A stretch of 64,000 bases of DNA from a phage: assembly GCA_027262695.1 (NCBI GenBank), contig GCA_027262695.1_4722.1. One strand, given 5' to 3'. Made by a program: the position numbers and the translations under genes. Below the pieces are notes generated by a model. That model searched no databases. It saw only the letters and a list, made by a program, of their open reading frames with translations, and was not told the origin of the DNA. Shown in pieces: positions 1-64,000 of the stretch (its first letter is position 1; every line of letters begins with the position of its first letter).

Positions 1-490
1 CAACTGGCCAGTTGAAAAGGATTGTTTTATTAAGACAAACAATTGGGGTAATTTCGCCGATACTCCGTATCTTGACTGAGGGGCAATTGCACACATACGG
101 AACAAAAACATCAATATCGTTGGTCGCTTCTTCAAGCATGCTAGCATACGCCATTGCTTCGGGACGATCGGTGAGATGAATAACAGCATAGACGATATCG
201 TCTTTTAACCACGCACGTTTCACTCGTCCTATAACACGATTGATGTCTACAATAACTCTCTGAGCTTTCATCTCCCATTTTACTGCATCAGTACCACCCG
301 CAACCACGTTCGGTTTATCCGTGTTTACACGATGAAGGAAACTATTGATTATTTCCTCATCGATCTGGATATCCTTTCTCGCAAAATTCAACAACGGAAT
401 AACGAACTCATTGTTACCGCACTTCTCTGCTCCGCGAATGATAGGAGTACACTTCTTGTTCTCATCTGATCCCCAGATAACTTTAGTCAT
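1..490 (-). CDS. hypothetical protein, N-terminal part only (gene runs off the window start)
   Basis: Hand translation from ATG at 490 is open through position 2 (MTKVIWGSDENKK...); not in ORF track because truncated by window edge. Confidence 0.5.
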   Translation of the reverse strand, partial: MTKVIWGSDENKKCTPIIRGAEKCGNNEFVIPLLNFARKDIQIDEEIINSFLHRVNTDKPNVVAGGTDAVKWEMKAQRVIVDINRVIGRVKRAWLKDDIVYAVIHLTDRPEAMAYASMLEEATNDIDVFVPYVCNCPSVKIRSIGEITPIVCLNKTILFNWPV

Positions 491-523
491 TTTCTGTTTC
501 CTTCTTGGGTTTTGCACAAGTTT

Positions 524-1138
524 CTAACGGCGTTTTGTACCGACCTTCCCATTTCGATGGTCATCAAGAATACGCCATTCTTCGAACAGGAGTTCGGCTG
601 CGAAATAACCTACAGCGATGCTGTCTATCGCATGCTCATCAAGATTCGCTAACACAACACCGTTTCTGGGTGTGATGTTCATGAGGTTCAACACTTTCTG
701 GCGAACATCGTCCTTACCAACACGGGACGTCATAATCCCAACAGCGCGTTTTGCGCTTCGGTTATCAACCCCTAAGAAAGACACCGTAGGGTCAAAATCG
801 ATAACCGTTGTCTGAATCGCTGAAAACAGCTCGCTGAGCGCCATACCGCTTTGCTTGAAACGACCGATGAATGGCGTCTCACAAGCGACCGCTTGCGGCT
901 GGTACTCTTGCAATAACGTTGTCAGCGAACGACGGTGTTCTTGGATACGTGCGGCACGATTACCGTATCCAAGCGCAATATCGCCATCGGGATCATATCG
1001 ACGTGAAGCGTGCCATGTCCCTGCATACAGCAGTTCAATATCTTCGACACGCACGTCCAAACGTAGTAACGACGCACCGAGTGTATCGGTGCCAGGGTCG
1101 ATTGCCAGAATATCGTAAGCGTATTCTGGTGGGATCAT
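524..1138 (-). CDS. RuvC-like Holliday junction resolvase
   Basis: N-terminal YDILAIDPGTDTLG resembles RuvC ILGIDPG catalytic motif; C-terminal DEHAIDSIAVGYF acidic motif; start at 1138 overlaps upstream stop as ATGA. Confidence 0.6.
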   Translation of the reverse strand: MIPPEYAYDILAIDPGTDTLGASLLRLDVRVEDIELLYAGTWHASRRYDPDGDIALGYGNRAARIQEHRRSLTTLLQEYQPQAVACETPFIGRFKQSGMALSELFSAIQTTVIDFDPTVSFLGVDNRSAKRAVGIMTSRVGKDDVRQKVLNLMNITPRNGVVLANLDEHAIDSIAVGYFAAELLFEEWRILDDHRNGKVGTKRR

Positions 1139-1950
1139 GGTGTTACAACAGCCTCTACTGACCATGGGAAGGTTTTCGCAACAACACCTTCCAGGAAGCG
1201 TTCAACTTCCGATTGCTCATACACCGAAAGCTTTTCGAACGGCGTTTGGTCTTCGGTTAAACCTACCGCATGAATAGGACCCAGGTCTTTAACCAGAGTG
1301 ACTTCGCCTTTAACGCCTTCGCGTTTAACGATGATCGCATGATCATTAACCTTGGGATCATACAGCACGCGCATCATGGTTACCGCGTCATCCGGTTCAT
1401 GACCGAAATCGATGGCAACACGAGCATTCGTCCCTTCATCATCCAGAAGCTTGCTCAGCGCTTTACAACGGTCTTCAATCCAATCCAACGCAACCACGGT
1501 TTCTTGGCGTAGCTGAACCTCAACTTCTTTTCCTTGTTCGTCGATACGTTTCACAGTAACAAAATCGTGTAATAGGCGGTCAGGAAGGAGGGAAGCAATA
1601 AGCTCAATGTTGGGTTCAGGTTTTTCGTTTTCCAGAATGATGGTCGCTTGTGCGTCCAGATGTTCTTTAAAACGGATGTAGCGCGTTAATCGCAGAACCT
1701 CGTCTTGGGATTTTGCGTCTTCGGGAATAATCTCCGTCATGACGTTATAAATCTTTTCAGCGAACGTCGGAATTACGGTGATTGTAATTCGTGCTGGTGT
1801 ACCGCGCTCCTGATACTCATCGGCTAACTTCTTGGCCATCCCGTTAAAATAGGTCTGGAGAAACGGTTGTTGTGTTAAAAACATTTTCTCCAGATCGGAA
1901 TAGCGATGCTTGCGTGCATGGCCTAGCTTCTTCATAGGCTTTTTCATCAA
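1135..1950 (-). CDS. hypothetical protein, between SbcC-like ATPase and resolvase; no metallophosphatase motifs seen
   Basis: 271 aa ORF, translationally coupled to downstream resolvase. Confidence 0.5.
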   Translation of the reverse strand: MMKKPMKKLGHARKHRYSDLEKMFLTQQPFLQTYFNGMAKKLADEYQERGTPARITITVIPTFAEKIYNVMTEIIPEDAKSQDEVLRLTRYIRFKEHLDAQATIILENEKPEPNIELIASLLPDRLLHDFVTVKRIDEQGKEVEVQLRQETVVALDWIEDRCKALSKLLDDEGTNARVAIDFGHEPDDAVTMMRVLYDPKVNDHAIIVKREGVKGEVTLVKDLGPIHAVGLTEDQTPFEKLSVYEQSEVERFLEGVVAKTFPWSVEAVVTP

Positions 1951-1968
1951 CAGAAATCCTTATTTGTC

Positions 1969-4425
1969 TTAAATTATCGTGACATGTTCGTTATACGTTT
2001 CGGGGAGAATGATGTTCGTTTTATCAAGAACCATACACTCGGCTTTACGGAATGATGCATGGTTAATAACATAGTGGCTGATGAACCACACTTGGCTTAC
2101 GCGGTGACCATCAACCAAACGACGAACAAAATCCATGGCATTAGATTGGTGCTGCGGATCAAATGTTGATGCGAATTCATCTAACATCAACGGATAATCC
2201 GTGAACCCTTTGTAATGCATCATCGCGATGATGAACGCGATATTGATAATTTCCTTTTGTCCCTTACTCCCATAAACAATATCTTTTCGCGGTGTCGGAT
2301 ACTTCTCGGTTAAAAGTGGAAAACGATAGTTCAATCCTTGCGCATCGATAGCACATGGGAGTATCTGAAGTTGGTATTCCCAAATACTCGCAATGATACC
2401 GTTCATGTACTCAACGAACGCGTTGATTGGACCAGCGATTGTTTCGGCAATCAGTCCGTTAGATGGACTTAACTCATCCAGAACAAGTTGTGCGTAACTG
2501 AGCTGTTCTTCCACCTCTTTTTGTGTCGTTTCCAACTGAACCAGAAGCTGCTGGTCGGTTTTAGCTTCCTGTAGTTGCTGTTCGACATGACTTATTCGGC
2601 GAACTGTATCAGACATCGCAGCACGTAACGATTTCGTGTAGAGGTGTTGCAGATACTCTAACCACAGTTGCGTTAACGCTTTATCGCTGTTATCAGAACG
2701 TACCTGATCTTCCATAATCGACGTAATGGTTTCCAATCTACCTTCCGTAGCTGTGATGGCTTGTGTTAACCGCTCAACGGTTGTTAACAACTCTGTCCTG
2801 TTCTTATAAAGCAATTCTCGACGTTGCTGTAACGGTTCAACATCAACCGCTTGTACCCGTTCGAGCATACCTTGAAGATGCTTCCGTTCCTGTTCGGCTT
2901 GTGTGTAACGCGCAAGTTTCTCAAACGCAAGCAACCAATCGTTAATGATTCCAATGCTGCGGAATCCTAAACCGTTTTTACGTCCTTCTTCCAACAGATT
3001 ATCCCACATGGGTTTAATGGCGTAATAATCCTTCGTCCAACGCGTTAACTGACGATGTTGTTCCATCCAAAGCGTATAGCGCTGCACCTTCTCATTAAGT
3101 TCGGCTAACGATTTCTCCTGTTCTTCAACCCAAGCACGACCCTTCTGAATACGTTGTTCAATACCCGCTTTGCTGGTCTTTTCTGTCTCACCAACATGAA
3201 AGCGATAATTGCATTTTGGACAGCTGGTCTGGGGTTGATGGTTAAGGTGGTCGAGGTGCGCTTCTAAATCGGCTAACGCATGTTTCGCGTTACGCAAACG
3301 CATTCTTGCTGCCTCTTCCTCCTTGATGTAAGCTTCAGCGTCGTAAACATGATAGGTGTTGTCGGTATCAATCCATTCTTGGAGTAATTCCGTTAACGGA
3401 GCCTGAACTTGTGTGAGCTGTTGTAAACAAACCGCGGCGTCCAGATTCATTGTTAAAAGCTCACCTGGATGATCTTGCTGAAGTTGTTCATCCAAACAGG
3501 CAAGGCGGGCTTTAATCTGATCGATATCGCCTTCTCCAGACTGTTTCAACTGGTCAAGGATATTATCGATACCCAACAGCTCGTCAACCTGACTTTCGAG
3601 TTTCGCATTCGCATTCGCGAGTTGCTCTCTTAGTTCAGCCAGATTCTGCTGTTCTTGTTGCGATGTTCCTCCTTGGTAACGAACAACCGCGCGAAGAAGT
3701 TCGCGATTAAAATGATGGGCACGTTGTGCGGATTCCAGAAGCTGTCGTTGATCAACGTCGCTATCGAATAACGGCAATCCCATCATCGCTTCGAGCGCTG
3801 AGCGTTGCTGCTTTAACTCTGCTTCCAATCCCTGGTGGTCGGTTCCGGTGTATTTCGCTTCAATACGCTGTGATGTTTCAACCAACTTATTCAGTGTATG
3901 CTCATTCACCGCTTTCAGTGAACGTACTTGTTGCTTAACAACCTGAAACAACTCGAGCGCATAATCGACGTTAACCGGACATATCTGTGTTAATCGTTCG
4001 CGGCGTTTCATCGGTCCCATTTCGGTGAACTGATAAGCCGTTTCGTAACCTAGCAACAAACGAATGGTGTCATCATTAAGTTCGAAATGTTCTTCAATCA
4101 GTTTCCATTGGGCCGGTTGTGTACCACCACCGTTCAGGTTCTCGCTGTCGTTAACGTAGAACTCATGCTTAAACCCTTTTTCTAAACGACTGATAAGACG
4201 GTATTGCTTATTACGGTGTTCGCAGCGGTACTCGTAATACCCGTCTTTATCAAAATCAGCACGCTCAGGAACGGTCGGATACAGCAAAGGCAATAGACTA
4301 CTCTTACCGGAACCATTACTGCCTAAAATGAGTTGTACGGGATTATCTGGCCGGATGACCAGCTCCCGAATCATCCCGGTATCAAAACGATTGAATCCAC
4401 GTAAGTGGAGATAGGTGCATCGCAT
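1969..4425 (-). CDS. SbcC/Rad50-like ABC-type ATPase with long coiled coil (recombination/repair)
   Basis: Walker A GSNGSGKSS near N-terminus, long Q/E/L-rich middle, C-terminal signature-like GSKGQKEI, Walker B YPLMLDEF, H-loop FISHY; start placed at ATG 4425 (AAGGA upstream), ORF extends to 4488. Confidence 0.65.
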   Translation of the reverse strand: MRCTYLHLRGFNRFDTGMIRELVIRPDNPVQLILGSNGSGKSSLLPLLYPTVPERADFDKDGYYEYRCEHRNKQYRLISRLEKGFKHEFYVNDSENLNGGGTQPAQWKLIEEHFELNDDTIRLLLGYETAYQFTEMGPMKRRERLTQICPVNVDYALELFQVVKQQVRSLKAVNEHTLNKLVETSQRIEAKYTGTDHQGLEAELKQQRSALEAMMGLPLFDSDVDQRQLLESAQRAHHFNRELLRAVVRYQGGTSQQEQQNLAELREQLANANAKLESQVDELLGIDNILDQLKQSGEGDIDQIKARLACLDEQLQQDHPGELLTMNLDAAVCLQQLTQVQAPLTELLQEWIDTDNTYHVYDAEAYIKEEEAARMRLRNAKHALADLEAHLDHLNHQPQTSCPKCNYRFHVGETEKTSKAGIEQRIQKGRAWVEEQEKSLAELNEKVQRYTLWMEQHRQLTRWTKDYYAIKPMWDNLLEEGRKNGLGFRSIGIINDWLLAFEKLARYTQAEQERKHLQGMLERVQAVDVEPLQQRRELLYKNRTELLTTVERLTQAITATEGRLETITSIMEDQVRSDNSDKALTQLWLEYLQHLYTKSLRAAMSDTVRRISHVEQQLQEAKTDQQLLVQLETTQKEVEEQLSYAQLVLDELSPSNGLIAETIAGPINAFVEYMNGIIASIWEYQLQILPCAIDAQGLNYRFPLLTEKYPTPRKDIVYGSKGQKEIINIAFIIAMMHYKGFTDYPLMLDEFASTFDPQHQSNAMDFVRRLVDGHRVSQVWFISHYVINHASFRKAECMVLDKTNIILPETYNEHVTII

Positions 4426-4539
4426 GCTATGATAATCCTTCTTCGATACCTTCTGAACCACGGGTTCAGAATGCGAAGCTGAAGCCATACTTCAGCGTTA
4501 TTTTCTATATCGTTATTTAAATCAGTAGGAGATTACAGC

Positions 4540-5628
4540 ATGAGCGACCTGGCAACAGACAATCGCACAAAAGGGAGTCAGCTAGCTCCAGACAACAACG
4601 TAAGCGTTTTCCGTATCTATGCCTTGGGTACTGTTGCTGCCGACTTTTCCAATAAAAGTCTGGAGGAAGATCCTAACCAAACGCTGGAGGTCTTTCTTGA
4701 TGAGATGATGTCAGGCGCTGATGGGAAAGTTGAAGCGGCGGGAAGCGTTAAAGAAGTCAGTGCAACAGACGCTCAAGGGAACAGTTATACGGCGAAAGCG
4801 GCAACAACAACCAGCGTACAGTGTTACTGGTTACCTTTCGGTAGTAACCGGATGACAGCACCTAACTTGAGGAAAGGTCAGCGTGTGGTGGTCTGGCGTA
4901 CTGCTGATGAAGAACAACTCTATTGGCAGCCCAAAGGAGGGGATAGTGAGCTGATGACCATGGAATCGGTTATCCTCACCGTCAGCGCACGTCCTAGCGC
5001 TAAGAAGGACCGTAAATCGATTTCAACGGAAGACTGCTATTACCTAATGGTTGATACCTTTCTTAAGAAAGCGGTTATCGGTACAAGCGCACAGCTTGGT
5101 GAAGTTACCCAAGTCTACATGGAACTTAATCTGGACGAGGGTTACCTACAGGTTGCGGACAGCGTCCATCAAAATCTGCTGTTACTCCATTTCGTTGAAC
5201 ATATGCTGCGTTATCAAAACCAGGACGACAGCATCATCGACGTGACAAAAAAGAACATCACATTCCAGTGCGAGGATACGCTCAAAGCCATCGCTAAGAA
5301 CGATATCCGAATGAAAGCAAAAAACATTTATACCGAATGTGAGAACTTCGAGCGTACCAGCAAAACAGAAAGCGTTACGAGTCAGAATGTTTCTTTGAAG
5401 TGTGACCGCTACACCGCGCAAGTATCAGGACAAACCACGTTCAAATGTCCTAATACGGTATTCACCGGAGCTGTAAGCTTCACAGGTGAGGACGGAAACA
5501 CGATGACGTTGAATGGGAACTTCGTACATGTTGCGGGCTCTTGGCGTTCACCAACCGGAACAAACGTATACACCCACGATCATGGTGGTGTAGATCGTGG
5601 TAGCGGTCGTACAGACCCGTTCCAATAA
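4540..5628 (+). CDS. hypothetical protein, possible virion protein
   Basis: 362 aa ORF with GGAG-type RBS (gtaGGAGattacagcATG), divergent from SbcC-like gene. Confidence 0.55.
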   Translation: MSDLATDNRTKGSQLAPDNNVSVFRIYALGTVAADFSNKSLEEDPNQTLEVFLDEMMSGADGKVEAAGSVKEVSATDAQGNSYTAKAATTTSVQCYWLPFGSNRMTAPNLRKGQRVVVWRTADEEQLYWQPKGGDSELMTMESVILTVSARPSAKKDRKSISTEDCYYLMVDTFLKKAVIGTSAQLGEVTQVYMELNLDEGYLQVADSVHQNLLLLHFVEHMLRYQNQDDSIIDVTKKNITFQCEDTLKAIAKNDIRMKAKNIYTECENFERTSKTESVTSQNVSLKCDRYTAQVSGQTTFKCPNTVFTGAVSFTGEDGNTMTLNGNFVHVAGSWRSPTGTNVYTHDHGGVDRGSGRTDPFQ

Positions 5629-5650
5629 ACAAAAAAGAAATGCAACACAA

Positions 5651-5684
5651 CCTCCTTCCCCGGCCTGATGGCTAGGGAAGGAGG
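5651..5684. terminator. GC-rich hairpin, CCTCCTTCCC / GGGAAGGAGG stem, at convergent gene ends
   Basis: 10-bp inverted repeat read directly; member of recurrent hairpin family. Confidence 0.5.
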
Positions 5685-5699
5685 ATTATGGTTTATTTA

Positions 5700-6089
5700 T
5701 TAACGGATTGCGTTTTGGATGATTTCTTTTCCGATCGTAATCAAAGCAGGTATCTGTACTGCGGTTGCGCCTTGATGACGAAACGCGGTCGTTAATGCGG
5801 TATCGATGCTCACAGCACGTCCGTGAAGACGATCGAAATAGACTTGAGTGATAGCAGCGGCATACTCTTTTCGCTGTTTCTTGGTTTGGTTTACCATCGT
5901 CGCACTACTACCGACGATGAAATAAGCGATTAAGAAGAATGCGGCTGACCGTGAGCCGGGTAGAAAGCCTTGGCGTTTAGGAAGCATTTCACAATCACGA
6001 ACAGTAATACTGTTCGTGAGCTTTTCCATGTCGACATGGCATAATTTTGCATAGGTGTGAAGATGATGGGTAAAAGTTGAATTTAACAT
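5700..6089 (-). CDS. hypothetical small protein with one hydrophobic segment
   Basis: 129 aa ORF; AAFFLIAYFIVGSSATMV looks like a transmembrane helix. Confidence 0.4.
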   Translation of the reverse strand: MLNSTFTHHLHTYAKLCHVDMEKLTNSITVRDCEMLPKRQGFLPGSRSAAFFLIAYFIVGSSATMVNQTKKQRKEYAAAITQVYFDRLHGRAVSIDTALTTAFRHQGATAVQIPALITIGKEIIQNAIR

Positions 6090-6193
6090 TTCTTTCCTCG
6101 GTTACAATGAGTTCAATGTATGGCGTAAACGTCACAGAACGACGTATAACAGTTTGTTTTGATTTCTAAGGTGTTTCCCTATCTAAGAGTGAA

Positions 6194-6556
6194 TTAAAGC
6201 GTTCTGAAGAGTTCTGTGGCGTTCTCAGCACGTAAACATGCTTCGTTCAACAACTCCGCTAACAACTTCGATCTAACTTCAACGAATGTCCTGGTACGAT
6301 GCTCCCAGTCTAAACGGATGGTGTAAGTATCATCCATGTTTCTGTGGTCAACAACAGATGTTGAACAACGTGTTTCTTGTTTATTCACAGCACTCCAGAC
6401 ATCACGGATAATCGTCATGCCTTTCTTGGTGCACGTAAACGTCAAGATACAACGATTATTCGCTGCTTCTTCACAAACGTGAATAAATTCGCTTCGTAGC
6501 GATGAGGTCTTGGTCAATCGATCGATAGCAAGCGATAACCCAATACGTTGTTGCAT
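6194..6556 (-). CDS. hypothetical protein
   Basis: 120 aa ORF in same-strand gene array. Confidence 0.45.
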   Translation of the reverse strand: MQQRIGLSLAIDRLTKTSSLRSEFIHVCEEAANNRCILTFTCTKKGMTIIRDVWSAVNKQETRCSTSVVDHRNMDDTYTIRLDWEHRTRTFVEVRSKLLAELLNEACLRAENATELFRTL

Positions 6557-6557
6557 A

Positions 6558-6971
6558 TCAAATTCCTTCTTTCAAAATCTCATTAAGGCCGTCTGCAACC
6601 GCGTCCAAATGGGCATCCATATCCGTTACGGTGTCAGCGGTAACTGTCCAGACGTGCTGTATTAATGTCTCACCATTCGTACATTTTACCATTTCCATCG
6701 CCAACTTTGTTTGTCCTGACGATGGTGAGATCTCATTGCTCCGCCAAAACGCAGCCTCGAGTAATGTTTTACCTAACGCTGTACACACAAAAGTAAATTC
6801 TACTTGACCAATACCTACCACCGAAGCGGATAACGGTTGGATATGTTCGCGCAGCTTATCATCTTCACGTAGGAGCAGCAGTGTACGATGTAAGTGTGTA
6901 CGGTGGGTAACAATAGCGTCGTAATGACCGATGCGTACATCGGCTACTGATTCAGGCCAGTTAATTTTCAT
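6558..6971 (-). CDS. hypothetical protein, paralog of 6987-7430
   Basis: Shared motif ALGKTLLEAAFWRSNE vs QTGKDVLENIFWSAEH. Confidence 0.5.
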   Translation of the reverse strand: MKINWPESVADVRIGHYDAIVTHRTHLHRTLLLLREDDKLREHIQPLSASVVGIGQVEFTFVCTALGKTLLEAAFWRSNEISPSSGQTKLAMEMVKCTNGETLIQHVWTVTADTVTDMDAHLDAVADGLNEILKEGI

Positions 6972-6986
6972 GTTCGATTCCTCGTA

Positions 6987-7430
6987 TTAACACTGTGTTC
7001 CATTCGATAAGCGGGTGGTATCAAAACGATCCAGTTGGTGTACAATGCTATTAGCAACACGATGCAAATAGTGTATTTTGTCCATTCGTGAAATCGCAGA
7101 AATCGTCCAGCAAGCCTCTGACGTCCAATAGGTGCCGTCTTCACTAAGGCTAACGTTATAAACTAACTTCGTCATCACATTTCTCGCCTTATGCTCAGCA
7201 GACCAGAATATGTTTTCTAACACATCCTTCCCCGTTTGTGAAAACACGAACCCAAGCTTCACGTCGAGGTCGGATGCTTCAAGATTAACGAAGTGAAGAT
7301 GATTCTCCAAAGGCGCAAAAGAGGCTAAACGTTCCAGCGCGTTTTGCAGCGTGGGATGATCGAGCTTTTCGAGATCATCCACAGGTTGTTCAGGTACAAT
7401 CGCGATCGATTTACAGAATTTAATTTCCAT
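6987..7430 (-). CDS. hypothetical protein, paralog of 6558-6971
   Basis: 147 aa ORF; tandem duplicate. Confidence 0.5.
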   Translation of the reverse strand: MEIKFCKSIAIVPEQPVDDLEKLDHPTLQNALERLASFAPLENHLHFVNLEASDLDVKLGFVFSQTGKDVLENIFWSAEHKARNVMTKLVYNVSLSEDGTYWTSEACWTISAISRMDKIHYLHRVANSIVHQLDRFDTTRLSNGTQC

Positions 7431-7460
7431 GGTAGGTTCCTCTTGATAGATGGTAGTAAC

Positions 7461-7480
7461 GGGGATACCGCGGTATCCCC
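7461..7480. promoter_or_regulatory. perfect 20-bp palindrome GGGGATACCGCGGTATCCCC (terminator or operator)
   Basis: Read directly; intergenic between 7488-7958 and 6987-7430; GGATACC/GGTATCC core recurs at 23135-23152. Confidence 0.4.
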
Positions 7481-7487
7481 TAAGTCT

Positions 7488-7958
7488 TTATAACACGCCC
7501 CAAGCCATATTGGGTACAGGCTCGTTACGTTCGATGTAATACATCAAGCGTTCTTTAAGTTTGGTTAACGCCTCAGCAACGATGTTCTCCATGGCAATCA
7601 CCTTTCCAATGTAATCCATGGTATCCTGCCACGTAAACCATTCGACGGTATTGACGATGTAAAGGGTTTCATCGTCGTCGGTCATGACCTTGGCATTTTC
7701 ACGATGATCGCGGGTCGCGTATAACGGTGTTTTTAGATTCGCTCTGATACGTACCCAGAGCTTCTCCAGGAAATCGCTCGGTTGACTATCTGTCGTGATG
7801 ATAAGTTCACTCCGTACTGAACGCTCTCCACGCTTTTCAATAACAAGTAAACCATCGTAAGTGATGTTCATCAAGTTACGAAGGTCATCATTGCTATTCC
7901 AGTCTTTTACAACAGCAGGAAGTTGGCTATTGTACTCTTCAGGTAATCTCTTAAGCAT
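7488..7958 (-). CDS. hypothetical protein
   Basis: 156 aa ORF, 8-nt overlap with upstream gene. Confidence 0.5.
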   Translation of the reverse strand: MLKRLPEEYNSQLPAVVKDWNSNDDLRNLMNITYDGLLVIEKRGERSVRSELIITTDSQPSDFLEKLWVRIRANLKTPLYATRDHRENAKVMTDDDETLYIVNTVEWFTWQDTMDYIGKVIAMENIVAEALTKLKERLMYYIERNEPVPNMAWGVL

Positions 7959-8403
7959 CGGTTTCTGCTCCTATATCACGTTTGAGTTCGGCGACCAGTT
8001 TGTCGTAATGGTCTTTTATCACATTCGCCATAACGAATTGCGCTTTTCTCACTAGCTGCTCATTGGCATCACTGAATGTAAAATACTCTCGCACTTCAAC
8101 CGGATGTGATACGCCACCGATATCGTAGGCTTTATTCGATGTGCGTTGAGCGATCACTGGGAGCGGTTTCGCGGCGTTCAGCGCAGTACAGATTTCCGTA
8201 ACGAGTTCTTGAATTTGGCTTTTCCCTTCGATGATAACGCTGCAACGATAAACATCCACCTCGTTAAGTTGTTCAACAACATCCGCCTTGATTTTGAATT
8301 GACCTACAAGCGCGCTTACTAAAGTGCGGTGCCAATTGTTCACCACTCCAACCAGCAATGGATGATTCTCAAGATCTCTTCTGTTCATTTCTGAGCTCCT
8401 CAA
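7951..8403 (-). CDS. hypothetical protein
   Basis: 150 aa ORF; GAGGAG RBS upstream. Confidence 0.5.
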   Translation of the reverse strand: MRSSEMNRRDLENHPLLVGVVNNWHRTLVSALVGQFKIKADVVEQLNEVDVYRCSVIIEGKSQIQELVTEICTALNAAKPLPVIAQRTSNKAYDIGGVSHPVEVREYFTFSDANEQLVRKAQFVMANVIKDHYDKLVAELKRDIGAETDA

Positions 8404-8425
8404 TCGCTCTATAACAAACTTTTAG

Positions 8426-8450
8426 AGGAAGGGAAACATATTCCCTTCCT
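8426..8450. terminator. hairpin AGGAAGGGAA-acata-TTCCCTTCCT
   Basis: 10-bp perfect inverted repeat between same-strand genes. Confidence 0.45.
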
Positions 8451-8467
8451 TGAGTTAGTTTATTGCG

Positions 8468-8743
8468 TTATACGTCTTTTCTGTGCGCGTAGAACGCCTT
8501 CGTTCCGTTGTTGATCGCCTCAACCACATCCGGGGTTAACACAACGGCGATATCGCTTCGAGATGACGGTGCGTAATACCCTTCACCGTTCTCGGTAATC
8601 AGGCGATAACGGACTAAGCCTATGTTCGGTTCAACGCGTACCACTCTTTCGAGTTTGTACTTGATGATCTTCGTCAGGCCGATAGTCTCTGATGCGTAGA
8701 TGGCTTTATAAACTTTGTTCTTTGCTGTCGTTTTCATCAACAT
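8468..8743 (-). CDS. hypothetical small protein downstream of paralog A
   Basis: Start chosen at ATG 8743 (AAGGA 10 nt upstream); ORF track extends to 8812, overlapping the upstream gene. Confidence 0.4.
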   Translation of the reverse strand: MLMKTTAKNKVYKAIYASETIGLTKIIKYKLERVVRVEPNIGLVRYRLITENGEGYYAPSSRSDIAVVLTPDVVEAINNGTKAFYAHRKDV

Positions 8744-9599
8744 GGTTTCTGTTTTCCTTGGTTTGTTGTGGTCCCAGGTCGGAGATATCCCAACGGATAT
8801 AACCAACATCACGGATTCGCTCGGCTGTTTCTTCGGATTGTGGATTACGACTGATAACCGGTAGCCATTCCCCTTCTCGGGTTATCTTAACTTCGGTGAT
8901 CTGTAAGCTCATGTTCCAACGAACGTCATAAACCAGCGCGTAACCAAGAGGATGAACAAGCCCATCTTGGTTATACATCTTCAAAAGACCTCTTACATCT
9001 TCGCTACGAAGTGATTTCATGGCTGGACGTACGCGTTGAAGTCTCTTTGTGATATCGTATCCCAACTTAATATCCTTCCAACCCGTCATGACGTAAGGAA
9101 CAACGTTGCGGCGACGGAGTTGATGGTTGTGAGTGGTTTCTTCGGCGGTAAGATGTACCCAACCGAGATCGCTGTACGCCACGAACCGCGCTCCTTCTCC
9201 ATCGAGCACTGTGTGCTCATCTAACGCTGCTGCAACACCATGGCCTGCGTAATACGACGGAAGAACGTTCAGCATTTTAATACGGCTTTCTTGACCGGTA
9301 TGGTCAGGGTCGATATGCGCGTAGTAATAATTACGGCTTACCGGACGACCTTCCGCCATACATCCACGGAAGACAGGGTCCTGCATTCCAAGCGGATGGT
9401 AATACGCGAGCTGTTGCTCGTCACCTTCCCCGATGACCAACAAACGATCTTCACGACTTGGTGTGCTAGGATCTTTCACCGTGATGTAGGTAACAATCAC
9501 TTTCAGATTGTCTAAAATGTCCTGTGGAAGTTTCTCTAAATCCCGTGCGTCGTAAATACGATTAACAACAACGTTTGCAATGTGTTTTGGTAAGCTCAT
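8706..9599 (-). CDS. hypothetical protein, tandem paralog A (YYHPxGMQ / DLGWxHL / GYxRWDISDL family)
   Basis: 297 aa; shares YYHPLGMQ, SDLGWVHL, RRNVVPYVM, HPLGY, GYIRWDISDL with the two neighbouring ORFs. Confidence 0.6.
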   Translation of the reverse strand: MSLPKHIANVVVNRIYDARDLEKLPQDILDNLKVIVTYITVKDPSTPSREDRLLVIGEGDEQQLAYYHPLGMQDPVFRGCMAEGRPVSRNYYYAHIDPDHTGQESRIKMLNVLPSYYAGHGVAAALDEHTVLDGEGARFVAYSDLGWVHLTAEETTHNHQLRRRNVVPYVMTGWKDIKLGYDITKRLQRVRPAMKSLRSEDVRGLLKMYNQDGLVHPLGYALVYDVRWNMSLQITEVKITREGEWLPVISRNPQSEETAERIRDVGYIRWDISDLGPQQTKENRNHVDENDSKEQSL

Positions 9600-9679
9600 T
9601 TTAGATCTCTCTTTGTTATCGGTAAAATAAATAACGGCATAAATGGGACATAACTGTCCCCGTGTTAAATATCAACTGT

Positions 9680-10522
9680 TCACGCTTTCAAGTCTGAAAT
9701 ATCCCAACGTACGTAACCTGTACGCTCAATGTCGTCAACCAGTCGCTCGGTTTGATTTTCAACGCCAACGACGGGCACCCAATTTAAACGCCAGCGTCCA
9801 CCGACATTAACCTCAACACGCTGCAGATCTTCATTCCAACAAACCCCATTCGGTCTCAAAAAGCCCATCGGATGGATGTAGTCCTCATCGTAATCTTTCA
9901 ATAGCGCGAGAATATCGCTTCGGCTATAAGTCTTCACGCTTGCTAGATGTACGCTTTGTAGCTTATCACGCAGACCCCAACCGTACTCACTATCACGCCA
10001 TTCAGGCATGACAACCGGCAGTACATTCCGATGACGGATGTATTTTGCCGCTTCAGCAATATCAGCTGGGAGATGTATCCAACCTAAATCGCTGTTAGCG
10101 ACAAAATCAGGACTATCCATTTCATGGATGTAACGATCGTAAAGCGTAGCAGCGAGTCCTTCAGCAAGCACGTTTGTTGGAAGGAGGCAGTTGGCGCTTA
10201 TCTTGAAATCGAATACATCGGCATCAGGATCCACGTATGCGTAAAACCCGCGCGCAAAAGCACCGCCATGCTCTTTGAAGTAGTATTGGAACACAGCGTT
10301 TTGCATTCCGATGGGGTGGTAGTAAGCCAACACACGTTGTTCGCCGTCCGTGATTTCAATGAGCCGATCTTTCGGCTTCGGCCAGGTGATCTTCTCAACA
10401 TCGCAAACGCTGACGATCTTTCGTAGATTCACCTTGATATGTTCCGGGAGATGCCCGATTTCATTTTCATGATAAACACGGGTGATGACGTGATGAATAA
10501 CAGATTGTGGTTTAGCTGTCAT
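9680..10522 (-). CDS. hypothetical protein, tandem paralog B
   Basis: 280 aa; YYHPIGMQ, SDLGWIHL, HRNVLPVVM, HPMGF, GYVRWDISDL. Confidence 0.6.
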   Translation of the reverse strand: MTAKPQSVIHHVITRVYHENEIGHLPEHIKVNLRKIVSVCDVEKITWPKPKDRLIEITDGEQRVLAYYHPIGMQNAVFQYYFKEHGGAFARGFYAYVDPDADVFDFKISANCLLPTNVLAEGLAATLYDRYIHEMDSPDFVANSDLGWIHLPADIAEAAKYIRHRNVLPVVMPEWRDSEYGWGLRDKLQSVHLASVKTYSRSDILALLKDYDEDYIHPMGFLRPNGVCWNEDLQRVEVNVGGRWRLNWVPVVGVENQTERLVDDIERTGYVRWDISDLKA

Positions 10523-10554
10523 TTGACGTCTCCTTTTCGTTTGTTGGTGATGGT

Positions 10555-10854
10555 TTAGGGTTTAGGTTCCGTTTTGTATTGTGCGAGTAATGCGTTGATC
10601 TGCTCCCGTTGTTCTTTTAAGCATGTGGGAAGCTGGTCTTCCCGTACCGTTCCGATTTCCAACGTGATGTACCAACGTTGTTCGGAAGCCTGCCATTGAA
10701 AACTGCTCTGTAACCGAAGGATGTTGGGATCGCGTACCTTGCTTGCGCTGTAGCGATCGAACCAATCCAGATAAGCGGCTTTTCCTTCCTCGTCGGCAAC
10801 GTAACGCTGCACGCTGTTCTTGCCTTTGTTCTCGTATCCCGTGATGCGGATCAT
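10555..10854 (-). CDS. hypothetical small protein coupled to paralog C
   Basis: Start at ATG 10854 forms ATGA overlap with stop of 10851-11627. Confidence 0.4.
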   Translation of the reverse strand: MIRITGYENKGKNSVQRYVADEEGKAAYLDWFDRYSASKVRDPNILRLQSSFQWQASEQRWYITLEIGTVREDQLPTCLKEQREQINALLAQYKTEPKP

Positions 10855-11627
10855 GCGAACGTTTCTCCTGTAACGTGTTGCGGATAGCGTAGCATGGTAA
10901 CATCCCATTGTACGAATCCCTGCTGTTGGAGTTGTTGCATAACCGCTTCAACGTCTTGTCCTGGATGCGCAACCGGCAACCAACGTGTATCCAGCACCTT
11001 CGCTTCAAGGCGGGCTTTGCGCTTGTTCCAACGTACCTCGCTGATCCATGCGAAGCCAAGCGGATGCACCACCTGCGGGTAATGCACGCGCAGCAGGTTC
11101 TTCATCCGGCGAAGGATTGCAAGCCTGGCGTCAAGCGCGTATGGTTTCACCTGGTTAAGCTTGCGGGTGTAATACGTTCCCACGGTTTGGTTCGCCCAAC
11201 CAGGAAGCGCATGATGGGACCCAGCCTGCAATGTATTGTCCCCGTTCGTCTTCAACCAACCGTATTGCCCTGCCGCACGTCCTTTCTCATGTTCAACTTG
11301 TACCAGCTGATCGATGAACGAAGCATCAACGATACCGTGATCCACCTCATCCAACGCATAGCGCACCACCAACCCGCTCGCGCTCATCCGTGCGGGATGC
11401 TGGCTCCGATGCGCGTACCAAACCCTATTAACATGCAGCCGAGAAGGATACGTGTGTGCGCCACGCCAAAACACTTTTCCGAGAACACGTTCTCCACAGT
11501 ACACCATCACCCCTTTGTGATCGATTAGGTAATCCAACACCTTCATGCATTCCGCTTTGATGCTATCCGGTAATGCTAAGTATTCCTCTTCGGTGAACAC
11601 GGTATCAAAAATGATTTCATCGCTCAT
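10851..11627 (-). CDS. hypothetical protein, tandem paralog C (more divergent)
   Basis: 258 aa; HPLGFAWISEVRWN and GFVQWDVTML correspond to motifs in A and B. Confidence 0.55.
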   Translation of the reverse strand: MSDEIIFDTVFTEEEYLALPDSIKAECMKVLDYLIDHKGVMVYCGERVLGKVFWRGAHTYPSRLHVNRVWYAHRSQHPARMSASGLVVRYALDEVDHGIVDASFIDQLVQVEHEKGRAAGQYGWLKTNGDNTLQAGSHHALPGWANQTVGTYYTRKLNQVKPYALDARLAILRRMKNLLRVHYPQVVHPLGFAWISEVRWNKRKARLEAKVLDTRWLPVAHPGQDVEAVMQQLQQQGFVQWDVTMLRYPQHVTGETFA

Positions 11628-11677
11628 GGATAAAGTTCCTTGTTTTCACGTTGTTTGATTAACGTATTGATTTCTGA

Positions 11678-11712
11678 TGATGATAACATCGATATGTTTG
11701 CTGTTATCAAGA
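11678..11712 (-). promoter_or_regulatory. candidate sigma70-like promoter for the minus-strand early gene array
   Basis: On minus strand TTGATA, about 17 nt spacer, then GTTATCAT about 50 nt upstream of the 11627 start; by eye only. Confidence 0.25.
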
Positions 11713-11879
11713 AGGTAATATAGCCGTGAAAGGATTTGTATTACAGAAAGGATATTTGTTTTTAAGAAGGGACGATGGTTATCAGGAAGGAGGTTATCGG
11801 TAGGTGTAGGAGAGGGGATTTCAAGGAAGGTTTAAGAGGATAGTTATGTTGTTTAGTTGAGAGTTTGCTAAAATAGCTT

Positions 11880-12070
11880 TATCGTTATCTTAGTTTATCT
11901 GTGTATTCGTTAGGTATCTTGATTTATCTTCTTAATGATCTTTTCAAAAGTGTTATCATGGTTATCTTAGGTTATGTCTTAATTGTTTTATCTTGGTATG
12001 TTTAAGTTGTTTTAAGTTATCTGTTTATCTATCTTGTTATCTTGTTTAAGTTGTTAATGGCTTATCTTCA
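11880..12070. repeat. iteron-like cluster: at least 9 copies of TTATCT plus two copies of GTTTAAGTTGTT
   Basis: Direct repeats read from sequence inside a roughly 950-bp ORF-poor AT-rich island (11628-12584). Confidence 0.55.
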
Positions 12071-12073
12071 AAA

Positions 12074-12130
12074 CAATGGATAACATGTGTTTACTACGCT
12101 CGTTGAGTTATAACTCAACGGTAACACATG
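12074..12130. repeat. nested palindrome ACATGTGTT...CGTTGAGTTATAACTCAACG...AACACATGT
   Basis: Perfect 20-bp palindrome CGTTGAGTTA/TAACTCAACG flanked by 9-bp outer inverted repeat. Confidence 0.5.
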
Positions 12131-12536
12131 TCATCTGTGCATTACACTACGTTACATGCTTATCAACGTTTTGTGAAGACAAAACGTTCAACTCTAAAAA
12201 ACCATTTGTGATACTCTTCTTCACGTTGTTCATCAGAGTATCTCGTCTATCCTCACTGCGTTCGCATACGACATCACCGTTATACGCTAACGCTACGCTT
12301 ATAGCTTATAACTCTAAGGATAAAAACATAAACTCGCTTCGCTCGTTTAGTTTTTCTTTTTCTTAGAGTTATCATGTTGCTCGTCTCTAAAGGACTTCGC
12401 TCCTCCCCCGTCCCCCGAAGGGGCCGAGGTCGTGGAAATTTTACTTTCCAAATACATTTACAACGTCTGTAAACTTTTACCGACACATACCTAATCTTAT
12501 ATTTAAAATTAGAAAAAGAGAAAATACGAACATAAC

Positions 12537-12566
12537 CCTCCTCCAACCCGGAAGGGAAGGAGGAGG
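12537..12566. terminator. hairpin CCTCCTCC-AA-CCC-GGAA-GGG-AA-GGAGGAGG (canonical family member)
   Basis: Read directly; immediately downstream of stop of 12585-13478. Confidence 0.55.
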
Positions 12567-12584
12567 TGATAACAGTCTATTTAA

Positions 12585-13478
12585 TTAATCGGAAGTGTTA
12601 TAACCGAATACTGCTTTACCGTAGGTGTGAGTACCATCACTGAGTGACAATACTAATACGTGGTTATACGCATCGTTAACACCCTTGTCGGTAGAATCGG
12701 TGGTAACACCGTTGTAGACAAAGGTAGCTGATTGCAGATTGGTTTTCAGTTCATTGATGATATCATCACTTACACCAGTCTGCTCTTTAATCAGAGTAGT
12801 CAGGTTACCTGCTAAGCTTGCGTCGAGATTTACTTCGTTGCCAGTAATAGCTTGTAAACCTGAAGCGTAAGTACTGAAGTCTAACGGATAGGTTAACAGA
12901 CGTGCTGACGTTTTGGTACCATTGCCTTCATCAACGTAGGTTAAGTTACCCAGGTTGGTAACCTTGATAATGTTAGACAGATCCAGCGTTGTGTTATAAA
13001 CTTTAACTTGAACAGAACCATACCAAGCCAACGAATCTTCTTTGGCTTCCAGGGTAACGGTTTGGATACCTGACTGATCAAAGGTAACGGGATTAGATAA
13101 CGTTTCAGCTTTGATGTCTTTTGTTTTATCCAGGAACTTCTCGCCGGAAGGCGTAACCATACCGTAGCGTTGAGCTACGAGGTCGACCACGTCACCGATG
13201 GTGGTGTTTGCTTCAACACTAACGCGCACCGCGATCTTCTGGAACCATTTAGCCAGATCCAGACGATGATAGGTGACATCGCGGGTATTGAAGTACGGTG
13301 TACCATCACCCGGACTGAGTGTTAATGTTGCTGCACTATCAGAATCGCTTTTGGATTTAAGAACGTATTTGAGATCAGTGTATTTGAAACTGGCTCCCGT
13401 ATCGGCGTTAAGCTGGTTGATCTCATCAACGATAAGTTGCCACGGTGTTTTCAAAGTAAGTGATACTCGACTTGACAT
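12585..13478 (-). CDS. putative tail/baseplate-associated structural protein, member of 4-copy paralog family
   Basis: 297 aa; shares Y-x-R-[IL]-D-L and LAW-[YT]-GSV motifs with 24541-25446, 26363-27214, 27225-28160. Confidence 0.55.
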   Translation of the reverse strand: MSSRVSLTLKTPWQLIVDEINQLNADTGASFKYTDLKYVLKSKSDSDSAATLTLSPGDGTPYFNTRDVTYHRLDLAKWFQKIAVRVSVEANTTIGDVVDLVAQRYGMVTPSGEKFLDKTKDIKAETLSNPVTFDQSGIQTVTLEAKEDSLAWYGSVQVKVYNTTLDLSNIIKVTNLGNLTYVDEGNGTKTSARLLTYPLDFSTYASGLQAITGNEVNLDASLAGNLTTLIKEQTGVSDDIINELKTNLQSATFVYNGVTTDSTDKGVNDAYNHVLVLSLSDGTHTYGKAVFGYNTSD

Positions 13479-13620
13479 TTTTTTACCTCGATGGTTGTTA
13501 CATCACTCTCAAAAGATGTAAATGTTTACAGAAAATAATATATTTTATATTTAATGTAAATGATATGGAGAACGACTCCGAATCTCCTTTTCGACCATCA
13601 AAATCAGAGGACACACAGTC
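13479..13620. promoter_or_regulatory. AT-rich divergent intergenic region, likely divergent promoters
   Basis: 142 bp between divergently oriented starts; contains TATATTTTATATTTAATG. Confidence 0.3.
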
Positions 13621-14163
13621 ATGGCCTTAGACTTTAACAAAGCAGCGAAATCCCTTCTGCTCGATCTTATCAACACCAAAGCAACTCGCACACTGACCGA
13701 AGAAGAACTGCAGTTCGGTACTCCGGGGGCATCTTCCGAACATTCTAAGAACACCGTTATTCAGCTGGATGCTGCGGATGAAGCAGAAAACCTGCAGGGT
13801 ACTCAGCAGTTCTACTACGATCGTCTGGCTCTATCTGACGTTTTCGCTGATGTAACCGGCGATGTTACTTTCGAACTGCCGCACGGTACTGAAAGCATCC
13901 AGGCTTCCGAGCTGGTAAGCAAGCTGGTCACCAAATTCGGCCTGGCTTCCCTGACCGGTGAAATCAAAGAAGAAACCTTCCAGCTGTCTGCAGGTACTGT
14001 TGGTCAGGTAACTCTGAGCGCGATCGAGAACGGTCTGGTATATACCGGCACTCTGCAGGTTGCTCTGACCTATGCAGCAGCACCGAAAGACGAACTGGCA
14101 ACCGTTCTGGCGAATAACGTAGCTGAAGGTTTCGTGAAACCTGAAGTAGCTGTCGTTGGCTAA
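13621..14163 (+). CDS. abundant small virion protein (decoration or tube-like; function not resolved)
   Basis: 180 aa ORF with strongly host-optimal codon choice (CTG, CGT, GGT, GAA, AAA) unlike neighbours. Confidence 0.55.
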   Translation: MALDFNKAAKSLLLDLINTKATRTLTEEELQFGTPGASSEHSKNTVIQLDAADEAENLQGTQQFYYDRLALSDVFADVTGDVTFELPHGTESIQASELVSKLVTKFGLASLTGEIKEETFQLSAGTVGQVTLSAIENGLVYTGTLQVALTYAAAPKDELATVLANNVAEGFVKPEVAVVG

Positions 14164-14362
14164 TAAGCACGTAGAGCAATAGTATGGGTTTTGTACAGCT
14201 CGGCTATTGCTCTTCTACAATTTGGTTGTAACAATCTGCGTGGTTGCACGCTTATCTTTCTCATTGAACGCTTCGTATGATGCGTGGTGTTGAAAGGGTT
14301 GTGGATCTCCTCAAGCGGCCAGGGACCCAGACCAACCTGAATAAACACAAACACATGTTAAG

Positions 14363-14394
14363 CCCCTCCTCATCCGTTATTGGGTGGGGAGGGG
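14363..14394. terminator. hairpin CCCCTCCTCATCC / GGGTGGGGAGGGG
   Basis: 13-bp stem with two G-U pairs at convergent ends of 13621-14163 and 14458-15093. Confidence 0.45.
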
Positions 14395-14457
14395 TCTTAT
14401 ACGTCTTTATGCGTTCCGTTCGTTCTGGAGCGTTTTAGAACGGTTTACGACAGGGTT

Positions 14458-15093
14458 TTATTCAGCACTGAAACCGTTCAAACGGATAGCTTCGTAACGT
14501 TTACGTTCACGACGTTTACGCGCCTGCCAACCGTAAATGAACTTCTCGTCTTTCTCACGACGTTCAGCTAATTCGATGTAATACATGCTCTGCATATCCA
14601 GCATCGCGTCGATAAGGTAATCTTTACCTTGCTCGCCACGTTTTGCGATATAAGCGTCCAACGCACCTAAGGTTTTAGGTCCCATCCCACCATCAGCGTC
14701 AATATCTTTCCAGTAAGTTTGACGGTTGTTCATGACGTTGAGGTAACGCTGGAGGTTCTTAACGGCAACGGATTTGCCTGCATTGATACCCAGATCAAAG
14801 AGACGGTCAGCTAAGAACACGGAACGCTTCATGACGTCATCAAGCTTCATCTTATCCCAGAAGTGGGTTTTGTAGATGAAGAACGCCATGTCGTAGGTCA
14901 GATTGCGCATATTACCATTCCAACCGAATTTCGTTTTCAGCGTGGTTTTGTATTGATCGGCGAGCGCTTTCGTAATTCCCATCATGGTTTCATTACCGCT
15001 GTCATCTGGGTCGTTGACGTATCCCGCCTCGATGTTGGTTTTATCACGAATGATGAATTCGCAGGTAAAATCTTTTTCAGTAATCTTGGTCAT
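14458..15093 (-). CDS. endolysin, GH108-type N-acetylmuramidase with C-terminal peptidoglycan-binding region
   Basis: N-terminal EAGYVNDPDDSGNETMMGIT matches GH108 signature EGGYxxDPxDxGGxTxxGIT. Confidence 0.7.
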   Translation of the reverse strand: MTKITEKDFTCEFIIRDKTNIEAGYVNDPDDSGNETMMGITKALADQYKTTLKTKFGWNGNMRNLTYDMAFFIYKTHFWDKMKLDDVMKRSVFLADRLFDLGINAGKSVAVKNLQRYLNVMNNRQTYWKDIDADGGMGPKTLGALDAYIAKRGEQGKDYLIDAMLDMQSMYYIELAERREKDEKFIYGWQARKRRERKRYEAIRLNGFSAE

Positions 15094-15195
15094 TAGAACT
15101 CCTCGTTTAGATAACGATTTAGAGGAACAGGAAGGCCCTAGAACGCGATAAACGATTTAAACCAGGCAAACCCTAGATTAAACTTTTCGAAGCGT

Positions 15196-15209
15196 TAGAA
15201 CGCGTTCTA
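15196..15209. promoter_or_regulatory. palindrome TAGAACGCGTTCTA upstream of endolysin, with additional CTAGAACGCG half-site at 15136-15145
   Basis: Read directly; located 100-130 bp upstream of the endolysin start. Confidence 0.35.
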
Positions 15210-15219
15210 GAGCGTGAAA

Positions 15220-17268
15220 TTAAATACCCTTGGTTCCTTTCACGCGGTGCGCAATTTCTTCAACCATTGCACGCAAGGCACGAAGCTGTTGGTCGTGTTC
15301 GTACCAACCGCCTAACAGAACCCCGCTATACACCATGGTGTCCAGACTTAACAGTCCTTTATCTGATACGTTGATCATTTCAGGGAACTGTTCTTGTACA
15401 CGTTGTGCGATAACACCGATCTTCTCAACATCAGGATCGTAGTCGTGACGGAAACGGGCAAGCCCGGTGTATGCCATTTCACGTAAACGATCACTGAAAG
15501 ATTCTGGATGGTCTTTCAGATAACGGATGTCGTGTTTACTACGCTCATCTGAACGGATGTATGCGTTAGGAACATCGATGTTGCTGTTGAAGTACAACGC
15601 GCTACCACCACCTGCAGAGTTACCCCAATAGAAGCTAGTAAGAATGCTACCGCCATTACCTGTAACATGCACGGTGCTTCCCACCCTCGTTCCACCGCTA
15701 CCATCAACGAAGACCAGTTTGTTTCCGCTGTAAGAACCCCAGAACAGACGACTATCGATGATGTTGGTTGCGGCGAGGCGGGCGTTACGTGGTGTAGAAT
15801 AGACGGTGTTGATATCTTGCTGCGCCTGTGCGTCAGAAGCGATACCGTAGTTCTGCACATTACCTAAACCTACTTGGGCTTTTGTAACAGCGTGAGGGTT
15901 GTCTCGACGGTTAGCGTGATTGTTAACCAGATCGCCCGCCAATTTCTGAATTGCCCAGTTGGTAGACTGTGGCGTCATGTAACGGTTAGTTGCAGAACCA
16001 CCTTGCGCCTCAGCTTGGTTAGCGGTTGGGTAGTTCTCAACGCTTCCTAACCCTACTTGTGCCTTAGACACTTGGTGCGGGTTATTCTTGTCGGCAATAT
16101 GTGCATTAAGCGGAACTAACGCGAAGGTCTCGATGGACGCTTTGGTTGTGTTCGGTGCCATTAATCGGTTAGCTGCAACCCCAGCACGTGCTTCATCCTC
16201 CGAAGCCATCGGATAGTCTTGCACATTACCTAATCCTACCTGCGCTTTGGTCACCTTGTGCGGGTTGTTGTAATCGGTTTTATGTGCGTTAAGCGGAATC
16301 AATGCGAATTGTTCAATCGCTGCAACGGTACGTAGCGGCGTCATGAATCGGTTATTCGCTGTTCCGTCCTTCGCCTCGCTATCCGAAGCGGTCGGGAAGT
16401 TATCAACGTTCCCAAGGTTAACCTGTGCTTTGGTAACGCTATGTGGGTTATCTTTACGATTAGCGTGAGCGTCGACTAGATCCCCACCCAGTTTAGCAAT
16501 CGCCCATCCAACCGTTTGTGCGGTCATGTATCGGTCAGGTGCTGTACCGGCTTCTGCCTCCGCCTTGTTTGCGGTAGGATAGTTCTGTACATTACCTAAA
16601 CCTACTTGGGCTTTTGTGGTTTCGTGCGGGTTATCGGTACGGTTAGCATGCGCGTAATGCAGATCGGTAAGGTCTTTATCCGCCGCTTGCATGTCTTTAC
16701 GTAGCTGATCGATTGCCGCCCAGAGACGGTTATCGGACGCAGCATCACCGATAAGTATTGCGGCTTTCAGCGAATAGATCGCTAAGCAAAGATGTTCGGT
16801 ACCGTAGATAGCACTAACATGGTGGATGTGTGGTTCAGGCGGATAAAGTTCCGGTTTGTTCTTGATGTCGTCCCAGTTGATCGGACGATCGTCAAGTTTG
16901 AGTTCTTCGATAGCCTGATATAACGCGTCAATAAGACTTACGTAAACACCACCGATGATACGATAGTCGTTAATTAACGTCCCCTCGATATCATCGTTGA
17001 TGATGGCGATCGCCGCACAGATTTCTTTACCTGCGTAAAGCGTCGCATCCTGATACAAGAAGATGGGTTTATAATCCACGCCTCGTACCAGTGTCTTACC
17101 GGTAAGCTTTTCAGTGATGACCAGACTTTCGGTAAAGAACGGTCCGCCATCAAGGGCGTAACATTTATTCTCGGTTCGTGGAACGGTATGCTCTTCACCA
17201 ACGATGTGGTTGCTGGCGAGTGTACCGGTCCAGTCCTCGGGGTACTTCAGGGTAATTGGTGTCGACAT
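15220..17268 (-). CDS. tail fibre protein with five NPH-x-VTKAQVGLGNV repeats and C-terminal S74-type intramolecular chaperone domain
   Basis: Repeats DNPHETTKAQVGLGNVQNY etc.; C-terminal IRSDERSKHDIRYL matches S-D-x-R-x-K auto-cleavage motif. Confidence 0.7.
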   Translation of the reverse strand: MSTPITLKYPEDWTGTLASNHIVGEEHTVPRTENKCYALDGGPFFTESLVITEKLTGKTLVRGVDYKPIFLYQDATLYAGKEICAAIAIINDDIEGTLINDYRIIGGVYVSLIDALYQAIEELKLDDRPINWDDIKNKPELYPPEPHIHHVSAIYGTEHLCLAIYSLKAAILIGDAASDNRLWAAIDQLRKDMQAADKDLTDLHYAHANRTDNPHETTKAQVGLGNVQNYPTANKAEAEAGTAPDRYMTAQTVGWAIAKLGGDLVDAHANRKDNPHSVTKAQVNLGNVDNFPTASDSEAKDGTANNRFMTPLRTVAAIEQFALIPLNAHKTDYNNPHKVTKAQVGLGNVQDYPMASEDEARAGVAANRLMAPNTTKASIETFALVPLNAHIADKNNPHQVSKAQVGLGSVENYPTANQAEAQGGSATNRYMTPQSTNWAIQKLAGDLVNNHANRRDNPHAVTKAQVGLGNVQNYGIASDAQAQQDINTVYSTPRNARLAATNIIDSRLFWGSYSGNKLVFVDGSGGTRVGSTVHVTGNGGSILTSFYWGNSAGGGSALYFNSNIDVPNAYIRSDERSKHDIRYLKDHPESFSDRLREMAYTGLARFRHDYDPDVEKIGVIAQRVQEQFPEMINVSDKGLLSLDTMVYSGVLLGGWYEHDQQLRALRAMVEEIAHRVKGTKGI

Positions 17269-17281
17269 AACCTGGAGGTCC

Positions 17282-19879
17282 TTATAACGTGACTGTACCT
17301 AATTTGGTTGTCTTATTGAGATTAATGACAGAGATCTGGGTATCGCTGGTCGTAATCGTTCCGATATTAACGCGCTGTCCTTTATCATCTTCTTGCTTGT
17401 AGATGGTTAACTCCAGTTCTAACTGGTCGCCATTAGGAACAACGGAAACGTACCATGTTTTATTACCTGGTGAACTATTATAGTCTTTTAGGTTATAATG
17501 GCCTTTAGGTAAGGTCATGGCCTTACCGGCAAACAAACATGAAATGTCCTCGTTGATATAAACGTCGAAACCGGAAGAAGCGATGACTGTTGAGGCCATT
17601 ATTCGAGACGCGACGATACCACGATTATAGTCGTCGATTGTGGTACCTATGACATTGAATACTTGCCCCCCGTTACCCATAATGGTCGATTCGCTAGTGT
17701 TTACGTAGCCGATACCCCAAGTCGGATGAATGTTCCAGCGGTACCCACTGTTTTGTAAATATGTATACATGTCCTCATAGGCCGCATTCACCCAACTACC
17801 ATCACTTTTTCGTCCAGCCCTAAATTGGAATGTGTTGCTATTTCCAGATGTCCCTCGGCCAAGCGGGACATGTCCCGCTACTAACCAACCATCCGTACTT
17901 TGCATATATGCGAACGAACCGTACGCTCTGTTATCAGCCCAAATATTCACGGTATCAACACGCTCAACGTAGGCGATTACCTTTTGTACGCCAGTTATAG
18001 CGATTGAACCCTTGCGTGCCGACAAATTAACTTCTGCGATTACAACACCCATTTTACGCTGGCTGCCACTAAACCCCAATACAACCATTAAACACGGTGC
18101 GTTTGTTGCTTCAGGAGGGATTGTTATCGATTGTTTCCAGTCGGTGATTCCGTTGAGTTTTGTTCCAGTGTATGCGTTCCAGACGGTTTGTCCAGCCGAT
18201 TTCAGATTCTGTTCAGAAATAGAAATGCTATCGCCCTCAGGGATTAACGTGTCGTAATTAAGACCGATGTTACTGGATAGACGATTGTCATTTAAGTAAG
18301 ATCCACTGAGTGTGACGTTATTGTTACGATATATTGTCAAGAATGGCGCAGCCAGAGCGTCTAATACCGTAAAGTTACTTGATGGCATGAAACCATAGAC
18401 ATCGATACCATTACCGTGGTAATGGTAGTTTGTCCAACTACCTTGATAACTTACGGTACGCCCATCGTAGTGACCTTGTTCACCGCCACTGCTAGACAAC
18501 GTGTATATCTTGGTTGCTGATAGAAATGCGAGATACCCATGAGCCGCCAAAGCTCCAACAACCCTGTCTTTTATCTTTAACCAATCTGAAGTATATAACG
18601 TACTGTCGGGATTCATTTTGGCTATTTCATCGTAAGCTGTGCCTGCGAAGTTTCCGATAGTGTACGTACGTATATCCGGCTGTCCGTTATTGTCGTTCTG
18701 TACAGCAATTACTTGCCCAGAATCATTGATATCGATATTACCGATACAGTTGTGAGGCCCCCACACCCAATATCCATCTTTATAATTGGATTCTCCTTGT
18801 GTGAATGTTGATGGTCCTCGCCACGCGATGCCGTTCGATTCGGCGTAGTAGGTCGCTTGCCCCGATCCGGGATTCATGGCGTATTTGTTATTGGTTGGGT
18901 CAAAATCGATGTAAAAATGATGCATTCCTTGACGTTGATGATTGTTCTGATCATTTGTCCACCACGATGAACCGACCAGAATTCGCGCTTTACCATTTTT
19001 TACAGTGGACCATAAACGTATTGCAGCGCGCCAGATGATTTGACCGATCCCGTTAGACGGGAAACTATTCGCACTTATACGGTTACAGACTATGAGTTCG
19101 CTGCTATTGTTTACTTGAGTCCCTTCAATTGTGACACCGTTTATGTTAGTGATCAGTGTTGCCGATACACTACCCCCTGTAGGGGCGATAGAGGAACGTT
19201 GAACGGTGTAAATTTTTAGTGATAATTTATAGCCGTCCCTAACAGCAATCCCAATGTAAATAGTCCCGTTAATTTCCCAACAACAAACATCGGGCATCGT
19301 TTCTTTGAAATCGGATAAAGCACCATCGATATACATTGCAACGTGTTTACTGGCATCGAATGTACCATCCGTTAACGCGATGAACATTTTGGCGTTATTA
19401 CCGTTGATATCAGCCGCTAATCCGAGTAGTATGTTGTTCTGATGACAGTAGATGGCTTTAGGTGCTAGATCCAACATAGCCGGTTGGTACTGTCGGCTTG
19501 TCGGTATTACGCTAGTAACTGCACCATTTTGATCCGTTTTACAAATAACGTAATATACGCCATGTATGATGCTGTTTGTCGCCGACCTTAGTAGGACAAT
19601 CGTCCCGTCAGATTCACGACATATACCGTAATGACGATAGTCGGTGATTAAGCCGATAGCACCATCAGCAGAGCCTTCAATTGCCAGAGGAAAATAACTT
19701 TGGTCCCCAACCTGTTCGATATCGGTTGCGCCAATATCGATGTATTTTTCCATCTCAGTGTTGAACTCAGCGGTACTGTAGGCACCGAGATCGCTCGCCT
19801 TTAGTCCCGTTGGGTTGTCGCGACTGGCGATACGCGTAGTAACGCTACTCACCAGTTCGCTGAACTTTTTCATTGCCAT
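17282..19879 (-). CDS. putative tail fibre / tailspike protein
   Basis: 865 aa, Gly/Ser/Thr/Asn-rich; N-terminus RDNPTGLKASDLG resembles the fibre repeat; in tail-fibre operon. Confidence 0.5.
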   Translation of the reverse strand: MAMKKFSELVSSVTTRIASRDNPTGLKASDLGAYSTAEFNTEMEKYIDIGATDIEQVGDQSYFPLAIEGSADGAIGLITDYRHYGICRESDGTIVLLRSATNSIIHGVYYVICKTDQNGAVTSVIPTSRQYQPAMLDLAPKAIYCHQNNILLGLAADINGNNAKMFIALTDGTFDASKHVAMYIDGALSDFKETMPDVCCWEINGTIYIGIAVRDGYKLSLKIYTVQRSSIAPTGGSVSATLITNINGVTIEGTQVNNSSELIVCNRISANSFPSNGIGQIIWRAAIRLWSTVKNGKARILVGSSWWTNDQNNHQRQGMHHFYIDFDPTNNKYAMNPGSGQATYYAESNGIAWRGPSTFTQGESNYKDGYWVWGPHNCIGNIDINDSGQVIAVQNDNNGQPDIRTYTIGNFAGTAYDEIAKMNPDSTLYTSDWLKIKDRVVGALAAHGYLAFLSATKIYTLSSSGGEQGHYDGRTVSYQGSWTNYHYHGNGIDVYGFMPSSNFTVLDALAAPFLTIYRNNNVTLSGSYLNDNRLSSNIGLNYDTLIPEGDSISISEQNLKSAGQTVWNAYTGTKLNGITDWKQSITIPPEATNAPCLMVVLGFSGSQRKMGVVIAEVNLSARKGSIAITGVQKVIAYVERVDTVNIWADNRAYGSFAYMQSTDGWLVAGHVPLGRGTSGNSNTFQFRAGRKSDGSWVNAAYEDMYTYLQNSGYRWNIHPTWGIGYVNTSESTIMGNGGQVFNVIGTTIDDYNRGIVASRIMASTVIASSGFDVYINEDISCLFAGKAMTLPKGHYNLKDYNSSPGNKTWYVSVVPNGDQLELELTIYKQEDDKGQRVNIGTITTSDTQISVINLNKTTKLGTVTL

Positions 19880-19891
19880 TATTCACCTCGA

Positions 19892-20377
19892 TTAAATAGG
19901 CGAGTCGGGTAGCTGACCATCATCGATCTCGATGGTGGCCACCTTACGTGTTGCAGCAAGATGTGATGTACCCTGGATTTTGTTCCAGGTGCCGATACGC
20001 ATGGCGTTTTTGTAGCTGCTATCGCTATCGTTCAGCGTGTAAACAAAACCGCTATCGGTTACGGCAAGATAGATCCAGCCTACAGACTCACTGATGCCTG
20101 ACACGTCCAAAGTTGCTGCTGGCACCGTCCCTACCACCGTGTTGTATTCCGCTGTACCTTGACCAATGCTGATCCGTCCGTTGCTGTAACTGGCTGCTGG
20201 AAGCGTTTTATTTCGACTGAAGAAAAGAAACGGAAGGTAACGCTGGGTAACAAGCGGTGCAAGTTTAGGAGCCACTTCGGTCTTAACGTAGACATCTGTT
20301 TGTGCTGGCGTTACCTCGTGAGGGTTCTTTTGGGTAAGATACGTCCCCCATTCAGAAAGCAGTGTTGATAGCTTCAT
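19892..20377 (-). CDS. small tail-fibre-associated protein
   Basis: 161 aa; N-terminus QKNPHEVTPAQTDV is a single copy of the fibre repeat. Confidence 0.45.
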   Translation of the reverse strand: MKLSTLLSEWGTYLTQKNPHEVTPAQTDVYVKTEVAPKLAPLVTQRYLPFLFFSRNKTLPAASYSNGRISIGQGTAEYNTVVGTVPAATLDVSGISESVGWIYLAVTDSGFVYTLNDSDSSYKNAMRIGTWNKIQGTSHLAATRKVATIEIDDGQLPDSPI

Positions 20378-20381
20378 GCGG

Positions 20382-20897
20382 TTACCCCATGTAACGTTTT
20401 TGGCCGAGGATGAAGACTTTGTTAAATACCACCGAAGTGATTCCTGTTGCGTTACAGCTCACCTGCCCGACGCGAATTGCTGTTGACGTATCGACCCCAG
20501 CACTACTCTGCCAGATCCAATCGATCGATCCGTCTTTCTGACGAATGAAAAGATAACCGGTTTTGTTCGCCCAGTCGGAAGTAAGTTTTTTGATGTCTAG
20601 CGTTCCCTTCGCCAGAATATAGTCGGTACCGGCGATCATGACGGGTATTTCAGGATACGAGATTACCGTACCGCTGGCAGTAACGTTGCTGATGCGTTCG
20701 CTACGAATATCGGTACAGTCACCGAAATACGCTACGGGGAGTATCCCCTTAGGGAGCTTTTTGCCGATTCTCGTATCGATCGTGTTTTTATCGGGTGCGT
20801 CGATTTGCGCTGCGGTGACTTGGTTAGGGTTATCCTTCCTTGCGTACCATGTCGTCATGCGAGCACCCAATTCACTCATTTTTGTGCCCATTTTCAC
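20382..20897 (-). CDS. small tail-fibre-associated protein
   Basis: 171 aa; N-terminus RKDNPNQVTAAQIDA is a single copy of the fibre repeat. Confidence 0.45.
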   Translation of the reverse strand: MKMGTKMSELGARMTTWYARKDNPNQVTAAQIDAPDKNTIDTRIGKKLPKGILPVAYFGDCTDIRSERISNVTASGTVISYPEIPVMIAGTDYILAKGTLDIKKLTSDWANKTGYLFIRQKDGSIDWIWQSSAGVDTSTAIRVGQVSCNATGITSVVFNKVFILGQKRYMG

Positions 20898-20948
20898 ATC
20901 CTATCGAAAAATAAAAAGAAGGAAAGGTGGGTAGAACCCACCCATCCG

Positions 20949-23102
20949 TTATAACGTTTCGAAGTCGGTTGCTTTGATAACCGCGTTGAAGTTGGCAAGG
21001 AATTCCTTAAGCAACGCTTGGAAGACATCACGGAACGCCGTGTTCGTCTTCAAACTGGTTAAATAATCGTTCTTAAGGTAATCGCTCAGCTTACCGATCT
21101 TCTGCATCTTCTCGCCGTCTTCGTTCTCTCCAGGTTCTTGGCTGTTGATGTTAACCCATTTGATCCCTTCGAGATCGCCATCGGCAAGGAAGTTAGCGGG
21201 CGTCTCATCGTCGTTCAGGATTTTAATTGTGTCGCTGGATTCAATGCCACCGTAAGCTTCCAGAAGCTGGTTGACTGTTAGCGTGTTGGTGTTGATTGAA
21301 CCATTGACACCATCAATACCGATGCCTGCACCTGTGATGGATGTCGCCGAAAGATCGATCGGCCCGGTTAACTTACCACCGTTGATCGGTAACGCACCAA
21401 CTTGCTCTGCGGTGTGTGTGTGGTTGGCTAACGCCGCAAACGCCGCGATAGACTTATATGTCGAATACGGCGTCATGTACGCTGATTGGTTGGTGTTGTC
21501 AGCGGCTTCAGTATCGGTAGCGACATTAAAGTTCTGCACGTTGCTGAGACCGACCTGCGCCTTCGTTACTTCATGCGGGTTGCTCTTATCGACAACGTGT
21601 GCTGCAAAACCGTCACCGGCTAAAGCGGTGATTGCTGCTTTTGTCGCAGCCGGTGTCATATAGCGGTTGGTTGCTTCACCTGCCTGTGCTTCCGCATCAG
21701 AAGCAACAGGATAGTTCTCAACGCTCCCCAAACCGACCTGAGATTTTGTTACTTGGTGTGGGTTTTCGGTATTCGCGATATGGCTACTGAATCCTTGACC
21801 AGCCAGTTGCTCGATTGCGTAACGAACAAGTATTGGCGTCATGTACTTGTTGTTAACCTGACCATCGATGGCTTCTTGGGTGGTGGCAACCCCGAAGTTT
21901 TGCACGCTCCCCAACCCAACTTGCGCTTTCGTAACAGCGTGGGGGTTATTGGTGTTACCGATGTGATCGGTAACCGTTGGGGTGATTAATCCTGCGATAG
22001 CGGCTGCCGTGGTCGCAGGGGTCATGTATTTATCGTTAGCAACACCCGCAGCAGCTTCTACGTTAGATGCTACACCGTAGTTCAATACATTTCCTAACCC
22101 AACCTGCGCCTTGGTTACCCCGTGGGGGTTGTTCTTGTCTCCGGTATGGGTTGTCAACGTAGCGTTAACGTTATCGATACGCGTGCTTAAGCTATCAGTG
22201 ATTGCTTTGATTGCGGCTCGTACACCCGCTGGTGTTGTGTACAGATCTGTGGCCGTACCGGTAATGGTTGTATTACTATCGGCTACACCGTAGTTCTCAA
22301 CGTTTCCGAGTCCCACCTGGGCTTTCGTTACCTTGTGTGGGTTGTTGTAGTTGCTGATGTGCGCAGCAGCACTATCACCACTCAGGTTAGCGATCATCTT
22401 ACGCGTCATCGCCAACGTCATGTACAGATTTTCACCGATGGTTTCCAGATCGCTCTCGGTCGCCGTTGTGAAGTTCTGCACATTCCCCAATCCAACTTGA
22501 GCCTTGGTTACCCCATGGGGATTATCGCGACGATTCTCGTGCTGCAGCAATGCGGTCATTGCTTTATTGAACCCTTCTTCAAGCGGTTCTTTCAATGATT
22601 CGATTGCAGCCACCACATCGTCCCACGTCATTGTGTCGGTTTCGACATTATGCTGGTGGTTGATTGGCGGGAATACGGAAGGAACGTCGGCAACCTTTTC
22701 CCAGAACGTAACGCGGGGATCGTAAAGGTTGTTGGCTAAAACGTTAAGAATTTGTTGTTGATCAAGTGTAAACTCACCCCCCAGTGAATAGTAGTTCAGT
22801 TGCAACTGTCCACTGAATGCGGTGTCCAACAGCATGATGGAACCGTATAATTCCAGGCCGGTCAGCGCAGCCATGGCACGGAAGGGGTGAGTGCATAAAA
22901 AGTCAACGCCTTCTTCCAGATACGCGTTTGTTTCCGGGTTGTAGATCTTTAATCCATTACGAAAATATGGCGCGTATTTAGGAACGAGAAAGTTAAATCC
23001 GGTCCCCGTGGAAGGACGGACAGTGACGAGTTCTTCTGGAACCCATGCGCCATCCAAATTCCCCTGCGGGTTATACGGAAGGCGTTTAATTTCATCTGTC
23101 AT
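20949..23102 (-). CDS. tail fibre protein with six NPH-x-VTKAQVGLGNV repeats
   Basis: 717 aa; repeats about 45-50 aa apart; C-terminal HTHTAEQVGALPINGGKLTG. Confidence 0.65.
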   Translation of the reverse strand: MTDEIKRLPYNPQGNLDGAWVPEELVTVRPSTGTGFNFLVPKYAPYFRNGLKIYNPETNAYLEEGVDFLCTHPFRAMAALTGLELYGSIMLLDTAFSGQLQLNYYSLGGEFTLDQQQILNVLANNLYDPRVTFWEKVADVPSVFPPINHQHNVETDTMTWDDVVAAIESLKEPLEEGFNKAMTALLQHENRRDNPHGVTKAQVGLGNVQNFTTATESDLETIGENLYMTLAMTRKMIANLSGDSAAAHISNYNNPHKVTKAQVGLGNVENYGVADSNTTITGTATDLYTTPAGVRAAIKAITDSLSTRIDNVNATLTTHTGDKNNPHGVTKAQVGLGNVLNYGVASNVEAAAGVANDKYMTPATTAAAIAGLITPTVTDHIGNTNNPHAVTKAQVGLGSVQNFGVATTQEAIDGQVNNKYMTPILVRYAIEQLAGQGFSSHIANTENPHQVTKSQVGLGSVENYPVASDAEAQAGEATNRYMTPAATKAAITALAGDGFAAHVVDKSNPHEVTKAQVGLSNVQNFNVATDTEAADNTNQSAYMTPYSTYKSIAAFAALANHTHTAEQVGALPINGGKLTGPIDLSATSITGAGIGIDGVNGSINTNTLTVNQLLEAYGGIESSDTIKILNDDETPANFLADGDLEGIKWVNINSQEPGENEDGEKMQKIGKLSDYLKNDYLTSLKTNTAFRDVFQALLKEFLANFNAVIKATDFETL

Positions 23103-23134
23103 GATGCGCCCTTTACAAGTTGTTAGTAAGTGTG

Positions 23135-23152
23135 GGATACCCTGGGGTATCC
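23135..23152. promoter_or_regulatory. inverted repeat GGATACC-ctgg-GGTATCC in divergent promoter region
   Basis: Same core as palindrome at 7461-7480; followed by CTATAAAATA at 23181-23190 (T4 late-promoter-like TATAAATA) upstream of 23207. Confidence 0.35.
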
Positions 23153-23206
23153 TGTGTTAACAGCGGTAAAATATTACTGTAACTATAAAATAAGGGGGCC
23201 TCTCCC

Positions 23207-24484
23207 ATGTATACATTGGTAAAAACTTACGGATTACCCGTAGGTTCCGGCACGGCCTGGACAGCACTTGAAGCGGGTGAAAGCGTCCTGAGCACGTTGT
23301 TCGCAACGTATCAAAAACTCAATATCCAGGTCCATGAAAGTTATACTGACCAGCAGCAGGTTATCGATCTTTATACGTTTCAATCCGAGCTTCAAAACAG
23401 CAGCGATACGCTTAATGCTTGGCTGAAGGCGAAGTCGGATGCCCACACCAACCTTCGTGGTCAACCGGGTGAACTCTCGATTAAAGCCCACAAGCTCTAT
23501 TGTCACGACGTTATCACGGTAGGCTTTCTTCCTAAAGTCGGTAATAGTGGATATCATCCAAGCAACGCGATTCCTGAATCGGAACGTACCGATATTCTCC
23601 TAACAAAAGCGAACACGAATTACGAGAACATCGGCAAGCACTGCTTGTTCACGGTAGGGGGTTACGTACACCCTCACGTTTACGGTAAGGATGTTGGTGT
23701 TTATATCCAGGGTGGATTCAAGACAGCCCAACGCAGCCAGGAAAACGATATCGGGATGATCGATTTCAGCTGTATCGGAAGTTTGGAGATTCATGCGATC
23801 ACAGAAGACATGATTGCGGATTCCACGAAGCTTTTACCGTACAAAGATGAGATGTATCTGCGCTTACCCCGTAAAGTCGCGGAAGATGAAACGGTCGCAT
23901 TAGTGTTCGGAGGTTACTTACATCTCCTCGATGACTGTTACACGATCGTTAGTGATACGACAGCAAAAATAAACTGCATTAACATGTTCTTGTACGAAAG
24001 GTATTTTCGTTCTCGTGAATATCTTGACTTAACCTCCCTCGGTATTCTCTTGGACGAAGAAAACCCACAATCGGATATTGTTGCGAACCGTTTGCTGTCC
24101 GATAAAGCCTTGAAAGCTTGGGTGACCCATCCATGCAGCTTTTGGGTTTATATCAAAGCAACCTCGATTCAAGTTACGCAAGAACCGCTACCGCGCAGTG
24201 GTGTGCCAGGACAGTATTTCTTAGGCAAGAAACCGGAAGGATTAATTCGCGCGGATCTTGGAGAACTACCTGCGTACGTACAGACTTACGAGAAACCACT
24301 GTGGGTACTTCATTCACGATGGGGACTTCGTAAGAACATGCTGTTTGAAAACACGTTATACAAACACACACGTGTTAAACGCCTCAATGATACACCGTAT
24401 CTCCATCAGGTATGGTTGGAAACGCATGCGACGTTACAAACCGTACACAAGCTGGAACTGATCGATTCCAGTCAGAAAAAATAA
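23207..24484 (+). CDS. hypothetical protein
   Basis: 425 aa ORF, divergent from tail-fibre operon. Confidence 0.55.
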   Translation: MYTLVKTYGLPVGSGTAWTALEAGESVLSTLFATYQKLNIQVHESYTDQQQVIDLYTFQSELQNSSDTLNAWLKAKSDAHTNLRGQPGELSIKAHKLYCHDVITVGFLPKVGNSGYHPSNAIPESERTDILLTKANTNYENIGKHCLFTVGGYVHPHVYGKDVGVYIQGGFKTAQRSQENDIGMIDFSCIGSLEIHAITEDMIADSTKLLPYKDEMYLRLPRKVAEDETVALVFGGYLHLLDDCYTIVSDTTAKINCINMFLYERYFRSREYLDLTSLGILLDEENPQSDIVANRLLSDKALKAWVTHPCSFWVYIKATSIQVTQEPLPRSGVPGQYFLGKKPEGLIRADLGELPAYVQTYEKPLWVLHSRWGLRKNMLFENTLYKHTRVKRLNDTPYLHQVWLETHATLQTVHKLELIDSSQKK

Positions 24485-24499
24485 ACACGGCAAACATAA

Positions 24500-24531
24500 C
24501 CCTCCTCCAACCCATCAGGGAAGGAGGAGGG
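24500..24531. terminator. hairpin CCCTCCTCC-AA-CCC-ATCA-GGG-AA-GGAGGAGGG
   Basis: Family member at convergent gene ends. Confidence 0.55.
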
Positions 24532-24540
24532 CATATGCCG

Positions 24541-25446
24541 TCAGGCTACGTATAACGTTAGATAACCTTCAATGAGGGTGTTCATTACACTGAGTTGGAG
24601 AACGACAGCTTTACTAACATCCGTACGCACCCCGAACGGTAGCGTTTTGAAGTGCTCTGGATCCGTAATAACTTTCGCGTTTTGTAGGTTAAGCGATCCT
24701 GGTATCGCTGACAATACCCAACGATCGTTAACCGTCAGACCAACGATCTCTTCAGAAAGTCCTAACTTCAGAGTGTTCATTTCTGCAATCAGGGCTTCTG
24801 AATGCGCATCGCCCGATGTTAACGTGTAACCATCGGTTAACGCCGTCAACACCGCATCCGATACGAACCAGTTGTACGATACGATCGCACCTGGTAGCTT
24901 ATCGCTATCCCGATCGATGATGTAGTTAAGACCAGCTAACATGTTGTTACGGATGAGGTTGTTCAGGTCGTTATGACCTGATGTCAACTCAACAAGCAGT
25001 TGACCGACCCAGACTTGGTTACCGGGTTTCGGTGTTATTACAACCTGTATCGGCTGTCGGGATTTGTCCAGATCAGCATCAACGATTTCGGTTTTATTCA
25101 GCAGGATACCGTACGTTGAGGCTAAGACAGGCAATACCTCAGAAACCTTGGTCAGTGTATCTAAGGTTTCGATTTCTATCGGCCAACGATGTTGCCCACC
25201 AGACCAAATACCGAGTTTGCTAAGATCGATACGGTTGTAATAGATGTCGACGGAGTTCACGAGCCCGGAACCCGGTTGTGGGTGCACGGTCAACATACTG
25301 TTGCGTTTGTATCCCGTGCTTTCAGAAGCCTCACCGATAACCAGCTTATCCAGCGTCACACCCCGAGCATCGAAATCGCTATGTTTTCGAATCAGTCGGA
25401 AGAGAATTTCCTTTGATTCTAGCCCCAGGATTTCACTGTACTCCAT
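24541..25446 (-). CDS. structural paralog family member
   Basis: 301 aa; YYNRIDLSKL and QVWVGQL motifs shared with 12585, 26363, 27225 genes. Confidence 0.55.
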   Translation of the reverse strand: MEYSEILGLESKEILFRLIRKHSDFDARGVTLDKLVIGEASESTGYKRNSMLTVHPQPGSGLVNSVDIYYNRIDLSKLGIWSGGQHRWPIEIETLDTLTKVSEVLPVLASTYGILLNKTEIVDADLDKSRQPIQVVITPKPGNQVWVGQLLVELTSGHNDLNNLIRNNMLAGLNYIIDRDSDKLPGAIVSYNWFVSDAVLTALTDGYTLTSGDAHSEALIAEMNTLKLGLSEEIVGLTVNDRWVLSAIPGSLNLQNAKVITDPEHFKTLPFGVRTDVSKAVVLQLSVMNTLIEGYLTLYVA

Positions 25447-25461
25447 TTAACACCCCTTAGG

Positions 25462-26346
25462 TTACGGTAGGATTTCTGCACCGGTTGGACCTGCCTTACG
25501 GGCTTCCAACGCACCAAGGTCGTATTTCAACGTTAACGTATCGTTGGTGGTGTAGAGGTTGTGGTACGTTGAAATCAGGTCGGTAACTTGAGCTCCTACG
25601 ATTTCGTTCATATCGAAGTTGGAACCTTGACCGTCATCAGCACGAACGATTTTATCGCCCGCAGAGACTATTCCAATTTCAGAAATAACCGCGTACTCTT
25701 CACCACCCTCGGTGAGCTTAGCCACATTGCGGTATTCGTTAATATCCCACGGTGTCCAAACCAGAGACACCTTGCAGCTGTAATCGTAATACTCACCTGT
25801 CGCCACTAAAATTCCGGTGGTCGGAATATCCGGTCGTGGCGGGTTGAGGTTCACATCGGTGGGATGCCATTCGATGGTCTGAGCAACACCATCAATGTAT
25901 TTGGTATAACGCATGGAGCGGACAACGTTATCGAAATCGATGCGGCGACCGTAATAACAGATGTACTTTTTACCGCTTTCCAGCGTCTCGATACGCCGTA
26001 ACCCAAATTTAGCACGTTCGTCCGTGGTTAAATCGTTACCCACTTCACGCATTACAAATGGCTTGATCTTCCACGGTGAAAGATTGCTTGCTTCATGGGC
26101 GATCGGCATCGAGGAAGGGATACCGTTCGCATTACGGATGAATTCATGACCCAGGTTACCGATACAGAAGTAACGTACGGCAGGATTACCTTCAGGGTAG
26201 ATCTTCGCTTGGATCTGAAGTTTTTCGTTCAGGGTGCTATGTTCTTCCCACGCGTGAGGAAGTCCCAACGTCAGGTTGGTTTGTACTTGACCACCGATAA
26301 TCGTACGAACGATACGATCGGTAGCACGGATTTGTGTAGAAGCCAT
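25462..26346 (-). CDS. hypothetical structural protein
   Basis: 294 aa ORF inside paralog cluster but not visibly related to it. Confidence 0.5.
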   Translation of the reverse strand: MASTQIRATDRIVRTIIGGQVQTNLTLGLPHAWEEHSTLNEKLQIQAKIYPEGNPAVRYFCIGNLGHEFIRNANGIPSSMPIAHEASNLSPWKIKPFVMREVGNDLTTDERAKFGLRRIETLESGKKYICYYGRRIDFDNVVRSMRYTKYIDGVAQTIEWHPTDVNLNPPRPDIPTTGILVATGEYYDYSCKVSLVWTPWDINEYRNVAKLTEGGEEYAVISEIGIVSAGDKIVRADDGQGSNFDMNEIVGAQVTDLISTYHNLYTTNDTLTLKYDLGALEARKAGPTGAEILP

Positions 26347-26362
26347 GTCTTTTCCTATTTAA

Positions 26363-27214
26363 TCAGTTATATTGCATCAACAGGATACCGCCGTAGTTCG
26401 TGCAGTAATCTTGACTTAGTGTAACGATAACCGCATTAGCGAATGCTGGGTTAACCGGATAGCCCTGGGCGATAAGGTCGGTTGTTTTACCTGTTGCGAG
26501 CACGGTTGCCCCATACAGGTTGTTTTCGTCCTCACGACCGTTATAAACCCAAGGGGTTGGTGCAACGTTGTTGAATAAACTCACCAGTGCGCTTAAGTTA
26601 CTACCAACCTTTAATCCAGCAAGATCGGAACGGATGGCTGTACAATCAATAGCGTAACTGTAAACCAATGCCTGGATACGATTTGCGGTGTAGTACGGGA
26701 AATTGAGGCCGGTCATCACCGTGGTCTTCATCATCCCTGCAATATCGCGTGCGCTATCGAGAAGATAAAATTTAACACTCCCTGTCCAGGCTAATCCGGT
26801 TGTTTTCAATTCTACGACATGAGGGAACGGATATTCATCACCTCGAACAATCGGAGAATCAACGCAGCTTTCCTGATCGATAACGATTCCGTACGTTGAT
26901 TGGATCAGCGGGATAAGATCGTGCGTGGTTTTAACACCGGCATCGATTGCAAGCTTCGGCTCCATTCCCAAGAAGAAATCCTGGATTGGAATACGATCGT
27001 ACCATACGTAGCTGCTTTCACGGTACTGCGCTGGTGTTACGGTTGCCGAAGGCGATACTTTAGCGCGGGTATTTCGATTATACGCGTGGTTTCCGTTTTC
27101 AGCAACATCCGTGATATCAAGTGCATCGAAGTTAAAGTCGAAGTCAGGATTGGCTACCTGAATAAGTTCGGCGACCAGTACTTTAGGACTTTTGTTTAAC
27201 AATTTCTGACTCAT
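26363..27214 (-). CDS. structural paralog family member
   Basis: 283 aa; YVWYDRIPIQDF and LAWTGSVKFYL. Confidence 0.55.
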   Translation of the reverse strand: MSQKLLNKSPKVLVAELIQVANPDFDFNFDALDITDVAENGNHAYNRNTRAKVSPSATVTPAQYRESSYVWYDRIPIQDFFLGMEPKLAIDAGVKTTHDLIPLIQSTYGIVIDQESCVDSPIVRGDEYPFPHVVELKTTGLAWTGSVKFYLLDSARDIAGMMKTTVMTGLNFPYYTANRIQALVYSYAIDCTAIRSDLAGLKVGSNLSALVSLFNNVAPTPWVYNGREDENNLYGATVLATGKTTDLIAQGYPVNPAFANAVIVTLSQDYCTNYGGILLMQYN

Positions 27215-27224
27215 TGTTTATTCC

Positions 27225-28160
27225 TTAGCCTTGTTCTTTCGGGGAACGGCCCTGAAGGCTTGCGGTATGCCCGTCGACATTATAATAGAAAATCAACGGA
27301 CCGCCAACAGCAGTACAGTAGTTTTCATCCAGACTGATTTCGATGCCGTATTGGTAACCTGCGCGAGCCGGGATACGTTCGCCTAACTCACCGTTGAAAT
27401 CCACCTTCGCGTTATACAGGTTGTATGGCGCTGTGTTATCGGTTAATACCCAACGATCGGTGGTCATTTCAGCCAGAAGGTCAGCAACCATCACATCGCT
27501 AACAACGGTACCTGTTACCAGCGAAGCCAAAAGCTCACCGTACTCAGACGTATCGCGACTGTAACTGTAGATTTCACCGCTTGCACGTACACCCTGTCCA
27601 AAGAACTTAAGACCGTCCAGCTCTTTGATCGCGATGATATCATCAAGATTCGGTACACGCGATTTCATCAGGATACGAACGCTCCCCGTCCAAGCCAGGC
27701 AACTAGATACGACGCGAAGCAACTGTCCGTTAACGGTATCCCAGTTAAGTTCATCGTTGACGATTTCTTCAGCTGTAAGGCCAAGACCGAAACGTTCCTT
27801 GATGATAGGCCAGATATCACGCATCTTGGTGGCGTCTGGCGCATCAATAAGAATAGGCGCTACGTTACGCAGATACGCGCCGATATTAATACGATCGTAA
27901 TACAGCGTCGTCGAACCTTCATAATCGTCTAACTCAGTAAGCTTAGCGGTTGCCGTTGCCGTAATCTGGGTGTCGCGCTCGTAGGCGCTTTGGTTAGTGG
28001 TTGGTGTTCCTAAAACCAATAATTCAGGTGTCAGGACGTGTTCTCCGTTCTGAGGTGGGTTATCGTGGTTGATAAGACCGTACACGAGATCGGATGAAGG
28101 TAAAGAGACGTCAACCGGGTAAAGTTCGGTGCCGTCAGTAGTTGTTACCGTATCACTCAC
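27225..28160 (-). CDS. structural paralog family member
   Basis: 311 aa; LYYDRINIGAYL and CLAWTGSVRILM. Confidence 0.55.
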   Translation of the reverse strand: MSDTVTTTDGTELYPVDVSLPSSDLVYGLINHDNPPQNGEHVLTPELLVLGTPTTNQSAYERDTQITATATAKLTELDDYEGSTTLYYDRINIGAYLRNVAPILIDAPDATKMRDIWPIIKERFGLGLTAEEIVNDELNWDTVNGQLLRVVSSCLAWTGSVRILMKSRVPNLDDIIAIKELDGLKFFGQGVRASGEIYSYSRDTSEYGELLASLVTGTVVSDVMVADLLAEMTTDRWVLTDNTAPYNLYNAKVDFNGELGERIPARAGYQYGIEISLDENYCTAVGGPLIFYYNVDGHTASLQGRSPKEQG

Positions 28161-28219
28161 GGTGGCCTCCTCGCCAGAAATTAGTTAAAAAAGAGTTTGC
28201 GATATGCTGCGCTATCACG

Positions 28220-30511
28220 TTAAGCATCCTCGGTAGGTAATGGTTTCACAATCAAACGATTGAGCGGATTCGATAGGCGCATACTGATAGGCTTATACGC
28301 AGCATGATTCGTTTCGCTCAATACAGCGGATCGGAAGCGACCTTCAACACGTTTATAGATTGGGTTTATCCAAAGACCCTGAAGACCCGGTTGACGGAAA
28401 CGTTGTTCGATAGGTTTAATCGGTTTCACGGTCAAACCACGTACCGCTTCTGACGGTATACGTTCGCTGATGTCGCGAGGCGCTCGACCTGGGAATGGAG
28501 CCAACCAGAGACCATCCAGCGGGTTCTTACGGAAACGCAACGAGATAGGATCGCTGATAACCTGCGCCCAGTATTGCGTGCTGAACCGTACCGTCTGGGT
28601 ATTCTCGTAACCGCTGCAATCGCACCAGGTGGGTTTCGGCGGGGCTTCTAAGCTCTCAACCGCGGATTCACGCCAGTTCGTCATTGGATTGTTATCATGG
28701 ACGAATTTGATAACTTCCGTAGCCTGGTTATCCGTATCGTGAACGTTTGCTTGTGCCCAGTCCTCCCACAGTTCTTCACTGCCGCTTACCAAACTTGAAC
28801 CGAGTCGAACGGCAATTTTGTTCAGTGGTTTGATCGGATCACTGTTGATTGTCTGGATAAAATGGATGGTGTAACTGCTCAGTGTCTTAAGCAGCTGTAG
28901 CATCCCGTATTGAATATCCTTAAGACTGGTAACGTCTTCCAAGTCTTGACCGGTGGCCTTCGTGAAGATATCGAGAGCCAGAATCCCTGCTTCTTCTTGA
29001 CTGATTGCGTCAAGTTCCCAATCCATCGCTAAGAACCATTCCTTGTAAAGCTGTCCAATACCGAAATCAACCCCAACGTCCATGTAGAAGTTTTCAACGA
29101 TCGCTTCAGCCATACCTCGAGCCTGGTAATGCTCCTGGAGCTGATACATGAACTGATGACGACGCCAACCCTGGTAAATTTCGGTAACGATGTTAAGAAA
29201 TTCCTCAGTACTGACGATAGGACGTAATGTCACCTGTTTATCTAAACACCACCAGATCAGTTTGTCAGGAATGATAACCGGATCGGTAATGCTACGAAGA
29301 TGCTCGAATGTCGGTAACGTTAAAACGCGGACGTGGTTAGCATGGATCTTAGGCACTTCAATCAGCGTCATACCCATCGAATAGTTCAGCAAATACAAGA
29401 ATAGCTTGTAGGCATCTTTCATCGACATGGTCATGGTATCACCCGTCACCGGGTTGGTGGTGGTTAACCGTGACTGATACATGCCGATGGAACTCAGATG
29501 GATCCATTCGTTGAGCAAGAAATCGTATTTCGGGTATAACTCACTGTCGGTAAGATCTTCCGCTTCACTTTCCAATACCTTGGTTGTTAAGGTATTATTG
29601 TCATGCATCGACATCTTCTCTATTGTGCGGTTAAGCTCGGTATAATACTCCGCTTCGTTATCCCGCGCTAGAGGGAACTGTTGTTGCATTACGGTGGTGA
29701 CCTTACGACGTACCGTCCCGTTACCAACGATCTCTTGAAGGTTAAGCGGTTTACGTTCCATGTAAACAGTGGGTTTTAACGTCTGAGGTATTTCGGAAGC
29801 GTCTTGTTTGATCGAAAACGCACCGATTGGAATGCCACGATCGGTTAATACCTTTTGAATGAGCTTATCGTAGTTTTCCGTTCTACCCATGTTCCTTTCG
29901 ACGTAAGCGATGTTACGATAGAACCAGAGCATTTGGGATTCTGTCATGTATCGCTTGAATCGATCAAGACCTTGATGGCTTGCCAGATAACTCCAGATAT
30001 GGAAGCTATGGGCATAATGGGTATGACAGTTTTCCCAACGAATACCTTTTATCATCTCAGGTATTTGTGTGAATAGAATAGCATATAACGCAGGCCAATG
30101 AAGCATATCGACGCTTTCATATGCCGGATGTTCCCAGCGTCTGAAGTAGTCGTCGATTTCTTGCTGTAATCGTGGAATAAGGTTGGCTTCGCGTGATTCA
30201 ACCTCACGGGTATCGTACCAGAGAATCTCGTGATTGCGTGCAGCAATGGCTTTCTCGATATCGATGGGGTTAAGGATACCCAAGATCAACATACGTTGTT
30301 CCGGGTACCGTGCAATTAGACGATTGAAATAATCTCCGCCGTACGCGTATTCCCTTGCGGTCATGCGGTGCCGTAGCATGTTTTCCTTGGTGAACTCGAT
30401 CTCTTCGAGCGTATCCAGGGAATTGACGGTCATCATTGTCTGACAAGGATGATACTCGCCAGCGAGATTCATGTAGTATAACCACGTGCGTGGGTCGTCC
30501 CCGACGGCCAT
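28220..30511 (-). CDS. hypothetical large protein with C-terminal tandem R-F-R / NPL / GLW repeats
   Basis: ORF track extends to 30700 but would overlap the divergent gene start at 30659; internal ATG 30511 used; start uncertain. Confidence 0.5.
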   Translation of the reverse strand: MAVGDDPRTWLYYMNLAGEYHPCQTMMTVNSLDTLEEIEFTKENMLRHRMTAREYAYGGDYFNRLIARYPEQRMLILGILNPIDIEKAIAARNHEILWYDTREVESREANLIPRLQQEIDDYFRRWEHPAYESVDMLHWPALYAILFTQIPEMIKGIRWENCHTHYAHSFHIWSYLASHQGLDRFKRYMTESQMLWFYRNIAYVERNMGRTENYDKLIQKVLTDRGIPIGAFSIKQDASEIPQTLKPTVYMERKPLNLQEIVGNGTVRRKVTTVMQQQFPLARDNEAEYYTELNRTIEKMSMHDNNTLTTKVLESEAEDLTDSELYPKYDFLLNEWIHLSSIGMYQSRLTTTNPVTGDTMTMSMKDAYKLFLYLLNYSMGMTLIEVPKIHANHVRVLTLPTFEHLRSITDPVIIPDKLIWWCLDKQVTLRPIVSTEEFLNIVTEIYQGWRRHQFMYQLQEHYQARGMAEAIVENFYMDVGVDFGIGQLYKEWFLAMDWELDAISQEEAGILALDIFTKATGQDLEDVTSLKDIQYGMLQLLKTLSSYTIHFIQTINSDPIKPLNKIAVRLGSSLVSGSEELWEDWAQANVHDTDNQATEVIKFVHDNNPMTNWRESAVESLEAPPKPTWCDCSGYENTQTVRFSTQYWAQVISDPISLRFRKNPLDGLWLAPFPGRAPRDISERIPSEAVRGLTVKPIKPIEQRFRQPGLQGLWINPIYKRVEGRFRSAVLSETNHAAYKPISMRLSNPLNRLIVKPLPTEDA

Positions 30512-30658
30512 CTGGTAGACTTCGGAAACCTTGAGGTTTAACCGTTCTGCCGTGATGTCGCTTTTAATAATCAGGGTGTCCGTTAGACGCTGCACGCTTT
30601 CCGAATAAAGCTGATAGTCAGTGTTGGACACGATCGGTCCTCCAAGGAGCCAGTGTAA

Positions 30659-33577
30659 ATGAACGATATAAATAAAGGGCGCGTCGCCCTCGAACGTCAA
30701 ATGAGCAATAATGACGTTGCGAAGGCACTCATGAACAAATTTGTCGCTCCTGCTCCGCAGTCACGTCTTTATAACACACGTGAAGCGGAAGGAGCGAGCG
30801 GTCGTTTCGGGTTAGTTGTTCCCGACCAGATGACGATGAACACGGTGACGCGTGCGACCGCAACAAACGTCGAGGATAATAAAAACATCCTCGAGTTGTT
30901 CCCTGAACTTAAACGCGTGATGCAGATCTATGTTGCCGCGTTGACGAACCCTAACGATCTTAAGACGGTCGAGATGTTCATCGACAGCGAAGATTTCCCC
31001 GGCAGAGTCGCAGAAATCGTTCAGCCGATGATCGATACCATCGACACGCATTTTAAGAATATCTATAAAATAAAGACGCTTATCCCTCGTATCATCGAAG
31101 ATGTCTTCTTTATCAAGGGCAGCTATAACTTCGTTGTTCTGCCTGAAAGCACGCTCGATCGTGCTATTAACGGCAACGGCCAACTGAAACTCGAAGAATA
31201 CGGATTTAAAAACAATCATTTCGCCAGCTGGGGGCTGCTGGGGAATGACAGCCGTATACGCAGTCAACATCAGTTACCGACAACGGTTTCGATGGAAGAT
31301 TATTTTTCAGGCGTTAACGAAACCATCCCGTACGATCCGGTTGTCCGTATCGATAGCATCAAGTTTACCAACACGATGCTCCGTGATAAAGACGGTAAAT
31401 TCATTGAAGCGAAGGTCGATATTCCGGATATGGTTACGGTTGTTGATAACCCAGACATCCTTCGCATGCCGATTTTACACCAACGTCGTGCGTCAACAGC
31501 CGTGCAACGTGCATTACGTGCAAACACCTTAGGCGGTAACGGCCTGGTGACGTTATCAGGCGATCCGACGCAAACCGCGAATCGACGTGAGCTGACACAA
31601 GAGCAAGTTAATGAGATCTGGAATAAACTAAACATCCAACGTCATACCAAGGTATCGCCTGTGTACGCACTAGCAACCCCGGATACCCTTGACCGTCAAA
31701 GTGTCGGTCATCCTGGTGTGATGCACGTACCACCTGAGTCATTAGAACCGGTTCATGCGCCTGGCGATCCAGAGAACCATATCGGTTATCTCGTCCAGCT
31801 GGATGAATTCGGTTACCCAGTACGTTTGGTTGAAGATGCTGCGTATTACAAACAGCTGGAAGGTCGACTGTCGAAGATCACGGCGGATATTGCCGGTACA
31901 TCAAGCAACGGAATGGCGAGTGAGATGATCGGGGCAGCGAAGAACATGGTTCAAGGTACGTCGTGTAACCAAGTCGATATGTCAGCGTTTGTCTCGTCGT
32001 ACGAATCACTGATGCAACGTTATATCGTTGAACGTATCGTTAACGGTTACCTCGGCAGTGCGGTAGAAATCGGTGCAACGTCGTCGTTCTATCTGTCGAT
32101 GCTTGCCCGCAGTCTTGCTCACAAGCAAACCCGTGTTTTGTTTATTCCTCGTGAGATGGTGACATACATCGCCTACGAATACAACAAATACGGGATTGGA
32201 CGTTCCTTGCTTGAAAGTACGAAGATGATCTCTTCGCAACGCGCGATGCTCATGGTTCAGGAACTGATGGCGAAAATCAAAAGTTCGTTGAACTATACGA
32301 CGCTGAGCGTGATGCTCGAAGACACCGATAGAAACCCGGTTGATACCGTTGAGCAGGCATTGCACAGTTTTGCTCGTGTTTATCAATCTGGTTTCCCGTT
32401 GGGTGAAACCAACCCAATGGATATCATCAATGCATACGAACGAAGCTCGATTCGATTGAAGGTTGAAGGGAACAACCCACGCTTCCCGAAACTGAACACC
32501 GACGTTAGCGTTGAACAACGTAACTACCAATCCCCGGATGATGAGCTGATGGATCGTTACCGTCGTGATCATTTCATGGGTCTGGGTGTTTCTCCAGAGA
32601 TCGTTGATACGTCCTATCAATCTGAATTCGCGGCGTCGGTGATTACGGCTAACGCGATGCAAGAGAAACAGTTCACGGTTTGTCGTGAGGTCGTCACGAA
32701 TGGCTTAACTGATCACATCAAGAAGTATACGGCTTACAGTCCTGTGCTTCTGACGTCGTTACGCAATACCGTTCGCGCGAATATGTCAAAGCTCTCTCAA
32801 GCGCAGCTGCAACAGCTCTTTGGTAGCGACTTCGAAAACGGTGTTATTCGTAACGTGAACGCGTATCAGGAGATTGATGATCGATCGGTGACAATGGATC
32901 TGGATTACACCAAACCGGAAGTCCAGGAAGTGATTGCCGACGCTTATGTCTCCATGTTCTTAAACAGCTTGCAGGTACGTTTACCGGATAGCAACGCGCG
33001 TCGCCTTGAAGATCAGGTACGTGAATATAATCAGTACAAGGAAGCGATTACAGCACAACTTGATGATTATTTAACACCGGATTATGTCATGGGTCTGGGT
33101 GGGGTCGATGAAACAACCCTGCAGATGATTCGAGCGTGCATCATTGGTACGGCGATGAGGACATGGGCGAAAGAAAACAACTTCAATCAGGAGCTGGCTG
33201 ATCTCTTTAGTCTCGACGATAAGAAGAATGCCGTCCAGGATTGGAAACGTGCATCCATGGAGCATATTGAAATCATGGGTAAATGCATGGGTGATTTCGC
33301 ACTCTATATCCAAAACCTGACGAAGCAAATCGAAGAGAAGATGGGCGACCAAGCACAAGACGGTAGCGTTTCATCTGACGGCTCATGGTCATCGGATTCC
33401 GGTTCGGATAGCGGTTCTTCCGATGATTTCGGTGGTGGTGATGACTTTGGTGGCGACGACGATTTCGGAATGGAAGAAACCGAAGAATCCACCGAGGAAA
33501 CCACTACGGAAGAAACAACCGATGAAACTGGTGATAATGCCGCATCAGAAGACGATACCGCAGGTGATATTGTCTAA
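30659..33577 (+). CDS. portal-like protein with acidic low-complexity C-terminal tail (call from size and context only)
   Basis: 972 aa; AGGAG RBS 9 nt upstream; C-terminal DDFGGGDDFGGDDDFGMEETEESTEE. Confidence 0.35.
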   Translation: MNDINKGRVALERQMSNNDVAKALMNKFVAPAPQSRLYNTREAEGASGRFGLVVPDQMTMNTVTRATATNVEDNKNILELFPELKRVMQIYVAALTNPNDLKTVEMFIDSEDFPGRVAEIVQPMIDTIDTHFKNIYKIKTLIPRIIEDVFFIKGSYNFVVLPESTLDRAINGNGQLKLEEYGFKNNHFASWGLLGNDSRIRSQHQLPTTVSMEDYFSGVNETIPYDPVVRIDSIKFTNTMLRDKDGKFIEAKVDIPDMVTVVDNPDILRMPILHQRRASTAVQRALRANTLGGNGLVTLSGDPTQTANRRELTQEQVNEIWNKLNIQRHTKVSPVYALATPDTLDRQSVGHPGVMHVPPESLEPVHAPGDPENHIGYLVQLDEFGYPVRLVEDAAYYKQLEGRLSKITADIAGTSSNGMASEMIGAAKNMVQGTSCNQVDMSAFVSSYESLMQRYIVERIVNGYLGSAVEIGATSSFYLSMLARSLAHKQTRVLFIPREMVTYIAYEYNKYGIGRSLLESTKMISSQRAMLMVQELMAKIKSSLNYTTLSVMLEDTDRNPVDTVEQALHSFARVYQSGFPLGETNPMDIINAYERSSIRLKVEGNNPRFPKLNTDVSVEQRNYQSPDDELMDRYRRDHFMGLGVSPEIVDTSYQSEFAASVITANAMQEKQFTVCREVVTNGLTDHIKKYTAYSPVLLTSLRNTVRANMSKLSQAQLQQLFGSDFENGVIRNVNAYQEIDDRSVTMDLDYTKPEVQEVIADAYVSMFLNSLQVRLPDSNARRLEDQVREYNQYKEAITAQLDDYLTPDYVMGLGGVDETTLQMIRACIIGTAMRTWAKENNFNQELADLFSLDDKKNAVQDWKRASMEHIEIMGKCMGDFALYIQNLTKQIEEKMGDQAQDGSVSSDGSWSSDSGSDSGSSDDFGGGDDFGGDDDFGMEETEESTEETTTEETTDETGDNAASEDDTAGDIV

Positions 33578-33611
33578 CCGTTCGTAAAAAAAAAAAATAA
33601 CACATAGTTAA

Positions 33612-33645
33612 CCTTCTCCCCAACCCGGAAGGGAAGGGGAGAAGG
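33612..33645. terminator. hairpin CCTTCTCCCC-AA-CCC-GGAA-GGG-AA-GGGGAGAAGG, preceded by A11 run
   Basis: Same core as canonical copy with compensatory stem changes; A-run at 33586-33596. Confidence 0.55.
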
Positions 33646-33662
33646 GCTATGCGCTATTTAAC

Positions 33663-33938
33663 TTATCTCGAGTTTAACCACGATTCAATTGTGGTGAGGT
33701 TGCTTCGCAATACGCGCCAACTAGGGTGTGGTGGGATCACAGCACCTTTGTCGATTACGGTTAGCTGAGCCTGGTACTTCTGTTTCATACGGGCTACCGT
33801 AGCGCTTACCGAAAGGAAAAGCTGGTAACGTTCGTACACCGTCAGTTCATCTTCCCGTCGAACTGCTCCTGTTGCTAACGTAATTTCGCGTAAGTCCTTT
33901 GCGTCCATCGGGACAGTAATGAGTTTATAATGACTCAT
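33663..33938 (-). CDS. hypothetical small protein
   Basis: 91 aa ORF. Confidence 0.4.
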   Translation of the reverse strand: MSHYKLITVPMDAKDLREITLATGAVRREDELTVYERYQLFLSVSATVARMKQKYQAQLTVIDKGAVIPPHPSWRVLRSNLTTIESWLNSR

Positions 33939-33988
33939 AGGGGTTTCCTTATCAACCAGGGTATTGCGTTAACAATACCCATCGTCAA

Positions 33989-36580
33989 TTACTGTTCGTC
34001 GCGTTCCAACAGGTACTCGGAAGCCGTAACACCGTTTACAGTACGGATGGCTTTCAGACGTGTATCATCGTTCAGAATCACGGTAACAGACTGCAGACCT
34101 TTTACCTTGGTTTCGAAGGTTTTGAATACCTGGTCTAACATACGTGCGATGCTTGGGTTGGTGGCAGCTGATGCGTGGGTATACCCACTCTGATTAAGTT
34201 TCAGAATCTTCGCGTTGGTTGGTACACGAACGATAACATGCGGACGCATAGCGAACACGCTGTGGTTGAACCAGTACGCATCCGGGCTGTCTTCATCGGT
34301 CACGAGGTCTGGATGGGTCTGCATATCTTCAGCTGCAGCATCCGCCAAACGACGTTCGATTTCGTCAGCATCCAGAGAACCATCTTTCTCCAGCTCGGCA
34401 CGATACTCATCCATGATTGCTGCACGACGCTCTTGATTTGCGACCATCTTATCATGAGCCGCATTCAGGTAGTCGTTCATGCTGTAAAGCTCTGCCATGG
34501 AAAGACGGATGTTCCACTGACCACCACCGTCACGATTGCAGTAGAGGCATTTCAACATATTGCCCCAGGTGTGATAGCAACGGGTGAACTCGTCTTCGAT
34601 GAACTTCTGATCCATTTTAAGTTCGTTGATCAGCCAGCTATACAGCTCACCGACATCATCTACGAAGCTTGCAATGGTGGTTTCAGAGAAGTTCTTAGGT
34701 ACAACACGCTTGATCCATTTGTTGATGTCTTTGGTCATGCTGTCGTTCAGGAAATGCCAGATACGCAGAGGGATAACCTCTCTGTGTTGTTGCATGACCT
34801 GACGATAGGCTGACACACCTTCAATATGACCTTTATCAATAGACAGGGCATCCAGGAATTCCTGGATAGCATCAAGCTGTTTATCGGTGTAGGTTCCCAG
34901 GTAGGAATTGACTGTGGTCAGGAACGCCAAAGCATCGTTCTGGTTGACGTCGGTATTGGTCTGCTGGATGATCGCAACCGTCGCTTTGGTTTCAGCGTCT
35001 TCGATGCTGGATGCCGGAACCATGTCAGTGACAGTGAACAGTTTCATCTCACGCTGTTCGCCAACAACAATCGGTTCACGTCTAACCGGTTTGTTCAGGC
35101 TAACACGCACAACTTCTGCTTGCGCGATACGATCCCATTCTGCCATTTCCAGCTCCGCCATACGACGTGCGGTTGGATCTGTTTCAAGTTGAATGTATTC
35201 CATTTCTTCCACCGTAAGTGAGGTAATATCAACAATGGTTTCATGAAGAATTCCATTTTCGTCGATGCGAGCACGACGAGCGAATTGCCTGAAGTCATAC
35301 GCGGTTGGCCAACGGCTATCAGGTGCGTAGTCTTTGGCTTTCAGACGCATTTGCATGAATTCTTCATGGTGAACAACACGACCGTATTGCTTCGCATCTT
35401 CGGTCGCATCAAGAGGGTCAACCGTTTTGGTTACCGTTGCAGGACGTACGCTACGTACCGGCTCAGGTTTTACCTTCACGGTTTCAGGTTGAGTAGGCGC
35501 TTTCTGCTCAGCCTTAACATGCCATTTCGGTTCTTCGTACTGCTCAGCGAATTGCTCAGCTACCGCAAAGATATCGTTGATACCGCCGATATCTCCATCC
35601 GGATGGGTTGAGTAAATACGCGTTTGTGGTGCTTCCCGACGTGTTGCTGCCGGAGCAGGTTTATCGTCAACTGGGTCATCATCACCAACATCGTACAAAC
35701 GGTTGAACGCACACTCCTTCGAATCCATATACGAAGGTGCTTGCTGCTGAACAACCGTTGGTCGAGGTTGTGTGCCGTATCCTGGCATTGTCGGAGCCAT
35801 ACCACGCATAACCGCTGGATTAGGTTGGTACTGCGGCTGAGGATAAGCTCCACCGTACGTGTTATACACAGGTTGTTGAGGTTGACCGTATCCGGCGTTG
35901 ACCATCGCGTTTGCTTGCGGTCCGCGATAGGTCATTCCCAACTGCGTTACCTGCGCTTTTAACGCACGTGTCTTCTGCGCGATTTGATTCAGAGTCCCAC
36001 CTTGATTCAGTTGTGTATACTTATTCGCTGCTTCCGGGTTAATGCGCGTTAATTCCTTTGCACGATAATACTCAGGATATTGATTGGCCTCAAAGAGCCA
36101 CTGTACAAGATGCATAAGTATCGTTGTACGTACCGCGGTGTCGATAATCTGATCGACTGAAGCATTCTGAGGCGCTGGGTTGATGTAAGAGAATACGTTC
36201 CAGCAGCAGTCTTCAACAAGTGACTCCATCGCCTCGTTGTTATTGGCGTAACGTGCCACGAACTGTGTTTGAATATCGTCTTGCTGGGCATGCTCTTTCA
36301 GGATAACAAAGATAGCCTGACGGATTTTGACGATATTTCCTTCGTTGGTGATGAACTGGTAGTTCTGCTGATATGCTGGATTAGGTTGGTATTGCGGTGG
36401 TTGTTGGTAACCGCCCCCGTATTGTGGATAAGCCGGTTGCTGGGGTTGGTACGGAGGTTGTTGATATTGCGGTTGCTGGTACTGTTGTTGACGCACCTGG
36501 TCAGCTGCAAATCGAACCGTGCTTGCGTACGGGTTCTCGCTATAGCCCATTTGTTGGTAAATGTTGTTACCGTTATACAT
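33989..36580 (-). CDS. hypothetical head-module protein with Q/P/Y-rich low-complexity N-terminus
   Basis: 863 aa; N-terminal QQQYQQPQYQQPPYQPQQPAYPQYGGGYQQPPQYQPNPAYQQNYQ. Confidence 0.55.
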   Translation of the reverse strand: MYNGNNIYQQMGYSENPYASTVRFAADQVRQQQYQQPQYQQPPYQPQQPAYPQYGGGYQQPPQYQPNPAYQQNYQFITNEGNIVKIRQAIFVILKEHAQQDDIQTQFVARYANNNEAMESLVEDCCWNVFSYINPAPQNASVDQIIDTAVRTTILMHLVQWLFEANQYPEYYRAKELTRINPEAANKYTQLNQGGTLNQIAQKTRALKAQVTQLGMTYRGPQANAMVNAGYGQPQQPVYNTYGGAYPQPQYQPNPAVMRGMAPTMPGYGTQPRPTVVQQQAPSYMDSKECAFNRLYDVGDDDPVDDKPAPAATRREAPQTRIYSTHPDGDIGGINDIFAVAEQFAEQYEEPKWHVKAEQKAPTQPETVKVKPEPVRSVRPATVTKTVDPLDATEDAKQYGRVVHHEEFMQMRLKAKDYAPDSRWPTAYDFRQFARRARIDENGILHETIVDITSLTVEEMEYIQLETDPTARRMAELEMAEWDRIAQAEVVRVSLNKPVRREPIVVGEQREMKLFTVTDMVPASSIEDAETKATVAIIQQTNTDVNQNDALAFLTTVNSYLGTYTDKQLDAIQEFLDALSIDKGHIEGVSAYRQVMQQHREVIPLRIWHFLNDSMTKDINKWIKRVVPKNFSETTIASFVDDVGELYSWLINELKMDQKFIEDEFTRCYHTWGNMLKCLYCNRDGGGQWNIRLSMAELYSMNDYLNAAHDKMVANQERRAAIMDEYRAELEKDGSLDADEIERRLADAAAEDMQTHPDLVTDEDSPDAYWFNHSVFAMRPHVIVRVPTNAKILKLNQSGYTHASAATNPSIARMLDQVFKTFETKVKGLQSVTVILNDDTRLKAIRTVNGVTASEYLLERDEQ

Positions 36581-36614
36581 CTTCTTACAATCCTTTTATT
36601 TATTCGATTAGGTG

Positions 36615-38414
36615 TCAATCGATTATGTCACGATCGTTAATTTCTACAATTTCTTCATCGAATCGACCGACGTCTTTCTTCAAGCCTGCGTTTGTTGCTG
36701 CAACGTCATTTGCGATTTGTGGGGTAACGATTAACCGACCACGATCGTCAATCGGTGCGTACATACTGAACTTCTGGCGTCCGGTTGGTTCGGAGTGCGG
36801 AAGATTCAGATAGCTCGCGCAGAACGGGATGGAACCGCTCACCAAACGACTCTCGTCAGCCAATGCGGCACCGCCCGCATTTTGACTCTGGAGAACAACA
36901 TGTGTACTTACTTTGAACAGCATGCAGTCACCAGGTGATTGAATCGAGGTTGCCACTTTCTCGCGTTTATCACGATTGCTCTGGATGTTGAGAATCGCTT
37001 CTGTTGCAACTTGATTGCGTAACGCTTTTTGTACATCGCGATTGGTCATCTCTTTCCGGTTGTTCTGTCGTTTACCACGTTCAGTGGTTTTAAGATGGAA
37101 CCCCAGTTTAAAGATGCTCTTACGCACATCCTCCATGACGTATTCCAACACCATCAGTTCCTTACCGAACATCGTCGTGGTGTCGACACGACTCATTTCG
37201 ATAGTGACGTTATCAATCAAATACGCCATGAATTCGTAGAAGTCGTCGCACGGAATATTTTCCTGTTTGAACTTCTTCTGTTGAATTTCGTCAACGTAAA
37301 GATCGAGGCTGTCGATGTGGTGGTTTACATCACGCAACAAACGCGCATCCGCGTTGTTGTTATTAAAGATAATCAAACCGAGTAGCGTACGCCAGTGGTC
37401 TGGCGCATTCGCGAACTCTTCAACCGGATAGTCTTCTGGAAAACGATCGTAATAACGGTCGATGAGATAGAGGAACGCACCGACAAGACCGAGCACAATA
37501 CGTTCCGTGCCGCCACGTCTTACCGCGATTTGAATATCAGGATGTTTATAACGTACCGCGCTAACGCTACGACTCTTACCGCTTTTGCTAATACTAAAGC
37601 CTTTAGGAATAACGCCCATGGTGCGATAGATTACCCATTGGTCGCGCGGAAAATCACGTTCAGCGAGATTCCGTCCGGTTATTGCTTCGACGCCTGCAAA
37701 ACGCCGGAAACATTCACCCACGCCATATTTCGCAAAGAGATAATGGCCCAACGTGGTTACGCTGGTGTGGTTGATGTTGTCCCCGTTCACCTTGCTTTGT
37801 TTGGTAAGGTGATAGATTTGCGACCAGGGCAATGACAAGTAATGTCGATAATCATTACCGGTTGGTGTATCATTGCTCAGGAACTGATACGGCGTACGCT
37901 TAACGGTGATTTTGTCACGCGGAAGCATGATGAACGCCATGTCTTTCGTGTAACTGATTACCGGGTCAGCAAGCACCGCACTGAGAATGAAGTTCGCACC
38001 ACGTAGACGCATCTTGCCACCCTGACCTACCGCAGGCAATAGGAGAGGATGCCGGATGATGCAGTAATCCTTGCCGGGTTCACGACGGTCACCTGCTTCC
38101 ATCGCGCCATACCAGCGGAATTCCAGCATCACCATGAACACATCGGAAGGCGCAAGGTCGAACGTCAGCTTACCGCTATCCTTCCCTTTGGTTTTCTTTC
38201 CTCCGCTTAAGTAGTGAAACTGTTCGCGGGCCATACAACGACGTAGGCCATGATACACCAGATCCTTAGGTAAACTATCTTTGCTGTTCCGCCAAAGACG
38301 ATCGACGTAGGACTCAACATCTTGCATCTTATCGACAACGATGTTGCGTGCTATCTTCTCGTTCATCTTCGGTGCAAGCTCAGCGACAGCTTTGCAGAAT
38401 CTAGGATCCATCAC
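36615..38414 (-). CDS. hypothetical head-module protein
   Basis: 599 aa ORF. Confidence 0.5.
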   Translation of the reverse strand: MMDPRFCKAVAELAPKMNEKIARNIVVDKMQDVESYVDRLWRNSKDSLPKDLVYHGLRRCMAREQFHYLSGGKKTKGKDSGKLTFDLAPSDVFMVMLEFRWYGAMEAGDRREPGKDYCIIRHPLLLPAVGQGGKMRLRGANFILSAVLADPVISYTKDMAFIMLPRDKITVKRTPYQFLSNDTPTGNDYRHYLSLPWSQIYHLTKQSKVNGDNINHTSVTTLGHYLFAKYGVGECFRRFAGVEAITGRNLAERDFPRDQWVIYRTMGVIPKGFSISKSGKSRSVSAVRYKHPDIQIAVRRGGTERIVLGLVGAFLYLIDRYYDRFPEDYPVEEFANAPDHWRTLLGLIIFNNNNADARLLRDVNHHIDSLDLYVDEIQQKKFKQENIPCDDFYEFMAYLIDNVTIEMSRVDTTTMFGKELMVLEYVMEDVRKSIFKLGFHLKTTERGKRQNNRKEMTNRDVQKALRNQVATEAILNIQSNRDKREKVATSIQSPGDCMLFKVSTHVVLQSQNAGGAALADESRLVSGSIPFCASYLNLPHSEPTGRQKFSMYAPIDDRGRLIVTPQIANDVAATNAGLKKDVGRFDEEIVEINDRDIID

Positions 38415-38450
38415 ACACTCCTTACAGAAAGTTGCTTAAGCAGATTAAAG

Positions 38451-39833
38451 TTATTTCTTCGATGACGCCTTCTCAAGAATCTTGAAAAAGGTCATACCTA
38501 TACCGACAACGGCTGCGGTGATGCTTGCTGCAGCTTTCCAGACATCGACGTTACGTTGACGTCGTGCTTCTTCCGCCTCACGTTGTCTTTTTGCCTCTTC
38601 ATCACGTCGGCGTATTTCAGCAGCGAATTCCTCATGCTTACGTTTCGCGTCTTCGTCTCGGCGACGCATTTCAGCGATAAGTTCATCGTGCTTACGTTTC
38701 GCGTCTTCATCGCGACGTTTGAGTTCAGCCAGATGGTCATCTTGCATTTGTCGCCGAAGTTCGTCCTGACGTTTTATTTCGGCTCTATGCTGCTCATCAC
38801 GCAGTTTTGCTTCAGCGCGATGGGTCTCTTGCATCCGTTCGATGACGTCTTTATGTTCATCCGCCATACGTCGCATTTCAGCCATCACCCCTTTAAGGGT
38901 TTCTTCTGATGACTTACGTTCGTAGCTACGCTGGTCGAAATCATTTTTGTAGGCTTCCTTCTGGATGGGATCGCGCCAATGCAATGCCGATTCGCGGGTT
39001 GGAAAAACATTGTATTTCCACATTTCTTTTTCCAAATCTTCTACCGGTACGAAGACGGAATCATTATTCCCGAAGGTAACCAACATCCCTGGAGCACCTG
39101 CCCCGTTCGTTGGTTTTATTTCGAACGCTTTCCCCAAGACGTTAACCCATAAGCTGTACGGATTATGGAAGTCTGGTGGCGTCCAATGGATGGTGAGCTG
39201 TGTTCCGAGAATCCGGAACCCCTCTGGTTTTCCTGTTAAACTTCGCGCACATGTTGCGATATAGGGGTGATCAATCCCTTTCGTAACATGGTCAGCGCTT
39301 TTGTATTCTCCTTTAACTTTTACGATTGCCACGTTAATTTGCGCGACATACACAGGTTGATTAAAATTTAAGGCTGTTAGGTCTATTCGACATATCTCGT
39401 CCAAGGTGTCGTACCAATCTTCCTGGTCGAGCAACCTGGGTTTTCTCTCGACGCACGTAATGCGTCGGATATGGGGTTTTCTTACCGCATAACCGCTTCG
39501 GTTTTTAACGCCCAGTATATCCCGTCGTCTACCGTCGTAGACGAAGTTCTTGAACGCGCCATTCGCATTAGATATGTCATGGCTGTCAACTATTACAGGA
39601 CTACGAAATTTTGAACGTCGTACGATCCTGAATGTGTTACCCTCTTCGACCCTACCTGGAATGTATTGGAACATATTGTCGGATGTAATGACCAATACCG
39701 TATGCCCAGACTCATTAATACAACCCCACCCTAACTCTAAGTCATATAACGGTTCCTGGTATCCGTCGATGCTATACGTGCCTGTGCCATCCCACGGCTC
39801 AAACGGCGTATCGCAAACCGGCATAGAGGACAT
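38451..39833 (-). CDS. hypothetical protein: globular N-domain, E/R/K-rich repeat helix, C-terminal hydrophobic anchor
   Basis: 460 aa; repeats RRDEDAKRKHDELIAEMRRRDEDAKRKHEEFAAEIRRRDEEAKRQ then AAASITAAVVGIGMTFF. Confidence 0.55.
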   Translation of the reverse strand: MSSMPVCDTPFEPWDGTGTYSIDGYQEPLYDLELGWGCINESGHTVLVITSDNMFQYIPGRVEEGNTFRIVRRSKFRSPVIVDSHDISNANGAFKNFVYDGRRRDILGVKNRSGYAVRKPHIRRITCVERKPRLLDQEDWYDTLDEICRIDLTALNFNQPVYVAQINVAIVKVKGEYKSADHVTKGIDHPYIATCARSLTGKPEGFRILGTQLTIHWTPPDFHNPYSLWVNVLGKAFEIKPTNGAGAPGMLVTFGNNDSVFVPVEDLEKEMWKYNVFPTRESALHWRDPIQKEAYKNDFDQRSYERKSSEETLKGVMAEMRRMADEHKDVIERMQETHRAEAKLRDEQHRAEIKRQDELRRQMQDDHLAELKRRDEDAKRKHDELIAEMRRRDEDAKRKHEEFAAEIRRRDEEAKRQREAEEARRQRNVDVWKAAASITAAVVGIGMTFFKILEKASSKK

Positions 39834-40045
39834 TGATTATCCTCCCTCAAACAGACAACATACATGCATAATGCACGTCCCTTTTCTTGTTATCATCACA
39901 ACGACAGTCGACGGTTTCAGCATCATTCTTAGCGCGAGAACGACCTTACGTGTTGTCTATGCCTTTTTTCATTGAAGGCTTCTGTCACCTAGGTAATGTA
40001 AGCGTCAAATTTTTTCTAATCTAACCCAGCATAACAGCATAATAA

Positions 40046-40074
40046 CCTCCCTCAGCCCGTAAGGACCGAGGGAG
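40046..40074. terminator. hairpin CCTCCCTC...GAGGGAGG downstream of putative capsid gene
   Basis: 8-bp outer stem with inner CCGTAAGG. Confidence 0.45.
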
Positions 40075-40174
40075 GTTGACTTATGTATCACGGTGCCGGA
40101 TGAATGTCCGGTGTAATGAAACCATCCGCAACGTTGTTTTCAAGAACTTCATCCAACGAAGCAGCTCCGGTATT

Positions 40175-42397
40175 TCAGTTAGTCTGAACCGGCAGCTTGA
40201 TGTTTTCAGTGTAGACCTTACGCAGGTTCACAACGTTGATCAGACCCAGCAGCGGGCAGTTGTTCACGAAACGGCAGCGCGGCTGAACCATGGTTTCTTT
40301 AGAAACCTGACCGTTACGAGTAACCTGAGCAACGGATACCAGTTCCGGTACGTACAGGAACATACCGAAGGTCAGCGGATCCGGAGAACCCTGGATACCA
40401 CGAGACAGGGTCACGAAGATCTTGTCGCGCAACATGACGTTCGGGTTGTCTACAACCACGAAGTTGAAGCTTACACCCACGGTGCGGAAGTCACCGTCGG
40501 TCTGCAGGAACTGCGGGATGTAGTTGTCGGTTGCTACTACGCAACGCGGTTTCTCATCAGCGTTGGAAGACAGCAGCTGCAGAGCTGGCTGATAACCAGA
40601 CTCGGAGTACATGCGGTACGCCATTTCACGAATCACGTTCATGATCGCAGCGGATACTTCAGCACGACGTTCTGCAGTGGTGGTACCCTGAACGGATTTC
40701 TCCAGGTCCAGATCGATTTCTTCGAACCACGGACGAATCAGGTAACGACCGAAACCTTCGATCTGAATGTCACCGAACTGACGGAAGCGAGAAGTTGCAA
40801 CCGCTTTCAGGGCGTCTTTGTAGCTGAACAGTTTCTCAACCATCAGGTTGTCGAAACGTGCGTTAGCTGCTTGGATCAGAACATCCAGGTCAGCAGCGTT
40901 TTCTTCCCAATCCAGCGGACGAGGAATGGAGAACGGAGCCAGCAGGCCGATTGCGTAACGTTCTTGCTTCATGTTGAAGTCAAGATGTTTACCGCGTTCA
41001 CGACGGTTGCTGTTGTTACGACGGATACGCAGTTCGTAACCCACCAGTTTGAAGCTCAGGTCTTCAGCCAGATCTTTGAATTCCTGGCTCTTACGCGGTT
41101 GTTCGATGTTGTCCTGGTCAACCAGACGATACAGTTCAGCGGTAGCGCCATTAACACGCAGACCCGCTTTCTCTACGTTGGAAGAACCGTAAACTTCGAT
41201 CGCCAGCTGAGCAGCAGATTTCGCATCGATGATGTCCTGCAGCGCTTCAGCTTTCGCACCTTTAACGTCAACGGTGTTCTCATCAACGAAGATGGAGTGG
41301 GTGTCGAACGCCAGGGTCATTTTGCGGAAGTCGCCTTCCAGGGATTTCTGGAAACCGTTGGTGATCAGACCGGATACGTCGAACGGAACGTAAGAGGTTT
41401 TGCTGTGCTTGGTGGATTTAATTTCCACCAGGATTTTGGTCAGCGTGATCTGAGCATCCAGCGCGTCAGTGTTGTCGCTGTAACCGTTAGCCAGAATGCT
41501 ATCGTCTTCAGCGATACCGATCATGTCGATCAGTTTATCAACCGCCAGGTAAGACGTTTTGTAAGTAACGCCTTTGATTTCGATGTCGCGCGGAGCAACG
41601 ATGGTTTTATCAACGAAGTACTGCGCGTTAGCATCGTCAGCACGGTAGATCGGATGCAGATCGGTCACGTCGTTGGACAGAACGTCGTTGTACATGAACG
41701 CATCCAGCAGCGGACGACGTACCCAATCAGCCGGAGTACCATCACCGTTACGACGCAGGTGGTTGAACACCAGCGGACGACGGAAGGAAACGTCATAACC
41801 GATCTGGTTCGGAGCCAGAACGATGGTGTTGTACAGTTCGTTACCCATGCGGCTCAGACGAGACGCCTTCACGTTGAACACAACGGAGTACGGCATCATG
41901 TCACGCAGTTCTTTCTGGTCGTAGGACAGCTGAACCAGTTCTTCAGATTCACAACCGCAGGAATCCGCAGCCATCATGACGAAGTTAGCGCTGTCAACAT
42001 CACGGCCGGACGGCGAGGTGCTGATGTTCATGGAACGTGCTTGTTTAGCATATTCCACCGGGTTGCCATGTGCCAGCATGATCAGCGCTGCAGCGCGAGC
42101 CTGCTGTGCGTTCATGGTGAACAGCTGTTCTTCAATACGTTGCTTCTCTTCCGGAGTTGTGGTTTCGAAGCCCAGCATGGACAGAACCGGTTCTTCAGCT
42201 TTACGGATGTCGCTGCTGAAGCTCTTAACATCCATTTCGTTAACCAGTTTGTCCATGGATTTGAAATCAACCTTAGAAGCAGATTCCATAGACAGGAAGG
42301 TGTTTTCCAGACCTTTGTCTGCTGGTTTGCTACCATTAGCGGTCAGGAACTGGCGAGTGGCCGCGACCTGTTGGCTAAGAAGGGTTTTATCATTCAT
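40175..42397 (-). CDS. putative major capsid protein (large HK97-fold type, by size and codon usage)
   Basis: 740 aa; strongest host-optimal codon bias in window, producing a 774-codon stop-free antisense ORF; AAGGA RBS. Confidence 0.45.
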   Translation of the reverse strand: MNDKTLLSQQVAATRQFLTANGSKPADKGLENTFLSMESASKVDFKSMDKLVNEMDVKSFSSDIRKAEEPVLSMLGFETTTPEEKQRIEEQLFTMNAQQARAAALIMLAHGNPVEYAKQARSMNISTSPSGRDVDSANFVMMAADSCGCESEELVQLSYDQKELRDMMPYSVVFNVKASRLSRMGNELYNTIVLAPNQIGYDVSFRRPLVFNHLRRNGDGTPADWVRRPLLDAFMYNDVLSNDVTDLHPIYRADDANAQYFVDKTIVAPRDIEIKGVTYKTSYLAVDKLIDMIGIAEDDSILANGYSDNTDALDAQITLTKILVEIKSTKHSKTSYVPFDVSGLITNGFQKSLEGDFRKMTLAFDTHSIFVDENTVDVKGAKAEALQDIIDAKSAAQLAIEVYGSSNVEKAGLRVNGATAELYRLVDQDNIEQPRKSQEFKDLAEDLSFKLVGYELRIRRNNSNRRERGKHLDFNMKQERYAIGLLAPFSIPRPLDWEENAADLDVLIQAANARFDNLMVEKLFSYKDALKAVATSRFRQFGDIQIEGFGRYLIRPWFEEIDLDLEKSVQGTTTAERRAEVSAAIMNVIREMAYRMYSESGYQPALQLLSSNADEKPRCVVATDNYIPQFLQTDGDFRTVGVSFNFVVVDNPNVMLRDKIFVTLSRGIQGSPDPLTFGMFLYVPELVSVAQVTRNGQVSKETMVQPRCRFVNNCPLLGLINVVNLRKVYTENIKLPVQTN

Positions 42398-42546
42398 TGA
42401 AAGTATCCTTTACAGATTTAACTTATATAAGTCGGTCGATAGACCATAGCGTACACGCGTGCATGCGCCACTATAGTATCAGTAAACACTTACCGTTATT
42501 GAGGTTGTGATACAACACTAAAAATGCCGCATAACTTTTCCCTACG
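42398..42546 (-). promoter_or_regulatory. upstream region of putative capsid gene with TTATATAAGT motif
   Basis: Minus-strand TTATATAAGT about 25 nt upstream of start; late-promoter-like by analogy only. Confidence 0.25.
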
Positions 42547-43167
42547 TCACAAACGACGCAGGCGATAATGGATGGAACGATTGGTGCAATATGAACGGAA
42601 CAGCGGTAATTGCGCAACTTCCGCAAGACTCATATTAATTCGCAGATGTTCGATAACCGCGCTGTAGTTATCGGCGATACGATCGCTCAGTAACTCTTCT
42701 GCCAATAAAGGAAGACAATCGACAACGATGGCGATCACATCCTCATTAACATAACGCACCCGAACATTGAGTGGACGTTTGTCTGGGCCGTAAGTTGGAT
42801 CCGCCAAACGACGTTCAATATCGCGTGGATAGCTCGTCAGTAAATGGTAATAACCATTGTCATAACGATTGATGTACTCACACAGCACATCAACATTCTT
42901 CTCTGGCGGCAAACCTGTTTCGTCATAGTGATACGCAAACATACCACCAAGCAGGTTGTTAAGATGAACAGCCGCATTCGTTTGTTCGTGTTCTTTCGTA
43001 ATGAAGAAAGGCACGTTCTGAGCTGCGAAATAAAAACCTACATCATTGGGCGATAGTATGCCGAAAAGACTTTTAGGATCCAACAGCACCTGTAAGTCAT
43101 CACGCGCATTTCGCATAATCGCGTGTTCTACCCAATTCGGAACGACGAGATATCGGAGTTCCTTCAT
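42547..43167 (-). CDS. hypothetical protein
   Basis: 206 aa ORF divergent from 43207 gene. Confidence 0.5.
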   Translation of the reverse strand: MKELRYLVVPNWVEHAIMRNARDDLQVLLDPKSLFGILSPNDVGFYFAAQNVPFFITKEHEQTNAAVHLNNLLGGMFAYHYDETGLPPEKNVDVLCEYINRYDNGYYHLLTSYPRDIERRLADPTYGPDKRPLNVRVRYVNEDVIAIVVDCLPLLAEELLSDRIADNYSAVIEHLRINMSLAEVAQLPLFRSYCTNRSIHYRLRRL

Positions 43168-43206
43168 TATGATTACCTCTTTGTAAGTATCGAAAGGATT
43201 GAGTCG

Positions 43207-44817
43207 ATGGACCCAAAACAGATAGCCATTAAGATTATTACGTTACTGTTTCGTAATGCACAATTGAACCATCCCGATCCCAGTACGATCGAACATGTTA
43301 AATCCGTCTTAGATAAAATCGAACCCCCGAAAAACCATCTCACCGTTGATGTGGATAGAGAGGTTTTCAACAACCTGATGAACACCATTCATTGGATGTT
43401 GGAACAACCGTTATCGGAACCTTTCGATAAACAACAGTTGCTACAAAGGATACGTTTAGATTGCCTGGAACAAAGCCACGTTTACGAAATTCTCGCCGAC
43501 GGATTGTACGATATCGAAGACGATGCTCATATCAGTAAGGTCTGTTCGCTTTACTACAATGAATTACGTAATCTGATTACCCGTCGTCGTGTATTTGAAA
43601 CCTTTAAAAACACGTACATGGATATCAGTAACGGCCGCCTTGGGGACAAAGAATTTTTCGACGCGATGGCGAATTTGAAACTATCGCTAGATACCATCGA
43701 AATGGATACTGAAAACCCCGAAGAAATGTCCTGTATGATTGACGGCTTCATCGCTGATAGTGAAGACGATATTGAAAAAGTCGAACGTATGTTCGTTAAG
43801 GCGATGGAGCGTAACAGTCCTGAAGGGGGATTTGTCACCGGCTGGCAGGGGTTTAATAAAATGTTGGGGTCGGTCGGCGTATTACGTCGTGGTACTCTAG
43901 GATTGATTGGTGCGATGCAACACCGTAATAAATCAGGGGTGTTATTAAAACTTTTCACCCACCTGGCGTTGTACAATAAACCCCATTTCTTTTTTCCGGA
44001 GCGCGCAAAGAAAGCCTTATTGATTCATCTCTCAACAGAGAACGAAGTTGAAGAAAACACGCTTCAAATCTACAAGAACATGCGAGAACAGGAAACAGGT
44101 GAATATGTCGATATTCGTAAGATTGACCCACGTGAAGCTTCACGCTATGTACTGAACGTTTTCAATAATGCGGGGTTCTCTGTCTGCATGCGTCGTGTTG
44201 ATGGAATGAGCTATAAACAACTTGCTAACCTTATCGACCATTTTGAACGTATGGGTTATGAAGTTATGGCTTTGTTCATCGACTATCTAAAAATGTTCTC
44301 GTCAGAAGGATTAGATAGGAATGGGCCTACGGGCGCTTGGCTGCAAGAACTCTTCAACAAAGTACGTAACCTCTGTAGCGTTAAACGTATTTTAGGTATG
44401 ACCGTACACCAGTTGTCTTCTGATGCGAAGATGCGGGCACGTGATGGTAACGATGAAGAATTTGTTGACCAAGTCGCCGGTTTAAGTTACTGGGATGGAT
44501 GTAAAGGGATTGACCGTGAGATTGACCTTGAGGTAATTGTTGATATCGTTAAGGAACCTGGCAAACGTCAAAGCTGGCAGGTCTTTGCGCTAGGGAAAGA
44601 CCGTCAACCGGATAACGGCTCAACAAAACCTGAAGATAAACATTTTGCGATGCCGTTCCAAACCATCGGGATGCTTCCTGACGATTACGGTAAGAAAGCG
44701 GTGTATTGCCGCAAGGTTGGCGGACAACCGGTCTCTGAAGGAGGCAAAGGTCCGTGGAACAAGTTTGATGAACATGCCGCACCGAGTAATGAACTACAAT
44801 TTGATTTAGAATTCTAA
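43207..44817 (+). CDS. hypothetical protein with degenerate P-loop-like segment
   Basis: Start moved to ATG 43207 (AAGGA 9 nt upstream); ORF track start 43123 is GTG and overlaps the divergent gene. Confidence 0.5.
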   Translation: MDPKQIAIKIITLLFRNAQLNHPDPSTIEHVKSVLDKIEPPKNHLTVDVDREVFNNLMNTIHWMLEQPLSEPFDKQQLLQRIRLDCLEQSHVYEILADGLYDIEDDAHISKVCSLYYNELRNLITRRRVFETFKNTYMDISNGRLGDKEFFDAMANLKLSLDTIEMDTENPEEMSCMIDGFIADSEDDIEKVERMFVKAMERNSPEGGFVTGWQGFNKMLGSVGVLRRGTLGLIGAMQHRNKSGVLLKLFTHLALYNKPHFFFPERAKKALLIHLSTENEVEENTLQIYKNMREQETGEYVDIRKIDPREASRYVLNVFNNAGFSVCMRRVDGMSYKQLANLIDHFERMGYEVMALFIDYLKMFSSEGLDRNGPTGAWLQELFNKVRNLCSVKRILGMTVHQLSSDAKMRARDGNDEEFVDQVAGLSYWDGCKGIDREIDLEVIVDIVKEPGKRQSWQVFALGKDRQPDNGSTKPEDKHFAMPFQTIGMLPDDYGKKAVYCRKVGGQPVSEGGKGPWNKFDEHAAPSNELQFDLEF

Positions 44818-44843
44818 AACGCAAAAAAAAAAATCGTACGGTT

Positions 44844-44874
44844 CCCTCCTCCAACCCGGAAGGGAAGGAGGAGG
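44844..44874. terminator. hairpin CCCTCCTCC-AA-CCC-GGAA-GGG-AA-GGAGGAGGG, preceded by A11 run
   Basis: Canonical copy; A-run 44823-44833 gives a U-run after the hairpin for minus-strand transcripts. Confidence 0.6.
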
Positions 44875-44892
44875 GTTATGACCGTTATGGTG

Positions 44893-45219
44893 TTAACTTA
44901 TCGTCATGAATTCCGTAGGTGAGAATTTCCAACCGTTTTCATTGAGAAGCGTGTTAAGTTTCGCTGCAACGATAAGCCATGCGTGCATGGCTGTCACATC
45001 GTATTGGCGATTAACACGGCGTTGGTTTTCGATATCGATTTGCTCCCGTTCGGTGATGTTTGGGTAGAGCGCGACGGCGCTGGGCTTCCCTAACGCATCA
45101 CTCATTACCGCCTGACATTCACTGATGATGTTATTGAGATGATAATTGTAAACCGTTCCACGCATAACACGATGACGGCATTCAATAATAGCGTCGTAAA
45201 TAATTTCTCTTGTTGTCAT
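44893..45219 (-). CDS. hypothetical protein
   Basis: 108 aa ORF. Confidence 0.45.
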   Translation of the reverse strand: MTTREIIYDAIIECRHRVMRGTVYNYHLNNIISECQAVMSDALGKPSAVALYPNITEREQIDIENQRRVNRQYDVTAMHAWLIVAAKLNTLLNENGWKFSPTEFMTIS

Positions 45220-45225
45220 GATCGA

Positions 45226-45627
45226 TTAAAACACACGTTCGTTTTTAGCACGGGCATCCATAACCAAATCGTAGATACCAGCTGTTCGTAAACATTCTTC
45301 GTAATAACGGTGCGTACCTTCCTCCGCCATCCACGATAACCCACGACTATCGGCAACAATAACCAGTTTGTTATTGTTGAATGCGCATACCACACGGTAA
45401 GTCGCATTGTTGTTTGGATCACGTGTAATCAGTTCGTAAACACCATTAACCGGTTTACTGAATTCACCGTTCAGCGGAATAAGTTCCGTTGTACCTTCAG
45501 CAAACGTTACATTGATTGATGCTGGCTCTTTAGCAATGACGGTGTATTCCACGTTGTGTTCTTTACTGGTCATGATACCGAAATAAGAACTTACTGGAGA
45601 ACGTGGTACACTAAGAATATTAAACAT
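45226..45627 (-). CDS. hypothetical protein
   Basis: 133 aa ORF. Confidence 0.45.
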   Translation of the reverse strand: MFNILSVPRSPVSSYFGIMTSKEHNVEYTVIAKEPASINVTFAEGTTELIPLNGEFSKPVNGVYELITRDPNNNATYRVVCAFNNNKLVIVADSRGLSWMAEEGTHRYYEECLRTAGIYDLVMDARAKNERVF

Positions 45628-45690
45628 GAATGTTGTCCTCTTAATTGGATATAGATTGTTGGTATGTATTTGAATAAGGTTGGTTTACTT

Positions 45691-46260
45691 TTAGACGATG
45701 AGCGTCCAGGTGGTCAGTACACCGCTTGCGAATTCAAGCTTAAGACGTTTACCAATAAGCTGTTGTTGGATCATCTTTTCCGTGATCCGACGATCGTGTT
45801 GAACGGCTTTATCGAATGCCTCTTTTGCTTCGGCTTGATAAAAGTTCGTTTCTTCGTTCTCGTCGATATCTTCGAATGCATCATCGTCGATATCAGCAAG
45901 TTTTACACGGCCGTTTTCATCGGGTTGTTCGGCCGGTTCGTTGTCGTAAGGCGTGTCTTTTGTCGGTGCGACACGGTGCTGTAGTTCAACCTGGGTTAGC
46001 ATCACTTCCATCTCACCGTCGATAGGGATGATGTCATCAGCACTACCGTTTTCGGTTAGCTCTCGACTTTCCAGTAACGTCGTAGTAACAGTGAACACCT
46101 CCTCGACAGGAACCTCATCATCGTCGATGGTGTTAACCGTATCGCTGGTCACTTCGGCAACAACCATCAAATCGAATGCGTGAGGGTCGCCGGGCATTTT
46201 GATCCCAGGAAGTTTGTTGAGATACCAAGGATCAAGAATCATGATTTCGGGATTAAACAT
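45691..46260 (-). CDS. hypothetical strongly acidic protein
   Basis: 189 aa, D/E-rich (DDDEVPVEE, DIDDDAFEDIDENEE). Confidence 0.5.
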   Translation of the reverse strand: MFNPEIMILDPWYLNKLPGIKMPGDPHAFDLMVVAEVTSDTVNTIDDDEVPVEEVFTVTTTLLESRELTENGSADDIIPIDGEMEVMLTQVELQHRVAPTKDTPYDNEPAEQPDENGRVKLADIDDDAFEDIDENEETNFYQAEAKEAFDKAVQHDRRITEKMIQQQLIGKRLKLEFASGVLTTWTLIV

Positions 46261-46335
46261 CGTATTTACCTTTTTATGTTAGGTGGGTTGCGGATAGAAG
46301 AATCAATGCATAGTCTGATTTAAGTTTGTTAAGAC

Positions 46336-47169
46336 TTACTTAGCTTTCGGATTATACGGACTAACATGTTGCTGCATTCGTTGGATTGTTTCGTAGTACG
46401 GGTTATAATGAGTGAACATATTGTTGTATGGATGGTAGCCGTAAAGCGCATTTTGCCTTGCCGGTGAGAAACCTTTTTGAGAAGGACGATTTGAATTTAC
46501 TGCGAGCACGTAGTAAACCAAATTTTGATGGTCGAATGTTCCTTCGTTTTTGAAGGTGTCAGCATAGGCGCTTACCGCAGGAGCAAGTCTATCACCATCG
46601 GTTGTAATGATCGTACCATCCGGGTAAACTTCTCGAACGATACACCATGTTCCGATGAGAACATCTTCGGGTGTCTTATTACTGTATCCGACTGTAACGG
46701 TAAGGTAAGTATCGAATCCTCCTGAGCACTGCGGATGTCGATAAATTGGGCCAGTCGTTTCTGCTTTATCGGTTACGGTTTTTTCGTAAGGACACTTCTT
46801 GATTGCTTTGATGTAAATATCGGGAATCTCTAATACCGCCTTATCAGGATGAATTCTAAAATGATTCTTGAGTAAGCCCAAAAGGTTGGTTGCTACCACG
46901 TCGTGAGGTAGTACCCAATAACTGGTAGGGGAGTCATCGCCGTCTCTCTTGGAGAAGATGACTGCCTTGTTATCGTCGTCTGGTAGACTGAAGAAAACGA
47001 TTGACTCAATAGGCATAGCCAGCTCACCACAACAGGGGTCAGCGGATAACACCCAATTGTATTTGTTGTCCGTTTCGTATAAATGTTCTGTTCTGTCGAT
47101 ACTACGATCCTTCAATTGGATGTAGCGTTCACGTTGTTTCTTGGTTAATTTACGGTAGATAGTGGTCAT
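46336..47169 (-). CDS. hypothetical protein, paralog of 47255-48028
   Basis: YRHPQCSGGFDTYLTVTVGY...VREVYPDGTIITTDG vs YVHPECHTTYDRYLTITGGV...IREIYPDGRITTF. Confidence 0.55.
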   Translation of the reverse strand: MTTIYRKLTKKQRERYIQLKDRSIDRTEHLYETDNKYNWVLSADPCCGELAMPIESIVFFSLPDDDNKAVIFSKRDGDDSPTSYWVLPHDVVATNLLGLLKNHFRIHPDKAVLEIPDIYIKAIKKCPYEKTVTDKAETTGPIYRHPQCSGGFDTYLTVTVGYSNKTPEDVLIGTWCIVREVYPDGTIITTDGDRLAPAVSAYADTFKNEGTFDHQNLVYYVLAVNSNRPSQKGFSPARQNALYGYHPYNNMFTHYNPYYETIQRMQQHVSPYNPKAK

Positions 47170-47254
47170 GTTAAGCTCCTTGATTACGGTAAGGATGATT
47201 TCGGTTTTGTGATGATGGTAGGACCACTTTGTTTAGGATCCTACCAGTACGGGA

Positions 47255-48028
47255 TTATTCATGATCAGTGTAGAAATGGTGAGGATAGCCGGAGTACGAT
47301 CCTGCGTTACCGGCTATGGATTCTTTCTGGGAATCGACGACGAGCGCGTAGAACTGTCGGGAATTTGTTAACGTTGAGAAATAAGAGGAAAGGACTTTTT
47401 CGTTCAACGCATCGCACGGTAGACAGGTACGCCCACAGAACGTCGTAATACGGCCATCCGGATAGATCTCACGGATCATACGCCATTCACCGATATCAAC
47501 CGGCGATGGCGCTGCTACACCACCTGTTATCGTTAAATAACGATCATACGTGGTATGACATTCTGGATGTACGTAAATTGGCTTATTGGCCTCAACTTCT
47601 TCAGGAGCATAGCGTCGACCGAGAAGTTCAATAACCTCCAGATAGATTGTAGGCAGATCGCAAAGAACCCCTTCCTCTTTACGTTTCTTCGTGATTCGAG
47701 GACGAACCTCATTGATAACGTAGGCGAGTTCATTCAGCGCTTCTTGCGCTGGTAGCACGAATAAACGGTCCGGTTTGTCGGACAAGTCTTCATTTACGTA
47801 AACGTAACAAACATCGTCTTTAGGCGCGTAGAAGAAGCGAGAGACCTTAAAGGTTTCCGTAGTACGATAACCGAGACGCGTTTGGTCCTGCACCAGAGAA
47901 AATATCCAGCGACGTCCTTCGTCCTGTTCAATGATATCATTGAACATCTTTGTTTGATCAGGAAGTTGATATTCTTCCTGTAATTTAGCAAGTGCTTCAT
48001 TATCCAGTTTGGTGTAAACATCAGTCAT
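47255..48028 (-). CDS. hypothetical protein, paralog of 46336-47169
   Basis: 257 aa; motifs as above. Confidence 0.55.
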   Translation of the reverse strand: MTDVYTKLDNEALAKLQEEYQLPDQTKMFNDIIEQDEGRRWIFSLVQDQTRLGYRTTETFKVSRFFYAPKDDVCYVYVNEDLSDKPDRLFVLPAQEALNELAYVINEVRPRITKKRKEEGVLCDLPTIYLEVIELLGRRYAPEEVEANKPIYVHPECHTTYDRYLTITGGVAAPSPVDIGEWRMIREIYPDGRITTFCGRTCLPCDALNEKVLSSYFSTLTNSRQFYALVVDSQKESIAGNAGSYSGYPHHFYTDHE

Positions 48029-48055
48029 GATAGTATCCTCGATTAGTAAGGTTGG

Positions 48056-48460
48056 CTAGTCTATCTTAAGCCAGATTGATGGTAAATGGAAATAGACACC
48101 GTCGTCTATTTGTTTTTGTGTTAACGGGGTTGGAAGTTTAGTGATGATGTTGTCGATCGATTCCTCAATGTCACTTGTTAGAACGTCGATGTGGTAATAG
48201 CGAGCGATGCGTCCGTTACGTTCTAGCCAAAACAGACGAACGAAATCACTATTTTTATTAATCGCATTCATAAACACGATTTGATGAAGCAGGATCATTC
48301 TTGACGAGGGGTAATCGTCAGGACGCGGAGTCATCACCAGTTCCCAACGTTTCCGTCGCACGCCTTTTTTGAATTGACTCGTTACATTTGAACCACTTTT
48401 ACCTAAGTTTATAACAAATTGCTTTAGACGATACGGTGTATTTCTGTAAATATCGGTCAT
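48056..48460 (-). CDS. hypothetical protein, possibly truncated relative of the 46336/47255 family
   Basis: 134 aa; C-terminal DDGVYFHLPSIWLKID resembles family N-terminal region. Confidence 0.4.
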   Translation of the reverse strand: MTDIYRNTPYRLKQFVINLGKSGSNVTSQFKKGVRRKRWELVMTPRPDDYPSSRMILLHQIVFMNAINKNSDFVRLFWLERNGRIARYYHIDVLTSDIEESIDNIITKLPTPLTQKQIDDGVYFHLPSIWLKID

Positions 48461-48544
48461 TGATTATAGCTCCAGGTTATTATCACTAAGGTAATATAGT
48501 CGTGAAATAAACTGGAGTAATAGAAATAATAAGACGGCATAAGA

Positions 48545-48575
48545 CCCTCTCCCAACCCGTAAGGGAAGGGAGAGG
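48545..48575. terminator. hairpin CCCTCTCCC-AA-CCC-GTAA-GGG-AA-GGGAGAGG
   Basis: Family member with GTAA tetraloop and compensatory stem variant. Confidence 0.55.
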
Positions 48576-48580
48576 AAGTA

Positions 48581-49948
48581 TTAAACGGTTGGACGAACGG
48601 TGTTGTCTTTTTCCGGTGCAAGCCAGAGTGTGACGGTACCGTGGCAGGTCCATTGGGGTTCACGTACAGAAGAACCCGCCATCGTAACAGCGCAATCGGT
48701 ACGCATAACAACGCCGTAAGCTTCGCAAAGGTTATTGTCTTGCATCCAAACAACTTTAGCAGGCATGCCAGGATACAGTAAATCCATGTTGGCATGTTCC
48801 CATACCAACTGCATCGTTCGACCGCGTAACCCAGCAGTATTACTTAATTCCCGCCAACGGTTATCCGTTACCCGGCCCATCCCTTTTGCTACCTTCACGT
48901 TATCACTACGTTCTTCCGTCACATACTCGCTTACGTTCACGGTACGACTGATGATCGTATCACCGCCCTTCGATAACGTCATTCCCTGGCTCATCTGACT
49001 CGCTGAAACAAAGCGTCCACCCGCATTACCTAACAATGAAGCTGCGTTGCTGATATCGCTGACCGACGCACCTCGTGTACACGCGATCTCCACGTATTTG
49101 TCACGATTGATCCAGGTATTTTCCATGCCGGGAAACATATCGGCCGGATAATTGTAAAAAATCGCCGTACGTCGACCGTCGGAGAAACGGGTTTCGTCAT
49201 ACAGAGGGTAGATATACAAATACGGTGATTGGTAATAGCAACCAACGTCCGCTGAATAAATACCGACCTGGTTCTGGATCTTATCAACAAGATCCATCGC
49301 GTTGGTACCATGAGGAAGAATCAATAACTTGAACAAATCATTGTTATTCGGTGCGACAATATCAACACCCTGCATTTTGAAGCCGGTATCCGCTTCAACA
49401 GCAGAAAGGATTTTACTGAATTCGAGTCGCAGTACATCCAGAACTTTCGATCCAGTATAGTTCTCACCGGTTTCTGACTGCATGAAGCTTTCAAGAACAG
49501 GATCGAACAACTGGAATTGAAGATCGACCATCTGCTCGTAATCTTTCTTCGCAGAATCGGTTGCAGTACGTTCATCGGTTGCGGACATACGACTGTCTAC
49601 GGTGGTTAAACAAACTGCCCGATAGACATAAGCTTGTGCGGCATCGTCTACGGTTTGGCGTTGTCCACGCATCAGACTGTACGCCTGCACGATGACGCGC
49701 ATTTTAAGTTGTTGCTGGTACGGTAAAATGTATTTTCCGTAACTGCCCGGAGGGAACTTTACAGAGATATAAAGTTCATCTCCTGCGTTACGTTCATAGT
49801 CTCGATACGTGTGGACTTGAGTCACTAAAGGAACAGACACCGTCATTGACGGCGTGATTAATTCCGCGGTGACTTTATACGCAACAGCAACTGCTTCCTG
49901 CGCAAATGTACCGATATACCGTCCTAACGGCGTCTGTTTGTAATCCAT
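48581..49948 (-). CDS. hypothetical structural protein
   Basis: 455 aa; first gene of a tightly coupled minus-strand block. Confidence 0.5.
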   Translation of the reverse strand: MDYKQTPLGRYIGTFAQEAVAVAYKVTAELITPSMTVSVPLVTQVHTYRDYERNAGDELYISVKFPPGSYGKYILPYQQQLKMRVIVQAYSLMRGQRQTVDDAAQAYVYRAVCLTTVDSRMSATDERTATDSAKKDYEQMVDLQFQLFDPVLESFMQSETGENYTGSKVLDVLRLEFSKILSAVEADTGFKMQGVDIVAPNNNDLFKLLILPHGTNAMDLVDKIQNQVGIYSADVGCYYQSPYLYIYPLYDETRFSDGRRTAIFYNYPADMFPGMENTWINRDKYVEIACTRGASVSDISNAASLLGNAGGRFVSASQMSQGMTLSKGGDTIISRTVNVSEYVTEERSDNVKVAKGMGRVTDNRWRELSNTAGLRGRTMQLVWEHANMDLLYPGMPAKVVWMQDNNLCEAYGVVMRTDCAVTMAGSSVREPQWTCHGTVTLWLAPEKDNTVRPTV

Positions 49949-49950
49949 GG

Positions 49951-50556
49951 TTAACGGCCTCGTTGTTGCTGCTGAATGATAAACTCTTCGATTTTAGTTC
50001 CTTTGAACTCGCTATGGCGTACGGCTTGCAGCTGTTCTTCAACCGTCGGACCCGCATTGAGACCGCCGCGACGTGCACGGTGGATACCGATTTTACGTCG
50101 CTGACCGATTTCACGTAAACGTGAGGTTAACCCGCTCATTTCCGTCGGATCTTTAATACGTCCACGTGCAACGTTCCATAGACCACCCATGAACTCTTCG
50201 AGGATACGACTTGCTTCAAGCGAAGGCGCACGCGCGTTAGGATCGTTTTCAAGATTGTACTTTACATACTCCGTGTGCTCCAGAAGAAGCGTGAACATTT
50301 TCATCGCGTTGACATCAGGATTAGCGATACGCATCGGAACACCACGAGAGTGTTTTTCAGCGGCTTGTGGGATGGTAAGCTGTGCCGGTACCTCTTCGTT
50401 CATCGTCATATCGTCGATTTCTGCAACCCCTGACGAGTAGACACCACTGACTTCGTTGGTATAGTTATCCACCATGAATTTACGGGGGATCCAGAATTCG
50501 AATTTACGTTCGAAAAGACGTTTGGTTGGGGTATCTTTAACGTGTTGTAGACTCAT
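49951..50556 (-). CDS. hypothetical protein
   Basis: 201 aa; ATGA overlap with upstream stop at 50553. Confidence 0.5.
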   Translation of the reverse strand: MSLQHVKDTPTKRLFERKFEFWIPRKFMVDNYTNEVSGVYSSGVAEIDDMTMNEEVPAQLTIPQAAEKHSRGVPMRIANPDVNAMKMFTLLLEHTEYVKYNLENDPNARAPSLEASRILEEFMGGLWNVARGRIKDPTEMSGLTSRLREIGQRRKIGIHRARRGGLNAGPTVEEQLQAVRHSEFKGTKIEEFIIQQQQRGR

Positions 50557-51869
50557 GGTTCAATAGCTCCTGCTCGTAACAGCATAATAACGAACGGTGT
50601 GAAATAATAACGATCTAACGGAGAAAGCAGTGGTATAGCGTCAACCATCTGCTTCAGTGCCGGATGACTGATTGCCTTTTCATCAATCATGTCGCGCACC
50701 ATACTTTCAATAATCGTCATTGGCGCTTGGTTGCGATAGAACGCCTCGGTGAAAACATAGTACGGATCATCTACTACTGATGGAAACAACGGAACGCCGT
50801 CATACTCCATCGATGTAAGGTTGGTCACCAACGGATTTGTCGGTGGTGTGCTTTCAGGTACCGCCAACTCTTTACCGACGTCTTCACCGAGCGACGTGGT
50901 CACAGGCCACATACAGAACCGCGCACCACTAAAACGAATCCCGCCTGCAGCCGGGTATTGGTAGAAACGCTTTGTTGACAACAGTGTGAATTTCACCGTC
51001 AACCGTGCTTCGTCTTCCCGACGTCCGTCCATGACCCATTCAAAGACAGAAATCGCATTCGCTTCCTGGTTATCGTCTACGTTAAGGCGTCCAAAGTTCC
51101 ATGATGGCTTTCCTTCAAGCGACGACCATAATTTCGTAAACGCATTAACACACCAGGGATCGTAGGTTGCCGCATCCTGACCAGGAACAAGTAGTGTGTT
51201 TAATTCACGGCTGTAAAATTCGTGGTAATACGCGTGACAAAGTCCCAGTGCACGACGGAGATAATCGTACTTACGATTGTATTTCTCCGTTGCCATTACG
51301 GGATGTTTTCCGTGCTTTAACTGGTCTTGGTCGTATAGCGTATCCTCAACGATTTTCGCTTCCAGTTCGATAAGCTGTTTTTCGTCAAGAATACGTTGGA
51401 AGGAAATGTCGCATTCGTAAGCCGGTGCTAAGCTGATGTTCTTCGGCGTGATTCGGGTGATTGTGTACACCGCGATACGATGATCGAGACCGGAGATTAA
51501 CAGCATGTTACCTAAAAGAGGAACCGATACCGCCGGAAGTATACACGTACCCTCTGATTGAAAACGTGCGGTACCGTTGTCGTACGACGGCGTCAATGAC
51601 GACATTAACTTGATAGGGTAATGTCTGATGCGACGGTACTGCTGTTCAGCGATATCGCGGTTAGCTTGAAAACTGCTTTGTTCATCATCGCGACCGAGAA
51701 TCTGTTCGTAATAATCACATTCTACGGAATAACCGGATGCGTAATTCACTAACCCGATTTGACTATTGTATTGCTCATCCACCACCGCAGAACGATAAAC
51801 ATCGTCGCGAGCCTTCGCGGGTTGTTGGGGGTTGATGATGGGTTTCGCGGGCTTCTTAGCGAGCGCCAT
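50553..51869 (-). CDS. hypothetical structural protein
   Basis: 438 aa. Confidence 0.5.
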   Translation of the reverse strand: MALAKKPAKPIINPQQPAKARDDVYRSAVVDEQYNSQIGLVNYASGYSVECDYYEQILGRDDEQSSFQANRDIAEQQYRRIRHYPIKLMSSLTPSYDNGTARFQSEGTCILPAVSVPLLGNMLLISGLDHRIAVYTITRITPKNISLAPAYECDISFQRILDEKQLIELEAKIVEDTLYDQDQLKHGKHPVMATEKYNRKYDYLRRALGLCHAYYHEFYSRELNTLLVPGQDAATYDPWCVNAFTKLWSSLEGKPSWNFGRLNVDDNQEANAISVFEWVMDGRREDEARLTVKFTLLSTKRFYQYPAAGGIRFSGARFCMWPVTTSLGEDVGKELAVPESTPPTNPLVTNLTSMEYDGVPLFPSVVDDPYYVFTEAFYRNQAPMTIIESMVRDMIDEKAISHPALKQMVDAIPLLSPLDRYYFTPFVIMLLRAGAIEP

Positions 51870-53448
51870 AGCGTTTCACTCCTACGATGGTACCGACAAG
51901 AATTCTCGGTACGAATAAACTACGATGTTTGAACCACGAAGCGGTTGTCGGGATACGTTTGATGGCTTCGATAAGCCCGATTAGCGTATAGCACCCCCGA
52001 CTGTTCTTCTTAGGCCAGTACTTTTTATCTAGACCTAATACTGCAAACAGCTCATCCACCAGATTGGGATAACAACACAATGCTTCAAGTGTTTCAACCT
52101 GTAACTGACTTAAATCTAACAGTATCGCCAGACGAACGTGGTAATCACTCCGTAGGTCTAATGGATCTTTCGCTTCAAGATCGCCAACGTCGGTTAATGT
52201 CCACGCGTCTCTTGCGTAGCGGTATTTGCCCTTCCAAACTTCAAGGAAAAAAGGAGACTGGTAATGGCATTTTGACCATTCCGGGTACTCACGGAACCAC
52301 CGAACAAGATCGGGATGGAATTCACCTTCTTCGGCTAACGAGTCCAACGTCACCAACAGGTTAGGTTGTTCAGGATCGATAGCGAGCAGCGCGGTGAAAA
52401 GCGTGCTTGATGGAAGCTCGGTCTCTACGCTCGATGGAGGCAGCCATTCATCCAAATCGGGATACCGATACGCTTGAATCGACGCACCCTGTTCCGGCAA
52501 GAACGAATCACGAAGAATGTCCTGATACTGCACCACCATACCACCACGACGCGCACGGGATTTATCACGCACCGAAAGGCTCGGTTTGTAAAGGTACTCT
52601 TCGGGGAGTATCTGTTGGTGTACTTGAACAGGATACCGCGCTACGATGTGTGTTGGCGTGTCGTATGTGTAACGGTAAGAGAAGGTTGCGTTGTACGAAG
52701 AACTGTTCTCATTCTTCTCGGGTTTCGGAGCGTCGGTGAAATCAAATTGACCAGAGATCTCTTCTTGCATTTCCCTGATAACCAATTTAACGCTCTTACC
52801 GTCACCTGCAACCGTCGTCATGGTGGTTGCGCGGTTGTCGAACCCGTCTCTAAGGTATTCGCTGAACTTATCCCCGTAACCCGCTATTGCTTCCCGGTGT
52901 GTATGAATAACTTTTAACAACATGAGAAACTGTGTTGGGATCGCATAGCTGTATTCGGCGCTAAGGAAGGCAGCGACGTGCTGACTTGTCAGCAAACGTT
53001 TCATGTCGTACCACCAACGTTCGGCGGTGACCTGATCCTCGAACCGTTTGGTGATCTGCATGGTCGCAACCATCGTACTGTAAACAGGTACTAGCGATAC
53101 GCCAAGGTTACGGTCTTCAAATACGGGAAGACTGTTTCGTTTGTAAACGGTATCGTACATAGAGGCCTGTTCTTCAGGGACAATGTTAAGCTCAATTTGG
53201 ATAAACCCGTCAGCAGGCCCCTTTACATCCTGATCAACAACTTGCGGCGGTTGCTCGTTCGCAGCACTCATTTTAGCGTGAAGAGCTTCCCCTCGAAAAA
53301 GAATGTTCTCCCGACTATAATCCCACCCGCAAAGCTCGCTGATCTGCCGTAACACCGCGATTGCAACCGGACGTGTTACCGTCGCGTATACGTCATTGAT
53401 TTTTCGATCAAGTTTAGGCATCGGTGTCGTCCTCGCTAATTTCCCCAC
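51856..53448 (-). CDS. hypothetical structural protein
   Basis: 530 aa. Confidence 0.5.
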   Translation of the reverse strand: MGKLARTTPMPKLDRKINDVYATVTRPVAIAVLRQISELCGWDYSRENILFRGEALHAKMSAANEQPPQVVDQDVKGPADGFIQIELNIVPEEQASMYDTVYKRNSLPVFEDRNLGVSLVPVYSTMVATMQITKRFEDQVTAERWWYDMKRLLTSQHVAAFLSAEYSYAIPTQFLMLLKVIHTHREAIAGYGDKFSEYLRDGFDNRATTMTTVAGDGKSVKLVIREMQEEISGQFDFTDAPKPEKNENSSSYNATFSYRYTYDTPTHIVARYPVQVHQQILPEEYLYKPSLSVRDKSRARRGGMVVQYQDILRDSFLPEQGASIQAYRYPDLDEWLPPSSVETELPSSTLFTALLAIDPEQPNLLVTLDSLAEEGEFHPDLVRWFREYPEWSKCHYQSPFFLEVWKGKYRYARDAWTLTDVGDLEAKDPLDLRSDYHVRLAILLDLSQLQVETLEALCCYPNLVDELFAVLGLDKKYWPKKNSRGCYTLIGLIEAIKRIPTTASWFKHRSLFVPRILVGTIVGVKRYGAR

Positions 53449-53797
53449 CTCCTTGTTGTCGATATCCGGTATAATGAATCAGACTGCTCTGTAGAAGCTC
53501 TTTAACGAGCCCTAGACGCGTTTTATCTGTTTCATTGGACGTTTCCATTAATGTTTCTATTTCATTGTTTAAAACAGCGTATAGCGCTTCTAACGGCAAT
53601 CCTTGGATGATTGGTTTGATGGTACCTTCCGGTAGTGCCGCAACAGGAATCTGCACGACGGTTTCGTGTGCGGTATGTGGGTTAATACGGCAAATATACA
53701 TACCGGGTACTGAATGTCGCGGGCACGCCGCTACCAAGCATGTCTGTTGCTGCGCACCGTTAAGTGCGAGTGAAAGAAATTTTGCTTCACGTGTCAT
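53414..53797 (-). CDS. hypothetical small protein
   Basis: 127 aa ORF. Confidence 0.4.
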   Translation of the reverse strand: MTREAKFLSLALNGAQQQTCLVAACPRHSVPGMYICRINPHTAHETVVQIPVAALPEGTIKPIIQGLPLEALYAVLNNEIETLMETSNETDKTRLGLVKELLQSSLIHYTGYRQQGGGEISEDDTDA

Positions 53798-53885
53798 CGC
53801 AGATTCCTGTTTGAAAGATAAGATATCACATGATGGTCGACAGCATAAAGCCCACCCCGAAGGGCGGGCTGTTTATGCGTACGGA

Positions 53886-56800
53886 TTACTTGTAGGCACC
53901 GCAATGGGCTTTGATGAGGAAAAGCACCGCTTGCATCGGTTTATTGAACTGTTGCCATAACGTCAATGCCGGATGGAACAGCCAATCTTCCAGGCCAAGA
54001 ACAATACCGTAGTTAACGACATTATTAACATCATTCTCAACGTTGAGTTCACTGTCCAGGAATTTGTCGATGGAACGCAGGGTCTGCATGGCGTTATCAG
54101 CGATAAGCCAAGCTTCATGCGCTTCCCGAGCTGCACGCAGCAGTGCTTCCAGTTCGCTGGTGCTGGCAACCGGCAACTCTTCGCTGATGAGATCATCGGA
54201 CACCGTGAAGCTACGGTTGATACCGGTATAGATCCACTGCATCAGTTTCGCTGCTTCCTCGTTCGGGTTGTTGCGCGTTGTCGCATAGGTCGCGCTCATC
54301 TTCACGATATGCGTTTCACCAAGATACGCTTTGGACCCAACGCCTTTACGATCGCTGTCTTTCCACGGTTGTACGGCAGCAACCATAAGCTTATCCCATT
54401 TCTGAATAGGAATACGCTTCAGACCAACAACCGATCCGGCGGATGTTTCGGACTGGTTGCTCTTCCGCACGTCGCTGAGTTCACGATCGATAGCAACGAT
54501 TAATTCACGCGTCATGTTACCAAGCATTTTGATTTCACCCAACGCAGCGATGAGCTTCTTCACATCGGTAACAGGTTCACCACCGATGGTAAGATGACGG
54601 ATGAAACGTTTCAGAATAATCCGTTCTGCTGCTGGGTTGCCGCGACGCGCTTTAGCCAATGCTTGCTGCGTTTCGGCGAACAGCTTATCCCATGGAGCCG
54701 TAGCGGCGGTATAGTAACGGTGGTTGGTTTCAATCCAGTTACCGATACGGTTGACCGCGCTCTTAACGGTATCCATGAATCCTTCCATCGCAATTTCGGT
54801 AGCTTCGACGTTACCCTGGAAGTTATCAGGACCGATCTCACGTGCCGCTACCAGAATACCTTCCACCGCGCTCACCGCATGACGACCGATAGCCAGATTT
54901 CGCTGCGCTTCTTCAGCACGCTCAACGAATTCCACTACCGCAGGATCGTCAACGATTTCCGCCTCAGCAACAACACGAGTACCAGCATCGCCTTCCAGTG
55001 TCTCGATGGTGACAACCGGATCGTTTTCACCGGCAACATCCTGATACTCTTCCTGTTTGAGATCACCGTTATCAGCCGCTGCGACAGCGGTGAGTATACG
55101 AACGGTGACATCGCCCAGTTCTTTTGCAGCGAATCCGTAAACAGTACATGCGGTCGTTGCAAAGTTCATCAGGGTGCGTGTGCGCTGCGTGGTGTAACGT
55201 GCGCCTGATTCGTTTTCCACTTTGTCGAGATCACGGAGTAACTGCTCAGCCGTCTCCTGAAGTTGAGTAGCTGCTTTCAGGAGGTCTTCGTCGAACAGTT
55301 TTGTTGACGCATCGATCAGCATTTCAACGCTAACGTTGGACGGTACAGCATCATCCTGTTGTTTCATGGTGCTAAGTTCGTCACGGAACTCACGAATACC
55401 GTTTAACGCATCGTCGATGGAATACCCGAACGCTTTCACACCCGCCATTCCAAGAGCCGCTTTCATTTCACCCGGATGCTGAACTTGCTCGCCTTCCTTG
55501 CTGTTCTTTAACTCATCGAAATATTTCTTCGACGCGTCCGCAATACGTTTACTGTCTTTGACCGCGTTTACGATCTTATCGACAGATTTAGCATCGTTTG
55601 CGAGCAGAGTATCCAGTTTATTCCACTCAACGTCAACCTTCTTGGCATCGCTTGGTGGTGGAAGCAGTTTCATCACTGGTGTTGTGCGTTGTTCTTTGGT
55701 GAGCTTATCGGCCTTCTCATCGATTTTCTTTTTACTAACACCGAAGAGTTTTCTTAGGCGTGCCACGATTGCTTTTAAGAACTTCGCGACCGCTTCGTAA
55801 ACCGATTTCAGAATCTGTTTAAAGCGACCTGGCTGCTTTTCCCCGTCTTCCAGATTGAGATCGCTATTCAGTGCGACATCAAGCTGTTTGTACGATTCCA
55901 TGATGTATTCGTCTTTGATTTCAGGACGAATCTCGAAGCTTTCCATCGGACCTTCAGCCGGACGGAATTCCATTTTCAGTTCGCCTTGCAGAGTAGGGTC
56001 GACAATGGCGATCGCTTCACCCTGACCATCAGCGTTAAAGCGTTCAGCGTAACGAGTACGACGAACAATAACACTCTTATCCCCCTCAAGACGACGGACC
56101 ACCATGGTGCCAGGAATGTACGGTTGTTCTGTTTCGATGACGGTTACATCTGCCTCACCTTCGCCGAGAATAACCGATGCACGCTGTTCAACAACAGGAA
56201 CATCTAATACGCCACGTGCTTCCAGCTCTTGATGAATTTCGAACGACTCTTGTTTCAGATCTTCATCTTCTTCGTTTTCGTCTTCATCACCGTCACCTTT
56301 GGTGTCTTCATTACCCTCGGTGGTTTTGGTGTCGGTAGCATCAGCGTCGGCGTCTGTGTTGGTAGGTTCTTCGGACGCGGGTTCGGTGGTGCTATCCTCG
56401 GTGGACGTTTCGTCGGCGTTATCGACGTCAACATCACCTTGCAGCTCCGTTTCTTGAGCAACGGCGTCGGCTTTCTGCTCACCAGTATTGCCGTCATTAG
56501 CGTCGACAACAGGTTGTTCGTCAGCGACGGTATCTTCAACCTTTTCTACTTTCTCCACAACACGTTTAATCACGGTGACTTTGATGGGTTCTTCCGTCGT
56601 TTTGGTTTCTGGCGTCGCCTCGGCTACCTCAGCTGCTGTTTCAGCAACAGGTTCTGCTTTTTCCGGTTCGACGACATTGCCTTTAACACCTTCGGTGGTT
56701 TCTGCAGGTTGCGTCGCCTGTTCGATTTGTGCCGGATTGGTTGGATCGATGGCGTTAGCCGCATCCTGAATCTTGTTCTTCAGGTTGTCACGGTCAGCGT

Positions 56801-57260
56801 TAACGGTCGGATCATTGGTCACTTTCGGTGCCGGTGTTTCGGTCGGTGCGTTTGCTGGATATGGGTTCTTCGGCTCTTCACCAGGTGCGGTCGGTACGGC
56901 GATCAGCACGAACGGCTGCACGTCGTTACCGTCTTCCATGGTAACGCCACCGTTGCTCGGTGTGAAACGAATTCGTAAACTACCATCGATAGGACGGGTC
57001 ACAATAACAGCACGTACGACATCCTCGCCGTTCTCATCCGTGCTACGAATTACGCGAACGGCATCATCAACAGTAGCCCCTTCCTCGAGCGTATCTGATT
57101 CGATCGTCGCTTCGATGCTGTCTGGCCGTGCCGCTGTAGGTAATGCGATCACCTGCTCTTCTTTATCAGTAGAAAGCGTTGCTTTGACTTCGATCGGTGT
57201 ATCGCCGCTTTCCAGGTTAAGATGCGACTTACGCATCAGATCAGCTAACGATTTTTTCAT
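53886..57260 (-). CDS. large head-module protein with internal acidic low-complexity segment
   Basis: 1124 aa; DADADATDTKTTEGNEDTKGDGDEDENEEDEDLKQ around 56255-56540. Confidence 0.55.
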   Translation of the reverse strand: MKKSLADLMRKSHLNLESGDTPIEVKATLSTDKEEQVIALPTAARPDSIEATIESDTLEEGATVDDAVRVIRSTDENGEDVVRAVIVTRPIDGSLRIRFTPSNGGVTMEDGNDVQPFVLIAVPTAPGEEPKNPYPANAPTETPAPKVTNDPTVNADRDNLKNKIQDAANAIDPTNPAQIEQATQPAETTEGVKGNVVEPEKAEPVAETAAEVAEATPETKTTEEPIKVTVIKRVVEKVEKVEDTVADEQPVVDANDGNTGEQKADAVAQETELQGDVDVDNADETSTEDSTTEPASEEPTNTDADADATDTKTTEGNEDTKGDGDEDENEEDEDLKQESFEIHQELEARGVLDVPVVEQRASVILGEGEADVTVIETEQPYIPGTMVVRRLEGDKSVIVRRTRYAERFNADGQGEAIAIVDPTLQGELKMEFRPAEGPMESFEIRPEIKDEYIMESYKQLDVALNSDLNLEDGEKQPGRFKQILKSVYEAVAKFLKAIVARLRKLFGVSKKKIDEKADKLTKEQRTTPVMKLLPPPSDAKKVDVEWNKLDTLLANDAKSVDKIVNAVKDSKRIADASKKYFDELKNSKEGEQVQHPGEMKAALGMAGVKAFGYSIDDALNGIREFRDELSTMKQQDDAVPSNVSVEMLIDASTKLFDEDLLKAATQLQETAEQLLRDLDKVENESGARYTTQRTRTLMNFATTACTVYGFAAKELGDVTVRILTAVAAADNGDLKQEEYQDVAGENDPVVTIETLEGDAGTRVVAEAEIVDDPAVVEFVERAEEAQRNLAIGRHAVSAVEGILVAAREIGPDNFQGNVEATEIAMEGFMDTVKSAVNRIGNWIETNHRYYTAATAPWDKLFAETQQALAKARRGNPAAERIILKRFIRHLTIGGEPVTDVKKLIAALGEIKMLGNMTRELIVAIDRELSDVRKSNQSETSAGSVVGLKRIPIQKWDKLMVAAVQPWKDSDRKGVGSKAYLGETHIVKMSATYATTRNNPNEEAAKLMQWIYTGINRSFTVSDDLISEELPVASTSELEALLRAAREAHEAWLIADNAMQTLRSIDKFLDSELNVENDVNNVVNYGIVLGLEDWLFHPALTLWQQFNKPMQAVLFLIKAHCGAYK

Positions 57261-57275
57261 AAAGCGTTATTCCTC

Positions 57276-58382
57276 TTAAAAGTAATATTTCAGCGCCTCG
57301 CGAGAGACATCAAGCATAGCCGCTGTTGAATTCGTAAAGAACTCGGCATAGCCCACAAGCGGCACCTTGATCCACGCGGTATACGCTGTAAGGTATCGAG
57401 AAAGGGCTACCATAGCATCATCAGAAGCAGTAGCAACTGACAACTGACCTTGTTGACGATAAACGTCGTTAAGTTTTGCTTGTAGATTCCCTGCGATTTC
57501 GAGTAACTCGTTGGCGTACTTTTTACGATGGTAACTAACCAGCAAATCAACACCCGTATTTACAGACTCGAGTAGCACACCAACTTGTTCTAATGTTGGC
57601 ATTGTAACCACCATATCCCGTTCAACTGACGGTATATCCTGGACTTCAAACCGTGCGGATTGAATGGCGAGGGACTGTTGAATTGAACCGGAACCTGAGG
57701 CGGTAACCTGATCGAGTCGCAGCATACGGTTGCCCAGTAACGTTACGTTGGCGAGTTTCGATTCGTTCAGCGTACTGTAGACTTTATGCAATAACGTATA
57801 CGCATCACGGTTAATCACATCGATTAATGCGGTATCCGTCTGTTTTAAGATAATGTCGAGCGCTCTATCTAACGTATTAGCGAACTGCTTGAAATCATCA
57901 CGGAACGACGAAGACAAGAGATATTCAGCGATCGCTAAATTCTGCTTGTATAACGTATTCCCGGTGGTGAAATCGAACCCAAAACTGTTCCCATACCGTA
58001 GGTGTGGGGCCAGCGTCGACGAAGCTTCGAAGCTTTGCGCGATAGGTTTACGACCAACGGCTTTTGTGTAATGGCGGCGGATGTTACTGAGTTCGAGTTG
58101 TAGTGCGCGACTACGATCGATAAACCGTGCGATAAACGCGGTAATGTTCCGCAACGTTGTCCAGATTGCATCGATGATGGCTTTGATGATTTTCATCGCA
58201 AGCTGATTGTACGATTCCATCGTGAGGAGATCAGCACTTTCTGTGGTATAACTGGTTGCCAGCATCCCGCCCGCTTGCTGATAAATAAGCTGGTGAATTT
58301 GTCGTTGCGTTGCTGTCTCTGGTACAGGTAATGTCTTTAACAAGCTTAACGCTTGAATCTGTCCGTCATAGGTCTGCAGCAT
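57276..58382 (-). CDS. hypothetical protein
   Basis: Start at ATG 58382 (GAGGA 8 nt upstream); ORF track extends to 58445. Confidence 0.5.
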   Translation of the reverse strand: MLQTYDGQIQALSLLKTLPVPETATQRQIHQLIYQQAGGMLATSYTTESADLLTMESYNQLAMKIIKAIIDAIWTTLRNITAFIARFIDRSRALQLELSNIRRHYTKAVGRKPIAQSFEASSTLAPHLRYGNSFGFDFTTGNTLYKQNLAIAEYLLSSSFRDDFKQFANTLDRALDIILKQTDTALIDVINRDAYTLLHKVYSTLNESKLANVTLLGNRMLRLDQVTASGSGSIQQSLAIQSARFEVQDIPSVERDMVVTMPTLEQVGVLLESVNTGVDLLVSYHRKKYANELLEIAGNLQAKLNDVYRQQGQLSVATASDDAMVALSRYLTAYTAWIKVPLVGYAEFFTNSTAAMLDVSREALKYYF

Positions 58383-59667
58383 TGCTGGTTTCCTCAAGTT
58401 CGAGATGCGCGTCAAGATAATCATTAAGACCATCGATGACGTCACAGACAGTTAACAGGAATCGGGCAAAAGCAACCGCCTGGAAGCCGACGACGTTACG
58501 CGCGATACCCACACGTTGAACGATAGCGGATGCTGCGGTATCGTTGTTGTCCATCTGTTGTAGCAAACGTTCATACGGTTGAATCCATTCGTCCTGGTCG
58601 GCAAGGCTTGCTTCAAGACAACGTTTAAATTCCAACTGTCGTAGCGTAGACCATAACGTACTTAATGCGCTGATGATCGCGTTGGTTCCGTCGATAACAT
58701 CGTTTAACGGCAAGAAACGGAATCCGTCTTTTGCTGATTGGAAAGGTACAGCTTCCCATACAACACTGAACTGCGTTCCTGATGCGTCTTCGATGTTGTG
58801 TAATTTAAGATAGGAAGCACCAACAGGTACGTCAACGACCAGATCGTCTGTTCCGGTAGGCGTTAACGGCTTCTCGCATAACGCCTCGTTGATGACCTCG
58901 AGAATATTCTCCCAACAGGCCTCGTTTTCCGCAGCGATACCTTCTTTGTTATCCGCTGATGGTGCTTTTAGTAGCTGCATTAATAACGGATCAAGTTGAC
59001 GATGCCATGCTGCGAGGATTCCTGTGTTCGTTACGATGTTTTCTGCGGTTTGTCGTAAATCAGCAATACTGCTTACCGCACCGCCTTTCGGATGAAGATA
59101 TCGCCAGTTGTAGGGAAAGTTCTCCCAGAATGCGTTATCTTCATCGACGTCGTATTCGGAAATATTTTTCAACGCAGCCGCTTTCTTTAATAGCGGCTTC
59201 ACCTGACGAACGAATCGACGATAACAACGATTACAGATATCGATCGCATAGCGATACAATTCGTTCATGTAAAGCCATAACGCCCGGGTTGCTTCTTTCG
59301 CGGTTTTGTCAAAACTTTCCATGTTTAGGCTCATTCCGTTGGAAGTTTCCTCTTCCATCCCATCGATGATCTGATTGGGATCCATTCCCATCCCAGCCGC
59401 TGCGGTTGAAGCGATATGTTTAATCGTGCTGATATCACGTTCTTCAACTTCGGTCATGTTAGGGACAATATCTAACCGGAGTTTATTTAATGTTTGAAGG
59501 TGCTGTTCACCTTCCTTCATGACGGCGTTCGTTTCATCGAGTGAGTGAAGCTGATTTTCGATATTACCGACATCGAGAATGTTTCCAGCGATACCGAATG
59601 ATTCTACAGGTTCATCATCTATCCCTTGAAACAACGCGGTCATGGGTTGTTGCAACACGTTTTCCAT
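58366..59667 (-). CDS. putative internal head / ejection-type protein, paralog family member
   Basis: 433 aa; IASTAAAGMGMDPNQ and RALWLYMNEL resemble 59823 and 61125 genes. Confidence 0.5.
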   Translation of the reverse strand: MENVLQQPMTALFQGIDDEPVESFGIAGNILDVGNIENQLHSLDETNAVMKEGEQHLQTLNKLRLDIVPNMTEVEERDISTIKHIASTAAAGMGMDPNQIIDGMEEETSNGMSLNMESFDKTAKEATRALWLYMNELYRYAIDICNRCYRRFVRQVKPLLKKAAALKNISEYDVDEDNAFWENFPYNWRYLHPKGGAVSSIADLRQTAENIVTNTGILAAWHRQLDPLLMQLLKAPSADNKEGIAAENEACWENILEVINEALCEKPLTPTGTDDLVVDVPVGASYLKLHNIEDASGTQFSVVWEAVPFQSAKDGFRFLPLNDVIDGTNAIISALSTLWSTLRQLEFKRCLEASLADQDEWIQPYERLLQQMDNNDTAASAIVQRVGIARNVVGFQAVAFARFLLTVCDVIDGLNDYLDAHLELEETSNAADL

Positions 59668-59782
59668 TTAGGACTCCTACGTAGGAAAGATCATGGTGGG
59701 TGATCATGTCCACCATTGTGCGTGGTATGAAGCGTGGCTTCATACCCAAGTCAAAAGATAACCGGTCATCAACACCATAAAA

Positions 59783-59814
59783 CCCTCCTCCAACCCATTA
59801 GGGAAGGAGGAGGG
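59783..59814. terminator. hairpin CCCTCCTCC-AA-CCC-ATTA-GGG-AA-GGAGGAGGG
   Basis: Family member between same-strand genes. Confidence 0.55.
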
Positions 59815-59822
59815 TGCTTATC

Positions 59823-61115
59823 TTATTTTGCTTTCTCGGTTACCGCGTCGAAGTATTTTGCGGCAGCGAAGACAGCTTCGGCGTACTGGCGCACCGACAG
59901 ACGAAGTATTTTCGTGGAGATGGTCATGCCTTGACGTGCCATTTCTGAAACCGCTGCGATGTACGGACGTATGGTCTCTCGATCCACTTCCGGCATTCTA
60001 TCGAGTATATCACCCCATTTTGATTTAATTTTCATGCCAACTAATTTCGCGGTGCGTTCTAGCGTATTTGCCAGCATTTCAACTTCGCTATGATAAGTCG
60101 GCGGTACCTTATAAAACACCCCGAGGTATCCTGTCAAGCCGGTTTCCAGATCCTTCTCATTTTTGAAAATGTTCGGATCGGTAATATCACCTGAACTGAC
60201 GTCGGCTAGTTCGATAGTAATCTGTTTCACCAATTCACAAGCCTTTATTGGGTCGCTTTCTTTTACGACCGCATCAATGCCTTTAACGACGATATGTTTC
60301 CCGGCACTTTCAGGCGCATCAAAACGTTTCAGCGAGACCCTGATGGCTTCGAGGTATTTTACCAGAATAGCATCAAGGGAAGAGATATTTGTCAGTTTTT
60401 CCAGTTCACCGTTCAGGATGGCGATATCGCTCAGGAAATCACTGGAGGAGACCGCCATCTGCGCAAGCTGGCCAATATGCACACCCATGATGTACGCGTT
60501 TGCTGATTTCGCGTTCGGGAACATCGTGAGCATGTTGTCGGTAGGCTTCTCGATTTGCTTCAGTTTACGTTTGCCGTCCTTCACGTCATCTGCAATATCG
60601 TGGATTTTATTGTAAGCATACATCAGATTCTTGAACAACATCTTGAAGAATTTGAAAAGCGCCTCGGCGATATTAGCGATAATAATCCATACCGCATAGA
60701 GCGCTTGCGCCGCACGTTCCTTAAACCCTTCCAGCACGATGGCTTGCCCTTCGACTAACTTGTCGTTAGCCTGGAACATGTCTTCATCAGACATACCCAG
60801 ATTAGCTGCCGATGTTGATGCGATTTGGCGGATAAGCGCAACGTCGCTGGCGCGGGCTTCTGTGATCGTTGGTGCAATTACATAGGCGGTGTCTTCCAAT
60901 GTTGCTGCAGTGCGCAAAGCGATTTCAGCCAGTTCGCTGTTCTCATCGATGCTGTCGTCGGTGTGACGAATCACCAGCTCAACTTCATCTTCCTCAATTT
61001 CTGCGTTAGGATCTTGTTGCTCGGGTGAAATCGATGCAAGAACATCTTCAGCGCTGAGTAAGGCGAGTTCGAAAGCGTTTTTATTGATGTTATCAAAAAG
61101 AGAAATCCGGGCCAT
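59823..61115 (-). CDS. putative internal head / ejection-type protein, paralog family member
   Basis: 430 aa; APTITEARASDVALIRQIASTSAANLGM and VLEGFKERAAQAL align with 61125 gene. Confidence 0.55.
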   Translation of the reverse strand: MARISLFDNINKNAFELALLSAEDVLASISPEQQDPNAEIEEDEVELVIRHTDDSIDENSELAEIALRTAATLEDTAYVIAPTITEARASDVALIRQIASTSAANLGMSDEDMFQANDKLVEGQAIVLEGFKERAAQALYAVWIIIANIAEALFKFFKMLFKNLMYAYNKIHDIADDVKDGKRKLKQIEKPTDNMLTMFPNAKSANAYIMGVHIGQLAQMAVSSSDFLSDIAILNGELEKLTNISSLDAILVKYLEAIRVSLKRFDAPESAGKHIVVKGIDAVVKESDPIKACELVKQITIELADVSSGDITDPNIFKNEKDLETGLTGYLGVFYKVPPTYHSEVEMLANTLERTAKLVGMKIKSKWGDILDRMPEVDRETIRPYIAAVSEMARQGMTISTKILRLSVRQYAEAVFAAAKYFDAVTEKAK

Positions 61116-61124
61116 ATGGGTTCC

Positions 61125-62468
61125 TTAACCTTTAGTGTAGGCTTTAACGAGGGTGTTAATAAAAGAAGTTAGTGCACGAAGGTACTGATAAGCGAATTGG
61201 TTTTCAATACGTTGCTCTTTACTGCAAAGCATGATCGCCCGTTTCACCAGTTTAGGATATATTTCAACGTACGGTTTATAACTGTCGTCGTATTGCTGCG
61301 TATCGAAATTTTTCATGGCTTCATACTGCAGCTTTTCCATCTGACGAACACGAGCACGATCGAAGATCTTGGAGAACGCACGTCCGCGTTGGGTGATTGC
61401 AATCAGATCTTTCGCTAATGAAAGCGGTTTAACGCTACGGAAATCATCCGGTGTGGGTAACGTGTAGTTTTCTGGATCGCTATTCCATTCGGTCACCGCA
61501 TCTTCAACCACAACATCCAATTTCAGATAATTTTCAATCGCAGCAAGAACGTTGTCTTTTGCTGCATTGAATTCTTTTAAGAACACAGCAGCATTAACAT
61601 AACGAATACGTTTACCAGAAACCGCCGGTGTAACTACGTCACTCCCGTCGACGGAACCTCTGTTCTCCAACGCGGTTTTCAATGTATCCAGAAACGACAT
61701 GTAGTCCACAGGAAGTTGGTCAACACGATCTAAACGAAAATCGAATGTCTTCACACCAAGACCGGTGGTAAGGTCGTAACGTGCACCGCCCGCCATGATT
61801 CGGTTGTAGTTCTCAAGGTTCTTCTTAATTTCGTCAACACCACCGACATGATTGCGATTGGAGAAGAGGATACGCCAACCGGCTTTAAACGGCACGGTAA
61901 CCGTTTCTTCTTTACCTTTCGGAAGGTTTTCTAGCGCTTTGATCGCATTCTGGAAATTGCGGGTTTCATCATAGATGATCCGTGTTAATCCTTCCAGGAC
62001 AGCAGCCAGTTGCAGAACAATATCAACAATGATATCCCAGATCTTTTTCAACGCTCGAACTACGGTGTCTTTGAACCCTTCAACAACCAACGCTTCGCCA
62101 ACGGCGATGTTGTCGGTAGGACGAAGCATCGCATCGGAAGGTAAACCTAAAGCAATTGAAGCGGATTCTTGAACGTTACGTACCAGTGCAACGTCACTGT
62201 AATTAGCCGTCTCAATCGTTGGTGCAACATCAAAACTGATTTCTCGTAATGCTTCAACAGCGGGGAAAGCACGATCGAGTGCCTCCTCATGTTCATCGAT
62301 GTTCGCTAAACGGAGTTCAACGCCATCGGCGTCAATGACTTCGGTGGTAGGTTCTACGGCAAGCGCCTCGGCAACGATGGGATCCTTCTCAAAAGCTTCA
62401 AGGCTGATATCACCTTGTGTAGCAAATAGTGGTATACGTACCATGTGATGTCTCCAGTAATAATTCAA
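61125..62468 (-). CDS. putative internal head / ejection-type protein, paralog family member
   Basis: 447 aa; APTIETANYSDVALVRNVQESASIALGL and VVEGFKDTVVRAL. Confidence 0.55.
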   Translation of the reverse strand: MNYYWRHHMVRIPLFATQGDISLEAFEKDPIVAEALAVEPTTEVIDADGVELRLANIDEHEEALDRAFPAVEALREISFDVAPTIETANYSDVALVRNVQESASIALGLPSDAMLRPTDNIAVGEALVVEGFKDTVVRALKKIWDIIVDIVLQLAAVLEGLTRIIYDETRNFQNAIKALENLPKGKEETVTVPFKAGWRILFSNRNHVGGVDEIKKNLENYNRIMAGGARYDLTTGLGVKTFDFRLDRVDQLPVDYMSFLDTLKTALENRGSVDGSDVVTPAVSGKRIRYVNAAVFLKEFNAAKDNVLAAIENYLKLDVVVEDAVTEWNSDPENYTLPTPDDFRSVKPLSLAKDLIAITQRGRAFSKIFDRARVRQMEKLQYEAMKNFDTQQYDDSYKPYVEIYPKLVKRAIMLCSKEQRIENQFAYQYLRALTSFINTLVKAYTKG

Positions 62469-62492
62469 AAGATAAATCAGAGCAGCATAGAA

Positions 62493-62523
62493 CCCTCTCC
62501 CTTCCCTGACGGGTTGGGAGAGG
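62493..62523. terminator. hairpin family member in inverted orientation (CCCTCTCCC-TT-CCC-TGAC-GGG-TTG-GGAGAGGG)
   Basis: Reverse complement gives the AA-CCC-loop-GGG-AA core. Confidence 0.5.
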
Positions 62524-62546
62524 GAATATGTCAGTTTGCTAACTGA

Positions 62547-63878
62547 TTATTTCTGTGCTGCGTCAGCCGGTTTTTCAGCCGCCTGGCCGCCGTACTCTTT
62601 CAGCATTTTAGCAACGCCGTCCAGTACTGCGTTACCCGCCTGAACACCGTACTTCATCAGGCTAACCTGCGGGTTGATGTAGCAAGAACGTGCGTCTTTC
62701 AGTGCAGACAGCACAGTTTTAACACGCTGTTTCTCTTGAGCAGAAACTTCGCCTTTCTTAGCCAGTTCAGCTTCCATATCGTCGCCGAATTTAACAGCGT
62801 CTTTGAAGCCCTGGGATTTCTTACCGATGTTACCTTTCGCAGCCAGCAGTTTATCGGCCAGCGCTTCAACGCTGTTGATCACCGCAGCCATCTGGTTCGG
62901 GGACAGTACATCGGCTTCCTGTTCCATCACGGTGATTGCGTTATTGCCGCGTTCCCAGGTCACTTTACCGTCGGTGGTTTTGAATCCCCAACCGTTCGGA
63001 CCTTTCACATCAGCGATCGCAGGCGCGTTCAGTTTGTCGGTGTACTCAGTATGTGATTTAGACTTAACGAGTTCAACGAATTTATCCGCACGATCGTCAG
63101 CCGCCTTCATTGCTTTCTCGAAGGTATCTGCGATTTTGCTTGATGCACCAGCGATATCGATATCGCCAATATAACCGGTAACAGTGGTGCCCAGTTTAAC
63201 TTTCGCGTTCTTCGGAGAGCCTTTACGTTTGGCGATCATTTCTTTCAGTTTAGCCGCACGTGCTTTCAGCTTGGTTGCACCGTCGAAGATACGATCGATG
63301 AACTTCACGAAGTTGTCCCAGGTGGATTTCAGGAAGTTCTTAATTGCAGTCCACAGTTTCTGCCACCATTTCTGTTCTTCCAGGAAGATCATGTTGGTTG
63401 CATCATAACGGGAAGCGGAACCGCCGAAGCTTTCGAAGGAAGGCATGGTTTCCGGCAGTTTGAAGCCGATAGTACCACACAGACGTTTCAGATTACGCAT
63501 GTGTTCTTGCGCGGTCTGTGCAGACATACCACCGTCTTTCAGATAGCTTTCGGTCGCAACAACGGTTTCCGTCATTTCGTCCATGGCTTCGTCCATGGCT
63601 TCAGCGGTTTCGTCGTCTTTTGCGATTTCGATAACAACAGCATCAACCTGCTCGATGTCACCACGGACTTCGATAGCCAGTTCGGTTTCAGCAGCGGTGT
63701 CTTCAGCGATTTCAGCACGTTCGGTCAGTTCAGCCACAACGGTTTCATCGCCTGCAGCAGCATCGGCTGCCGGTTCTGCTTCAACGGTTGCCGCAGCTTC
63801 CGGATCGATCTCAGCAGCCAGTTGAACCAGCTGTGCGTTAGATGGATTTGCGACAAGACGATCAAAAATAGAAGGCAT
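62547..63878 (-). CDS. hypothetical head-module protein, possibly distant member of the 58366-62468 family
   Basis: 443 aa; highly expressed-type codons; acidic Ala/Glu-rich N-terminus. Confidence 0.5.
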   Translation of the reverse strand: MPSIFDRLVANPSNAQLVQLAAEIDPEAAATVEAEPAADAAAGDETVVAELTERAEIAEDTAAETELAIEVRGDIEQVDAVVIEIAKDDETAEAMDEAMDEMTETVVATESYLKDGGMSAQTAQEHMRNLKRLCGTIGFKLPETMPSFESFGGSASRYDATNMIFLEEQKWWQKLWTAIKNFLKSTWDNFVKFIDRIFDGATKLKARAAKLKEMIAKRKGSPKNAKVKLGTTVTGYIGDIDIAGASSKIADTFEKAMKAADDRADKFVELVKSKSHTEYTDKLNAPAIADVKGPNGWGFKTTDGKVTWERGNNAITVMEQEADVLSPNQMAAVINSVEALADKLLAAKGNIGKKSQGFKDAVKFGDDMEAELAKKGEVSAQEKQRVKTVLSALKDARSCYINPQVSLMKYGVQAGNAVLDGVAKMLKEYGGQAAEKPADAAQK

Positions 63879-63903
63879 AATTTGTTTCCTTTACAATAAA
63901 TTG

Positions 63904-63946
63904 CACATTAGCTAATGCGGCTTAAGCAAGCTGTAATCTTGCTTAA
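63904..63946. promoter_or_regulatory. two adjacent palindromes upstream of 62547-63878
   Basis: CATTAGCTAATG (perfect 12-bp) then TTAAGCAAG-ctgtaat-CTTGCTTAA, 25-70 bp upstream of the minus-strand start. Confidence 0.35.
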
Positions 63947-64000
63947 AAGCCCTTAAAACCCGGTGCCATAGGTTGCCCAAACACCGCATTTAAAGTACAT

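Follow-up and report, generated by a model that had tools for sequence, protein, structure and literature searches.

Six tandem minus-strand genes, in the order D, C, B, A, E, F, were found in a 64,000-nucleotide stretch of phage DNA (contig GCA_027262695.1_4722.1; "the window" below). An initial annotation had described three to four paralogues here, at ORFs 62547-63878, 61125-62468, 59823-61115 and 58366-59667. All four ORFs were confirmed on the minus strand at these coordinates, with matches to gp58, gp57, gp56 and gp55 of Escherichia phage vB_EcoM_Goslar (Goslar), respectively; the homology is real, but the count was too low, as E and F also belong to the cluster. D (62547..63878) encodes a 443-aa PF12699 protein, orthologous to Goslar gp58 (87% aa identity). 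It scored 69.9 bits against Pfam PF12699, matched phrog_5750 ('internal head protein') and gave 98.9% in hhalign to the phiKZ gp92-95 family. It occupies the place of phiKZ gp92 in the gene order, while Goslar gp58 is named a phiKZ gp93 homologue in the literature. C (61125..62444; 439-aa PF12699 protein; Goslar gp57, 72%) scored 28.6 bits against a gathering threshold of 27. Its start is most likely the ATG at 62444 rather than the listed TTG at 62468, because GGAGA lies 6 nt upstream and the resulting length agrees with the Goslar annotation (438 aa there, 439 here). B (59823..61115; 430-aa PF12699-fold protein; Goslar gp56, 65%) reached 67 bits against a local profile and 99.3% in hhalign (A/B/C family against the profile of PF12699-positive relatives). 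A BFVD search with its AF2 model (pLDDT 72) gave matches of E=1e-8 to 1e-5 to internal head and virion proteins of jumbo phages, including PhiEaH1, 201phi2-1 and PhiPA3.

A (58366..59667) encodes a 433-aa PF12699-family protein, orthologous to Goslar gp55 (95%). It was linked by phmmer to B (2e-8) and C (3e-7) and scored 41.8 bits (E=4e-13) against the PF12699-positive profile; an iterated HMM closed on the A/B/C family. E (57276..58382; 368-aa PF12699 protein; Goslar gp54, 98%) sits at the position of phiKZ gp96. Its ATG at 58382 is preceded by a GAGGA ribosome-binding site and overlaps the end of A. The Pfam PF12699 match of E is under the gathering threshold (21.2 bits) yet nearly full length, and hhalign gave 98.3% to the PF12699-positive profile and 65.8% to phiKZ gp96. 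F (53886..57260), at the position of phiKZ gp97, encodes an 1124-aa protein orthologous to Goslar gp53 (94%). Residues 1-429 are acidic and of low complexity, with no hhalign match to the PF12699-positive profile; residues ~430-775 are probably a degenerate PF12699 module (82.3%), and residues 776-1124 form a clear one (97.8%). The C-terminal 365 aa scanned alone scored 25.9 bits against PF12699 (E=7e-6). AF2 gave no usable model for residues 430-1124 (pLDDT 44.8).

Three terminator-like hairpins were read from the minus strand. The one in the gap between D and C (62483..62524) is GC-rich (CCCTCTCCC..GGGAGAGGG, then TTCTATGCTG); it is absent from the output of a generic terminator scan and is considered a putative terminator. 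The second lies between B and A (59773..59814; CCCTCCTCC..GGAGGAGGG, then TTTTATGGTG), with an annotated terminator in the equivalent place in Goslar, and the third follows F (53841..53870; AGCCCGCCC..GGGTGGGCT, then TTATGCTG), where Goslar also has an annotated terminator.

The window shares 90.9% nucleotide identity and its gene order with Goslar; judged by sequence, its source is a Goslar-like chimallivirus, a nucleus-forming jumbo phage. The upstream border of the cluster is the gp91-like homologue of Goslar gp59, a vertex-binding-complex protein, of which the 3' end is present (63943..64000, minus strand; C-terminus LNAVFGQPMAPGFKGF followed by the stop, cut at the window edge). The downstream flank contains the tail terminator (gp51) and stopper (gp50), as in Goslar. 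The gene order gp91-like, D, C, B, A, E, F, ..., gp98-like, gp99-like is that of phiKZ gp91 to gp99, and a distant metagenomic relative has an identical cluster order. Both head candidates of the initial annotation held up: the 740-aa ORF encodes a major capsid protein of the phiKZ type (722 bits to PF25620; 98% identity with Goslar gp41), and the product of the 972-aa ORF shares 97% identity with Goslar gp36, which is modelled as the portal by cryoEM. The annotation had also proposed searching the neighbourhood for a prohead protease. No such gene was found near the cluster or elsewhere in the 64-kb window; the Goslar protease is gp212, roughly 140 kb from the cluster and 30% identical to the phiKZ protease gp175 (E=9e-25).

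The clear alignment claimed for B and C was reproduced (blastp 34% identity over 153 aa, E=1e-17; phmmer 5e-17), and the quoted motifs APTI[TE]E, SDVAL[IV]R and [VL][VL]EGFK[ED] are all present in it. A is related to both (pairwise E=2e-8 to B and ~1e-7 to C). Pairwise similarity within A/B/C is restricted to the N-terminal 150-220 residues. The "weaker features" ascribed to D were fairly worded, since D had no significant pairwise match to A, B or C (best E=0.16) and was joined to them through profiles only (hhalign 98.2% to the profile of PF12699-positive relatives, against 99.3% for A/B/C). E and F likewise had no significant pairwise match to A, B or C. An A+B+C profile searched against 1.84 billion proteins found only 31 representatives at E<=1e-3, and PF12699 was detected in 22 of 30 aligned sequences (27 retrieved representatives plus A, B and C of the window). 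The A/B/C family profile also matched the phiKZ gp93 sequence in PDB entry 8y6v (E=1e-7). An external profile of 21 distant PF12699-positive proteins was then searched against every window ORF of 100 aa or more (113 in total). It matched A to F (25-67 bits, E 5e-8 to 9e-21), and the next-best ORF had E=0.95; this profile is independent for D, E and F but not for A, B and C, because its source proteins were retrieved with the A/B/C profile. In hhalign, the six genes gave 97.8-99.3% to the PF12699 (phiKZ_IP) profile over 311-386 columns.

The missing pairwise similarity of D, E and F to A, B and C, together with the many spurious fold matches that helical proteins produce, might suggest that the resemblance is compositional, a product of long amphipathic helices with no gene family behind it. 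We give this reading almost no credence and reject it on the 21-protein profile search and the hhalign results: more than 7 orders of magnitude separate the six genes from other window ORFs, hhalign reaches 98-99% over full length, B and C are related at E=1e-17 with conservation at the level of motifs, and synteny with phiKZ is kept position by position. The assignment of all six genes to the PF12699 'phiKZ-like internal head proteins' is thus supported by sequence profiles. For A and B it rests on profiles, one predicted fold and paralogy with C, because neither has a direct Pfam or PHROG match. Paralogy, family membership and synteny are direct results of this analysis, and the resemblance to internal head and ejection protein families first noted for four genes was borne out by the PF12699 profiles and the exact synteny with phiKZ gp92-gp97, as well as by the comparison with phiKZ-like head proteins that the annotation had suggested (D to the gp92-95 family, E to gp96; values above).

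The proteins share a common layout: an acidic N-terminal part with conserved blocks (APTIxE / SDVALIR), then a Glu in the VLEGFK motif, then a mostly helical domain of ~300 residues, whose first helix is strongly amphipathic and contains Trp. This Glu, inside the [VL][VL]EGFK motif quoted earlier, is the only column that is invariant across the family. The sites at this column are VVE122↓GFKD in C, VLE129↓GFKE in B, NME117↓SFDK in A, TME56↓SYNQ in E and AME826↓GFMD in F; D has Asp at the aligned position, and its predicted maturation site is SFE149↓SFGG instead. In Salmonella phage SPN3US, the reported 125-residue propeptide of gp53 ends exactly at the family-invariant Glu (AAQE125↓GW), and the 124-residue propeptide of gp54 ends at a second conserved motif (VAQE124↓SYG), which in D reads SFE149↓SFGG. 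Cuts at the predicted sites would yield domains of 294-317 aa in all six proteins from precursors of 368-1124 aa. On the N-terminal side of these sites the proteins are acidic, and on the C-terminal side they are neutral to basic, A excepted; the 826 residues ahead of the site in F carry a net charge of -82, and the predicted mature domain of D is basic (net +11). In phiKZ, the PF12699 proteins undergo proteolysis at S/A/G-X-E, and the majority of them are injected; in Goslar, the first 157 residues are missing from the capsid protein. By analogy, prohead-protease processing is plausible in the Goslar lineage. Instead of the S, A or G of the published motif, A, B, C and E carry V, N or T at P3 before the Glu, and the SPN3US authors stress that ejection-protein processing differs between giant phages. 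We infer the cleavage positions, as well as an anchoring role for the N-terminal part and a role for the domains after injection.

The annotation had named absence from purified virions as evidence against its reading. All of Goslar gp53-gp58 were detected by LC-MS/MS in CsCl-purified virions, at estimated copies per virion, with about 50% uncertainty, of ~330, 70, 50, 60, 50 and 2150, respectively (bioRxiv 10.64898/2026.04.21.720040). Goslar gp58 is injected with the genome, and gp58-GFP marks the early-infection (EPI) vesicle; among the Goslar orthologues of A-F, gp58 is the one for which injection has been demonstrated. All experimental data come from Goslar, to whose counterparts B and C of the window are only 65% and 72% identical. 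The long acidic N-terminal regions and the conserved Glu sites could also fit prohead scaffold or core proteins that act in assembly only, with protease degradation and expulsion preceding DNA packaging, and a T4 gp22-like scaffold has not been identified in giant phages. This is highly unlikely, given that all six Goslar orthologues are present in mature purified virions with peptide coverage of 31-69%, including both C-terminal and N-terminal peptides. The latter comprise residues 55-72 and 115-131 of gp58 and 84-96 and 202-220 of gp53; there is also a weak tryptic peptide across the predicted gp53 site. These N-terminal and site-spanning peptides indicate that N-terminal parts are retained and that some gp53, at least, is uncut.

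Packaging into an inner body or ejection had both been suggested for the cluster. Virion presence and the injection of gp58 agree with this, but an ordered inner body was not seen in Goslar micrographs, the asymmetric map or symmetry expansion (bioRxiv 10.64898/2026.04.21.720040), and "packaged and ejected head proteins" is for this reason the safer wording. A classical inner body would be an ordered cylindrical spool with the DNA wound around it, serving mainly genome packaging and ejection rather than action on the host. The ~2150 copies of the D orthologue would provide mass enough for a large internal structure, the predicted mature domain of D has the basic charge noted above, and, according to the literature, mass spectrometry and bubblegram imaging placed the homologues phiKZ gp93, gp95 and gp97 in the inner body. 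We nevertheless regard this arrangement as unlikely: the expected density is missing from the Goslar data and is likewise not visible in recent phiKZ maps, gp58 exits the capsid with the DNA, and transposon insertions are tolerated in phiKZ orf92, 93, 96, 162 and 163.

Comparison with Goslar also revealed unequal divergence along the cluster. In the C-terminal domains of B and C, nucleotide identity drops to 55-65% and dS is ~2, against 0.1-0.35 in flanking genes; D and F have one internal divergent patch each. The mature domain of B is hypervariable among Goslar-like phages, and the B and C mature domains are 52-77% identical between phages with capsid proteins ~98% identical. As far as sequence comparison goes, these domains represent deeply divergent alleles within a group of phages that are otherwise almost identical. 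That the cluster encodes internal head proteins was already known; the present work adds these alleles, the correspondence between the Glu column and the mapped cleavage site of SPN3US gp53, and the finding that the window has no protease gene.

Such divergence would be odd for a fixed structural contact, and it bears on the idea that A, B, C and E serve as minor capsid proteins anchored inside the eleven vertices, beside the vertex-binding complex, where they stay put while D alone is ejected cargo. One copy of each per asymmetric unit around each vertex is then predicted, and the estimated ~50-70 copies are near 55 or 60, although with an uncertainty of about 50%. Around the vertex complex, the Goslar map contains unassigned helical-bundle density described as 'reminiscent of the PF12699 fold'. 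In phiKZ, portions of gp93 and gp162 sit wedged against the inside of the capsid wall, and the cluster region of the window is flanked by homologues of the vertex-complex proteins gp91 and gp119. The order of N-terminal motifs is the same in phiKZ gp86, but hhalign of gp86 to the family gave only 19%, and Foldseek against the PDB failed to recover gp86 or anything else significant. The low-copy phiKZ paralogues gp94 and gp163 are, moreover, injected. Fixation at the vertices thus appears doubtful to us, about as much as the spool.

We consider it quite probable that the cluster forms an operon for head-internal proteins in a Goslar-like jumbo phage, following a scheme of packaging, partial cleavage and ejection. 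The N-terminal part would target and anchor each protein in the assembling prohead, where an S80-type prohead protease (a Goslar gp212 homologue encoded outside the window) would make a probably incomplete cut at the invariant Glu or close to it. The helical domains would remain with the DNA in the filled capsid and, upon infection, be ejected with the genome into the EPI vesicle. D, with copies in the thousands, would be the bulk component; the low-copy variants would be C, B, A and E, and F would be intermediate.

Goslar gp53-gp58, in the same order and orientation as F, E, A, B, C, D, are the direct orthologues. Genes gp92-gp97 of Pseudomonas phage phiKZ share the Pfam family and lie in the same place, between gp91 and gp98/99, but identity is too low for pairwise detection. 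In phiKZ, gp93/94/95 form a mutually similar trio like C/B/A, flanked by more divergent members with the long protein last (gp97; F), and the Glu column of gp92-96 reads S-x-E. Copy numbers of 100-200 are reached by several phiKZ members, whereas a single member dominates in Goslar, and an inner body is reported for phiKZ but not seen in Goslar; the inner body and injected head proteins of phiKZ are taken from Thomas et al. (2012), as cited. Additional phiKZ members (gp153, gp162, gp163) are located elsewhere in the genome; no further family member was found in the rest of the 64-kb window, the part of the genome covered here. SPN3US gp53/gp54 are Paralog family A, high-copy ejection proteins (PMC5694885). 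These PF12699 paralogues occupy the syntenic place after a gp91-like gene, and their mature proteins of 31 kDa agree with the 32-35 kDa predicted for the window genes. SPN3US has two members only, each at >600 copies, against six genes in the window, and its P3 residue is Ala (A-x-E), unlike the V, N or T of A, B, C and E.

In T4, the internal proteins IPI, IPII and IPIII and Alt have a capsid-targeting sequence that is cut by gp21 at L/I-x-E, and the IPs are small basic proteins. T4 shares the logic of an N-terminal targeting peptide, a prohead-protease cut after Glu and ejection with the DNA, but its internal proteins have neither a sequence nor a fold relationship to the window family. The V-L-E, V-V-E and N-M-E sites of the window are nearer to the T4 motif, with L/I at P3, than to that of phiKZ. 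Propeptides are 10-20 residues long in T4, compared with a predicted 56-150 in the window and 826 in F.

The window is part of a Goslar-like chimallivirus, i.e., a nucleus-forming jumbo phage, because its capsid and portal genes match those of Escherichia phage vB_EcoM_Goslar (Goslar in short) and the gene order is the same. The 740-aa ORF at 40175-42397 (minus strand) scored 722 bits against PF25620, the phiKZ-type major capsid protein, and is 98% identical to Goslar gp41, while Goslar gp36, assigned as the portal in the cryoEM model, shares 97% identity with the 972-aa ORF at 30659-33577. Both had been proposed as capsid and portal in the initial annotation and were confirmed as such. Gene order and orientation in the window equal those of Goslar gp048-gp058. 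The segment 57000-64000 aligned to Goslar NC_048170 58234-65213 with 90.9% nucleotide identity over 69% of its length, and no phage other than Goslar was matched in a collection of 50,697 genomes. On the plus strand, a 774-aa ORF with a TTG start (40076-42400) lies antisense to the capsid gene and is nearly coextensive with it; it is presumably a shadow ORF, though an unusually long one.

At 58366-63878, a cluster of three to four paralogous head genes had been annotated. The paralogy was borne out, but the count was too low, as six genes in tandem on the minus strand belong to the cluster. The four ORFs originally listed were all present on this strand: D (62547-63878, 443 aa), C (61125-62444, 439 aa), B (59823-61115, 430 aa) and A (58366-59667, 433 aa). 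To these are added E (57276-58382), the next gene downstream of A, and F (53886-57260, 1124 aa). In the ORF listing, C reaches back to a TTG at 62468; its start was taken at the ATG at 62444 because a GGAGA ribosome-binding site is found there and the position agrees with Goslar. The motifs quoted for the cluster were recovered in the paralogue alignment, and pairwise blastp and phmmer E-values agreed with the earlier grading of the similarity as clear for B and C and weaker for A and D. Over the first 150 residues, B is 34% identical to C (blastp E=1e-17), and pairwise sequence searches related A to B (2e-8) and to C (about 1e-7); D had no significant pairwise similarity to A, B or C. With blastp and phmmer, D, E and F were not linked to A, B and C, nor were the window proteins linked to phiKZ, and an iterated HMM search over the fetched loci remained confined to orthogroups, save for phiKZ gp93-95 recruiting D. 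Profile-profile comparison was therefore needed to join the whole family.

In direct comparison with Pfam PF12699 (phiKZ_IP, phiKZ-like phage internal head proteins; gathering score 27 bits), D (69.9 bits) and C (28.6 bits) passed the threshold. The nearly full-length match of E (21.2 bits, E=1.9e-4) was sub-threshold, and the last 365 residues of F, scanned alone, fell just under the threshold (25.9 bits, E=7e-6). A and B lacked a direct Pfam match even at E<=10 and likewise a PHROGs match; for D, the PHROGs label is internal head protein. When 1.84 billion representative proteins were searched exhaustively by HMMER with a profile of A, B and C, only 31 were found at E<=1e-3. Of these, 27 were aligned with A, B and C to give a 30-sequence alignment, in which 22 members carry PF12699 (best E 8e-48). 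We then built an external profile from 21 distant PF12699-positive proteins. Run by hmmsearch on the 113 window ORFs of 100 aa or more, it hit six and no others (B 67, C 56, A 42, D 35.5, E 32 and F 25 bits), the next best ORF having E=0.95. By hhalign against the same profile, values of 99.3% (A/B/C, 386 columns), 98.3% (E), 98.2% (D) and 97.8% (F residues 776-1124) were obtained; a first hhalign round with shallow orthologue alignments had been weak for E and F, and the comparison became decisive only with the external profile. Because the members of this profile were retrieved with the A/B/C query, it provides independent evidence for D, E and F only, and the membership of A and B also draws on their paralogy with C and on the predicted fold of B.

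AF2 folded B into an elongated helical bundle that carries a small beta insert (pLDDT 71.9, pTM 0.69). This model matched 76 BFVD entries at E<=1e-3, with TM-scores of 0.5-0.6 over the full length. The named top matches (E=1e-8 to 1e-5) were internal-head or virion proteins of PhiEaH1, Ea35-70, 201phi2-1, PhiPA3, Psa21, Noxifer and RP12, and many further entries are unnamed or uncharacterized. AlphaFold 3 models of the six Goslar orthologues (gp58, gp57, gp56, gp55, gp54 and gp53 for D, C, B, A, E and F) are reported to share the PF12699 fold (10.64898/2026.04.21.720040). The link to phiKZ was also seen at the profile level: the family profile hit phiKZ gp93 (sequence from PDB entry 8y6v) at E=1e-7, and the D orthogroup matched the phiKZ gp92-95 family at 98.9% (hhalign). 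Searching the 50,697 phage genomes with B and D by tblastn recovered only Goslar and one weak Pseudomonas phage match, because the family evolves too fast for this method. Syntaxin, SNAP25 and haemagglutinin HA2 were weakly matched by the family profile and set aside as coiled-coil noise. A Foldseek search of the B model against the PDB gave nothing significant; the ClyA/Hbl/Smh pore-forming toxins recurred as weak matches (E=0.07-0.4, TM about 0.2), and membrane activity on the basis of this likeness was rejected, the beta insert of B (residues about 266-310) being charged, not hydrophobic.

The position of the genes is that of the internal head proteins of phiKZ. They lie between a gp91-like vertex-complex gene and gp98/gp99-like neck genes and are transcribed in the same direction, in the order gp91-like gene (its last 17 codons at 63943-64000), D, C, B, A, E, F, a 127-aa gene, gp98-like and gp99-like (PF24214/PF24215). 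This reproduces phiKZ gp91, 92, 93, 94, 95, 96, 97, 98 and 99 one for one and corresponds gene by gene to Goslar gp59-gp50; the Goslar cryoEM preprint of April 2026 likewise describes gp53-gp58 as sharing the PF12699 fold and being syntenic with phiKZ gp92-97 (10.64898/2026.04.21.720040). The pattern of relatedness also agrees: the phiKZ proteins gp93, gp94 and gp95 resemble one another, a similarity that their flanking members do not share. PF12699 profile matches for all six genes, together with this synteny, substantiate the proposed assignment to an internal head family. A locus search with a gp91 alignment yielded only nine loci. SPN3US has two PF12699 members at the same place, and a distant metagenomic relative has genes of 449, 461, 98, 453, 387 and 1666 aa in the same order. 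Because this relative has a single gene at the position of B and C, these two look like a lineage-specific duplication. The fragment at 63943-64000 (minus strand) is the C-terminal end of an apparent homologue of Goslar gp59 and phiKZ gp91, which belong to the vertex-binding complex, and the gene at 42547-43167 (minus strand) appears, from gene order and size, to be homologous to the vertex-binding-complex proteins Goslar gp42 and phiKZ gp119; the two genes flank the capsid and internal-protein region.

This is a known system, for which experimental data exist from its closest relative. Absence from purified virions, which had been named as evidence against head proteins, was not the case in Goslar, where all six orthologues were detected by LC-MS/MS in CsCl-purified virions with 31-69% coverage (10.64898/2026.04.21.720040). 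The estimated copies per virion are ~2150 for gp58, ~330 for gp53, ~70 for gp54, ~50 for gp55, ~60 for gp56 and ~50 for gp57 (10.64898/2026.04.21.720040). Given 65-98% identity to these orthologues and conserved N-terminal regions, the proteins of the window phage are predicted to be virion components as well. Packaged Goslar gp58-GFP is injected and stays with the early-infection vesicle. Ejection of D would follow by analogy with gp58, the one member among the six Goslar orthologues with experimental injection. In phiKZ, gp92, 93, 94, 95, 97 and 163 are injected, and several paralogues tolerate transposon insertions.

The inner body in the sense of Krylov 1984 and Wu et al. 2012 is reportedly an ordered cylindrical protein body in the DNA-filled capsid. 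Corresponding density was looked for in Goslar micrographs, in the asymmetric map and after symmetry expansion, and none was found (10.64898/2026.04.21.720040). PF12699 family membership does not establish an inner body in the window phage. It is safer to speak of packaged and ejected head proteins, as no ordered inner body was seen in the Goslar lineage and their processing is unproven. The role of PF12699 head proteins is described as "not known" (10.64898/2026.04.21.720040), and two papers from 2024-2026 regard it as an open matter or speak of a "key unsolved mystery".

The gp175 protease of phiKZ cleaves the PF12699 proteins of this phage at S/A/G-X-E, later refined to LSxE, and residues 14-84 of gp93 (after a cut at Glu13) are wedged on the inner capsid wall, with the helical domain freed. 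Besides the start Met, the 30-member alignment holds one invariant residue, the Glu of [VL][VL]EGFK. It gives the candidate sites VLE129/GFKE in B, VVE122/GFKD in C, NME117/SFDK in A, TME56/SYNQ in E and AME826/GFMD in F (slash, predicted cut), and the same column reads S-x-E in phiKZ gp92-96. D has Asp here. Most members carry a further conserved motif, xxES[FY]xG, 10-20 residues upstream of the invariant Glu; in D this motif reads SFE149/SFGG. Propeptides of 125 and 124 residues have been mapped for SPN3US gp53 and gp54 (PMC5694885); the gp53 propeptide ends exactly at the invariant Glu of the family (residue 125, AAQE/GW), and that of gp54 at the upstream-motif Glu (residue 124, VAQE/SYG). 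Cutting at these sites would leave C-terminal domains of 294 (D), 317 (C), 301 (B), 316 (A), 312 (E) and 298 (F) residues, i.e., a span of 294-317 from precursors of 368-1124 residues. The parts predicted to be removed are acidic (net -17 to -26; F -82; E -3), and the retained parts are neutral to basic (D +11), except for A. In D, C, B, A and E, the helix that opens the retained part is in the top three of the protein's 18-mers for amphipathicity, and it ranks first in D, C and A.

Cleavage in the window phage is nevertheless something we infer from these patterns. Canonical S/A/G-X-E motifs are SFE149 in D and AME826 in F, and near the N-termini SAE23 in B, SLE16 in C and AAE23 in D; the P3 residues before the invariant Glu are V, V, N and T in B, C, A and E, not S, A or G. 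Peptides that would span predicted cleavage sites of the Goslar orthologues include LPETMPSFESFGGSASR, LVEGQAIVLEGFK and VEVGEALVVEGFK. Among the peptides beginning with A to E in the Goslar virion table, gp58 peptides 55-72 and 115-131 have an intensity similar to that of a C-terminal peptide, gp53 peptides 84-96 and 202-220 have high intensity, and a peptide across the predicted gp53 site is present with low score and low intensity. Therefore, the N-terminal parts of gp58 and gp53 remain in the Goslar virion whether or not they are cut off, and gp53 is at most partially cleaved at its predicted site. Processing of ejection proteins varies between giant phages according to the SPN3US study (PMC5694885). 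A search for a prohead protease, which had been suggested for the neighbourhood of the cluster, found no homologue there or anywhere else in the window; Goslar encodes a gp175 homologue, gp212 (30% identical, E=9e-25), whose gene adjoins that of a virion RNA polymerase beta subunit. The Goslar capsid protein appears in the map without its first 157 residues. Under the proposed mechanism, the N-terminal part would bring the protein to the prohead and hold it there, the protease would free a ~33-kDa helical domain, and this domain would exit with the DNA.

F departs from the other members in length. Its N-terminal 430 residues are very acidic and of low complexity, rich in E, D, T and P, and residues 1-429 gave no hhalign match to the external PF12699 profile. 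Residues 430-775 matched this profile at 82.3% and probably form a second, degenerate PF12699 module with its own IMESYKQ motif, so that the six genes probably carry seven modules. The AF2 model of residues 430-1124 (pLDDT 44.8) was too poor to use, and the two-module idea thus derives from hhalign. Variation of F among Goslar-like phages is concentrated in the middle module. Over 100 near-identical proteins of the gp53 type (P0071-P0175), homologous to window 53889-55973, were found on contigs of about 236-250 kb, and many of these bear the label of an isolate assembly from Salmonella enterica, E. coli, Shigella or Enterobacter. It therefore appears that Goslar-like phages are often carried along in sequencing data from enterobacteria.

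The placement of the low-copy paralogues was considered in relation to the vertex-binding complex. The phiKZ vertex-binding-complex protein gp86 (Goslar homologue gp65) carries N-terminal motifs in the same order as the PF12699 family, and unassigned density described as "PF12699-like" adjoins the Goslar vertex complex (10.64898/2026.04.21.720040). The fold may be related to that of gp86, and in that case the paralogues present in 50-70 copies may be docked at the eleven vertices until ejection. We regard such a vertex location as rather unlikely: the density and the Goslar copy numbers near 55-60 speak for it, but the comparison of gp86 with the family reached only 19% in hhalign, and gp86 was not recovered by Foldseek of the B model.

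The six proteins differ strongly in their divergence from Goslar and three other Goslar-like genomes. Amino-acid identity is 98-99% for the neighbouring structural proteins, 97-98% for E, 95% for A, 83-94% for F and 85-89% for D, falling to 71-73% for C and 63-67% for B. At the nucleotide level, the C-terminal halves of C (about 62070-61180) and B (about 60730-59830) are only 55-65% identical to Goslar, and smaller dips to about 70% occur in D (63270-62821) and F (55630-55190), in a region otherwise 95-100% identical. For B, at least eight allele classes were distinguished among 33 Goslar-like orthologues, the mature domain being 52-77% identical and the first 165 residues 82-95%. No mention of this allele diversity was found in papers naming PF12699. 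Rapid adaptive evolution of B and C was considered and dropped, as dS was saturated (~2 vs 0.1-0.35 in A, E and F) under purifying selection (dN/dS near 0.1). Because of these values, the mature domains of B and C are best read as old functional alleles united by recombination, not as products of recent adaptive change, and alleles may have been swapped between phages whose neighbouring structural genes are 95-99% identical. The pattern may reflect long-lived alleles under host-dependent selection, as also seen in receptor-binding or anti-defence genes, and it fits a host-facing role of the mature domains without proving one. We put forward, tentatively and with more doubt than confidence, that the low-copy paralogues are modular cargo and not redundant filler of an inner body, in which case a conserved N-terminal anchoring and processing region is combined with a recombination-swapped helical domain of ~300 residues under host-dependent selection. 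If so, the mature domains, once injected, would have variable targets in the host, or they would be ejected factors sensed by host immunity.

Shell proteins apart, few components of chimallivirus heads are as abundant as the PF12699 proteins, which enter the first infection compartment with the genome. The window adds no new kind of system, and the remaining interest is modest, residing in the maturation sites, the gp56/gp57-type allele swapping and the possible vertex link. It offers three handles: predicted cleavage sites giving uniform ~33-kDa domains; a long gp53-type protein with evidence for a second, degenerate PF12699 module (the seventh overall); and near-isogenic phages that differ strongly only in the gp56- and gp57-type mature domains, which could reveal interaction partners.

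Several genes elsewhere in the window also have Goslar counterparts or recognizable domains. Four serial genes of ~290 aa at 24541-28160, three with DUF7941 and one with DUF7208, equal Goslar gp31-gp34; DUF7941 is a chimallivirus-specific family that forms long filaments at the baseplate (10.64898/2026.04.21.720040). The 682-aa protein encoded at 15220-17268 (minus strand), equal to Goslar gp025, has a C-terminal Peptidase_S74 intramolecular-chaperone domain typical of tail fibres and spikes, and an 839-aa protein (1969-4488, minus strand) has a weak SMC_N match (38.6 bits, cutoff 40).

The transcription context of the cluster was also inspected. GC-rich hairpins with T(T/C)TATG(C/G)TG directly behind them were found on the minus strand after D (62483-62524), after B (59773-59814), after F (53841-53870) and after the major capsid gene (about 40027-40080), and on the plus strand after a DnaB-like helicase gene (about 44840-44892); Goslar annotates terminators at those after B and F. 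The exact 11-mer TTATCTTTTGA follows two of the hairpins and is not significant on its own. These units may be terminators, or terminators plus promoters, of the phage's own transcription system. If they are terminators, D would form one unit, C and B a second, and A, E and F a third, and a separate unit would fit the far higher copy number of D. Scans for sigma-70 promoters and generic terminators gave fewer sites than shuffled sequence, as expected because the phage has its own RNA polymerases. In Goslar NC_048170, group I introns are annotated next to RNA polymerase beta-subunit genes at 169269-169645 and 211817-212245, and an HNH endonuclease is annotated beside one of them.
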